Part shown: piece after piece, positions 1 to 64,000 of the stretch | Layout: each line of letters starts with the position of its first letter | Numbering within the stretch: position 1 is the first letter of the stretch | Origin: Rhizophagus irregularis | Taxonomy: Eukaryota | Length of the DNA stretch: 64,000 nt | NCBI RefSeq assembly: GCF_026210795.1 | Contig: NC_089433.1 | Coordinates: forward strand, 5,084,001-5,148,000 | Direction of reading: 5' to 3' | The notes under the pieces: model-generated | The model's database searches: none | Told to the model about the DNA's origin: nothing | What the model saw: only the letters and a program-made list of their open reading frames with translations | Made by a program: the position numbers and the translations under genes

Positions 1-1528
1 TCTATCAAAAAATTTAAAATACTATATAATTCTTAATAATATTATTATCCATACCAATACCGCATTATAATAAAATAACATCGATTTTCTTTATTATACT
101 CAGTATTATGTGTTTCTACAATTGTATATAAAGAATAAATGTGGAATGTAATCAACTAATGTAATTGGAAAATTTTGAAACCACTATAGTGATTCTTTAG
201 CCTTCTATAAAATAAATATAAAATAAAATGTTAGTATCATTTCATTAATAAAAAAATGGCTAAATAAATTAAGTTTCTAAAATCAAAATTTACCATCCAA
301 TCCACCCAAAAACCAGAAATCCATTTCCTATAAAAATGAGCGGAAAAGTTTAATATTATTTAAAAAAATTTAATTTTGAAATAATTTAATTCAAAATTTT
401 GAACTCACCATCTGATCTATTTGTAAATTGAAAATCCATCCTATAAAAAAAAAGAAAAAAATGTTAATCAACAATTTTTTATCATTTTTGAATTTATTTT
501 TCAAAAAGTTTACCTTCACCTACTAATTTCACACAACCCGAACAACATAAAGACCAGTTATCATACTGGGAATTCTGATAATTAAGTCAAAGGAAAATAC
601 AAAATAAAAAAGGACACTACTGTAATTAAACATCTTTCACAGGAGTTCTAAAGACAGGCGTCCTATAAAAGAAAAGAAATAAAAAAAGAGCATGGTTAAA
701 AATCCATTTATTGGTTTAATTTCACGTTGTAACCCTAAATATCGAGATAATCACGTGATCGGAAGAATAATTATCCAAAGGATAAATAATATACCGAATG
801 GAACAGGGATAAATATTCAACCAATAGAAGAATATTTAACTGAAATAATTAGAAAATACATTATTATAGTTGTACAATAGTTAGCTATTTATAGCAATAC
901 TTATTTATAGTTCAGTTATTTATAATTATTTATATTATTAGATTAGTTATTATTAGTTTAGTATGAATAGATTATTATTACGCTAATGAAATAATATAAT
1001 ATTAGGAGGACTTTGACAATTAATCTATGGAATGGAAGAACTTTGACAATTTAATCTATGAAATGGACAAATTACGGATAATACCAAATTATGATGGGAA
1101 CAGTTTGGATAAAATCATGGAAAATGATAAATTGTAATGGAATTGCAATGGGAAATGTTGAGTTTTAGATGGATAATCGAGAGATAATCAATTTATTAGT
1201 GTAACTTGAAAAGATATTTAAGATCGCAGTTTTGGAGTTAATTGAAAGAATGAAGTTTCGACTTGGAATTGGGAATAATATTGGGAATTTAGGAAAATAT
1301 AATGATAATTAATAATTGTATTAGTTGTTAATATAGAGTTACTAATATGGCTTCATATTAGAAAACGTTTAATAATTGATAAAATTAATATTTAAAATAA
1401 AAATTAATAAAACAAAATAATGAAGTTATGAAAGCATTAAAAGAAATTAACGCAGTTTGAAATTTGACTAAATTAAATGATAAAATCTAAACCAAGTAAG
1501 GATATATATAATTATAAATGTTAGGATT

Positions 1529-2779
1529 TCATCTATCGGTATGTGGCAGGTGCTGGTGACAACGTATTTTTCTGCTATTTATACCCAACTCATTTGATAG
1601 GATTCTAGAAGCGTTTATCTTTAATAGAGGTGTAATGTGATGAGTTTCACAATATGAAGTATATACCCTATAAAATTCTTGAACAGGTAGGTCATTTATA
1701 TGATTTTTTACTACAAGGTAAATGTCTTTTATGAATTGAAATAGGGGTGGAAGAGTCGAGATGATGTGATCCTGCTTAGATGCAGTCATAGGTAATGGAT
1801 TCCCATTGAAGTCTGGGTAAGCGTCTGCAATGGCTCTCAAGTAAGCATAGAATGCTTCACTGGCGCTTGGGTATTTCATAGCATCAAGTTTCTTAAAGTA
1901 GTTGAGGTCTCCCTTGCGGGATGGTGATACATCCAAGAATACTGTGCACCTATCGTCATTCTCCACTCTGAGAGCATTTTTATTGGTGAGTACAATGGTA
2001 AATATAAAGTTTTTGTAATGTGTTGGCGTCTTGTATTTTTCATGGATTTCCATTATGTCGCCTGTTACCTTATCCTTCAACGATCAATACAGATTATTCC
2101 ACTAGCTTTTTTCTGTAGGCATTTTCTCAAGAAGAAGAAGAACTTTACCCTGTAATTGCCCATTGAAACTTCCAAGAATCGTCTGAGGATTGCTGGTCTT
2201 ATAAACAAGTTGAGTACCTAAGACACTACGTTGAATGAAATCTGTTATAATACTCTTACCCCAACCCTGTCCGGATTTCAGGTAGAGAATCGAATACATT
2301 TTCCTTTTAGCAGACATACCAGCCAACCACTTTATGACATACTCAGTAAGATTCCAATCGCCTGAACACCAGATATCCTGAATGTGGAAGAAGATAAATT
2401 TAACCGCGAGGTGGGTTGTAGATTCAAAAGTGGATATCGGATGCAGGATATGGAGGAATCCTGGGAAGATATTGAGATAAAGTTGGCCACCTAGTTTAAA
2501 GATATGGGATTTTTGAGGGTCATAGGTAGCTACACATACAGTACTATATTCGATCATAAACCATTTGTTGATATTAAATTCAACCTTTTGTGAAGGACCC
2601 TGTTCGGATTGTGTGTAAAAGACTTTATTGGTAATTGGACGGATAAGTTTATTAATATTTTTATCAGAAATATGCTCGAGGTTCTTGATTTCTGACCGCC
2701 ACATAAAGACTCCATGCGGGTTGGAGCAGGGGATAAAGTAACTGCAAAAATAACATTTAGCTTGATCAAGGTCACTCAT
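1529..2779 (-). pseudogene. Disrupted D5-like / superfamily-3 helicase (primase-helicase C-terminal ATPase type)
   Basis: ORF 2102-2779 has Walker A KSGQGWGKS and a Walker B-like GKVLLLLEK. The continuation ORF 1529-2080 has motif C (IVLTNKNALRVENDDR) and a winged-helix-like tail (FYRVYTSYCE). The gene is broken by a stop/frameshift near 2080-2102, has no introns, and is visibly more GC-rich than its flanks. Confidence 0.8.
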
Positions 2780-3118
2780 ACTTTTAGCAGCGTTAATAAG
2801 CCATTTAAGCTCATCAATACTAAAAGCCTTCTTCTGTTCACCGAACTTGGGGATAACTTAAGCTTGAGTGCTAGTTTGGGCAGTCATTTTTTGCTCTATC
2901 AAATTGAGTACTAATTTATAGTTACCTAATCTTCAATTGCCGAATATTTTTTCCAAAGATCTGCTCCTACCTGGTTACCTCCTGTAATCCTGTGATCCTG
3001 CGGTTTTGCGGTCCTACAGTTATATCTGGTTATCTTCTAGGTGTAAAAAAAAACTATAAACCACAAACCTTTACGATTGCTCTAAATCTTTTCTTCCTCT
3101 TTTTCAATCCATATATAT

Positions 3119-3562
3119 CTAGTGAAATCCACACCGCTCAACAGCCCACCTTACCATACAATGCTCTTTTCTAGCTTCTGATAACTCTTTACAAGCCTTT
3201 TGATACTCCTTCCAATTAAGCTCATGAAGTTCACGATTTCCAATACCCTCCTCCTCAAATGATTGACCAAGAGTATCCCCAACTTTTTCCTTCTTTTCTA
3301 CTGCCTTGTCATATGCCTCTTCGGCTTTCTCATGCCGCTTCCACAACTCAACTTTACAATAGTTATACCAGAGTCTGTTTATCTTGAGGTGCTTTCCAAA
3401 TTCTTTGACCGGAAGGTTTCTGACCATCTCTCTTACTATGTCCGGGTCGTTGAGGGGTGAAGCCTGCATTTGGATCCATTTATAGATTCCATAGATGTTT
3501 ACAAGATCGAGACCAAGGTCTTTGGCAAGAGAAGTGGCTGCGTGTAAGTTCATCATATGCAT
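3119..3562 (-). CDS. Hypothetical 147-aa charged helical protein upstream of the helicase, same strand
   Basis: Intronless ORF in the same higher-GC block as the helicase; no recognisable domain. Confidence 0.35.
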   Translation of the reverse strand: MHMMNLHAATSLAKDLGLDLVNIYGIYKWIQMQASPLNDPDIVREMVRNLPVKEFGKHLKINRLWYNYCKVELWKRHEKAEEAYDKAVEKKEKVGDTLGQSFEEEGIGNRELHELNWKEYQKACKELSEARKEHCMVRWAVERCGFH

Positions 3563-4054
3563 ATTTCGTGTTAGGTATTCTTATATATTACTTATTGTAT
3601 ACCCATTATTCAATTACTTATTTTTTCTGACGGGAGCTGGATGGGATTAGTCTTACTGGCTCTATAAACCTTCTAGGGCTTACCTGCTAACTTACCTGGT
3701 TTGCTGTCTCACTGCTTCCAACAGATTATTAGACGGAATCCTGACTTGTTCCAGATGTTCTGGATGTGGCAGATCTGGGGTAAAAATAAAACTTTTTCTG
3801 GGGGGATGTCCTCTCATATTTTTTCTGAAACATCTGCCACATCTGCCACATTCGGGACAACCCTCTCATTATATCTGTTTTTACTTCCTTTTCTATTGTT
3901 TTCTAGTTATTTGGTATATATATTTGTTCCAGATGTGGTTCCAGATTGTGGCAGATATATGGGGATTCCTGAGCCCTGTAGGGGCCATATAGGTACTGCG
4001 ACGGGTCATAGACCTAGAGGTGGGTGGTGCTTGCACCTCCTACATCCAGCCTGA

Positions 4055-5010
4055 CGACAGAACAATAGGAGACGATTCAGACAAAATAGTAATGAAAAAA
4101 ACAGTTTATGAGATGAAATGATGATGAAAAGCAATATAGAACAAAAAGTGGTAAAAAAAATAATAGGAGACGAAATGGTAATTAAAGGAATGGTATAGGT
4201 TAAAATTAGGGATGGCAATGGTTAGTCATGGTCGGTCATCAGTCAGTCATAACCGGTCAAGAACCTTTGACCGATCGACTGACCGACCGTTTGACTGACC
4301 AGTCTGACTGACTGGTTAACTGACCATTTGACCGACTGGTTAACCGATCCTGAAAATGTAATTTAATTGAAATAATTAATAAAAAACGTTTTCGCAACGT
4401 TTTCTATTAAAATAATTAAAAAAATGTTTGCGAAACAATTTTTTTATTAAATTATGTTTTGCAAACGTTTTCAGGATTGGTTAAACGGTCGGTCAAACAG
4501 TCGGTTAACCGGTTGGTCAGACCGGTCAGTCAAACGGTCAGTCAGAGATCTTTGACCGACCGATATCGGTCACGGTCATGACTGGTCATAACCGGTTAAT
4601 GACCGTAACAGTTGCCATCCCTAGTTGAAATGATGATGAAAAAGTGATATAAAGCGAAATGGTAATAGAAATAATGATATAAGATGAAATGGTGGATGAA
4701 AGAAATGAATGATAATAATAATAAAGTGATATGGATGTGATGAAAAAAAAAGATAGGATGAAATAGAGATGAAAGATGATGAAAGAATAATGTGGAACAA
4801 AATGGAGATGGAAAAAGAATAATAAGTGACAAAATAGTGGTGGAAAAAAATGATAGGAGATGAAATGGTGATTAAAGGACAAAATGATGATGAAAAAGTG
4901 GTGTAGAATGAAATGAAATGATATAGGACGAAATGGAGATGAAAGAATATATGGAATGAAATGGAGATAGAAAAAGAATGATAGGAGATGAAACAGTAAT
5001 AGAAAGAAAC
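4055..5010 (+). repeat. Degenerate purine-rich minisatellite (GATGAAATGGTGATGAAA-like units)
   Basis: Repeated gatgaaatg/ataggagatgaaat motifs, interrupted by the MITE at 4207-4623. Confidence 0.75.
4207..4623. mobile_element. hAT-like MITE (417 bp)
   Basis: 12-bp TIR TAGGGATGGCAA...TTGCCATCCCTA; 8-bp TSD gttaaaat (4199-4206) / gttgaaat (4624-4631); subterminal GACC/GGTC repeats. Confidence 0.9.
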
Positions 5011-5632
5011 AAAAAACCATAAGGCCCAAAAAAGAAAGTGAACAGCCCAACCAAAAAAAAAGAAAAAGATAGTTAGTTAAAGAAAATAAATTCCCAATTC
5101 CAAAAGACCAAAAATAAGTTTTAATTAAAGCCGTTAAAAATTGGAGACGAATAAAATGAAAAGAAGGGAGAATAGTTAATATTAAAAATAAACTAATAAA
5201 TCTGATGAGTGACACAAATCACGCAATACAAATAAACCATGTGACACTGGTGCTGCGCATCATTGGACCATTGGTGTTTCATAATAAAATTAAGTATTTT
5301 ATCATTATGTCTATTATTTACATTTTTAGATTAAGGAATTTAAAAGAAAATGACATATTTTTTTTGTAAGTATGATTAATATGTTTCGTTAAATTAATCA
5401 ATTTGAATGATCATTAAAATAAATTAAAATAACTTTACTGATCTTTAAATTATACTTTTAGGATGGTAAGTTTGTTAAAAAAAATGATTTAATTTATCTA
5501 GTATAAAACATGTAAAAAACGTGAAATTAGACTTTATTATACTTTTAAAAAGTATATAAATAAGGCAACTTCTCATTTAAGCTTTTTTTCTTAACGTTTG
5601 CTTTTTACATTTACTTTTTACATTTTATAAAA

Positions 5633-7705
5633 ATGAATAAACGGAAATATAATTTTAGAGCTAGTACCAACAAAAATACCAACGAAAGAACAGCCATTAG
5701 GGAACATAATAATGAAGGACAAGAACAAGAAGTTAACGAAGTTCCAATTAAAAATAAATCCAGTAAAAAAACTAAAACGTTAACTAATCAACATGAAGTG
5801 GATGAATATGAAGTATTCTCCCAAGGAACTTTTATGTCACTTGAAAGTAATAATTTAATTTTTTTGTCATAATTTTTTATTAATAAGCTATATTATGTTA
5901 CTACTACTAGTTAAAATTTATTATCTTATTATCATTATGGGTAAAATAGATTGATTAGAGAAAACTGTTTCCAGAAATATTGCCAGTTATGTTAAAAAAA
6001 AAAAATACTAGACGAACAGGCGAGTGGTCAATTTATTTAATGTTATTATAATGATAATTAATATTTTATAATGATAATTTGATAATTGTTAACAAATTAA
6101 TCATTACAATTCACCATAATTTATCAGGAATTGTCCCTATATCATCACCAACTCTGTCAAGTAGACCAATAACCCCTAGACCAATAACCCCTATTTCAGA
6201 ACCAATACTAACAACCCGATCACTAAATCAAGACCAACAACCCCAATTATGGAATTAAGACCATTGATCCCAACCACAGAACAAGAAGTAATAGAAATTG
6301 ATGAGGAACATAATCCATCAAAAAAACTCTCTGAAATGAAGCATCATAAAAGTAAGGCGACACAAAGTAGTAAAAATGGTTTTCATAGTCTGGCCGGGTC
6401 AGTTTTTGTTAGGTCTTAAAAAAAATTTTTTATATTGTTACTATGCCGGGTGAGAATTTTTTAAAAATTGAAAAAAAATTTCACATATAAAATTTTTGAA
6501 AAAAAAATTAAAAGCTGGGTTGCCAGGTTATTGATGAAATTTTTATATTATGAAAACCATAAAATCAAGTTTGTATGGCCTAATGATAAATATGGCAGCA
6601 AATTAGAAAAAAAAATAGATAAATTGGAAGAAATATTAAAAAAACAATTAAAACAAATTAGAGTTTTATATGAGCTACAAAAATTGACAAATAATCAAAC
6701 AAAGTGGATCCAAGATCAACTAAGACAGCAAACTGAAAATAATAATAATGTTGATTCGACTCCAAAGGTCTTCACAGTAAGTAATTTTATTGTTCAATAA
6801 CATATTATCTTTAAATAACTATGATAATTTTCATTATACAATAAAAATAATATAGGAAGGGTATATTCAAGTATGCCAAAAATTTTTTCCAAGTAATTTG
6901 TGGCCCAGCTTTGATGATTTTAAATCTGAATTAGAAAAGTGGCTCAATTTACATCATCCCAATTATTTAAAAGAAGTAAGTGAATGAAAGTGGACTAATT
7001 CGTTTGTCAGAAACCATCATACTATGGTAATTATCATTAATTACATAAATATGATTTAATTTAATTGTAAATTTCAAATTTTATTAATTTTTTATATTAA
7101 TTAGATTCAACATAAAATGAAAGATTTAAGGAGTACCTCTGCCGCAGCAGTCAGGAGTGCAATTCTTAAAGAATTAGGATTACAGATTCCAAGCAGCAAG
7201 AAAAAAAATACTCCAGTTGACATTTCAGAATGGAAAAGATCACAAAAGGTCAAGAAATGCTATTATAAATTATATGACGAAGATGAAAATGTGATAGAGA
7301 ATATTGCAAAACAAGCATTTCCAACCTTATCTTATGACAATGAATTATTATTTAACGATATTTATGTTTTACAGCATCTGTGTGCGATATTGTATTAAAT
7401 CCTAACTATCCGGATATAGAATGTGCAAGAAAACCATTGGAAAGACGTTTTCAAAAATTTAAGGTGATTTTTTTGTTAATTAAAATTGAAATTATCAAGT
7501 TTTTCAATTATAATTCTAAATTAATATTTTAGGATTCACTCTTAAATAATGAATCTATTGAACTTGTTGATTCGATATCAATATTACGAGAAGAAATCCC
7601 AGAAATGAAAAAGAAAGTAGTAGTTGAGAAAGATAATGAAGAGGAGCCTCGTTCAGAGGAAGCTTATGAACAAAATTTCGATGAATTATTTGATCATAGT
7701 GACTA
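5633..7705 (+). pseudogene. Multi-exon hypothetical gene, disrupted
   Basis: ORF pieces 5633-5872, 6468-6800 and 7117-7398 are linked by short GT-AG introns. There is an in-frame TGA near 6985, a probable frameshift near 7370, and a MITE insertion at 6376-6560. No domain recognised. Confidence 0.55.
6376..6560. mobile_element. 185-bp MITE inserted in an exon
   Basis: 12-bp TIR ATGGTTTTCATA...TATGAAAACCAT flanked by AAAA on both sides. Removing the element plus one AAAA restores the frame KATQSSK-IKFVWPNDKYG. Confidence 0.75.
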
Positions 7706-8140
7706 AGTATTTATAAAGATCATGGACAACTTTAAGCTTCCCTCAAGAAGTAATTTCGATATTGATCATACTTTTATGCTTAGTGATATGTTGTATTATT
7801 TGTAATGAATATTTTTTATTTTATTTTTCTATTAGTTATTTAGTATTGCTATTATTAAAACAATTGAATTTTATGTTAATTATTTATCGTTAATAAATGT
7901 AATAAGTATTTTTCGATGATTATCAATTAAATATTTTTGATATATATCACTTTGGTTAAATAATCGGTTAGGTCAAATAATGATATTTATCTTTTGATAA
8001 TTATCGATTGGGTTAAAGTTAGATAATGATATTTATCACTGTTTAACAATATCGAAATTACTCGACGAGTGTGATTTTTATTGATATATATCACGTGAGT
8101 TTTTCATCGGCATATACCCCTTAAAAAATTTCCCGATGTA

Positions 8141-8250
8141 CTCAATCCATTCACAAAAGATCTTTAAAGATGATACTGATTGTTTAGACTGTATAATTAA
8201 TGATTGAACTAAAGTTATTATAAATTACTAGCTATTATTACTTATTTTTA
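8141..8250 (+). pseudogene. 3'-terminal relic of a third TKL kinase paralog
   Basis: ctcaatccattcacaaaagatcttt-aaagatgatactgattgtttagactgta aligns by eye with the end of the kinase at about 48516-48620. Matching downstream flank resumes at about 16270-16700. Confidence 0.8.
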
Positions 8251-11200
8251 TTGTTTTAATCAAATAGTTAAAATTAATATTTGTAAAAAGCAATTACTAT
8301 ACTCCACTTTATAAAAAATGTTGACTCTTATTTTATATCTCTATTTTTTCTATAAATGTACAATAACATTTGATGATATTTAACATATTCATTATTTTAT
8401 TTTTATTTTTATTTTCTTTTTAAAGTGAAGATTTAAAATTCTGTTTATTATATTATCATGTTTCAAAAATAAAAATTAAACTTATTGTTATTACAAAAAT
8501 TATACTGTATTTTACACCATACTCATCGTTATATTAGTAATATAAAGTTATAATTTTTTAATTTACTTGTTCTTTTTCTTTTCTCTTATTTTTTATTATA
8601 AAAATAATATTTCATCTATTTTAAAATATATTTATTTGGAGATTAGAGATTGACTGGATTGTTTTTTTCTTTAGCCGGTCTAAGCAAAAAACAAAAGTGA
8701 AGGTTACACAAGATGATAAATGAAGTTACACATATAGTAATAATGGAAGAAAGGGAAAAATGCCAAGCTCTGAGCAATCTTCACAAGAGTAATCAAGACA
8801 ACAACACGTCCTCAACACAGCACGCGAGTGACGAATGGTCACAACAACAACAAAGAGGGTACAAAACAGGTGGTGAAGCAGAAAAAGAAAATATACCCCA
8901 GAAACAAATGAACTAAAGGTTGAAGAGGGGGATTTTCAAAAAAATCAAGACAACATAGAAGAAGTAGTTGATTTATTGACAAGTGAAGAAAGTATTAATG
9001 TATTCTTAGCAAGACAAAGGCTAAGATTTGTTAAGGGGAAGTCGAACAAACAAGAGATGAAAGATTCAATGTTTTTAGAATTGAACATTGCAGCACACAA
9101 TATAAATGGGATTGCTAGTGTCCTGTCTATACAGAAACTTCATAACTTACTGGAATTCATTAATGAAAATAGTATCGATATTATGGCTATATCAGAAACT
9201 AATATAGACTATCGACAGGAATATTTTATAAACCAGGACATTAAGTCAAAAGTTTATTCAATAATTTTCAGTGAACGCGATCAAAAAACTAAAGGATCGG
9301 GAACGGCACTTGTGATCCATAACAGATGGATGAAGCATTATTACTCAGTAGTGCGCATATCCCCATATATCATAATAGCTAAATTCCTGTTCGTACAGAG
9401 AGAAATATGGGTATGGTCAATATACGCTGCTCCCAACGATCAAGACATGAGGAAAAGTTTGATCGAAGAGTTGAAAATGGTTATGGAGGGACATAACCGA
9501 TCAGTTCACAATACTGTAGTACTGCACGTTGTATTAGGCGATTTCAATGACATGATTAACAATAAAATAGATCGATCGCCCAGTACCAGACAACCAGGAT
9601 CTCAATTTCTAATACAATTATCGCAGTTAGGTCTTTATGATGTGTGCCGAGTTCTCTATCCGGATGCAGAGTTATTCACACATGAGAAATGGGATAAAAA
9701 CAAAAATAGATCAGCTTCTATCTCAAAATCAAGGATTGATCAAATCTGGATCACATATGAACCCGACGTGATTCCAGTAGAATTTTTGGTGCACTCATCA
9801 CAGATGACTACAAACAGTCACCATAGTATTATATCAACAACGCTAAATATATCAGGATTCATTAGGAATAATTTCCGGCATTGTGTCCCAGATCAATTAC
9901 AGGATCCAGATTTACATCAAGATAAACGTATAGTGGATATCAGTAAGATGACCAATGTGCAATGGAAAAATTTTACTGAAACACTAGATAGGGAAATAGA
10001 AGCATGGGACTTCCAACAACTAATAGAGGAAGTTAATTATGAAATACAATTAGGGGACGAAAAGAACACTGATGGAGATAGAAGTAATAAAACGTAGATT
10101 TAATGATCTTTGGGATAATATTATAAGTGCTATATCTATAGCGATGAATATAGAACTTCCCATGAAATTAGTTAAATATCCAGGAAGCCACAATACAAGA
10201 CATAAGTTATCATTTGCAGATAAAACTATGCGACATACTACTAGATTGGGAAGTTTAATTAGGAAAATCTGTAAAGATCAGGACTTTATTGCTGCCAAAG
10301 ATGCCCATTGGATAGATTATCGGCTGAACAGATTTAATAAATATAATGATGATTATAAAAGGAAAGAATACGATAAATTCATAGATAAGTATGAGGAAAT
10401 TATTATTCCTACACACAGCCTTTTTAGTAACACATGGATTAATATTGTTAAAGATGTAGTCAAAAAAAGAGTTAAAATAGACAAAAATTATTTACAAGCA
10501 CAACGTTTAAGCAAGATCTAAGATAGCATAGAAAAACGTTGCAATATTATACATTCGGATATTCCTAAGTAGCTACTTTCCACACAGGATGTTGTTAAGG
10601 AACATATTATTATTGATCGAGCAGTAATATCCAACAAGAATGAAAGTGTTAGACTAGCGCTTGATCCTAATACAATTAGAAACCATGCAAAAGATACTTT
10701 TGCAGGAATTTTACGAAAACGCAACACTAAACCAATAGAGAAAGACATTTTCTGGAGCAATATATATAGGCCAAAAGGTGAATTTACTGAGTGTATGGCT
10801 AATTTAATGGATGAAATAACGTTAGAAGAATGGCAACAAACACTTGAACAGGTGAACATAAACTTAGCGCCAGGTCCTTCAGGCATTGGATATACTATAA
10901 TCAAACACATTTCAGACAAATCCAGCTCCATTATATTAAAGATCATTAATTTGTCCCTAAAAATAGGAGTTGTGCCAGACCAATGGAAACAGTCACTTAT
11001 TCATCCGATTCCAAAACTGCAGAAATTTGATTATATTTTGGCCATCACGCGTCCTATAGCATTGCTAAATAATATCAGGAAATCTGTCACCAAATTATTA
11101 ACAAACCTTTTAAGTACAATTTTGACAAATAATAAAGTTTTACGTGGATTGAATTTTTGTGGTCTTAAGGGAGAAAACACAGCAATACCGTTACGTTTAA

Positions 11201-13118
11201 TGAATGATATAATTGAAGATGCAAGGGAAAATGGAAAAGAACTCTGGGTGGTAACCCAAGATATGATGAAAGCATACAATTCAGTTAGCCTAGAGAGCTT
11301 ACAGCTTGCACTAAGAAGGCTAGACATACTAGAAAAATTTATTTTATGGATTACAGGATTATTCAAAGATAGACAAATGAGCATAATTACAGCATTTGGC
11401 CCTAGCCCAACCTTCATAGGGGGGGACGGTATTGACCAGGGTGATGCGATTTCACCTTTACTCTGGAGAATTTTTTACGATCCTTTACTTGTAGCTATTC
11501 AACAAGCATGCAATCAACAACAAGGATATGAAATGGTAAACACTTGGCCATTGGATATTCAGGATCGATCAACATGGCAACAATATAGTCTAAGGGTACC
11601 AGTTATAGCGTATATGGATGATACGAGTTATTTGAATAGTTCAGGAGATAAAATTCAGGTATCAATTAATATAGCCACACAATTCTATCATTTCCATGAT
11701 GTAGATATAAATGGAAAAAAGTCTGAGCTGATGGTAATAAATCCTAAAGTGTCTAGAGATGAATTATATATAACTATTGGACGTGACAACTCAAAGGTTC
11801 AAGCTACAGATAAAGAGATACGGTATTTAGGATGTTATTTCTCTTCTTCCAATTTAAGGAAAAGATCAATCAAAAGAATCAAGGATATAATTGAAAAATT
11901 TTTGAATCCTATTAGAAGAAAATGTATTACAGTAGGACATATTGCATATCTTATTAATCACGTTCTTATCTCAAGAGTGGTTTATGTAGCCCAATTAATG
12001 ATATTATCAGAAAATGAATGGAATTTCTTGTTTACTCCAGTGATCAAATTAGTTAAGCAAATATGTGGGTTGCCTAGAAGTTATCCAACATTAGCAATAT
12101 ATCATCAATACATCTTAGAAATTAATAATCCATGGGATCAAATATGCGCAAATCAGATTACTGTTTTTTTATATCTAATAAATAGTAATTCACTAGCATC
12201 TAGATCTATAATGATAAGATGTAGGACTGCACAGTTGCGATTGGCTATACATGACAATATTTTTGAACATGATTCAGAATCATTATTTCTAGGACATCAA
12301 GAAGCAAAATCTAACCTAAGTTTACATAATATTATTATAGCCAGGAAATTAAACATTATCATACAACAAGATTACATAAATAGGTCAACATGGACCATTA
12401 GTAGTGGAAATATGCCTATTAGAGAAATATTTATAACACATAGATGCCTCAATTTATTACGGAAAATTGGAACTGCAAATTCATATCCACTTATATATGC
12501 TAGTCAATTGATGTTACCTTATGGACATATTATGAGTTGGGCATGTTATCGTTTCATTGCAGGACTATCAGCAAAAGGACGTATAGCCAAATGGTTTCAA
12601 TTATTAACCTGATGGATTAAAGGAATATCAGCACCAGAAATATCTAGACATTCCTTATTTAACTTTTTGAGCAATATATTACAACTGGTATCAGAAGACA
12701 AGCGAAAACACCCATATATTATAATAAAAGATAAAAACAATGAAGTTTCAGTAGGATTTGTTAAGAAAAGAACACAGATAAAGAAAAATGAGGAAAAAAT
12801 TGAATGTTTAATTATAGAAGTTTGTAATATTGAAATATGTCCAGATAATTCTCAAAAAGCAATTATTCAGAAACAGGAATGTCCCAAGATGATTACAATA
12901 ACTCAACATAGTGCATTAGTATTACCAATTTTTAATCGTTTATCAACAGGTGCAATTACACATATCGACTGGTATTATATAATGGAATCGTTAAATAGAA
13001 ATAAAAATATTTCAGCAAATAGTGACATACAACAATTGGAAAAAACACCTACAATTAATTTGAATGGAGATAATTTAGGTCTATGGATCAATTGATGGAT
13101 CGAGCAAGATACACTTAA

Positions 13119-14028
13119 TAATGCTTTGATCCGTGCACAGATAAAACTGCGGTATCCGGATATCTGGAAAAAAAATAGCTATCCGGATACTGTGGTTTTT
13201 ATCTGGATAAATATCTGGATAGAAAATATCCAGTTTGACCCATTATCCAGATAAAAAAAATTATAAAAAATTTTTTTTGTCATTTAAATTACTTATTTAT
13301 TGACATTATTATCTATTAAATTACCATTTATTAAAATCATAATCTATCTTACTAAAATTACTAGTAGAACATTCGATGGTCAATAATAATTCAGGCCATC
13401 TATAATGCCAGCCTGAATTTTGCGAAATTGCTTGATATTTGTCAAAAGGCAGCAGTTTCTGGCCCAGCTAAACAAAATTTGGGATTTTTGTAATTTTGGC
13501 CGAAATTATATGTTTGGCCCAAATTACTGTCAATACATGATTTAAAAAAAAAGATTTTTTCTAATAGATAGGTTGAATTGATTAATTTTAAGTACAAAAT
13601 AGTATAAATATAATAAAATAATTAGTTTATGCCTAATCTTCCATTATTTTACGATTTTACTGTATTTTTTATATTTGTAATAATGTATTTATTGCAAAAT
13701 TTTAAATTTTTCAAATTTTCAAAAAAATTGTCATAATTCAGGCAAAATTCGTAGTGCTGGCCAAAATTAAAATTTTATTTTATTTAAAATTAATAAAATA
13801 TTACTAATTTAGTTAAAAATATTAAGTCAAAATTTAATTAAGTTAATGCGACTGATATTATTTGTTAAGATCGATCAATGAAAAAAAAATTTTATATATA
13901 ATCTTATCTGGGTTTCAGTTTCTATCCGGATATATCTGGATTTATATTCGAACCGGATAATCTGGATAAAAACTGGATAATTTTTTTAATTTATCCGGAT
14001 AATGGTTTCTACCCGGATCGAAGCACTA
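13119..14028. mobile_element. hAT-like non-autonomous element (910 bp) inserted in the LINE ORF
   Basis: Imperfect TIR TAATGCTTTGATCCG / CGGATCGAAGCACTA; 8-bp TSD acacttaa / acatttaa; subterminal ATCCGGAT repeats. Removal rejoins WIEQD-TFKQELTNIR in frame. Confidence 0.9.
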
Positions 14029-15659
14029 ACATTTAAACAAGAACTTACAAATATAAGACATCAATTAAAGTCATTAAAAAACATTGAATATTATACAGAT
14101 GGATCACTAGCTAATTGGACTATAGATAATAACAACCTTTTATATAGAGCAGATAATACTACTGTGGATTTAGGGACAGCATTCTATACAAGTAATGAAT
14201 TAGGAGAATTTTCAGTATATTCATGTTTATCTTTATGGCCATCATCAACAAGGGCAGAAATAGTAGCTATTTTCTTGGCATTGTTGACAGCACCAGAAAA
14301 TTCTAATGTAACTATTTATACAGACAGCTTAGGTGCTATTAATTCAATTAATTCAGCTTTTAATTCAACTACTAGAACATGGCTTAAAAAGACCAATAAT
14401 CTAATCATTATCAAAATAATTATGCTGATCAGAGAAGCATCTATAAATTTAAAGTTGATTAAAATAAAGGGTCATAGTGGCATAATAGGCAATGATATAG
14501 CTGATAAATTAGCAAAGAAAGGACAATGTGGAAACAATTAATTTAGGAATAATGTAGATTTTATTAATAATATATTATCTTATTTTCCTGTTTTTATAGA
14601 TAAACCTATTGAAGTTAATATTAGAAGATTTATTTTGAAAATATTAGCTACAGGTGAAGCTACTGAATGGTCTTTGTTAAAAAATAATCAGGAATTATGT
14701 TATGGAGATGTTAATCAGATAGACTGGAAAATTACTTGGCTTATTTCCATTATTGCAAGGGGTTTCACTGCAATAGTATGAGAATTAACTATTTATGGAC
14801 TTTTATAGCAAAATTATTTCATAAAATTCTTCCATTAGGATCCATTTTAGCAATAAGAAAACCAAAACTCTACAAGGAAATGAAATGTATTATGAAATGT
14901 AATAAGAAAGAAAATTGGAATCATTTATTTGAATGTCAGGCATATGAGGTAGCTTGGCAAAAAATATTGGAAATTACAACAAAAGAATCTATAATTATAT
15001 GTTTGAAACAAAAACAAATTAGAAGTCAAGGGAAAGATTTTATTAAAAAAGTATTACAAAACATATTAGGAATTACAGCAAAGTCAGAAAAATTTCAAAA
15101 ATTCCAACAACTGGCATTAGAAGCAAGTAAAAGTTGAAACTTGTTTAACAATAAGATTACAAAAAGACTTCAAGATATCTCTTACTGAGGCACAGACACT
15201 TATGGCCAACATGTTAATTCGATTCATTCTAGCATTTAAAGAATTAATATGGAAACCAAGATGTGAACAAGTAATTTTATGGGAAAAAAGAGAAGGTATT
15301 TCTCGAACAGATAAAATTACTTCAGAATCCAAAGCAAAGAACAATCCAAATCAACTTTCAGAATTCAAAGTAAAGGACAATTCAAATCAACTTACAAATA
15401 AAGCTAAAGATTTAAAAATGGGAAAAGTAGATCAACTACAAAAAACAGTCTCTTTGGTAAAGAAATCTATGGATACCTTTGTAAGGAAATATATATGTGA
15501 GGATTGGATTCTGATAAAAAAGAAAGTTGATAAGATTACATTATATATGAGCGAAAAATTATTGGATTAATAGATACAAAAACAATATTTTTATTCTTTT
15601 CTCATTTATGTCTATTTTTATTTATAATCTTAGACATATAATTTATTAATTATTGTTAA

Positions 15660-15745
15660 TTTTATTTTTATTTTTATTTTTATTTTTATTTTTATTTTTA
15701 TTTTTATTTTTATTTTTTGTTTTTGTTTTTGTTTTTCTTTTATTT
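15660..15745 (+). repeat. (TTTTTA)n/(TTTTTG)n microsatellite in the LINE 3' UTR
   Basis: Directly visible hexamer tandem repeat. Confidence 0.85.
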
Positions 15746-16898
15746 TTGTTTATACTTTTAGATTATGGTATATTATTTTGCTATGCTTTTTGGTTACTTT
15801 TATTCTTAATTTTAATTTTATTGATAATATAATATCTAATGTTTGATCGGACTGGCCTGGAGCTGGAAGTATCATTCATAGAATATTTGTGATTATTATG
15901 TAGTCCAAATATATTCTAATAAAATGGTACATGATTCAACATTTTTTAAAAAAAAAAAAATTTACTTGTTATTCTATATTATTAGTAAGTCTAGCCAAAT
16001 TACTTTCATTAATATACTTACTAAGAAACAGTTTATATGTACGATTTTGGTATAATTAATATATATTATATTGCAATTGGAGGACAATTTATTTGCAAAT
16101 TGTGTTTATAATAATATTTTAGCAATATATAAATCCAAATAATCCTCAATGAATGTTATTATTTTAGAAAATATGTTATAATATACAATAAGTAAATATA
16201 AGTTATTTTATAGGTTATAAAAAAAAATGATCTACCAAATATAAATTACAAATTACAAATTTACAATTTATGAAAAATAAAAGGTGTAGCACATTGTGAA
16301 AATTTATATTCTAAATATCAAACACTGGTCAAATACTGGTGCTTTGTATAATTTGATCTTAAACTCTACATTTTATATAGTATATTTAAGCCTAATATTA
16401 AATATTTATACAGTTGATATTATTTTTTTTTATTTAATATCATTGCATTTTACTTAACACTAATTATAGAGTAAATGTAATTACTTTTTTACATAAATAA
16501 AATTAGTTTGTAATTAAATAATCAAATATAAATATAAGATGATTTGAAGAATAACTTACTTAATAGGCAATGTTAAACATACTGCAAATGTAAATATACT
16601 AGCAATTTTCATTTCTCTTTAAAAAACCTATTATTAGCAATTTATTACTAGTAATTATAATCTAGAAATTCATTTTCTTTCAATATAGTAAATTTTTTAT
16701 ATAAATATTTAAGTTATAATAAAATAAAAATGTATAAGAAATTATTGATGAAGAATATTCAAAAACATCATCATTCAGTAAGTATATTATTATATAATTC
16801 TTATTTTTTCTGTCAATAGAATTGTAAAAGTGTAACCTAAAATTTAATATTTATAGCTCCAAAAAAGCTGCTTTATTTGTATCATTGCATATGAGCTA

Positions 16899-16998
16899 AT
16901 TTGGCTAACTTGATGATCGGAATGTCGATCATTTTGGCCAAAGTTAATGTTAATTTTAGCCAAAATGATCGACATTCAGATCATCAAGTAAGTCAAAT
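16899..16998. repeat. 100-bp near-perfect palindrome (MITE-like hairpin) about 170 bp upstream of the kinase ATG
   Basis: ttgatgatcggaatgtcgatcattttggc ... gccaaaatgatcgacattcagatcatcaa. A single arm occurs at about 45417-45466 before the paralog. Confidence 0.85.
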
Positions 16999-19900
16999 CC
17001 GCCCCATGATTATATTTTAATCTGCATTGCATTGTACTGTATGACAAATTTATTGAGTAACAGTATTAGATTTATAACAATCATTGCATATTGTGTAATT
17101 ATTTGACACCTTCTCATTAATTAATGTCTATTGTTTTTTTTTTAATAAAAAACAAAAAACTTTAAACCATGACATCTCAAAATGATATTATATGTGTAAG
17201 CTGTGATAAAATATATATAGATATTGATTATAAATGGTGTAAACAATGTGTAATAAATAACTTAAAAAAAAATTTGATGAACTGGACTAGTGGAAATGAA
17301 AAGATTGATAATTTTATTCAAAAAATGCAATTAAAAATTGATAGTTTTGATGATATAATTGTTGAATGGATACCTTACAGCCAATTCAATAATGTTAAAA
17401 AAACAAACAAAGATGGTTTTGCTACAGCAATATGGAAGGATGGTTTATTAAAATATGATGAAAAAGAAATGAAACATAAAAGAATATCTAATATAGAAGT
17501 TTCTTTAAAATGCTTGAGCAATTCACAAAATGTTATTAATGAATTTTCAAATGAGGTATGAAGCTTCTATTTTTTTTGTAATTTAGTCTTAAAATACTTT
17601 TATTATAACAACTTTTTATATTAACAGGATAAAACATATTCCATTAAAGTAGATGAAGATGATGAAGATTATATTCCTAAAATATATGGAATATCCAAAA
17701 ATCCAGATACAAATGATTATATTATAGTACTTAATAATAGTTATTGCAAAGAATGTGGTGAAATATATACAAAAGTACAGAGAAAATGGTGTAAACCATG
17801 TCAAATAAATAATTTAGAACTAAATCTCACAAACTGGACTAGTGGAAATAAAATAATTGATGAATTCATTCAAGAAATGCAATTGAAAATTGAAGGATAT
17901 CATAATATAATTGTTGAATGGATACCTTATAACCAATTCAATAATGTTAAAAAAATAGGGAAAGATGGCTTTGCTAAAGCAATATGGAAGGATGGTTTAT
18001 TAAAATATAATGAAGAAGAAAGAAAATATGAAAGAAAACCTAATAAAGAAGTCACCTTAAAATGTTTGAATAATTCTCAAAATGTTATTAGTGACTTGCT
18101 AAATGAGGTATAAAACTTCTAATTTTTGTAATTTAATTCTTAAAGTACTTCATTATAACAATTTTTATATTTAACAACAGGCTAAAGTATATTTCCTTAG
18201 TCTTAAAATATATGATAATACTCCTACAATATATGGAATATCCCGAAATCCAGATACAAATGATTATATTATAGTACTTAATAATAGTTGTTGTAAAGAA
18301 TGTGGTGAAATATATACAGAGATAGATTGTAAATGGTGCAAACCATGTCAAACAAATAATTTAAAACAAAATTTTACAAACTGGACTAGTAGAAATGAAA
18401 AAATTGATGATTTCATTCAAAAAGTGCAATTAGAAATTGAAGGTTTTAGAGATATAATTTTTGAATGGATACATTATGACCAATTTAACATTATTAAAGA
18501 AGCAAGCTTTTCTAAAGCATATTTGGCAATATGGAAGGATGGTTCATTAGAATATAATTATAAAGAAATAAAATATGAAAGAAAACCTAATAAAGAAGTC
18601 ATTTTAAAATGCTTGAATAATTCTCAAAATGTTATTAGTGGCTTGCTAAATGAGGTATGAAACTTCTAATTTTGTAATTTAATCCTTTATCTACTTTATT
18701 TTAACAACATTTATATTTAACAGGTTAAAACATATTCCATTAAATTAAATTATGAATATGATATTCCTAAAATATATGGAATATCCCAAAATCCAGATAC
18801 AAAAGATTATATTATAGTACTTAATAATAATAGTTATTGCAAAGAATGTGGTGAAATATATACAGTAGTATGGCAAAAATGGTGTAAACCATGTCAAATA
18901 AATAATTTAAAACAAAATTTTACAAATTGGACTAGTGGAAATGAAAAAATTGATGATTTTATTCAAGAAATGCAATTGAAAATTGAAAGTATTGGAGATA
19001 TAATTGTTGAATGGATACCTTATAACCAATTCATTAATGTTAAAAAAATAGACAAAGATGGCTTTACAACAGCAATATGGAAGAATGGTTTATTGAAATA
19101 TAATGAAGAAGAAAGAAAATATGAAAGAAAACCTAATGAAACTACTTTAAAATGTTTAAATGATTCTCAAAATATTATTAGTGACTTGTTAAATGAGGTA
19201 TATATGAAACTTTTTATTTTTGTAATTTAATCCTTAAAAGTACTTTATTGTAACAACTTTTATATTTAACAGGTTAAAGCATATTCTACTAATTTAAATG
19301 AATCACATTGTATTCCTGTAATATATGGAATATCTCGAAATCCAGATACAAAAAATTATATTATAGTACTTAATAATAGTTATTGTAAAGAATGTGGTGA
19401 AATATATACAGAAGTATGGCAAAAATGGTGTAAACCATGTCAAATAAATAATTTAGAACTAAATCTCACAAAATGGACTAGTGGAAATAAAATAATTGAC
19501 GAATTCATCCAAGAAATGCAATTAAAAATTGATGAATATCACAATATAATTTTTGAATGGATACCTTATAACCAATTCAATAATGTTAAAAAAATAGGTA
19601 AAGATGGCTTTAATACAGCAATATGGAAGAATGGTTCATTAGAATATAATTGTAAACAAATAAAATATGAAAGAGGACCTAATAAAAAGGTCACTTTAAA
19701 AAGCTTGAATATTTCTCAAAATGTTATTGGTGACTTGCTAAATGAGGTATAAAACTTCTAATTTTTGTAATTAATCCTTAAAAGTACTTTCATTATAACA
19801 ACTTTTCATATTAATAGGTTAAAGCATATCAATATTCTATTGAAAGTGATGAAGATTATATTCCTAAAATATATGGAATATCCCAAAATCCAGATACAAA

Positions 19901-22900
19901 AAATTATATTATTGTACTTGAAAATAGTTATTGCAAAGCATGTGGTGAAATTTATACAGATATAGAAGCTAAATGGTGTAAACCATGTCAAATAAATGGT
20001 TTAAAACAAAATTTTATAAATTGGACTAGTGGGAATGAAAAAATTGACAATTTTATTCAAAAAATGCAATTAAAAATTAACAACCATAAAAATATAATTG
20101 TTGAATGGATACCAAATAACCAGCTTAATAGTATTAAAGAAATAGGTAAAGGTGGATTTGCTACAGTCTATTTAGCAATATGGAAAAATGGTCCATTAGG
20201 ATATGATAAATATAAAAAGGAATACAATAGAGTAACTAGTAATAAAGTAGTTGCTTTAAAATGCTTACATAATTCACAAAATATTACTAATGAATTTTTA
20301 AATGAGGTATGAAATTTATTTTTTTAGACTTCATTAAATACTTCTAAATAATAATTGTTTTACTTTTTGATAGGTTAATGCATACTCTATCAGTAGCTCT
20401 TTTAATGATCATTTTGGAATAGGTAATGATGGAATTCTCAAAATATATGGGATATCCCAAAATCCAGATACAAATAACTATATTATTGTACTTGAATATG
20501 CAAATGATGGAAATCTTAATAATTGCAATAATAATATCATTAGAAATTATCGTTGGAATGAAAAATTACATGTACTAAAAAAAATTGTTAAAGGTTTTAA
20601 AAAAATTCATGGAAATAATAAAGTACATCGTGATTTTCATACAGGAAATATATTGGTATCTGTTAGGGATTCCATTTATGGTAGCACTGGAAATTCTTCA
20701 AGTGATATATGTATTTCAGATATGGGATTATGTGGAGAAGTTAGTAATATGGACAAAACAAAAATTTATGGAGTTATGCCATTTGTAGCTCCTGAAGTAT
20801 TAAAAGGAAAACCATATACTCGAGCAGCAGATGTATATAGTTTTGCTATGATTATGTATTATATTGCAACTGGAAGACAACCTTTTGCAAATTGTGCTCA
20901 TGATAGTGTGTTAGCATTAAATATATGTAATGGAATTAGACCTGAAATAAATGAACTAGAAGCACCAAAATTTTATATTGATTTAATGAAAAATTGTTGG
21001 AATGCTGATCCAGAAAAGAGACCAAGTGCTATTGAAATAGAAAAACTGTTCAATGATTTTACTTATTCTAGTAAAGAAGAAATTAAAAAGCAAGTTGAAA
21101 AAGCAGATGAATATAGAAAAACAAATTTTTTGTCAACTGGAAATAGTCAATCAATTCATCCACAAGCTTGTTATACTTCTCGATTACTCAATCAATTTAC
21201 AAAAGAACTTCCAAAACATGATGATACTTACAGTATTTCAGCAGAAATTATTGATTTTACAGAGTATGTAGCATTACTTAAATTATTTTTTATTTTTATT
21301 GAAAATTTATTAAATTATAAATCATTTTATAGGTATTTTATCGAACAAAAATGAAAAATAAGTCAATTAGAACATGCATCTGCACCAAATAATATAAAAT
21401 ACATTTTATAAAAATTCATCTAAAAAAAAGTGATGAATATAAATATAGAAGGTGTAACACAATTGTGAAAACTCATCTTCTAACACTAAACTCCTTATGT
21501 TAGATAAGATGTGACAAATTTAACTAATATTAACTAGTAACACAATTTTATGATTAGGATTTTTTTTTTTTGTTGATATCATTGTATTTTGTTCAACACT
21601 AATTATAGAGTATATATATGTAATTTTTTTTTACATAAATAAAAAAATTTAGTTTGTAATTGAACAAATAAAATATAAGATTTGAAAATATTATTAACTG
21701 TTAATTTTATGATGATTAAAATTAAGAAGTAAGTTAATAATAAATATAATAAATATAAATATACTAGTAATTATCAATTTTTTTTTAAACCTGAATTATT
21801 ACTAATAGTAGCTTCAATAGTGTATTTATTGCTGATATTTTCTTTCAAAATAATATATGAAATATAACTGCATAATAGGAAAATTTCATCAAAGTTATTA
21901 TATGCTCAATTACAGATGAATATAGTGTCTCTTTATTAAAGATTAAGTTATGAAAATATTGTGACAATACTTATTAATGGAATGCAAGAAATTGATGCTG
22001 TAATTTATAGAAATATGGTATACAATTTAAAATATATAATTTTAATCTAGGCTAGGACTTTATCATTACTCTTGTCAAAAAAAAAGAATTTGTTAAACTC
22101 TCACCATACTATAGAATATTTACCTAGATTTTTCTTCTTTTACTGCTAATTAAGGGTAATAAATAAATATTTAATGACTATATTAATATGCTTTAAATTA
22201 TATAATATGTTTAATATGTTTATAAAATAGATTCATATATATATATCAACGTTTTTTTTTCAAGCATCTTTTCTTGGCAAGTTCCCTTTCTACGGTATTT
22301 ACTTAAAAAAAAACAGAGAAACTATAGTCCAGAAACCAATATGTTAACTTTCAACAGTATATATTAGCTTGGATTAAATTCAATAATAGAATAAAAAATT
22401 CAGCAAAATTTTCATTATAAGTATCTTTTTGTAAATGCTTACCATAATAAATATAAAATGATGCCGATTCAGATAATTTGGAAGCGAATGTACTTTGTAC
22501 AGACAAAAAAAATATGTATTTTGAGAATTAAGTTATTTAAATTGATAGATAAATTACACAAATTAATACATAATTTCATACACAATATCTTTGATGTGTT
22601 TATTATAATATCAAATAAGAGTATAGTAACATAGAAATATGTTTATAAACTCATGACTAATTAGATAAAATTAGCTAGGTCAAAACGAATCTACAACTAA
22701 AGTGATTTCTAACGATACTAAAAAAAAATTATTATTAATATAAAGGAGCTAAAATTTCACTATATTTTAAAATTTGAATAGTAAAATTTGCCTAACCAAC
22801 AATAAAATTATAATCACTTAAATTTCTTTAAAATATTATAGGAAAAAAAAGAAATAAATTTATATCAAGCAAAGTTTTTACTTTTGGAAAATTTTTCATT

Positions 22901-23070
22901 GTAAAATGAAACAATTCTTTATTTTTATCTTAGAATACTGACAGGTAAAGTTAAAGCTTTGGATTGATATTAACCGCAGAATCAATTTAACCTTATTACC
23001 TTTATTTTACAATCATTCTTTACAATTATAAAACTGTGAAGTATAAATCTACTTTAATCCTGTTATTCCT
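16900..23070 (+). repeat. Segmental duplication unit (kinase gene plus flanks), paralogous to about 45417-51727
   Basis: Colinear similarity of the upstream region, gene and about 1.7 kb of downstream non-coding DNA (e.g. caagttccctttctacg, gattcagataatttggaag, ggtcaaaacgaatctacaactaa, ttattttacaatcattcttta in both). Confidence 0.9.
17169..21354 (+). CDS. TKL-type protein kinase with six tandem Cys4 + kinase N-lobe modules (about 1230 aa)
   Basis: Exons 17169-17555, 17628-18107, 18181-18654, 18724-19197, 19273-19746, 19818-20306 and 20374-21263, plus a probable last exon 21333-21354. The first six introns are GT-AG phase 0 and the frame stays open. Catalytic motifs: GKGGFA, VALK, HRDFHTGN, SDMGL, GVMPFVAPE, ADVYSF, CW..DP..RP. 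Confidence 0.92.
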
Positions 23071-23399
23071 GTGCATTATACTAGTAACAGGGCTTATATC
23101 ACAAGGATAATTAATTTAGTTAGAGATCAAACAAAACTATTACTAGGAAAAATGTAGAATTTTGTAGAAGAAATTTATTTTAGAAATTTTGTTACAATAA
23201 AATGGAAAATTTTTATTTTATTGGTTTTAATATCTTTTTTTTTTTTTTATAACTTTAACCTTTATTAATATTGTAATATTTATGCAATATAATTTATACA
23301 TCCGTTAAATAAAGTAACTATCTAGAAAATAAAATCTATCTATACCTACCTTGCTAAAAAAAAAAAATGTTAGTATACCACAAAAATCTAGCAGTGAAT

Positions 23400-24810
23400 C
23401 TCTTAAGAGCCTAATTTCATACAGATGTTAAGATTGTTAAGTTGTTAAGTGTACATCCTAGGGGTACGTGAATAACGAATTTTGCAGCAAAACTAAACTT
23501 GACTCCTGCTTTATCATCCTGTAACTAATTTCTCAAATTTGTTTACCTTATTTAACAGTTATTTCTTCTAACTTCTCCTAACATAAATATTACATTATTT
23601 AGATTTGTTTGCATATTAAACGAAATATTTGCTTATTCGCTATCAGAGTCATTTCTTCTTCCCTGAATTGATACGATGCATTTTTTTTGTTTTCATTCAA
23701 TTTTTCTGTATCTGAGTCCACAATCTTATCTTTTCCTTTATTAATTATTTCTTCTTTGCCAATAATCTTGGCAATTCGTGCACTAAATTCATTATTTAAT
23801 TGATTGAATTTTCTACTACTGCCTTGGTCGGCATTGGAGAAATCACTGATATCTTGAGACCTAATAACGCATCTTCAAATTGTTCATCCTCTGAAGGAAG
23901 CAGTGCATTTCGGTCTATTGTTTTTCAATATCTTGGCTTTTTAAAACTTCCATCTCTACCAATAATTTCATCTTATTCTTTATTATGTAAGCCTTTACCC
24001 AGGTCTTCATTCATGGCAGATTCGTATGTAGCCTTAAATAAATTTTGTTCATTATTAAAATCATTAAAATATTTTTTATTTTGTTTTTTTTAATGATTTT
24101 AGCGAAATGGCCTCCATAATTTCGTAGGTAGTCCTTAATCAGCATTTACTCATTCATATACATCTCTTTTTCATTTAATTTTTGACCACCTGTTAACTAT
24201 ATCGTTTTTTAATGTCATTCGATGAAATTTTTACATCAAACATTCTGAAAAAATATAAACGTCCATCATGAAAATAGATTCCATATTTTTTGTTAAGCAG
24301 ATTTTAGTCTGGACAGTTTTGTTTTTATAATTATGTTTGACCCATACAACCCACTTGTTTCATCACTTCATATATCTCTTCGTCTTTTCAATAAGACAGA
24401 ATCTTAATCACATGAATTATTGGCAAATATTTATCCAAGTAATTACTATCGGCAGTTGTTTTAACTGGAACCTCCCATTTTAATTTTTCCGATTGTTAAG
24501 CCTTTTTGTTAGTCTTATTTTTTTTGTTACTTTTACTCGTTTCACATTCTTTTCCTGATTTTAACCTTTATTTTTAATTCTAATTCAGATATAATTGCTT
24601 CGTATTTCTTTGTTATCTTCTCATCTTTCAATATTACTCATTTTTTATCTTTTGTGTCATTTATAATTTTTTCTAAATTTGAAATCTACTCCATGTGCTT
24701 TTTTATTTTTCTTGTTAGAGTGATATTGTTCTTTTTTTTCCGTTTACTGGACTTTCTAATTTGCATAATTCCTTATCCCGCTCATATGACTGTGGATTAT
24801 TGCTGTGCTC
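23400..24810 (-). pseudogene. Heavily decayed intronless coding relic, possibly retroelement ORF1/gag
   Basis: The minus strand gives K/E-rich coding-like fragments (e.g. IINKGKDKIVDSDTEKLNE) with many stops. A T-run at about 23236-23248 could be a polyA tail. Confidence 0.35.
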
Positions 24811-25102
24811 ACTGGGAAGAGAAAATTTTTTGAGAAAGTCCGTAAAGTTTTTCTATTAACTCTATTAAAAAGTGTACTATAAACATCAACTTAGACAGTC
24901 GTTCCATATATTCTTCTGTTCTTAAAACAATATTACATACTTAGTCTACTGGTATAGTATCAAAAATCTTCAGGTTAAAGTTGTTAAATTCTTGCATTGA
25001 TTTTATCTTGTATATTTTCATTAAAAACCTTTGCTCAAAGTCCTTAAAGGCTAATAAAAACTTCTTCATAAAATTGTTTATGAGCTCTTCCCGAGTTAAA
25101 AC

Positions 25103-26480
25103 TACCCTATAAAAAAATTGGATACGTTTTTTATAAAGTTTTTATACGATTTTTTTCCTTAGAAATCACGTATCATAATAGGATATGGAAAAATGCACAA
25201 TTCTGTATCACTAAAAATATGGTTTGGATACAGTATTTGCACGGAATTCATATGGAATTTACATGATTTGATCACTGATTTTATCACAAAATTTATACGA
25301 TTTGGTCACTGAATTTACTATTTGTATTACAGTTTACTATAATTATATTTACATAAACTTTATTAAATTAAATAAAAAATAAAAAATAAACAAAATACAA
25401 ATACATTAGGAAAATTCCCTCCTTATTAAAACCACCTATTGCAACCAAAATTATCTATAAGTTCAGGTTCATTTGGAGTCAAATAACCTAAAAAAACAAA
25501 AAAAGAAACATAAGAACGTCTAATTTAATTGGAAACAAAACCCCCTTCATATAGTATCTGATATCGTCCAAGTTACCAAAGGTCACAGCATTCCTACAAA
25601 AAAAGAAAGAGAACTCCAGAATGTCTGACCTACATAAATGAAAAGAATTATACCAAAACAACAAAATAAATCCAAAACTGACCTACAAAAAAAGAAGACT
25701 CTGAAGCAACAAAACTGAAACAACCTACAAAAAGAAAAGAATCTGAACCTAACTTACAAAAAAAAAAAAAAAAAGAAAAGAAAATTTGAACTGACCTAAA
25801 AAAAAAATAAATCCTGAACAATCCTACAAAAAAGAAAAAAGAAACTGAATTTTCTCACAAAAAAAAAATCTGCTGGACTATGAAATAAAAAAAGGGATAA
25901 ATATAAATAAAAAAGAAAGGGGAATAAAGAATAAATCAAAAAAAAAATATTTTTTTAAAAAGAGGATAACGAAGTTACGAAAGTTAAAAAAAATTTTTTT
26001 TTAAAAGAGAGGTGACGAAAAAAGAAGAAAAATTTAGAAAAAATAACAAAAATAAGATAAAAGAAAAGAGAAGGAAGGGAGATCAAACTCATCAAAGTAA
26101 GGGTTTATATAAAAAACTAGAATATGCAATTTGCCAGAGGACTTTATCCCCAAACATAACATTTATAATTAAAAAAATTTTTTGATATAAATAAATTGAA
26201 TTGTATGTAAAATATTACCAAATAATAAAATTTTATATAATTAGACCCTATAAAAAATCATGTTTTTAATAAGGTTTTATACAATTTTTTCTTAAAAATA
26301 ATGTTTCTAATCTATATAGGGGATATGGAAAAATGCACAATTCCATATCACAAAAATGTATCATTTGCATGATTTGACCATAATTTATGCTGAATTTATA
26401 TTGATTTGATCACAGAAATTACATAATTTAAGCATAGAATTTACACAATTTGGTTAATAAACTTACAGCTTACTGCTTAA
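25103..26480. repeat. Pair of ~240-bp diverged direct repeats (about 25103-25340 and 26244-26480), likely DNA transposon termini
   Basis: Both start accctataaaaaa and contain ggatatggaaaaatgcacaatt and tgatttgatcac. A related end in inverted orientation (tataggg) lies at about 36240-36423. Confidence 0.6.
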
Positions 26481-26912
26481 ATTACAATTATTAATATTAG
26501 TTGCATTTATATGAATTTGATTTTAATAATATTTTACTAAATTATTAAATCAAATATAAAAATAAAAAAAATCCTTAGTATCCACAAGTCGAACGATGTC
26601 AAATTGGGAACCAATCAGGTGACCAAATTCCACCCGATTGGTTCCTATTTTTTTAAAAATTTTTATCAATCGGTAAACCTGATTGCTGCTAAAGATGGCG
26701 CAAAGGAAGATACTCGGGTACCAATCAGGATATTCAATAGAAAACAATCAGGTATTAATAGTTACCAATAAGATATTTACTATTTGACATATCAGTATAC
26801 CGATTGATAACTTTTTAATTAAATGTCAGTGTACTGATTGATTACTTTTCGATTAATTTATAACAATGCATTTTTATTTTAAAATTATTTAGAATTTACA
26901 TTAAAATATTAA

Positions 26913-27754
26913 AATTATCGCTGTTTTCAAATTAGTGTGACCCCACATGTCACCCCTAAGGAAATCGATTTCCAAAAATTTGTGAAAACCTGGAATTTTC
27001 CTGAATTAGGGATCGGAAAAGATTCGATTAAAATCGAAACTATCGAAAATCGATAAGAATCGATTTTAAATCGAATCTCGAATAAAAATCGAATCTACTT
27101 ATTGTGGCGCAGTTTCGTTAATTTGACCGTAAATTATTATTTGTTCATAATAGTTAATTTTGGCCAAATTCATAATTCCGCCTGCGAATCACGTGACGGA
27201 ACACAAACTTCCTAAAAAGGAAATTTTATCTCCCAATAAAATTCAAGTTGCTATCGCACAAGGTTGTACAAATTTCCAAAAAAGGAAAATTTGTTCGTCG
27301 ATCACTGTAATTTTGTAATCACGTGATATGTGTTTAAACACACCTATTATAAATAGTATAAAAAAAAATCGGTATTTGCGAAATGATTAATCGCGATTAA
27401 TCGATTTTAGAATCGATTCTAATAATGGGAATCGATTCCAATCCCTATCCTGAATAACTACGTAGGAAAGGATCAATTATTAGCGATTTCCAGGGGAAAT
27501 CTTGCAAAATTCTCAGTTGTAAAGGTAGTTTGCTTATAAAAAAGTGTTTACATTACACAAAGTTTTATCACTCACTTATAAGCAAACTATTTGAATAATT
27601 GAAAATTTCCTGAGATTTCCTCCAGAAATCACTAGCAATCAGACCTTTTCTACAAAGTTATTCAGAAAAATTCTGGGGTTTCCACATTTGCGAAAACCAA
27701 TTTCCTTAGGGGTGACATGCAGGAGGTCGCACTAATTTGAAAATAGCGATAATT
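26913..27754. mobile_element. Foldback/MITE with long TIRs, interrupted by a nested hAT-like MITE
   Basis: aattatcgctgttttcaaattagtgtgacc..catgtcacccctaaggaaat is inverted at atttccttaggggtgacatg..ggtcgcactaatttgaaaatagcgataatt. The inverted similarity continues inward after the nested element. Confidence 0.85.
27007..27447. mobile_element. hAT-like MITE (441 bp)
   Basis: TIR TAGGGATCGGAA / TTCCAATCCCTA; perfect 8-bp TSD tcctgaat (26999-27006 and 27448-27455); subterminal AATCGA repeats. Confidence 0.93.
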
Positions 27755-27819
27755 ACAAAATCAGTACATTATTTAATAATTCCATATATAAATTACTAAT
27801 ATTATCATATTCTTATACT

Positions 27820-28790
27820 TTCAAAACTTTTCTAGGATCTGGTAAAAAAAGTTTCAAAATGAAACTTTTCAAAACTCACTGATCCAAATCCAAGTCTAAG
27901 ATCGGAGACAATGGTATCTAAAAAAAAACAAAAAAAAAATAAATATTTTTTTAATTAAAAAAAAAGTTCTGAAGCAAAACTTTTCAAAACTTACTGTTAC
28001 CGATCCAATTCTAAAAATCGGAATCAATAGCTGATAGTGCCTAAAAAAACAGAAAAAAAAATTAAATAGTATTTTTTTTAAATATTAAAAAAAAGGTTCA
28101 AAACGAAACTTTTCAAAATTTACCGTTACTAATTCAAATCCAAGGGAACTGATAGTACCTAAAAAACAAAGAAAAAAAAAGTTAAAAAATATTTAAAAAA
28201 GTTTTGAAGCTAAGCTCTTCAAAACTTACCATTACCGATCTAAAGTTCAAATTCAAAGATCAGAGCTGATGTACCTAAAAAACAAAGAAAATAAAATTAA
28301 ATATATTATTTTTTAAAAAAAAATAAAGTTTCAAAAGTTAAGCTTACTGATCCAAAATTCATATTAAAGTCCAGGATCGTTCCTAAAAAAATTTGAAAAT
28401 GGAACGTTAGTAATGCCTACTAATGTTTCTAATTTAAAAAAATCCTGCCCTTCTTTATTTACCTTCTAAAATGTTTTGTCAGTTTTGAAGCGTCTTAAGA
28501 GTCCTACAATAAAAAAAAAAGTAATGGAACATTAGTAATATCAACTAATGTTCCTAATTTTAAAAAACACCCTCCCCCTCCTTTATTTACCTTTCAAAAT
28601 GTTTCATCAATTTCAAAGCGTCTTGAGGGTTGCTACAATAAAAAAAAGAATTGGAACATTAGTAATGTCTACTAATGTTCCTAATTTAAAAAAAAATCCC
28701 CTTCCCTTCTTTAATTACCTTCTGAGACGTTCTGTTAGTTCTGTGTCTGAAAGGTTAATAAAAAAAAATCTTTTTTTTTTTATAAAAAAA
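27820..28790 (-). other. Tandem array of micro-exon + intron units, apparently non-coding
   Basis: About 8 units of 110-135 bp. On the minus strand each reads polypyrimidine-(T/G)TAG | 35-55 nt | GTAAGT/GTGAGT/GTAAAT, and several have a TACTAA branch motif. Confidence 0.6.
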
Positions 28791-28826
28791 AAGATCATGA
28801 TCTGATAATCTGTTATTCATCAGACT

Positions 28827-30143
28827 AGGATCTCAGAAAATGCTTATATATGTAAGGTACCAAGGTGCTTAGCCAACATAGTAAAGTTTTATGATGTAAG
28901 AATTTTATAATGCTTAATTTTAAGAAAATTTTATACTATGTAAGATAATTAAATTGCATATTTTTGGTATTATTTTAAAATACTAAGAGTTTTTAGTTGC
29001 TTATTTTTCATATTTATATAACTTTTTAAAATATTATATATTGAATTTATAATTAATTTTTATTTTATTTTCACTAACGGTAAGTGTTAATTTTGTACTA
29101 CATTTCACAATTTTATATAAATACATAAACAAAAATTTTTTTTTGATGAAATTTCATTTTTTTTTTCAATGTTTTATTAATTATCTGTCAATAGTATCTT
29201 TTTAATTTTTATTAAACTCGTATTATTTTTAATATAAAATTACTATATTATACATGTTTATTTTGTTAGATAAAATTACTATCATAAATATGTTTTACTT
29301 TAAAATATAATTTCACTACTCACCACTTTGGTTATATCAAATTATCTTTTATGCTTAAGTAAGTTTGTTCAGCAAGTTAAATCTACTTGTATTTTAATTT
29401 TCATATGGCTAAATATGATATTTATATAGAAAAGCATATTTTTTTTAACGGTAATAACATTTAAATTTTTCACTTTTTCGTTTATAATTTCAGAGCGTAA
29501 TTACACCACTTCAGTCAAATGAATTCAACTTTCTAAATTAATTGAAGTTGTTCAGCAAGGTCGAAACTACTTATATATTAATTTTCATGAGTGTGGGTAT
29601 AATACTTATGGAAAAAAGTGCATTTTTCATAACGGTACTAACTTCTGAATTTTTCATTTCTTTGTTTACAACTTCAGAGCGTAATTACACCTCTTTGGTC
29701 AAATGAAATCGACTTTCTAAATTAATTGATAATTGTTCAGCAAGGTCGAAACTACCACATATTAATTTTTATGGGTGTAAGTATAATACTTATGGAGAAA
29801 GTTACATTTTTTGTAATAGTATTAATTTCGAATTTTTCTTTTATTGTTTATTAACATTATTAATTGAATATTGTTAATCTACTTGTATATTATGTTTAGT
29901 TTAGCTTCACAACATATTTAAAATTGGATTTAATAAAATATATTAATTAATAAATATATTTTATAAATTATATGTGTTATAATAAAAATTCAATTAGGTT
30001 AGAAGATTGATTTGCTTATTTTTATATAATTTTTAAAGTTAGATATCAACAATGCTTAGCGATCATAGTAAAAACCTATGCTTAGAGCTACTAATAAAAA
30101 TATTTTTGGGACCTTACCTATATAAGTATTTTCCGGGGGTCCT
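28827..30143. mobile_element. Non-autonomous TIR element (AGGA-ended family), 1.3 kb
   Basis: About 35-bp imperfect TIR aggatctcagaaaatgcttatatatgtaaggtacc / gggaccttacctatataagtattttccgggggtcct; degenerate 8-bp flanks atcagact / atacgact. Confidence 0.7.
29290..29830 (+). repeat. About 180-bp tandem repeat, 3 copies, inside the TIR element
   Basis: ttgttcagcaag..aaactac/aatctac recurs at about 29365, 29548 and 29733. Confidence 0.8.
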
Positions 30144-30309
30144 ATACGACTTATCGGATCATGTGATCTATCTGATACAATAAGAAAAAACTACACTATT
30201 CATGGAAAATATAAATAATTCAGTAAATTCCATGATATAAGGTAAAATTAAAAAATCAGAACAAATGTTCTGATAAATTTTTGCATACACATACAGATAT
30301 GCAATTAAA

Positions 30310-31005
30310 GTTTCAAAGTTAAAACTTTGGAATTCTAGTATCCAAATCGGAACCGATTTTTCTACAAAAAGAGAAAAAAATATTAAAAAATGTTTTTTTT
30401 TTAAATTTTGTAGTTTTGAAGTAACAAAGTAACAAAACTTCGAAACATCAGGATTCTGGTATCCAAATCGGAACTGATTTTCCTAAAAAAAAAGAAAAAA
30501 AATGGTATTTAAAGCGCGTTAAAATAACGTTTTTTTAATAGTTTTGAAAAAATTATTTGAAACTAACCTATGGGACTCAGTACCCAAGTCAGAACTGATT
30601 TCCTACAAAAGAAATAAAAAAACGTTAAATAATGTTTTTTTTAATAGTTTCAAAAAAATTATTCAAAACTAACCTATGGGATTCGGTATCCAAGTCGGAA
30701 CTGATTCCCTACAAAAGAAATAAAAAAAATGTTAAAGTAACGTTTTTTTTAAAAAACATTTCAAAGTTTTAAAAAAAAAACTTTGAAACTTTGGGATTCC
30801 GGTTTCCAACTTTGGAACCGATTTTCCTATAATAAAATAAAAAAAGAAAAGTTTCAAATTGAAACTTTCTTTTTGGGATCGGTTTCCAACTTCAGAACCA
30901 TTTTCCTACAATAAAATAAAAAAAATGTTTATTAACATTTTTTTAATAGTTTCGAAAAAAAAATTTTGAAACTAACCTATGGGATTTGGTATTCAACTTG
31001 GAGCC
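30310..31005 (-). repeat. About 120-bp tandem micro-exon/intron-like units (about 6-7 copies)
   Basis: Repeated ggattc(t/c)ggtatccaa(a/g)tcggaac(t/c)gatttt-cctacaaaa. The minus strand reads ttaac..ttttcttttgtag | exon | gttagt. Confidence 0.75.
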
Positions 31006-31007
31006 GA

Positions 31008-34000
31008 CACATGATTTCTTTTTCTTGAATCTTTAATTGAACGTCTGAAATTTATTAAAAATTTCATTACTTTATATGCATTAGATATTTTCATTGGGTT
31101 GACTTGACTTTTAGTTAATTTGATTTTTTCTATTGGAATACAATTTTTACTAGCTTGAATAAGACCTTTTTTGATCTTATTCCATATATGATTAATATTA
31201 TTTTTATTGTTAAAATTAAATTTTAAAATTTCTGAATTTGAAATGTATTTATTAAGATCATTCTGAAATAATTCCCATTGCTCTCCATCCATTTTATCAT
31301 ACTTATAAACTTCTTTAAATCCTTCCTTCCGTTTGATATTAGCAATATTTCCAATCAAATCTTCTGACCATATTGAATACACTAACATTCTATGATCAGT
31401 ATTAATTGTTGTTGTATTAATAATTTTGCATTCTTGTGTTTCTGAAAATAAATTTTCTGTTACCCAAATGTAATCTATTCTAGAAGGATTTTGATTTGTA
31501 TTAAAAGGATAGAAAGTATTTAAGGAATGTTGTGATAAATTATCGAACATGATATATAAAGGATCATAAAAATTTTGTTCATTTTCAATCCATTCAAAAT
31601 GTTTATGTTCTTTTTTCATTTTACGATTATTACAGATATTTTTCATAATGAAGATTAAAATTACCAAGAAGAATAATTTCTGCATTTTGTGCTTTACTTT
31701 CTCTAACCAATTCTTTGATTTTATCAAAATAAATTTTAACTTCTTGATTAAAATTGTTTAAAGTAACTCGTCCAGATTTTCCATAATAATTAATGATTCT
31801 CATTTTTTTATTTCCACTAAAAATAAAATCAACATATATAATTCTTTCTTTGAAGCTATTATAATTGACTATATGCCATGCATAATTTTTCTTAATAATA
31901 AGACCTATACCATTTCCCCTATAATTAGTTTCCTCATTTGCAAAATAAGTAACATAATTATTTCTATAAAAATTAAAAGAATGTTTTGCCATTTTGTTCG
32001 ATATATTAGTTTCTGATAGACCCAAAATAGTTATATTATATTCACCTAATATATCAATTAAGAATTGTTTTTTAACATCAGTTATACCTTTAATATTCAA
32101 TGAAGCTATTTTAATTATATCTGATAAATTGAGTTGTTGACGTGTTTTCGAACGATAAATTTGTTGATTATTTAAATTTGAACGTGATTTTTGATTAACA
32201 GGGGAAGGATTATTATAATGTTTTTTCTTAAAAGAATGTGTTTTTTTATTGTTCATCATTAAAGATAATATTTAAAGGAGTATTTAATCCTCATGGGATT
32301 CATTATTGTCAATAATTTTATCCCCTTGAAAATTATTAACGTCATTATTATTGTCAGAAGTAAAATATTCCATAATTTTTGAGATATTTTTACTCATAGT
32401 TGATAAAGCATCACCGAATCTATTAATTTCATTATTTTCAGTTGTTTGTTTAAACTATTTTCTATATCTGAAGATCCTGAGGCTTCAAGTTGTTCATTAT
32501 CAACTCTTGATCTTTTATTATTCTCATTTTGTAAGGCGATTATACTTCTATCTTGATTGACTTTAATATTTTTTCCTGAACTTGTTGTAGACTTGTTTTC
32601 TTTATATTTATAAAATTCAGATTTAATACGATAGTTTTCTTGTTGGATTTTTTTGAAATCATTAGCTAATTTATTCAAATTCTCATTAAGTTGTTTAATT
32701 TGCGTGAAAATTCCTGATCATGTGACTTTTCATTAACGTTATTATTTCTATCACGTGAAATATTTTTATTCCAATATCTATTAATATTTCCATTATTATA
32801 TTTAGAATAATTATTTGAATTATTACTTTGCTGACATTTTTCAAATGAATTTTGTTTTGTTACATTTGCATAACTGCCTTTTTTAAACTTCTTGTTATTT
32901 TCTTGACGAAACTCCTTAAGCTTTTGCTTTCTATTCATTACACGTGGTTTAGCAGATAGTTCAATATCACACTTACTAATTAAATGATCAAAGGAACTAC
33001 ATCTATAGCATGATTTTTCACCTGGAGTTCCCCAATGAAGCGTTCTATTACAAAAAATAATATTTCTTTCTGCTGCAATACCTATATCTTCATCATTTTC
33101 ATAATAAACTATTGCATAATTCAATGGTTTATTATTATTTGGATTACGTGGTATAAAAATATACTTAGGATTGTTAACTTCTAAAGCTTCATGTATATCA
33201 TAAGCAGTTGAATTCCATGGTAATCCAGTTAATTTAACTGTATACATTGATCTTTTTTCTATTTCATCTTCTGACAAAATTTTTGGCACAATAAGTACTT
33301 GATGTTTTCCAATCCATTCTGACCATATGCCTTTGTAAAATTTTTGTAGACTTTCTTCTTTTTTATATGTAATGAAAGCTTGAATATATAAATTTCTAAT
33401 TTTGGTATAAAAGCCATTTTCTTCTATTTCACCATATTTGTTAAATACAGCTCTAATTTGATAATTAGGAATTTCAATTGGAATATTTATAACTTTAATC
33501 GTTCTGCAATTTCTATCTTTAATTTCTTCTTCAGTAAAAACTTTTTTAGTTTTTTGATATGGTGTAAATTTTATTATTTCCTTAACCTTACTATTAGTAC
33601 TTGATTCTGCATCTTCACCATTTTCATGTAACTGTTCATCATCGATAATATCAATTTCTAGATTAATAATTTTATCATAATCATTTTTCATGATTGGTAA
33701 AATGATAAATTCAGGTTCTTTCTTATTTAAGATAACTCCTCCGGCCAGAGTAACATTAATTCCAGCTAGTTGTTTTCTCAAATTAAACTTTTTTTGAATA
33801 ATATTGTTTCCTGGAATAGAATCTTTTTTGATTTTAACTAAAATAGGTTTAGCCTTATTAAAAATTTCTGAATGATTATCACTAATTATGTCATTAGTAT
33901 CACCATTTTTCTGATTATCCTTATTAAAAGATTGATCATTTGTTTGATTATCAATTTTTCCATTGTCAACGATCATTTCATCATTTTTTTCACCATCAAT

Positions 34001-34535
34001 TGGTGCATCTGGATTTTCTGGTATTACTTGATTATCTGTATTGGATTTTGCTGCGCTACTGCTTTCAGATGAAGGAGCAAAAGTATCTTGACTAATATCC
34101 ATATCATCAGTAGTTTTTTCAGTAGATTTATGTTGCCTAAAAGACAAACGAGGTTGTTTTTTCTGTTGTTTTTGTTCAACTTGTTTTTCTTTATCTTTTC
34201 TTTTAGTTTTACGAGAACTTGCAGGTTGCCAATCCTGAATAATAGGATTGATATTGAAGACTGGTTTATGTATCAAGTCTTGAAGAGTTTGCTGTTGTCC
34301 TGTTTTGTTAACTTCTTTATCTTGTTGCTGTCTTGTACTTGACCAAGTAGCGTGGACCCTAGGTTGCGACCCTGACATCTCGAACAAGTTAAAACCTAAT
34401 AAACTTACTCTTAAAATTGAACTTTTTTCTTTAAAAATTCTGCAGTAAAAATGGTCTTGAATACAAAGAAGAAGAAGTTTTGTCTTTTATTAATAGCTAT
34501 ATAGCTATAGTATAAGATTCAATTACGAAGTTCAC
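31008..34535 (-). mobile_element. LINE 5' half: ORF1 (RRM-like domains + zinc knuckle) and ORF2 endonuclease; truncated before RT
   Basis: ORF1 32675-34387 has RRM-like segments (TIKVINIP..FNKYGEI..QAFITY; TVKLTGLP..YAIVYY) and CYRCSSFDHLISKC. ORF2 from 32259 has LNIKG, LSETN, LLGNFN, SRIDYIW and TDH, with a frameshift near 31630. It ends abruptly at about 31008. Confidence 0.9.
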
Positions 34536-34539
34536 ATGG

Positions 34540-36148
34540 TGCATTCCCAAAAAGATGAAAATCTGCATGAAGATTAGAGGACAAACTACAAATTAAGCGA
34601 AAAAGTGAATAAATAAGGAAGGTCATGCAGGATGATCACCACTTCAAAATCATACTATCGCCAACAAAAAATGTATCATAATGAAAGTATGAGGAAAAGT
34701 CTAAAAAGGGCAAGAAGGTTAAAAAAAATAAGAAGAAAAAACACAATCTGAAGATTTTGATTCTGATGTGCTTACAGATGTAAGCACTAGTGAAATAATG
34801 AGAAATACTGATGATGATAATGATCAATTGGGTGTTAATCAAGATGTAATTATAAATCAGTTGATTGCAGATGCCTCTGAATCACAATCACATGTTGATC
34901 AACATATTGATATGGAAATCTCAACAGTACAACCTATTTCTGAACTGGATGTAACGCCTCAGCTGCAGCTTGTAAAACAACCAGTTGACAATTCATCTAA
35001 TTTGACAAAATCTTCAAATAAAAAAAAGAAGTCAAATAAAAATATTATTCAACAAGTTATTACAGGTCATAAACCAGATGATGATGGTACATCACGGATT
35101 AGAGATATATTGCGATTGGTTTATGATATTCCAGTATCCTTGACACCAGAAGAAATTCTGCAACAGTTAACTCTGTGGGAAAGACTATTTCATTACAAAC
35201 AAAACAACAAAAGAAATACCAGACAGTTCATTTGAAGATAGAATTAACTTCCTTTCGTCTAGCCCAGTTCGAAGGTAATGATGGTCCAGTTTGAACTACG
35301 GTTTTAGGGGGGATACCAGTTCGGTGGTTTCCAGCAAGGTGCACACTCAAAGAAAGAAAACAATGTGAGAAGTTTCAAGCTACAATTCAAAAAATTCCAG
35401 ATTTGATGACAGTAGCAACCTTATGGAAAGACCATCACCCACATTCATTCCTTACTGCGATTAATGGTTTGAAAAGCTTTAAAATTGTACAGATAGCAAA
35501 AGGGATCGTAAGCTTATTGGTTATTTTGAAAAGTGGATTGATATGCATACAGCATTAGATAATCAATATAATTGGGAGCAACAGCACCTGTCTTAGAATT
35601 GACATGATCCTCCAATGCAACGAACAAGGTCATTTGGCAATAATGCCAACAAGGATCAGAAAAGAACTTCAGGAAGTTGACAGACTGATAAAAGTCAAAA
35701 GAATTCTAAGAATTCTAAAAAGAAACCACAAGAGACAAAATCTGAGAAGCATAAAAAGCAGAAGAAAGATAAGTCCCATAAAACATCATGATCTAAGGTC
35801 TTAGCAGAAATTTTAGATGTTTTACGTGAATTAATTTAGGATATACTAGATTTTTTTAGGTTTTAGAATTGTTTTATGTTTTAGTTTTATTTTTTTTTTT
35901 ATAGAGAAATATCTTTGAGCTAGTCACCAAAGGATGTATGAATACTGGTAGGATATTTTATGCATGTGAAAGTATTTGAGCAGGCATAATGGTAGATAGT
36001 TCTTTTGAACACATATTCTTAAGTCACCAAGTTTTTTATTAGTTTTTATTCGATCTTGTATTTAAACTAGATTAGTTCAATTTTGTATATTTTTCTTTTA
36101 TAATAAATTTTTCCTTTGTTAAAAAAAACAAAAACAAAAACAAAAAAA
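34540..36148 (+). mobile_element. Decayed ORF1-like retroelement with 3' UTR and polyA tail, no ORF2
   Basis: Intronless broken ORF (IRDIL..VYDIPVSLTPEEILQQLTLW; GGIPVRWFPA..TLKERKQ.EKFQA) with a K-rich C-terminus ending near 35840. It is followed by a T-rich UTR, AATAAA near 36102 and an A-rich tail at 36121-36148. Confidence 0.6.
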
Positions 36149-39100
36149 TGTATTATAACAAAACAATAAACAATCACGTGATCTCATGTTATGATACAAG
36201 ATTTTTGTAAAATTATTTTCTAAAAACATTAAGTTTAAAAATCCCGTATACATTCCGTATGATTAATTTTTTCCGTATACATTTCGTATACATTAACTTT
36301 TTTTAAAAATGTTCAAAAATGAATTGCTTATTAAATATACGGAATTTTTATATGGAATCTATAGAAATGTACATAAAGTGTATACAAAACGTATCCTTTC
36401 CGTATACATATTTCTTATAGGGCTATATTTCTCGACATTTTGTATAATAGTTTTAATTTATTTTTTTCGTAAAAAATTGGTACAAAAGATCATCAGAAGC
36501 ATTACCTGGTCCTTTAATATCATTTACTAATTAGTTCACTAATTTACTTTATTTAAAAATTCTTTCTTTCTTGATTTTTCGTTTTATTATTATTTTATTT
36601 TCGTCTTTTGAACTTGGAAATATGTATTTTATCTACTAACAACAAAATATTTTTTCTGCACTAGTGGCAGTGATTTATGCAGTAACTATTATTATACAAT
36701 AATTATACAATAAGTTAGAATGCACTTACTGATCAATTATGATGACTGCGTATGAAACTTTGGAGTGAAAATGAATTGGTAGTCCGTTATTTTGCAAATA
36801 ACTGTAATAAATTTGTTGAAATTTTTTTTGTTTTACAGGCAGATAAACGAATTAAAAATTTTAAGTCATATTACAAATCCTAAAGAATTGGAATAGAAGG
36901 ATAATATTACCCATCCAGCAGAAATTAGGAAAACATATTAAACAAGTCCTAAATCCAAAAGAAATATTATCAATTGATTTTCCAAATAATTTGCAATTCT
37001 TTCTATAAATATATATTGCATCGTAGTATCAACGTGGTCATAATAATTATTAGATTCCAAGAAGAAAATTTTTAACTTGTTAACTACTCATTTCAATATA
37101 AGAAATATATGATTAAATCCCGCCTTTATTCCAAAAAAAAAAAAAAAAAATGAATTTTTATGCCGATCATTTAATTCCGTCTGGCCAGCTTTGTCATTCA
37201 TCGATCAAATCATTTCTAATTTTGTTCATTGTTTCCCTTTTTGTAAAAATATTTATATTAAAATATATATTGCTATCCGCTATACTTTTAATGATATAAT
37301 TTGTGGTAGAATATATTTTTCCACAATTATTACATTTTTATTAAAGGATAGTAGGTTTTAATTAAGATCAAATTAATTTCATTTATTCCATATTTTAGTA
37401 AGATACAATAACAGACAAATGATTCATGCTTTGTGTTACATATTAGGAAATGTTAAAATCTGACACATCAGGAAATCATTCTAAAAAGGAAATGACGCTT
37501 AGCAGAATTTATACACTCTCCGTAAAATAACTTAATTGGATTAGATCAGTATAGAAACTTCTATAGAATTCTATAAAATATATATATATATAAATATAAA
37601 AGAATTATTTTTATTTTCCATTAAGAAGGTCTAAAAATAAATTTCGTTTGTTTACTTCTATACCAATATAGCAATGTAGCATTATCAATTCTATGAGGAA
37701 ATTGTTCTTAGAAATTTATTCTACACAGAAAATCTTGGTATAACATGAATAAATTATAAATAATTGGAAAAAAAAACTTTATTCTGTAAACTTTAAGTAT
37801 TTTCTTTTCAAAACAATGTATAATTAATTCCTTATCAATTTCTTATTAATAATAGCTTTCTTACCTCTGTTATCATTGGAGAAGACATTTTCATAGAAAC
37901 ATTAAATCACATAAGTGATCAATCGTATTTTACAACTTTGACTCAAACCACCCTCATTTAAAAATAAAATATATATTGTAGTGATAATGTTAATATTCTA
38001 TAGACGGTTTAATTTCTTTAAAATTTATTTGTTAATCCATACATTCGTTCTTTTCCGTTATACACTTATACTTCATATTATTCAATCACGTTACCATGGG
38101 ATTATGAGACTTTTACCACGTTATCCTTTTTTTCAATTTTTTCTTGCTTGGAATAGATACCATTAAAATATATAATATTAGGATTTGGAATTAGATTTTA
38201 TTATTCAAGTAGTGACTTATTTAATCGATTATTTTGTTTTTATTTTTCATTTACTTATTTCGTTTCATTTCAATTTATTTTTATTTTATTTTAATTTATT
38301 TTTTTTTGGCTCAAAATATTTTTTTACCATGTATTAAATTACTTAACGTTAAATTTCTTTTTACTTTTCTTATTTTACTATTACTACCTTATCCAGTGAT
38401 TTTTTGAATTCCTCCACGATCTTATTAATTATCATAGTTGTCAAAGGACGTAATAATAAAGAATTCAGATTATATTTAATAACCTTAAATTTTAGATCGA
38501 ATTATTTTAAAATACTTTATCTTCTAAAAGATTTAATATTTCACCTTTGATGTTTGAAGTTCTTATAAAGCCATTATATTATATTTTTAATTATTATCTG
38601 TCTAATACAGTATGAATAGATATAATACCTTTTATTGAAAGTAAATAGTCTTTTTTGATGCTGCAATTGATGAGCTTAATTTACTATAACTTGGCGTAGT
38701 TTTCTTCAGAGTGGAAAACAAATACTTCAAATAGCAAATTACACCTTACCATTTAAAAGATTTAATAATTTTGGGATTGATAAATTTCATAAATATAAAA
38801 CATGTATTTTGAAAAACTGATTTTCACACGTGTCTTTTTTCATCACTCCTTATATTTATTTGAGGTACAAAATCTATTCATCACGCACTAACTGTGCCAT
38901 ACTTAATTTCAATCAAATTACGTACATAATGCCGGCCATTTCGTGACATTTTTTATGCTTGCAGTTTGGCTGCGCCATGCTACTTTATTATAAAAAGTTT
39001 ATTTACGCTATAAAAATGCTGTTAGTATGTATTTAAACAACAAATATTTGTAATTATACGCGCTACCTAATAACCACATTTTGTTAAATAAACTCAATTT

Positions 39101-39273
39101 GATCAGGACCCAGAAATATATATATAGGGGTTTACTATAAGCTGTACGCATTTTTTCAGGGCCGGAATTATGATAATGCCAGTTGGTTACTATAATAGGA
39201 AATAAAGTCTGACTGGCATTATCAAAAATTATCTAAAAAAAGAAAGATTTTCATGACTTTTTTAGTTCAAAAT

Positions 39274-39485
39274 AGGACCCCGAAATATACATAAAAGGAT
39301 CAGGTCAGAGTTTGCGTATAATGAGTCAAAAAATCATGTAGATCATTCCTTTTATGGATAATCCCAGCCAAAATAATATTTCCTAATTTAGATAATGGCT
39401 GAAATTATCGTAATTCCGGCCCTGAAAGAATGTGTATTTTGGACCACTTCTGGACCTGACCTCTACATATATATTTCGGGGTCCT
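39274..39485. mobile_element. 212-bp MITE (AGGAC-ended family) inserted into an older copy of the same family (about 39105-39511)
   Basis: TIR AGGACCCCGAAATATA / TATATTTCGGGGTCCT; perfect 8-bp TSD ttcaaaat (39266-39273 and 39486-39493). The host copy starts aggacccagaaatata at 39105 in the opposite orientation. Confidence 0.88.
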
Positions 39486-39529
39486 TTCAAAATACGCCAA
39501 CTCAAACCTGAAACCTATGGCAAGCCGAG

Positions 39530-40095
39530 TTAGACAAAATTATCAGACATTGTGCGATAAAATATCAAGCATGGCTAGATAAAATGTCACCCTGTGTTTG
39601 ACATTTTACCTGTTTATGCTTGATATTCATTTGTCTGTATTTGATATTTTATCCGTCCATGTTTCATATTTTGTCAATCCGTGCTTGATGTTTTATTTGT
39701 ACATGCTTGACATTTTCATCTGTTCATGCTTGATGTTTATCTATCACGTGCTTGATGTTTTATCTGTTCATCTTGATGTTTATCTATCACATGCTTGATG
39801 TTTATCTGTATGTGCTTGACGTTTTATCTGTACGTGCTTGATGTTTTTATCTGTTCATGCTTGATGTTTATCTGTCGCATGCTTGATATTTTAACTGTCT
39901 GTGCTTGATGTTTTTTGTGTCTATGCTTGATATTTGGTCTGTACATACTTGATATTTTTTATCTATGCATGCTTGATATTTTTTTTTCTGCACCTGCTTG
40001 ATATTTTTGTCTATCTGTTGATACCTTTTTATCTGCACCTGCTTGATATTTTTGTCCTGTTCTTTTGATATCTTTTTTTTTATCCTTGCTTGACA
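39530..40095. repeat. About 21-bp tandem repeat array (TGCTTGATGTTTTATCTGT..), first 3 copies inverted; probable transposon subterminal repeats
   Basis: More than 20 head-to-tail degenerate copies without spacers, preceded by TATGGCAAGCCGAG at 39516. Confidence 0.85.
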
Positions 40096-40284
40096 AATAA
40101 TGTAGACTTTATGATGTAATTTTATTTCTTTCCTTAACCATTTTTAATAAAAACCTGATTATCACAAACAAACGCGAATGTAATACAAGAAAAAATTTTT
40201 CTTGCGACAAAATTTCTCAAAATTTAAAATACTATATCAGTTATTTTTTCTTACATATACATTGCTTGAAAATAAATATTCATC

Positions 40285-43208
40285 ATGTTTAATAGCTCTC
40301 AAAACAATAGAGATTATGGAAAATGCTGTGCTATAGAAAGTAGTGAACGATGTGGATGTCAGAGATTTATAGCACTTAATAATGGAAAAACTTGTGAAGT
40401 TTGTAATCACCACTATGGTTATCACGAAGATAAAGAAGAAAATAGATTATTAAGCAATAGGCAAAGGGTTTCTACTTTAGATGAATTATATACTCAGTCT
40501 AATAATTCTAATATTACCCAAACTTTTGATAATCAAGAGACTGATACATCCCTATCTACTAATTCTGTATTAAATCAGTTGTTAGCTGGACGAGCACTTG
40601 AAGAACAGTCCATAGCAAATGAATTAAGCAAAACTTTTGCTCAAAGTCGTTTAGTTAACAATAACCAATTGTTTGATCTGTCCTTACAAATGAATCGAAA
40701 TAAAAGAAGAAAACATGTGGAAATTAAACCTAAAATTAAAGAAATGTGTGTTACAGTTATTGTTTTACCTGATGTTGGTCCTCAACTTAAAATGCCAACA
40801 ATAATACAGCCAAGGTAAAAAGTTTTATTAATTATTTATTTTTTATTTTTTTTTTATTTTTTTTTTTAATTATTATTAATTACAATTATATTAAAATTTT
40901 TAACTAATTTTTATATAAGATACGAAAAAATTCGTGATGCTGGTTTAATTAAAGATATAACATTCAAGGAAACAGATAATATCATACAAAAAATTGAAAG
41001 TAATTTTCCGGCATTAGCAGATAGGGAATGGACGTTCAGATCCACATCTACAAACCATACAACTGTAGAATATGTATTAACTGATGAAGTTACTCTTAAT
41101 TTTGCATTGATTAAAAGGTAAAAAATCAATTCAATTTTATGTACATACTGTATTTTATAAATTTAATAAAATCTAATATTTTATTTATTTCAGACTATTA
41201 GTAAATAGAACTAAATTGTACTTATCGCCAAAGTATTTACCAATTCAATTACCTCAAGAAGAAGATACTCAATTAGAATGGGTAGATATCGAAGTAGATG
41301 ATGATTCTTTAAGGTTGTTTAATAATTATAATTTTTTTTTTTTTTTTTTTTTTGAGAAGTCTTGCATTAATTTCAATATTCTTTGGTTAATAATTTTTAT
41401 AAATTAATTTAGAATGCAACAGACTTTAAGACATACCAGTAGAACTGGAGTGGATGCTAATATGTCACACATGATTCCATTATCTTATAATTCATCATCT
41501 GCAACAACATCAACAGCTACAACAGAAATATCAACATCTTACATTAATGATTCATCAGCTGCAACAGCATCAGAATCAGCAACATCAACATTAACAATTT
41601 TGGATTCAACTAATCCAATTAATACACCTTTATTAAGATCTACTGGACGAACTTCTGGATCAACAATTAGATCAGATGAATCCCTTGTAGAAATTACTGA
41701 AATAGATTCGTCTGATTTTTATAAAAATAAAAATAAAAATGTAGATAATTTCATTCAAGAAATTTTAACACAATTACAAGTAGATAACTGTATATCTGGA
41801 ATGAATATGATTAAAATAGAAAATACGATAGATGTTGTTGATAATATAATGGATTGGATCAAACATACAACTGATGTTGATTTATTAAAAAAGCCATTTA
41901 TTTCTGTAACTAGTGAAAGGTAAATTTTTAATTTAATATAAATTTATAATCTTTAATTTTACAAAAAAAGAAATTTAATTTTTTGCTTAAAAACTAATGT
42001 AATAGGGTTGCTGATGCCGGAGGAGTTTTTTTACATGTAATACAAAAGTTTTGGGACCAAATCAAAGATTATAAATTTGGAGATTGTGGAAATACGAAGT
42101 TATTTGATACAAGTCATGAAACATATATATCTTGTTATAGCTAATCCCCTTACCATTTATAAAAAAACACTTAAACTTATAGGAAAATTATTATTCTGGT
42201 GCTTAATTCATGATGGTGCATGGCCTCACTGGATTGACAATTTTCATTTTAAATTTATATTTGAAATGGAAATAGATTATATTCAAGTTATTGAAAATTT
42301 ACAACCAAATGTTTATAAAATAATTGAAAAAATACTTGATTACGAAGAAGAATTAAAACTGGGAATGATAGAGGTTTAGGGGAATGGGCTATTCAACATG
42401 AATTACAGGTAAATAATATTTACAATTTTAATATGTGATTATTAAATTATGTATCTTAATAATATAATATATTATACAGGAAGCAAATTTATTATCATCA
42501 ACTAATAACAAGATGGATATAGCTCAATTTATAGCCAAATTTGAAATTGAAGACTCAAGAATTTCTCAATTAAATGATTTAAAGAAAGGGTTTGACGTTT
42601 TTAAAATAGTTGAGGTATGTAATTTATATATTTATCTTTTAAATTAAATTAAAATAATAAATTATTAATTTAAAAAACTTTAATTAATAAAAGATAATCA
42701 AGATGAACATTTTCGATATCACATGGAACGACTTTAAGAAAAAACTTTATAAAGTGGTTATATCGGAGAGTGATCTCTTAGAACAATTTGATACTAAGAT
42801 GAACATTAAAAGAATTGAAGGGAAAGTGATGAGAGAAACATGTTACTTGGTATTCTTTGATTATTTAAGAAGTCTTAAAATACCTTTAGATCGAAAAAAT
42901 GTTTTAAGATTTATATGTGGAAGAATATCTATTCCACTTCCTGATCATCAAAAAATTCAAGTAAATATTTTATAATTTTTAATTACTTTATAAATAAATA
43001 AAAGCTAATTGTAATAATTTTGTTTATTTAGATTAAATGGAAAAATAGTGGAAGCAAGGAGCAGCAGCTCCTTAGGATACCCCACGCTAAAACTTGTATG
43101 CGAACTATATGGCTTTCAGATAATTATGAAGAAAATGAAATTGAAATATTTAGGCAAGATTTAAAAATTGCACTTGAACAAAGCATTAATAATGGTTTTT
43201 GTGATTAG
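40285..43208 (+). pseudogene. HECT-domain E3 ubiquitin ligase-like gene (G2E3-like HECT) with N-terminal Cys/His-rich motif; apparent frameshifts
   Basis: About 8 exons (starting 40285, 40920, 41194, 41413, 42005, about 42480, about 42693, 43032). HECT-like motifs: VADAGGVF, LIGKLLFWCLIHDGAWP, QLNDLKKGF, VLRFICGRISIP, catalytic PHAKTC and terminal NGFCD*. Frame breaks near 42135 and 42370. Confidence 0.78.
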
Positions 43209-46095
43209 GTTTGATTATAGTCTAGAAATTTAAATATTTTGAAAATTTTGATTATTATATATAGCTAAATGTATATATAATTGGCTTATAACAAGTAATA
43301 AAGAAAATTAAATTTCTTAGAATATTATTTTGTCCACTTTTAATTTTATTTTTACGTAATTAGGTTCAAAATTAGCTTAGTATCTGGGAACAGTTAAAGT
43401 ATATTTATTATTTTTATGATGTATTTTTGTTTGGATTGATGAGTTTGTAAAAGAGGATGTTTGTACTTGACATGGGCTCACTCTACGTATCTGTTAGATA
43501 GGATACTTTTTAAATAAATCCTAATAAAGATGCACAGTTTTTAAAAAAAAAAATAAATAAATAAATAAAGGAAATTGAATAATATAATAAATAAAAGAAA
43601 AAACCAATTTTTATTCTTAATACTAATATAATCATCATTATTAGTTACTAGCATTAATATTTTTATTACAATTATCATTATACAATTAAATATTATTTAT
43701 TTTTAGTTTAATGTGATTAAAGAAAATTATACATTATCCTGCAAATTACTATTATTATATTAATAAATTTATTTAAAAATTAATTACCAAAAAATTAATT
43801 AAAAATTTATTTCTAAATAAATCAAAAAATAAATTATAAAAATTATATTAAATTATATTATTTTTTATAAATTACTTAAATTGTTTTTATTAAAGTATCT
43901 AAAAACTATTTTTTTTTTAATATTAAGATTTAAGATAAATAAATACTCTACTTTATTAAATAACAAATTTAAATATAGCAATACATTAAAAAAGAAAATT
44001 AACTTTAAATAAAAATATACTCTATAACAAATTATATAATTTTTACAAATATAATAATAAGAAATTATAAATACTATATATGTAAAAAATAATAAAAAAA
44101 TAAATTTAAAGTTCAAATTTCATTTTATTATCAAAAAAAAAAATTTTAAAAATATTTATATTAATAATTTATATTATTAATTTATCATATTATAATATAA
44201 AGTAATATGTAATATGAAAATATCATTATTTTTTTTTATATAATATAAGTTGAATAATTATTATTAATAATAAATTGAATTACTTGTTTTATTGTTTTTT
44301 AAAAAAAATAATTAAATTTTAATTATTATAAGAATAAAGAAATTTATAGTAAATAATCTTTTAAATAATCCTATCTTATTAATTATTTTCCATTTTATAA
44401 TTAGAAAGGATTAAAATATTAATTTAAAAACAAATTTAAAAAACATTATTTTAAGAACACTTATTTATAAAATTATAAAAATTATATCAAATATATTTAA
44501 TCAAATATTTATAATTTGATCTAAAAAATATTATATTTATAGTACTATTAATAAAATTTTAAACTTCAAATTGTTAAAATTACAAATTTTTATAAATATT
44601 TAAATATCAAAATAGATTTAAAAAGAAATGTTAAATGTCAAAAAAGTTAATGATACAAAAAGTATTAAAAGTATTACTATCACGTAATAAATTCTATCGC
44701 GTGCTTAGATGATTAATATTTTGCATTGCTTAACTTTAATACCAGTTTAATTTTTTAAGATTCATTTCCAAGAAACTACAGAAGCTACGGAATCTATGAT
44801 TGGATCAATTCAATTATAAATCGTTGCCAGAAATTAAGTTCTGGTTTTCAAGATAATTTTCGCCAAGAATCATGTTCAAGATTTTCATGTTAATTTTTTT
44901 TACCCTCTATTCATATCAGTTTCATTATCATCAGCAAGTAGTAATATGATGCTATGCAGATGCTATGCATTCATCTCAAAAAATGATTCTTAAGTATATT
45001 ATTTAATTGTTTAAAATGTTATAATTAAATATGAACACAGTACCCAAAGACATATGGCTACAATTGAAGGGTTAGGTTTCACAGTTTCAAACTTTGTGTA
45101 GCATGACCAAAAATAATCATATCGTAATGCTGATTCTGAAGAGATGCGTGAAGTGAACCGAACCGGTTCCAAAAACTGGTTCAAAATATGGCCATCATCA
45201 AAATTATGATAACTATGAATCAGCTCACATTTTTCTTAATGGGAACCGAAGTGGAACCAACGGTGAAATCGAATGAACCGTCTTCCACTACGCCATGTAT
45301 CCTTGTATCCTTCATTATGTTTGCTCCTTTCACTATGCTTTGTGTTGATTAAAAATCATGACGTTTAGTATTAAAAAATAATCAGTGTAATTATTATATG
45401 TATATGTTAAAAGAACGGATTTGACTGAGTTGATGATCAGAATGTCGATCATTTTTGCCAAAATTATTTTATTTTGATCTGCTTGTAATGTATGACAAAT
45501 TTATTGGGTAATAGTGTTATCATTTAAAGAAAAATGGCGTAATTATTATCACATGATTTCCAATTTGATTTAAATTTTGTAACAAACATCGCATATTTGT
45601 GTAATTGTTTTGACAACTTCTCCTTAATTAGGCCAATTATTTGTTTTTTTAAAAAAAAACAAAGTCCTAAATCATGTCATCTCAAAATGATATTATATGT
45701 GAAAGTTGTGATGAAATATATGCAAATATTGATCATAAATGGTGTGGACAATGTGTAATAAATAACTTGAAAAAAAATTTCATGAACTGGACTAGTGGAA
45801 ACGAAAAGATTGATAATTTTATTCAAAAAATGCAATTAAAAATTAAAAGATATGATGATATAATTGTTGAATGGATACCTTACAACCAATTAAATGATGT
45901 TAAAAAAACAAACAAAGATGGTTTTGCTACAGCAATACTATGGAAGGATGGTTTATTAAAATATGATAAAAAAGAAAGGAAACATAAAAGAATATCTAAT
46001 ATAGAAGTTTCTTTAAAATGCTTGAGCAATTCACAAAATGTTATTAATGAATTTTCAAATGAGGTATGAAACTTCTATTTCTTTTGTAATTTAGT

Positions 46096-46502
46096 AGGAC
46101 TCAGAAATAAATATATAGGGGTCAGGTGGTGAAAAAAATTTTACTATGAGCTGTACACATTTTTTCAGGGCCGGAATTATGATAATGTCAGCCGGTTACT
46201 CTAATGGGAAATGAATTTCTGAATGGTACTATCAAAATTATCTAAAAAAGGAAAGATTTTCATAATTTTTTTAGTAACCTTTATACAGTCAGCCCCCTTT
46301 ATAGTCACACCCCTCGGGACCGAAAAAAAAGGGTGTGATTATAAAAAAAGTCATATGTTGTGACTATAGAGGAGGTTTTTCTAATATATTTATTAGTACA
46401 TTGGGCCAAAATATGGTGTGCTTATAAAGGGGAATTTTATATGTTGTGATTATATGGGGGTGACTATATAGGGGGTCGACTGTATATATATTTCTGAGTC
46501 CT
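46096..46502. mobile_element. AGGAC-ended MITE in kinase intron 1
   Basis: TIR AGGACTCAGAAATA / TATTTCTGAGTCCT; perfect 8-bp TSD aatttagt. The paralogous intron at about 17575-17595 shows the empty site (tttgtaatttagtctta). Confidence 0.93.
46286..46482. mobile_element. Tc1/mariner-like MITE nested in the previous element
   Basis: TIR CAGTCAGCCCCCT..TATAGTCAC / GTGACTATA..AGGGGGTCGACTG, flanked by TA. Confidence 0.8.
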
Positions 46503-49500
46503 AATTTAGTCTTATTAAAGTACTTTTATTATAACAACTTTTTATATTAACAGGATGAAACATATTCCATTAAACAGGATGAAACATGTTCCACTGAAGT
46601 GAATGAATTTGAATATGATATTCATGGTATTTCTTATATTCCTAAAATATATGGAATATCTCAACATCCAGATACAAAAGATTATATTATAGTACTTAAT
46701 AATAGTTATTGCAAAGAATGTGGTGAAATATATACAGAAGTACAGGGAAAATGGTGTAAACCATGTCAAATAAATAATTTAAAACAAAATTTTACAAACT
46801 GGACTAGTGGAAATTATAAAATCGATGATTTCATTCAAGAAATGCAATTGAAAATTGAAAGCCATTATAATATAATTGTTGAATGGATACCTTATAATCA
46901 ATTCAATAATGTTAAAAAAACAGGCAAAGACGACTTTGTTACAGCAATATGGAAGAATGGTTCATTAAAATATAATGATAAAGAAATAAAATATGAAAGA
47001 GAATCTAATAAGGAAGTCACTTTAAAATGCTTGACTAATCCTCAAAATGTTATTAGTGACTTGCTAAATGAGGTTTGAAACTTCTAATTTTTGCAATTTA
47101 TTCCTTAAAAGTACTTTATTTTAACAACTTTTATATTTAACAGCAGGCTAAAGCAGATCCTATTAATGACAAACCTACAATATATGGAATATCCCAAAAT
47201 GCAGATACAAAAAATTATATTATAGTATTTAATAATAGTTATTGCAAAGAATGTGGCGAAATATATACAGAAGTAAAGAATAAATGGTGTAAACCATGTC
47301 AAATAAATGGCTTAAAACAAAATTTTGTAAATTGGACTAGTGGGAATGAAAAAATTGACAATTTTATTCAAAAAATGCAATTAAAAATTAACAACTGTAA
47401 TAATATAATTGTTGAATGGATACCATATAATCAGCTTAATAGTATTAAAGAAATAGGTAAAGGCGGATTTTCTACAGTCTATTTAGCAATATGGAAAGAT
47501 AGTCCATTAAAATATGATAAATATAAAAAGGAATACAATAGGATAATTAGTAATAAAGAAGTTGCTTTAAAATGCTTATATAATTCACAAAATATTACTA
47601 ATGAATTTTTAAATGAGGTATGAAATTTATTTTTTAGACTTCATTAAATACTTTCGAATAATTAATTGTTTTTACTTTTTGATAGGCTAATGCATACTCT
47701 ATTGCATACTCTGTCAATCATATCTCTTCTTTTGATGATGATTTTGGGGTAAATTATGATGGAATTCTCAAAATATATGGGATATCCCAAAATCCAGATA
47801 CAAATAACTATATTATTGTACTTGAATATGCAAATAGTGGAAATCTTAATAATTGCAATAATAATATCATTAGAAATTACTATTGGACTGAAAAATTGGA
47901 TGTACTAAGTAAAATTGGTGAAGGTCTTAAAAAAATTCATAGAAATAAAGTAGTCCACCGTGATCTCCATACAGGAAATATATTAGTTTCAATTGTTAAC
48001 AACCTTAATTGTAATACTGGAAATTATTTTAATGATATATATATTTCAGATATGGGATTATGTGAGAAGCAAGTAATATAGACAAAACAAAAATTTATGG
48101 AGTTATGCCATTTGTAGCACCTGAAGTATTAAGAGGAAAGCCATATAATCAAGCAGCAGATGTATATAGTTTTGGTATGATTATGTATTATATTGCAACT
48201 GGAAGACAACCTTTTGCCAATTGTGCTCATGATAGTGTGTTAGCATTAAATATATGTAATGGAATTAGACCTGAAATAAGTGAACAAGAAGCACTAAAAT
48301 TTTATATTGATTTAATGAAAAATTGTTGGAATCCAGATCCAGATAAGAGACCAAGTGCTATTGAAATAAAAAAATTGTTCAAGGATTTTTGTTATTCTCA
48401 TGATGAAGAAATTGAAAAGCAAATTGAAAAAGCAGATGAATATAGAAGAACAAATTTTTTGTCTACTGGAAATAGTCAATCAATTCATCCACAAGCTTGT
48501 TATACTTCTCAATCACTCAATCAATTTACAAAAGATCTTTCAAAAGATGATACTGATTGTTTAGACTGTATGATTATTGATTGTACTAAAGCTATTATAA
48601 ATTAATATTATTACTTATTTCTTACTAAATTACAAATCATTTTATAGGTAGGTTATCGAACAAAAATGAAAATAAATAAATTAGAATATGCATCTGCATC
48701 AAATATAAAATATAATTTATAAAATTTCATCTAAAAAAAAAGTGATGAATATAAAATATAAAAGGGTTAACACAATTGTGAAAACTCATGTTCTAACTAT
48801 AATTTGATACTAAACTCCTTATATTAGATAAGAAGCAACAAACTTAAGCCTAGTATTAACTATTAACAATTTTATAATTAGGATATTATTTTTCTTTTGT
48901 TGATGTCATTGTATTTTGTATAACACTAATTATAGAGTACATGTAATTTTTTTTTACATAAATAAAAAAATTAGTTTGTAATTGAATAAATAAAGTATAA
49001 GATTGAAAATATTATTAATTGTTAATTTTATGGTGATTAAAATTAAGAAATAAATTAATAATTAATGTAAATATTCTAGTAATTATCAATTTTTTAGACG
49101 TATTATTGGTGAATTACTACTTACCAGTTACTATAATAGCTTCAATAGTGGATTTATTGATAACATTTTTTTCAAAATAATAAAATTTCCTATTATGCAG
49201 TTATATTTCATATATCAAAATTATTATACACTTAATCACTTGTTACAGATAAACATAGTGTCTCTTTATTAATGATTAGGTTATCTGGTTATGAATATTG
49301 ATATTGTGATAATACTTATCAAGGCAGAATACAAAATATTGATACTGTAATTTATAGAAATGAGGTATTCAATTTAAAATATATATTTTAACCTAGGCTG
49401 GGACTTTATCAAGCTAATTAAGAGTAATAAATAAATATTTACCGACCATATTAATATGCTTTAAATTATATAATATATTTTAAAAAAGATTTATATATGT

Positions 49501-51129
49501 ACAGTATATATATAATATTAATTGTCAAGTTCCCACTCAAGTTCCCTTTCTACGATATTTACTTAAAAAACTGGAAAAACTATAGTCCGGAAGCCAATAT
49601 GTTAACTTCAACAGTATATATTAGCTTAATTAAATTTAATTATTAGAGAATAAAAAATTTAGCAATATTCTCATTAAAAGTATCTTTTTGTAAATGGTTA
49701 TTTTGTAAATGTTTATCATGATAAAAATTAAGATGATGCTGATTCAGATAATTTGGAAGTGAATATGCTTTGTACAGGCAAAAAAAAATATGTAGTTTGA
49801 GAATTAAGTTGTTTAAATTGATAGGAATTATACAAAATTAATGCGTAATTTCATATAAAATTTTTTGTTGTGTTTATTAAATTATCAAATAGAGTATAGT
49901 AACAGAAATTTTTTTATAAAATTAGATGAAATTAGGTCAAAACGAATCTACAACTAAGGTGATTTCTAATGATATTAAAAAAGTTATTATTAATATGGAG
50001 CTAAAAGTAATAAAAGAGTTCACCATCTTTTAAAATTTAAATAATAAAATTCGCTTAACTTTAAAATCAATAATATACTTATATTTCTTTGAAATATTAT
50101 AGGCAAAAGAAATAAATTTAAACCAAAGTTTTTATTTTAGAAAATAAAAAAGTACTATGGTAGTTATTTACTATACTTATAATGCAAATAGCTCAGTGAT
50201 ATTTCTATTTCAAAGTAGGGACGTGAAACGGAACAATTCTTTATTTTTGGCCGAGTCTGTAGATTGATCCATATAATTATTATTTATATATTCTTCGATA
50301 TAATACATTTGTAATCCAATTTAATTTCCTTTATAATTTGAACAATTCTATCAGATTACCTGTTCAATAAAACCATTATAAAGACGTGAATCTGAACGAA
50401 GAAAAAGATTATATTTTTTGATTAATAACGTTTCCACGTATCCAAAGATACAATGGTTCTAAAAAAAAAGGTTAATAATCAAACTCTAGCTTTGAGTATA
50501 TCTAGAAACCATAGATAATAACATTGTAAACTTGCTCGCAATGTTTGACATTAATTAAAAGAAAGCAAAGCAAGTCATTATTTGTGAATTTTTTGGAAAA
50601 TTAATCTTTAATAATTTTTGTCTTCCTTGGTGTCAAGGTTTTGTACGGAATTTTCCCAAGTTCAGAGATTATGTTCGCAAAAACATTTATACTTAGCATA
50701 TATAATTAAGTATTAAAAAAAAAAAGATTCACAACTCGATCCAATAATTATCTGATTAATCATATAAAACAAATTTTGATGTTAAGTTATGATTGAAATT
50801 TCAAACTAAATAAATATTCAAGTAAAACCAAAGATTTTAGCTTAAACGGACATACTTTTTTAATATAATTGGAAAGTTACTTCTTTTAAACAGCATATTC
50901 CTTTTCTATTTGTTTATCCATCAATATTTCAGCATCAATAACCAAAAGTCAATATAGTCATATATATTAAAAAAAATATACTGTTATTTTATTGCTCCTT
51001 CTGAATTTATCTCCAAAAGGATATAAAAGTATTTGTTTTTTCATCAATTAGAATAATAAACACACTATGATACTAGCCCAGTAAAAATGGCTTTGCTTTG
51101 TTATTTCATTATTTACATATACGTATTAC

Positions 51130-51250
51130 TTATCTCCTGGCTAATTAGGAATAAGTAAAATTTTACTAGGATTGGATAAATGATCGGCCAAAGGCCGATC
51201 ATGTTCCGATTCTAAGTAAAATTTTACTATTCCAATTAGCCAGGAGATAA
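51130..51250. mobile_element. 121-bp hairpin MITE
   Basis: ttatctcctggctaatt...tgatcggcc-aaa-ggccgatca...aattagccaggagataa; essentially a full palindrome with TA ends. Confidence 0.8.
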
Positions 51251-53011
51251 TTGATTTATCCCCTGCCATTTACACAATAGTAAGTGTTTTATAGTATATT
51301 GTGAGTATAATATAGTATATTTTATTGTTGAATTTACGCTTGGTTTTGTTTCATTTTAAAAATTTTAAAATAAAAAAATAAATTTTAAAAAGTTTCGGAA
51401 CCATTACTATTACACTTGAAAAATAGTATTGAGATTACAAATAAATTAAAAGAAAGTTTTTCTCATTTAGAAAATGCAAATCTTTCCGAATTACTCAAAT
51501 TTTTGAATCAGTCCATTATAGTATAATCAATAATTAATTTTTACCGCAAAATTTCCTAGAAACGGATAAATAAATACATATAAAATTGGCTACCCAGTAG
51601 GTATAACTACATTTGCATAAACGTGTAAATGGTGCCGATCAGGGGATAATTGAAGTTAAAGCATTGGAGTTATTTTACAATCATTCTTTAAATTATAAAT
51701 TAGTGAAGTATAAACCTTAATCCTGTACTTTAGAAATAATTTATCTATTAGGAAGGACTGAAAAATTCTATAATGAGAAAAAAATTATCAGACATGGTTT
51801 TTATAATGAAAATGACAACAAATCACCACGTGGTGATCATCACCGCACCAGCATTAGCAAATATCGGAGGGCATTGTTTCATGTCATTTTTAATTCTGGC
51901 CAAAATTCTACCCTAATTCTGGTCAGGTGACAATCACAAGCTGTGATGTTAGCAATACTATTTTATAATTCGATTTATAATTCGATTTAGGAGAAATGAA
52001 CAATATATACTGTTAATGAATCCCTATAAATATAATTTACAAATTTAATACTAAATTTAAGTAGTAATAATCTCATATTGTAATATTGTAATAGAAATAA
52101 ATACAAATCATTACTATACAAGTACATATAAAATAAAAATTTACGTAATGTGATTGTAAATCAATTTGGTAAGCCTCAACTAAACAAAGAAATAATATAT
52201 TCAAAATAGATCAACAGCCCAGTTGCTGTGTAGCCTGAATAGCCTGATAAACAAAATTTTTTGCACTGCCACATTTCGTTATGAGTATATTTAAATATCC
52301 GGTTACAGCTTACCTATAGTTTATAGAAATGTCAATATAAATGTAAATAATAAAATTTTTCTATTAGTTTTAATAAAATAATGTTAAAATTAATATATAG
52401 CTATACTTGTTAAACCTAAATAATGCAAACTTGGTATAAATTCCGAATTTTTCGTTGAATTTTATAATCTTTTTTTCCGGCAAGAAGCTCTAACTTCTAT
52501 TATTCAATAAACCAAATCATGTATCAGGAATTTTAACTATGCTACACTTAAAAAATAACTAAAGTTATTAATGAATTTATTGAGATATTTTTCTCCAAAA
52601 AATAAAATTTGAAAATATTAAAGTAAAAGTTTATCAAACCGATTTTACTAATTAAGTTTAAAAAGATTAATTTCACGTGAATTTATAGGAGCGAAGTGTA
52701 CAAAAATTTATTACTTTAACAAAATATGAAAATTAACACTCGTAGTTTATCGAAATAAAAAGAAAGAAATTTTTTCGTAATCTCTCACTATACCATAAAA
52801 TTATCATACATGTTTTAACTTACATTTCTAGTGAAATTTAACGACAATAATAATTAATATACATATACTTAAGAAACGATACAAAGATCAGCAAACTCTT
52901 TACCAAGTTTTTTGACTTAAACTTGAGAAAATATATCCAAAGACTGAGTAATATCTGATATATGTAATTTGATACTTAAGAAATATCAACATACTGTATA
53001 TATTCCGTCTA

Positions 53012-53222
53012 TACTACCGAAATACATATGTAAAGGTCAAGTGATTTCAGAAAATTATATTTTCCAGAGCCGAAATTATGCTATCCTCGTCATCAGTTAC
53101 TAAAATAGGTGATAAAATTTTGACCGGCATTATCTAAAGAAATTATCTAAAAAGGAAAGATCTACCCGATTCTTTTGGTTCAGAAATACGCATACTCGCT
53201 ACCTTATACATTTTTGGGTCCT
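53012..53222. mobile_element. Degenerate copy of the AGGAC MITE family
   Basis: Shares gccgaaattatg, aattatctaaaaaggaaagat and terminal tttttgggtcct with the 39105 and 46096 copies. Confidence 0.65.
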
Positions 53223-56200
53223 ATTATAATATTGTATATTAGACTATCAAATAAGGGTACAGCGTTTTTTCATAATTTGATCGCAGTCGATTATTATTAT
53301 TTTTTTTTGTAATACCATCAGATGATTCAGATCGGTCTTAACCGGGATGTTATGCGGTTTGCACCAAATGTTAAATTATCAATCAGTCTTTATTATGACA
53401 TTCTGTATAGATAATGAAAATAATATGCAAATTAAATATTTCATTAATAAAATTACTAATGTATACATAATAGCCATAATAGATAATATATTTAAGTAAT
53501 CAATTATATCAATTATTATTATTTAACTGTTTATGGCTATAACAAATTAAATAACTATTGAATATTTTATATTATAGTTATCTCTATTATCTTCAATGTT
53601 TGTTACATTTTCGGTAAAAGCCCTGTTTCTGCATAGCCCGCCCGAATTTTGCCAAAAAAATTACGCCACGCGTCACCTTTAGCTCTGCCACATTTTTGCA
53701 TATATAAACCCTTTGTTTTTATTCAACTTAAAAAATTTACTTCTACTCAATGCTTATATTTAACCACTCACTTTACTGAAAAGTTAATATTCTATTATAA
53801 AAAAAAATTTTCCCATCAAATTTAACTTATTCTTAAAATAAAAAAAAATTTCTCCCACTTAATACTTATGCATGAAAATTATCCCAAATACACCGTAAAA
53901 TTAATTTAAAATAAAAAAATTATATTCTCTTCAAAGATTAAGCTAGAACCGAAATGGGTCTAACAAAATTATTTTTAATCATTTGTAATGATTGCATTAG
54001 CAAATTATATGATTGGAATTTTTCATCAATATATTATTGATAAACTATAAATAATCGTAATTTATCCAAATAATCAGTATTAATAATAAACATTCACTTC
54101 ATTCATATTCACACCAAACCTACATTAATATCACTTTATTCATATTCACACCAAGCCCACTTATTCATATTTTTATGTTAATAAATATCTCTTATTTCAA
54201 ATAATTTTTTTAGACCAAACAATCATATACTTCTATATTCTCAATACTCAACAAATGGATCTAGCAGATACATTTCAATCAAAGACTGCCCATTTATTGA
54301 ATTCAAATGTCAAGGAATTAAGCATTGACAATATGCAAATACTGAATTTAATAATCAAGAATATCAAATATATTGATTTGAAGAGAATAATAAAGAATAT
54401 ATTCTGATCGATTATTCAACATAACATATAGGATTGTTAAAATTTATGCAATTATATTGTACAATCAATAATCTTTATCAACTCTTCTCACTTGAAACTT
54501 CAGTGAATTATTATATTTATCATTATCATTATCTAAAATATACATGAAATTTTTTTTATTAAAATAGTAATATGAACAAATATATTTGATAATTATTAAT
54601 TCACATAATTCATTACCAAACCTTGAAGCTCACCAACGAAGAGTTCAACGGATACAAAGTTTGTAATAAATAAATATTCAATTATTGGTGTAATTTATGT
54701 AGTTGAAGCATATATTAATATAGATACGCCTTTGGGTAAGCAAGAAAAGCGAGCAATATTACTATATTAATAGATAATTCAATTTTTACTTATATATTTT
54801 GGTTCTTCAAACATTGGTTCTCTATATTTCATTAAAAATCACATTTTCTTTCATTTATTATGTGTCTCATTTTTACTATTCATTATTTATTAGATATCAC
54901 ATTTCATAATTAAGCTTTAATTTAAAAATTGTTGAACTCTTGACTTTAAAGCCAAAAAATATGCATTACTGTTTATTGCTAATAATCTTCCTCACTTAGA
55001 TAGAAATCAATATATGATTGATGACAAGAAAAGGGAACATTTCAATATATAATTAACATACATTATAAGTTTGGATTTATGAATATTTCAACAATTTAAA
55101 TATAGCAAACATACATATATAAAGACAAATTTCTCTTGAAATATTCTTGGACTTATATATATAGATTTATTGAAAATAAAATTAAATATCCTATTTACAG
55201 CCTTTGCAGATAACATAACTTGAACATGAATAGCTAATTCCAAAGAACAATTTTAGATTTATAATGGACTTTATTACCTAATAAATGGCAAAAATAAATG
55301 GGAAAATATAACTCAGTTGTTAAATGACAGAACTTATATCAATGATAATACATTCAGTAGTATCAGATTTACCAATTAATTTTCAATGTACAATCTTGAA
55401 TATTAATAATATCTCAGCAATTATATTAATTTAAATCAACTTATAAGATACCTGATTAGAAGGAAATGAAGCCATTATTGCTGCAGTGAATCTAACGCTG
55501 ATGATTATATAAGAATGCTTATTATAAAGTAGTGTGGTTATCATTTTTTTCAATACTCCCTTGTTTTGGAAAAGTGAAAGAGACCATTTGAACATAAAAA
55601 GATAAAAACAACTTAATTTTTCTTGTGGAAAGGCAAATTGATTTTGTAGGCTTCCATTGCAAGTTTCATTTTCAGTTGTATACAAATTTCTGTATAATAG
55701 AAACCAGGTTGTTCCATCTAGTAATTCTCAACAAAGTGTAACAAGTATAGATTATATATGGATGTCACAAATTTTATTCTCTGAAATTAAAGATATTTCA
55801 CCAACAGTAATTAAAACTACTTTTTTATTTAACTACTAAATATGTGAAAGAACAGGCTATATTTGAGTTTATTTTATAGTTTTTAAACTATTTCAACAAA
55901 CAATAATTAATTTAGTTAAATTAAATATTGATTTTACAAATATTGTCAATCCTAATTTAAATTAAGGGGATAAAAAAAACTTCTGGAAATTTTGTGTGCT
56001 CTTTGTCCAAAAACAATATTATATTACCTTTGAATAAACTTCAAAGAGCACTAATGTTTGAATACATGCTTTATTTTATATTTCTTATATTTTGTTTAAA
56101 GAACATTATAGAACATTATAGAAACAATTCAAAAAACTAAATATTTAGGACTTTATACATGAATCTATAAAAGATCTGTAGAATAAATTTAGGATCAAAT

Positions 56201-57300
56201 GTGAAGATTTCAAACTTATTTTCTTATAACTTCAAATTACAATTAAAAACATTTTCGCGACTCTAGTTGCAGGAGAAAGAAGAGTTTCAAGAACTCCAAG
56301 TGACGCCTACTCATATCGTGATAGAAACGCCTGAGAAAATCAAATTGGTAGAAATACAACGATCCTATGCACTGACAGATGACAAAGGGACTTTTAAATA
56401 TGTTGTCAGGCAATACAGCGACCAATAAATGGCAGTATAATTATCTATTTATTGGAATTATATTATTCTTTGTTAAACTTATTTTCAACATACTATATAT
56501 GTTGAACAATTTAAGAAATTATTATAGAAAATTTAAAATAATAGAAACCATAAAAGATTCTGATAAGTTTCAGAAAAAAAAAATTAAAAATGCAATAGAC
56601 AATATTATTTAATAATCATCAATATAGAGAATACAAAAGAGCAGTGATGATTCTTTTCATTTTACAAGAAAATATAGAAGTTATAAATCTGATGAATATT
56701 TTTTCAAATGGAATCACAATAAGTAATGTTAAGAAAACAAAGAGTTCATAATGGAAGATAACTTACTATATTATAGTGAATCATTTATGCAAAATTTTAT
56801 ACTATAATATTTTTAATATAATCAGTCATTTAAAATAAGAAAATTAATTAATACAGTATATTAATTATTAAGATAACATAGTATTTTTTTCAAGTTATTA
56901 AACAAAATTTGAAATTATAATAATTTTATTATCACAGACCCCATAACAGAATAATCAAAATTTTAATTTTGGGAACTCTCCTTTGTGTAGTTATTGATAG
57001 TGTTTTCCCTTTAACAATTGTAACCTACTACTAGAGTCTTATTTGAAGATTGAATCAAATTGTTGAAAGCCTCCTATTTTGGCAAAGAAAACTATTACCT
57101 AGAAATATATATATTACTATCTGGAAAAGACTATATTCTCTCAAGAATTTAGAAAGACAAACAGTTTCTCTGTATAGACGGAGAAAATATGACATTTAAT
57201 AATAGAATAGAAATATTATAAAATATTATTTCTTTAATCAAAAATGACTGTATCCCTACCATACATTCCTATTACTGAGACCTCCAAGGAGATACAGAGG

Positions 57301-57452
57301 TAACCCTTATCCAATACTAGCAGTACACTGAGGGCTTATAGAAGGGTTATTAACCCTTATCCAATACCAGTAGTACACTGGAGGGCTTATAGAAGGGTTA
57401 TTAACCCTTATTCAATACCAGTAGTACACTGGAGGGTTTATAGAAGGGTTAT
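57301..57452 (+). repeat. About 51-bp tandem repeat, 3 copies
   Basis: taacccttatccaatac(t/c)ag(c/t)agtacactg(g)agggcttatagaagggttat repeated three times. Confidence 0.9.
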
Positions 57453-57958
57453 TAGATCAACATAAGTCTTAGTTGAAACATTTAGCTATTCTCATTAAAT
57501 TTTATTTTATATAGAAAATGACCAAGGATATCACAAAAAAATTACTCAAAACTTTTATCTACCAACACCAGATAAATTTCAAGAAACAACAAATACTTTC
57601 ATGGAATGAATATCTGAAGACTTTATAAAAAGATTTAAAAGGGTATCTTTTTACAAATAAACTTCATTTTTTTTCTAAAGAAACTTAGTAAAAGAAATGA
57701 ATGGAAAGACTGTCTTTGTGACTGTCTTTTTGCAAGAAAAAGAAGGATTTTTTACAATTGAATGATAAGGATTTATTGGGAAAACAATAACAAAATTACG
57801 ACTTAAACAATTACAAAGCAGATTTTGGATAGAAAATAGTATAGTTGTCAATTTCCTTTCAACAATGGTTTTTATAAAAAATTGTTTTATAAGAAAAATT
57901 ATTGTTATTGGATTTTAGAAAATATTAAAAAATAATAATATAGAAATTTTAAAAAAGA

Positions 57959-58330
57959 ATTAAAAGATACTTTTTTAAATATACTTTACCATCACCAAGG
58001 CTATTGAGATATATAGAAGTAGCCTTTATTAATATAAAGAAGGATTTTTTAAAATAAAATTAAAAGATGCTTTTTTAAATATATTTTACCATCACCAAGG
58101 CTATTGAGATATATAGAAGTAGCCTTTATTAAGATAAAGAAGGATTTTTTAAAATAAAATTAAAAGATGCTTTTTTAAATATACATTACCATCACCAAGG
58201 CTATTGAGATATATAGAAGTAGCCTTTATTAAGATAAAGAAGGATTTTTTAAAATAAAATTAAAAGATACTTTTTTAAATACATTTTTTTCATCACCTAG
58301 GCTACTGAAATATATAGAAGTAGCCCTTAT
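57959..58330 (+). repeat. 100-bp tandem repeat, about 3.7 copies
   Basis: taaaagat(a/g)cttttttaaat..catcaccaaggctattgagatatatagaagtagcc at 57961, 58061, 58161 and 58261. Confidence 0.92.
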
Positions 58331-61126
58331 TCAACAGATTGCTAATAAAAATTATTGGATCTCAGTCTTTAAATTAGTAATAAATCATAACTAGAAAATA
58401 TTGTCTAAAAAAAAATTATAAAAGAACAGTATGCATTTAGGAAAATTATATTATTCAATTTAATATATTACAGAGAAATATTTAAACAACTAGAGAACTT
58501 ACAAAAGAAAATGGGACATTAATAATAGTATAGAAATATTATATTTCATTGAAAATGTCTACAATTCTGCTTCCCCGACACACCTCCTTATTATTGAAGC
58601 ACCAAGGAGATGTAGAAGCAACCTGATAGAAGAATTATCAGATCTTGATCTTAAACTGATTATATTATTAAAATATAATTCTCTATATTGAAGATATAGA
58701 TATATGTATATTTATTTATGATATTATTTCAAATGATAAAACAGCAAAAACAAACACTTTTTATTTATAAAACATTTATTAAAATAATTGCCAAATCTTT
58801 AATTATAGTAGTAATTTTAGAAATTATACACATTTTACATATTGATAAAAATTTAATTGCCTTTTTAGATTACATATTATAAGTTTTATTTTATTAACAA
58901 TTATAAAATTTTACATAATTCCTTTTATGATAGTATTTGTTCAGTCACATTAGATGGGAACATAAAATTTAATGGAAAATCATTATAACTTATTGCCATC
59001 CTTTATTTATGAAGTTTTTCTCTTAAATGTTTAGATTTCTCTAATTCTTGTTATTATATCTTTGAAATTTCAAATTTCTTTTAATTCTTATTATTATATC
59101 TTGAAAAATTCATCCCTTTTAGCATAACAATATGCATTAATTTATTTTTAATTTTATTTATAATAATTATTTTTTTCACAAACCTGTCACTCATCTACAA
59201 AATGGTGGTAATATTTATTAGAAACATTTTAAAAAAATATGATATTGCACCAACATACTAAAACGTATTCATTAATACATGCAATATAGATAGAGTAAGA
59301 ATTTAAAAAATCTGAATTTTAAATGGAATGACGAATTCATTAATGAACAATTAAAATTTGTAAATAGATCACAAAAAAGATTTTATTATCAAGTAATCAA
59401 TGATTATGGAAAAAAAGTCTATAGATAAAAGAATTATATAGAAGGACAAATACATAAACAATACTGCTATTCTTAATTATATTTCCTTTTAAATAATTAT
59501 CCAAAATTAGATTAAATATAGTAATTCTAATCACTTTCCTTATGGATCAATTACCAAAAAATGACAAGTATTACAAAGAGTTCCAAAGTCATAATTTGAA
59601 TACAAAAAATATTTAAGATAAAAAGACAATAAAACTCAGGTACAAAAGAGAATAAAAATGGAAGTTCTGTAGGTAAAACAGATATACTGCTGAAGAACAA
59701 AAATAAACTGAGAAAACAATACAAATGAAAAAAATGGTAAACAATAATAAATAGAAATGGTAATAAAAATAGTTATATGAAGTATTAATAACAAATGATC
59801 TAAAAAATATGATTATTAACAAATTAATTTGATAAAAAAAAGAGCTACCAATGTGATTTTGATTTAATATGGATAGATAAAAATGATAGCAATTGGGAAA
59901 TGCTAATAGGAGAATTTTCCAGAAAGCCTTTTGATATAGTTCTTAATAAATGAAAATTATTTAGAATTATGAAAGATTGTCTGGATTTTACTAATAATTA
60001 ATGAAAAACAAGTATTGACAACATAAGAAGGTTTTCTTTCCTGAATCTCATTTTTTGCAAATTCTGCAGTAATAGAAAATTTTATTTCAAATATACTTTA
60101 CTAATAAAAGTACCTCAGAACCAAAGTTATTTATGGAATTTAAGGTTTCTAAAAAAAGAATATTTAAAGAAGATTACAGCTATTTCAAACAACATTTCAG
60201 CTAGTTTCTTAACATTTATACTGGAACTAACTGTATACAGTTGGTACATGCGAAAATATACAATTTAGCAACATTGGACAGAAAAGAGGTCACGATAATG
60301 AAGAATTGGTGACTCAAAAAGGATTAATGCAGAAGTTAGACAAAGCAAACTTTTTATATTAACTTAGAAACTTAATACTTAAACAATTAAAAATAATTCC
60401 TTATCTATCAACACTATTATTATTAACACAGTAATGGAATGCAATTAGTTCCAGCTACTTCCCTATTTCTCATATATAACTTTACTATAAAAAATGCATC
60501 TTCTTTGAGAATTTCTTATTATAACTCATAACTCTTCAAAACCCTAAAAGTACTGCTGTACCTTATGGATTAGATGTTGAGTATGGCACAATAGAAATGC
60601 TGCTAATACATTACAAATCACAAATGCTATAAAGGATACAATGAAATTAGATTATCAGCTAAATGATACTATGAAAATATTCTGAAAGAAATATAAACTC
60701 AAAAAATCTGTGCAGAAATCACAATTACAATTAAGATTACCAATCAATATGCTTCATTAATAAAGATAAGAATATACTAAACTTATTAATGATAGTTTAA
60801 AATTTAAATTTTTAATGATTTAATGGAGAATTTTAAACTTTTAGTTATGGATTTATCCACTTTGATAATGAACAATGCAAAGAAGAATTTTATAATAAAG
60901 TAAAAGGATTAAGAATTACATTAGAAAAAGAAAATAACATTGTAGTTCAATTTCTTCCTATAAAAAGATAATAAGATAGTTCAAGTAATAATGGACATTA
61001 AAACCAAAGATTCAGAACAAAATATGAGATCTTATCATCTATATATAGTATACCTACCTTCAGGATGCTGGTTAATGATTTTAAAGTACAGAAAAAATAC
61101 CTAAATGGTTAGACTTAAAATAACAC

Positions 61127-61228
61127 AATAGAGCTGACACTGTATTTGTATATTTCAAAGAAGGTTGTGATCACTTTGGTACACCAAGTCACGTCTGAGC
61201 AGACTGTGGTGGAGAGAATGTTAAAGTG
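61127..61228 (+). pseudogene. Fragment of a DDE integrase-core transposase
   Basis: Translates NRADTVFVYFKEGCDHFGTPSHV*ADCGGENVKV, matching the G-x-PSRVR-x-D-x-G-x-EN second-Asp motif of IS3/IS481-like integrase cores. Confidence 0.65.
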
Positions 61229-62079
61229 CAAAGACTATCATTATTTATATATTCAACTTTTGATAGAGATAACTGGACAACATTTTTTGAAAGGATAACC
61301 AAAAAAGATACTACAAAAAGGAACTACAAATAAAATTTCTCCAGAAGAAAGCCAAACTGATTTTTGTTATATCTCTTAGTAAACCAAAAGATAGTCTAGT
61401 AATTAACTGATGAAACATATAAACTGAAGGTAGAACTGAAGACATCATAACAACAACCAAAAAATTAGAGCATAAGATTTACATCATATAAAGAAAAAAT
61501 ATAAAGAATTCTAGGTGGCTATATATAACATTTCAGATTCAATAACTATAAAATAACTAAATATGGTTACATCTTATAAGGATTATTGTGTAAAATGTTG
61601 GAATAAAGTTCATAAATATAAAAGTTGCCAAAACAAAAAAAAAAGAGAGCCTTGGACGCCCAAATAATTTATTTTATAATTTTGTAAGTAAATTTTGAAA
61701 GGTGAAGGCAATCTGTTGCAATTAGGTAAACATCCAGATTATATTTGTAATGATAGATAATGGAAAATATAAACTTATATATGTGGAATGTTCATATTTT
61801 CAAAAGTCAGTTTGATAATAGGATCACATTTCATCCACTCATTTTCACATCTTTCTACATATAATAGGATGTACAAAATTATATAACATCAAATGGGAAA
61901 TGCAAACTTGGAAATTTATTGTTAGATTAAATGGAAAGATTATGGAAGCATAGATCAGCAGCTTCTTAGAATACCTCATGCCAAAACATGCATGTAAACT
62001 AAATTTTATTGAGATAACAGAAGATAGCAAAATATAATAGTAGAATAAATGTTCTTCCATATATAAATCTTAAAATGTT

Positions 62080-62442
62080 CATGAGAGAAACATGTTACTA
62101 TTTACTATTTTTTGATTATTTAGAAACTCTCAAAACATCACATTACAAATCCTTTTTAGTACAAATACCTAGATTGCTTGGGCTGGGCACAGAAGTAATA
62201 TCATTTAGTGGGATTACTTTACAAAAGAAATAAAATTTGCAACATAACACTAGTATTTAACACAGAAAATAATCATATCATATAGTCACTGTAGACTTTC
62301 CCTTTAATTAATAAAGACAATCAAGATGAATATTTCTAATACAACATGGAATGATTTTGAAAAAAACTTTATAAGGTTGTTATATCAGAAAATGATCTTT
62401 TAGAGCAATTTGATACAAAAATGAATATTAAAAGAATTAAAG
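62080..62442 (+). pseudogene. Two scrambled fragments of a HECT-gene exon homologous to 42690-42885
   Basis: 62080-62135 matches 42829-42885 (atgagagaaacatgttac..tttgattattta). 62315-62442 matches 42690-42820 (atcaagatgaa..caatttgatac..aaaagaatt). The order is swapped. Confidence 0.8.
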
Positions 62443-62479
62443 TTTCTTAAATTAATAATTTATTAAGAAATAAATTTAT

Positions 62480-63575
62480 AAATTACATACTTCAACTATT
62501 TTAAAAATACCCACAGAAACTCATCATATACCTTTTGATACAAATACCTTACTATTCAGGAAGGTGATATTGTTTTATCATCTACAGATTTTCCAACAGA
62601 AATCCATAATGAAGATTTTTACTGCACTCACCTAATGGCTGGAATTATAAAAAACACCAACTACAACCATTCCACTTGCATTTGATAATCCAGATCTTAA
62701 ACTATTGATTTTTCCAGATTTATTTCCTGATGGACAAAGACACTTTTATAATCAAAGTATAGATACTTTAGAGAATAATTCAATAAAAATAGAAACATAT
62801 GGAAAATATATAAAATACCACCTATTATGTGTTATCCATGCTTTCATTTACACCCTTATTGGCCACACTATTCATATTTAAAATTAGAAAAGTCACAAAA
62901 TCATCAAAATATACAATGTGACTCTGGCATCAAAAACAATCAAATAGAATATACCATTTACCAACAGCTTCAAAACTTATCACATGTAATATATATACAG
63001 ACAAATAATGTTTGATTGATAAAAGTAAAACTACTACATTGCCATCATTTATATGAACAGGAGATAGTACATACTTTCATGAAAAACTTTTACATATTAA
63101 TGCTATGATAATAAGAGAATTTAAATTACCTTCTTTTTTTTAATAGAATTAGTCAAGTGATCCAAATAATCTGTCATCTGATACATACATCAAATATTAT
63201 GTTAACTGCAAAATGGTATATTAAAAAATATATTAATAAAATCAACAAACTGATGGTATAAGTATAATACCAACAAATAATAGGCAATTATATATATCTA
63301 TTCACCTACTCATCACAAAATAAAGAGAACATTGGAATCATGATTGGAAAAAACCTGCAAATAGTAATTGGGGAATCTTATAATTCTTATTCATTTTTTT
63401 GAATGTTTGAATTTCAAAATAAAGGAGCACCACATACATATATAATACTCTGAATTAAAAAAAAACAATAGATAAAATGATTAATGAAATTATAGTTAGG
63501 TCTACTTTTCCTAATTCAGAACTTGAATCTGAATTTTACCAATTAGTAATAAATCATCAACTTCATATGTACTGT
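62480..63575 (+). mobile_element. Decayed Helitron Rep (HUH endonuclease) fragments
   Basis: Broken-frame pieces FPDLFPDGQRHFY, FHLHPYWPHYSY, TTLPSFI*TGD, F.LPSF, EFQNKGAPHT (Helitron E-x-Q-x-RG-x-x-H-x-H motif) and YQLVINHQLH. Confidence 0.75.
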
Positions 63576-64000
63576 GACATTAAACATACCAAGTATTATG
63601 GTGATATGGCATTATCAATCTTTGAACATGTTGAAAATTGGATTTATAATAATCTGACAGATCCAATAGCTGAAAGATCCAGAATATAATTTCCCTTTCC
63701 CACTCTTAGCTTATCCTGTTAATAGTACTTTACATTTCTAATACACTGATAGAAAAAGCTAACAATTTTTATAATTCTAGAAAATGTGGTGGTTCCGTAC
63801 CTTCTAGCAAAATATGCAAAAAGAATTTTCCTCACAGGGAGATCAATAATAATAATTGGGATGATTAATATTGCTAACTGGGATGATCAATATTACATAT
63901 GGAAAGATCAATGTTTGAAATGTTTGATATATTAAATATGTTAAATATATCACACAAATGGCATATATGGGATATATTGAATATTAAACACTTCTAGATT

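Follow-up and report, generated by a model that had tools for sequence, protein, structure and literature searches.

Catalytically dead, kinase-derived copies lying in cis upstream of an active kinase are known from the JH2-JH1 arrangement of JAK and from plant tandem kinases, both of which keep a complete bilobal pseudokinase. In fungal NLRs, for example HET-E with its WD40 units, a signalling domain is coupled to internal repeats of a folded unit whose number varies. The nearest precedent found for the array reported here is the single N-terminal partial kinase duplication (KDup) of wheat RWT4, which is required for effector binding (10.1101/2024.04.30.591956; PMC13478195). KDup likewise duplicates, in cis, part of the N-terminal region of its kinase and sits ahead of an active kinase, but it is present only once and ends before the active-site Lys, and RWT4 also has a full pseudokinase. 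An expansion of PF07714 (TKL-type) kinases has been described for Glomeromycota (PMC3886924, PMC6123716, PMC8647823, PMC10234402), with 2,533 kinase genes counted in mycorrhizal fungi (PMC10234402). In the accessible passages of these papers the expansion is one of gene number only, and an internal N-lobe repeat goes unmentioned.

Here we describe a gene of Rhizophagus irregularis in which the kinase N-lobe itself is part of the repeat unit. The gene (OCT59_025637, annotated protein P0045; gene A below) lies at 17169-21354 on the + strand of the window, by which we mean the whole 64,000-nucleotide stretch of DNA that was analysed. It encodes 1229 aa, arranged as six ~157-aa units, each with a Cys4 knuckle, two helices and an entire kinase N-lobe, and then one C-lobe. 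Compared with RWT4, this family repeats the whole N-lobe through beta5 together with a Cys4/helical extension, in up to ~14 copies, and it has no second full kinase domain, a fungal host and a ligand-binding role that is putative. Gene A resembles JAK and the plant tandem kinases in having dead kinase-derived copies in cis upstream of an active kinase, but the copies are N-lobe only, numerous and without a C-lobe. Gene A has a single C-lobe, and none of its 120 best homologues has more; the gene is therefore not a plant-type tandem kinase with two full kinase or pseudokinase domains. The analogy with fungal NLRs extends to the variable-number folded repeats linked to a signalling domain. However, no Pfam match to NACHT or NB-ARC was obtained in 9 window segments or 9 homologues, and the repeats of gene A are 55-82% identical whereas NLR repeats are near-identical. 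The terminal module and C-lobe belong to the Glomeromycota PF07714 kinases, among which single-module relatives exist. We found no description of an N-lobe array in the literature; supplements and subscription journals could hold one. The first-pass annotation knew of no description of the architecture; our search likewise found none for the array, but a single-copy plant precedent exists in RWT4 KDup.

The features of gene A and of its paralog in the window (paralog B) are listed below, where X1 and X2 are two sets of contigs from assembled reads, aligned to gene A.

17169..21354, + strand: gene A, 8 exons, with six Cys4+helix+N-lobe modules and a single kinase C-lobe
17169-17555, 17628-18107, 18181-18654, 18724-19197, 19273-19746 and 19818-20306, + strand: the six module exons of gene A
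17187..17732, + strand: module 1, non-catalytic, with intron 17556-17627 inside; junction in X1
17739..18279, + strand: module 2, non-catalytic, with intron 18108-18180 inside; junction in X1 and X2
18286..18822, + strand: module 3, the most diverged upstream copy, with intron 18655-18723 inside; junction in X1 and X2
18832..19371, + strand: module 4, with intron 19198-19272 inside; junction in X1 and X2
19378..19919, + strand: module 5, with intron 19747-19817 inside; junction in X1
19926..20493, + strand: module 6, which forms the kinase's actual N-lobe, with intron 20307-20373 inside
20142-20171, 20259-20261 and 20304-20306, + strand: Gly loop, beta3 Lys and alphaC Glu of module 6
20494..21263, + strand: kinase C-lobe and tail, with HRDFHTGN at 20626, DMG at 20719, and APE; Pfam PF07714, E 4e-31
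21264..21332, + strand: seventh intron, 69 nt, GT-AG; joint 21263-21333 in X1 and X2
21333..21354, + strand: last coding exon and stop, from the contig joint and the spliced frame
45674..48605, + strand: paralog B, three modules and a C-lobe, with a one-base frameshift near 48066, just past the DMG motif
46096..46502, strand not given: 407-bp inverted-repeat element within intron 1 of paralog B, with an 8-bp target duplication

Six tandem modules are thus present on the + strand where the first-pass annotation had placed them, and the spliced gene is a stop-free open frame of 3.7 kb. Every module exon has a length divisible by 3 and ends in AATGAG followed by GT, and the inter-module introns (GT-AG, 67-75 nt) are homologous to one another. 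The intron falls within helix alphaC, so that exon boundaries do not coincide with those of the structural modules; each module is finished by the YGIS..P.T..YIIVL strands of the following exon, with the C-lobe occurring once, just as had been proposed. Identity among modules is 55-88% overall, which excludes a chance origin of the repeat. The Gly-rich loop occurs solely in module 6 (IGKGGFATVY), also as first described, and modules 1-5 are three residues shorter than module 6 over the Gly loop and strand. Other details required correction. The Cys4 motif, found in all 9 window modules and representing a putative zinc knuckle with weak Zn_ribbon_NOB1 similarity, has the spacing CxxC-x10-WCxxC rather than x9. 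The remaining module motifs are present but approximate (NWTSRN and EWIHY in module 3, AIWKNG in modules 4-6, LKSL in module 5). The extent first given, 17169..20306, covers the six module exons, but the gene continues to 21354 through intron 21264-21332, which had been missed. The terminal module and C-lobe constitute a PF07714/TKL-type protein kinase that, from its residues, is predicted to be active: GKGGF, VALK, NE, HRDFHTGN, DMG and APE are all present, and the kinase domain scores 108.6 bits in the last long exon (cut-off 23.1) and 125.7 bits in P0045. Paralog B, which had been cited for number variation, does have three modules, but it is frameshifted, being either a pseudogene or the product of an assembly error.

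Five of the six inter-module introns of gene A are joined GT..AG in X1 contigs, and 38 of the 44 X1 records on the gene were placed at at least 99% identity. The sixth junction (20306/20374) is absent among the listed joints, which cover the other five module junctions, and none of the X1 or X2 contigs spans the entire six-module array. In the public model P0045, stretches of modules 1, 3, 4 and 6 are treated as in-frame introns and removed, and X1 depth is zero at 17214-17370, within one of these extra introns, although such holes prove nothing. Both observations could be taken to point to an artefact of assembly or gene modelling, or to modules that are mostly spliced out. We consider this highly improbable, given that the modules within gene A are merely 55-82% identical, that five module junctions are joined in contigs, that two of the four extra introns are crossed by X1 contigs without breaks or differences (18260-18599 in module 3 and 19872-20294 in module 6), and that the same arrays are found in proteins from several species. 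The current annotation misses or mis-splices arrays.

Insight into the fold comes from predicted models of two relatives, P0052 and P0126, rather than of gene A's own protein. The four-module P0052 was modelled by AlphaFold2 with a pLDDT of 84.6 and a pTM of 0.66, and Foldseek matches its kinase part to BRAF, RIPK1/2, JAK and CTR1, with JAK as the top full-length row. P0126, which is without a C-lobe, gave a pLDDT of 90 (pTM 0.75 for two modules) and matches kinase N-lobes only (Foldseek MET, E 4.5e-5). Its module aligns with RIPK2 residues 8-97 over 80 residues at 2.2 A with Z 7.5, which is in the tool's middling range, and kinases occupy 50 of the 50 listed rows of the structural comparison. 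The upstream modules are therefore predicted to adopt the kinase N-lobe fold, a five-stranded sheet plus alphaC, preceded in each module by a Zn-knuckle and two helices. The Cys4 knuckle of the next module is predicted to succeed beta5, at the point where hinge and C-lobe would begin. These models agree with the earlier proposal that the repeat unit is a kinase N-terminal extension plus N-lobe. A search of the exon 6 sequence against solved structures returned nothing significant (best E 0.088).

A census of the family shows that the arrangement is widespread and that its copies have eroded selectively. The 120 best homologues hold 3-14 full modules and at most one C-lobe each, none having two full C-lobe matches, which substantiates the suggestion that module number varies between genes; the family also includes single-module relatives. 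A GGF-type Gly loop is found in 71/72 terminal modules, in 10/464 internal ones and in 0/72 first modules (10/536 upstream), and [VI]ALK in 69/72 terminal versus 126/464 internal modules. Internal modules nevertheless retain the framework (EWIPY-type in 417/464, YGISQ-type in 399/464), with ~90% of its polar residues kept, and the C-lobes retain their catalytic motifs (HxD..N in 71/72, DxG in 70/72). In standard kinase terms, the columns released upstream are the Gly loop, beta2 Val, AxK Ala, alphaC Glu with its neighbours, and the gatekeeper position. Erosion at ATP-site residues with framework retention, as first surmised, is therefore borne out by both census and column comparison. The Cys4 is essentially missing from 13/82 genes and from about a third of family modules; it is not an obligatory component of the repeat, and the core is therefore helices plus N-lobe.

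Classical bilobal pseudokinases are rejected as an identity for the upstream repeats, which have no C-lobe. A membrane receptor is likewise rejected, a 19-residue window above hydropathy 1.8 occurring in just 4/120 long homologues. In the same 120 there is no unexplained internal stretch of at least 90 aa, only C-terminal tails. No curated Pfam family was found for the module: matches from single exons, to zinc ribbons and other short models, all stay below threshold, and when multi-module proteins are searched, BCS1_N, Zn_ribbon_NOB1 and a few further short matches exceed the cut-off solely as sums of weak repeats. Database labels of the homologues read only kinase-domain or uncharacterised protein. 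An Atlas search with P0126 recovered only Mucoromycota kinase clusters, and an Atlas feature search with Ambispora modules gave no usable non-kinase match. A metagenome scan yielded 30 short loci, mostly ~1 kb and too short for counting arrays. Among stored proteins there is no allelic gene A orthologue from another isolate, the next best C-lobe identity being 81%.

One interpretation of this conservation is that the array acts entirely within the protein, as a semi-rigid regulatory or structural stack that has no outside ligands and serves to autoinhibit, space or oligomerise the kinase. RAF- and RIPK-type kinases are controlled through N-lobe and dimer contacts, and the pTM values for two modules and for four plus kinase suggest defined packing between modules, in keeping with the high retention of polar framework residues. 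However, 3-14 copies with Cys4 and Cys4-less units together fit a modular binder better than a tuned regulator, and upstream modules show greater variability, with a mean column entropy of 1.79 bit against 1.32 bit for terminal ones. We regard an internal stack as rather unlikely.

Arrays also occur in Acaulospora and Ambispora, giving three orders in all. In a quick tree, the modules of these two group with their own lineage's catalytic module, and their upstream modules have lost the beta3 Lys and kept the framework in up to ~10 copies. Diversispora has a young two-copy duplicate with both Gly loops intact. Array formation may have begun more than once, or there may be continual renewal from the catalytic module. 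A single unequal crossover could have placed the beginning of the Cys4 extension directly behind the end of beta5, and this fusion would have created a symmetric phase 0-0 exon that could afterwards be gained or lost in frame.

Neutral decay had been named as a possible alternative, and the array does not evolve in this manner. In a scripted codon model of 9 modules, which leaves out gene conversion and CpG loss (CpG o/e in gene A is 0.14), core omega is 0.19-0.20 (p < 1e-11), and framework codons are under purifying selection. A core omega of ~0.2 could reflect selection against misfolding alone. Positive selection on variable columns is weakly indicated: their omega is 1.37-1.55 (p 0.005-0.06) for 9 modules and columns preselected, a biased choice, as variable in relatives, and the excess over 1 becomes marginal after dropping gap-adjacent columns (p 0.02 and 0.06). 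Alternatively, the array may be a tolerated by-product of symmetric exons, unequal crossover and a repeat-rich methylated family, retained because it folds and is harmless. Phase 0-0 exons and homologous introns ease in-frame gain, internal modules are closer within a gene (similarity 0.63) than between genes (0.51), non-core columns have an omega of 0.75-1.5, and paralog B is broken. In addition, R. irregularis kinase genes are high-copy and more methylated than core genes (PMC8647823). Yet arrays are maintained across three orders, the Acaulospora and Ambispora copies without beta3 Lys still keep their framework, gene A is spliced with its frame open, and relaxed constraint is focused on ATP-site columns. 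A mere by-product thus seems rather unlikely.

We give roughly even odds to our best explanation, namely that this is a TKL gene with an in-frame array of N-terminal extension plus N-lobe, whose spare N-lobes form a non-catalytic, variable-length binding or decoy platform controlling a single predicted-active kinase. Binding or decoy activity is the likely, still putative, function of the spare N-lobes. The interpretation of the first-pass annotation is thus partly supported, namely in its architecture and in the conservation of the modules, with the sensor/decoy role a putative one. Several observations count against it: paralog B is frameshifted, 38/120 homologue models lack a full C-lobe, dN/dS between pairs of whole modules is 0.36-1.24, and N, K, D and E abound in the variable columns, the enrichment that drift in an AT-rich genome yields. 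If spare N-lobes do bind, they might imitate the N-lobes found in the very large kinase family of the fungus and intercept proteins that target those kinases, for example regulators made by the fungus itself or effectors from endobacteria, viruses or mycoparasites, and capture would then lead to kinase clustering or release. More tentatively, and with confidence well short of even, we suggest that AM fungi made the N-lobe a free-standing repeat several times independently, and that the half-kinase arrays may be diversified intracellular receptors or decoys with one kinase output.

The N-lobe-as-repeat-unit architecture stands whatever its function proves to be. The design is common to many kinase genes of mycorrhizal fungi. 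A sizeable subset of the thousands of kinase genes in these fungi represents a defined, spliced and selected architecture rather than plain copy-number expansion. Kinase biology gains a natural stand-alone N-lobe to study. Moreover, as small units with a good predicted fold, the modules can serve as baits, which offers a way into the question of why these fungi possess so many kinases. Should the modules bind foreign proteins, this crop-relevant symbiont would have in them a candidate non-self recognition system. Were the receptor reading true, fungi would have in these arrays a counterpart to the tandem-kinase immune receptors of plants, one built from a unit long taken to require its C-lobe.

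The sequence at 17166-20312 (GC content of the window, 26%) contains six long open frames with one shared motif set, followed by a kinase frame. In gene A, the forward-strand gene at 17169-21354, the module exons end in AATGAG directly before the GT of an intron of 67-75 nt with GT-AG borders, past which reading resumes. Every exon is in phase 0, the introns are homologous to each other, and no stop remains after splicing. Because the structural unit runs from a Cys4 motif through helix alphaC and across the intron to YIIVL of the next exon, exon and module registers differ. The open frames and the intact spliced frame thus bear out the six repeated modules of the first-pass annotation, each finished in the following exon, with pairwise module identities of 56-82%. 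In-frame N-lobe modules make up the array, and behind them stands a single kinase whose catalytic motifs are complete. Gene A equals the annotated R. irregularis protein P0045 (OCT59_025637), except that the public model carries four additional in-frame introns inside modules 1, 3, 4 and 6.

Extra introns of P0045, public model versus window
17238-17411
about 18325-18423
about 18883-19050
about 19980-20147

Reads or contigs from 4 of 24 listed sequencing runs were placed on the window. Single contigs of X1, a run whose RNA status is guessed and whose placed records are mostly at least 99% identical (38/44), skip the first five introns exactly (72, 73, 69, 75 and 71 nt, each gap bounded by GT..AG), and three of these five skips are seen again in X2. 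A further intron of 69 nt (21264-21332) occurs in both runs and gives a product of 1229 aa. The spliced model is therefore joined across its first five introns, subject to the status of X1, but the sixth module junction is absent among the 15 joints listed (there are 24 further joints), and no single piece from the placed runs spans the whole array; X1 depth is zero at 17214-17370. Little weight attaches to X21 and X22, two raw poly(A) runs: at mostly 90-99% identity to the window, their reads stem chiefly from paralogs or a different strain. Two of the four in-frame pieces removed from P0045 are bridged by unbroken, difference-free X1 contigs (18260-18599 and 19872-20294), and it is thus likely that annotation under-reports full modules across the family.

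We took a motif census of the modules of 82 homologues that bear a C-lobe, leaving out 303 modules from proteins that lack one.

Motif counts in terminal, internal and first modules
GGF-type loop: 71/72, 10/464, 0/72
[VI]ALK: 69/72, 126/464, 20/72
EWIPY-type motif: 62/72, 417/464, 64/72
YGISQ-type motif: 70/72, 399/464, 65/72
Cys4: 54/72, 307/464, 45/72

The restriction of the Gly-rich loop to the last module, as first noticed in gene A, largely holds across these homologues. Entropy rises most in upstream modules at what we take, from general kinase knowledge, to be the Gly loop, the beta2 Val, the Ala before the beta3 Lys, the alphaC Glu with its neighbours, and the gatekeeper position. Upstream modules have released the ATP-site residues and retained the framework. 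C-lobes keep HxD..N (71/72) and DxG (70/72), with HRD proper in 53. Cys4 is essentially missing in 13/82 genes, and short Cys4-free units occur.

Structures were predicted for two relatives in place of the spliced window protein. The model of P0052, which has four modules plus a C-lobe and is 84% identical to gene A exon 4 in its best stretch (pLDDT 84.6, pTM 0.66), shows an identical secondary-structure run in each module, and its kinase part matches BRAF, RIPK1/2, JAK and CTR1. P0126, without a C-lobe (pLDDT 90), gave 84 Foldseek matches to kinase N-lobes at E up to 0.001, the best being MET (4.5e-5); kinases fill all 50 rows listed in a fold comparison, and the superposition on RIPK2 residues 8-97 covers 80 residues at 2.2 A with Z 7.5, a middling value for that tool (below 8). 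The predicted module thus supports the N-lobe part of the earlier proposal, with the Cys4 knuckle lying outside the matched range. No Pfam family describes the repeat unit in searches of window segments and homologues.

For the nine modules in the window, a codon model whose column classes came from about 500 distant modules gave omega 0.19-0.20 in core columns (p < 1e-11), about 0.75 in intermediate columns and 1.39-1.55 in variable columns (p 0.005-0.03), or 1.37-1.48 (p 0.02-0.06) without gap-adjacent ones; a plain pairwise comparison of whole modules puts dN/dS at 0.36-1.24. The framework is solidly under purifying selection. Rather than the neutral decay that would have counted against the first-pass annotation, we found this low core omega in a spliced frame without a stop. 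Positive selection on the variable columns is only suggested, because that class was picked for being variable, the model takes no account of gene conversion, and gene A is poor in CpG (o/e 0.14). The feature is real, spliced and selected, and we consider an artefact highly improbable. That the upstream modules are a tolerated by-product, selected for folding alone, is rather unlikely.

Of 1029 candidates searched with one internal exon, 749 proteins (278-2000 aa) matched, and the source names of the 120 matches listed are all Rhizophagus or Glomus. The module HMM found 3-14 full modules in each of these best 120 of 749, in line with the variable module number originally proposed. A full C-lobe is matched once in 82, never in 38 and twice in none, the 38 being partly truncated or decayed models. 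No internal stretch of at least 90 aa in the long homologues is filled by another domain. A simple form, one module motif plus C-lobe, was found in 48/120 shorter relatives. Among 2337 cluster-representative matches at E up to 0.001, the 20 looked up for species belong to Acaulospora morrowiae (5), Ambispora leptoticha (1), Diversispora epigaea (1), Glomus cerebriforme (1) and Rhizophagus (12). The layout recurs in the Acaulospora and Ambispora proteins, where upstream modules no longer have the Gly loop and in most cases have also lost the beta3 Lys. In the Diversispora protein the duplicate is young, and its two loops are intact. The array architecture is thus widespread, in three orders of Glomeromycota.

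A fast tree was built from 127 columns of 79 modules, with no more than three upstream modules drawn from any gene; many of its forks stay open. Upstream modules in it join the catalytic module from the same lineage (support 99 for the Acaulospora clade, 91 for Ambispora), and the well-supported branches require three or more state changes. This pattern fits either repeated origin or continual renewal. Separately, P0472, P0421, P0483 and P0437 form a distinct clade (support 97), a Glomeraceae subfamily with its own upstream-type array and a possible further independent origin.

The duplication shared by gene A and its three-module paralog B (45674-48605) reaches about 1.5 kb beyond the stop. 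A stretch upstream of gene A (16347-16531) matches sequence flanking paralog B on its 3' side (48798-49000) at 75% over 204 bp, which suggests that a further gene copy was once present and is now lost. Compared with gene A, paralog B lacks one base at about 48066, right after the DMG motif, and its frame is shifted from there on, reflecting either a pseudogene or an assembly error. Several other elements lie nearby, those with protein-like frames identified by eye.

Neighbouring elements
1532-2857, reverse strand, frames like primase/helicase or a viral-type origin-binding protein
8877-15570, forward strand, broken LINE-like retroelement a short way upstream of gene A, whose frames resemble endonuclease, reverse transcriptase and RNase H
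27844-30752 and 57301-58331, several non-coding tandem arrays, periods 51-184 bp
30996-34486, reverse strand, second LINE-like element, RRM/zinc-knuckle-like ORF1 and endonuclease-like frame
46096-46502, 407-bp inverted-repeat element in paralog B intron 1, terminal inverted repeats about 20 bp, 8-bp target duplication

The 407-bp element is MITE-like, its target duplication presumably indicating the hAT class, and has partial relatives near 39105-39436 and 53060-53179.

Kinase expansion in Glomeromycota has been described (PMC3886924, PMC6123716, PMC8647823, PMC10234402), and the portions of these accounts available to us make no mention of internal N-lobe repeats. The gene A protein lacks the defining features of tandem kinases, pseudokinases and NLRs. 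Its nearest precedent is KDup of the wheat tandem kinase RWT4, where part of the kinase is duplicated once at the N-terminus and this copy is required for effector binding (bioRxiv 10.1101/2024.04.30.591956; PMC13478195), of which it would be an amplified, fungal, independently evolved counterpart. The literature searched, outside subscription papers and supplements, holds no description of an N-lobe array; as first supposed, the architecture appears undescribed so far, and there are grounds for proposing a new repeat-domain family.

The upstream modules might serve as an internal regulatory scaffold, an alternative that we think unlikely. Our preferred reading, for which we see an even prospect, is that they are putative cytosolic binding units. 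A first crossover would have made a symmetric exon, then freely gained or lost, and the orphan N-lobes would have been retained for binding. Most likely they would mimic the N-lobes of related kinases, of which the fungus has many, and catch the factors that target them, and through these captures the terminal kinase may be controlled.
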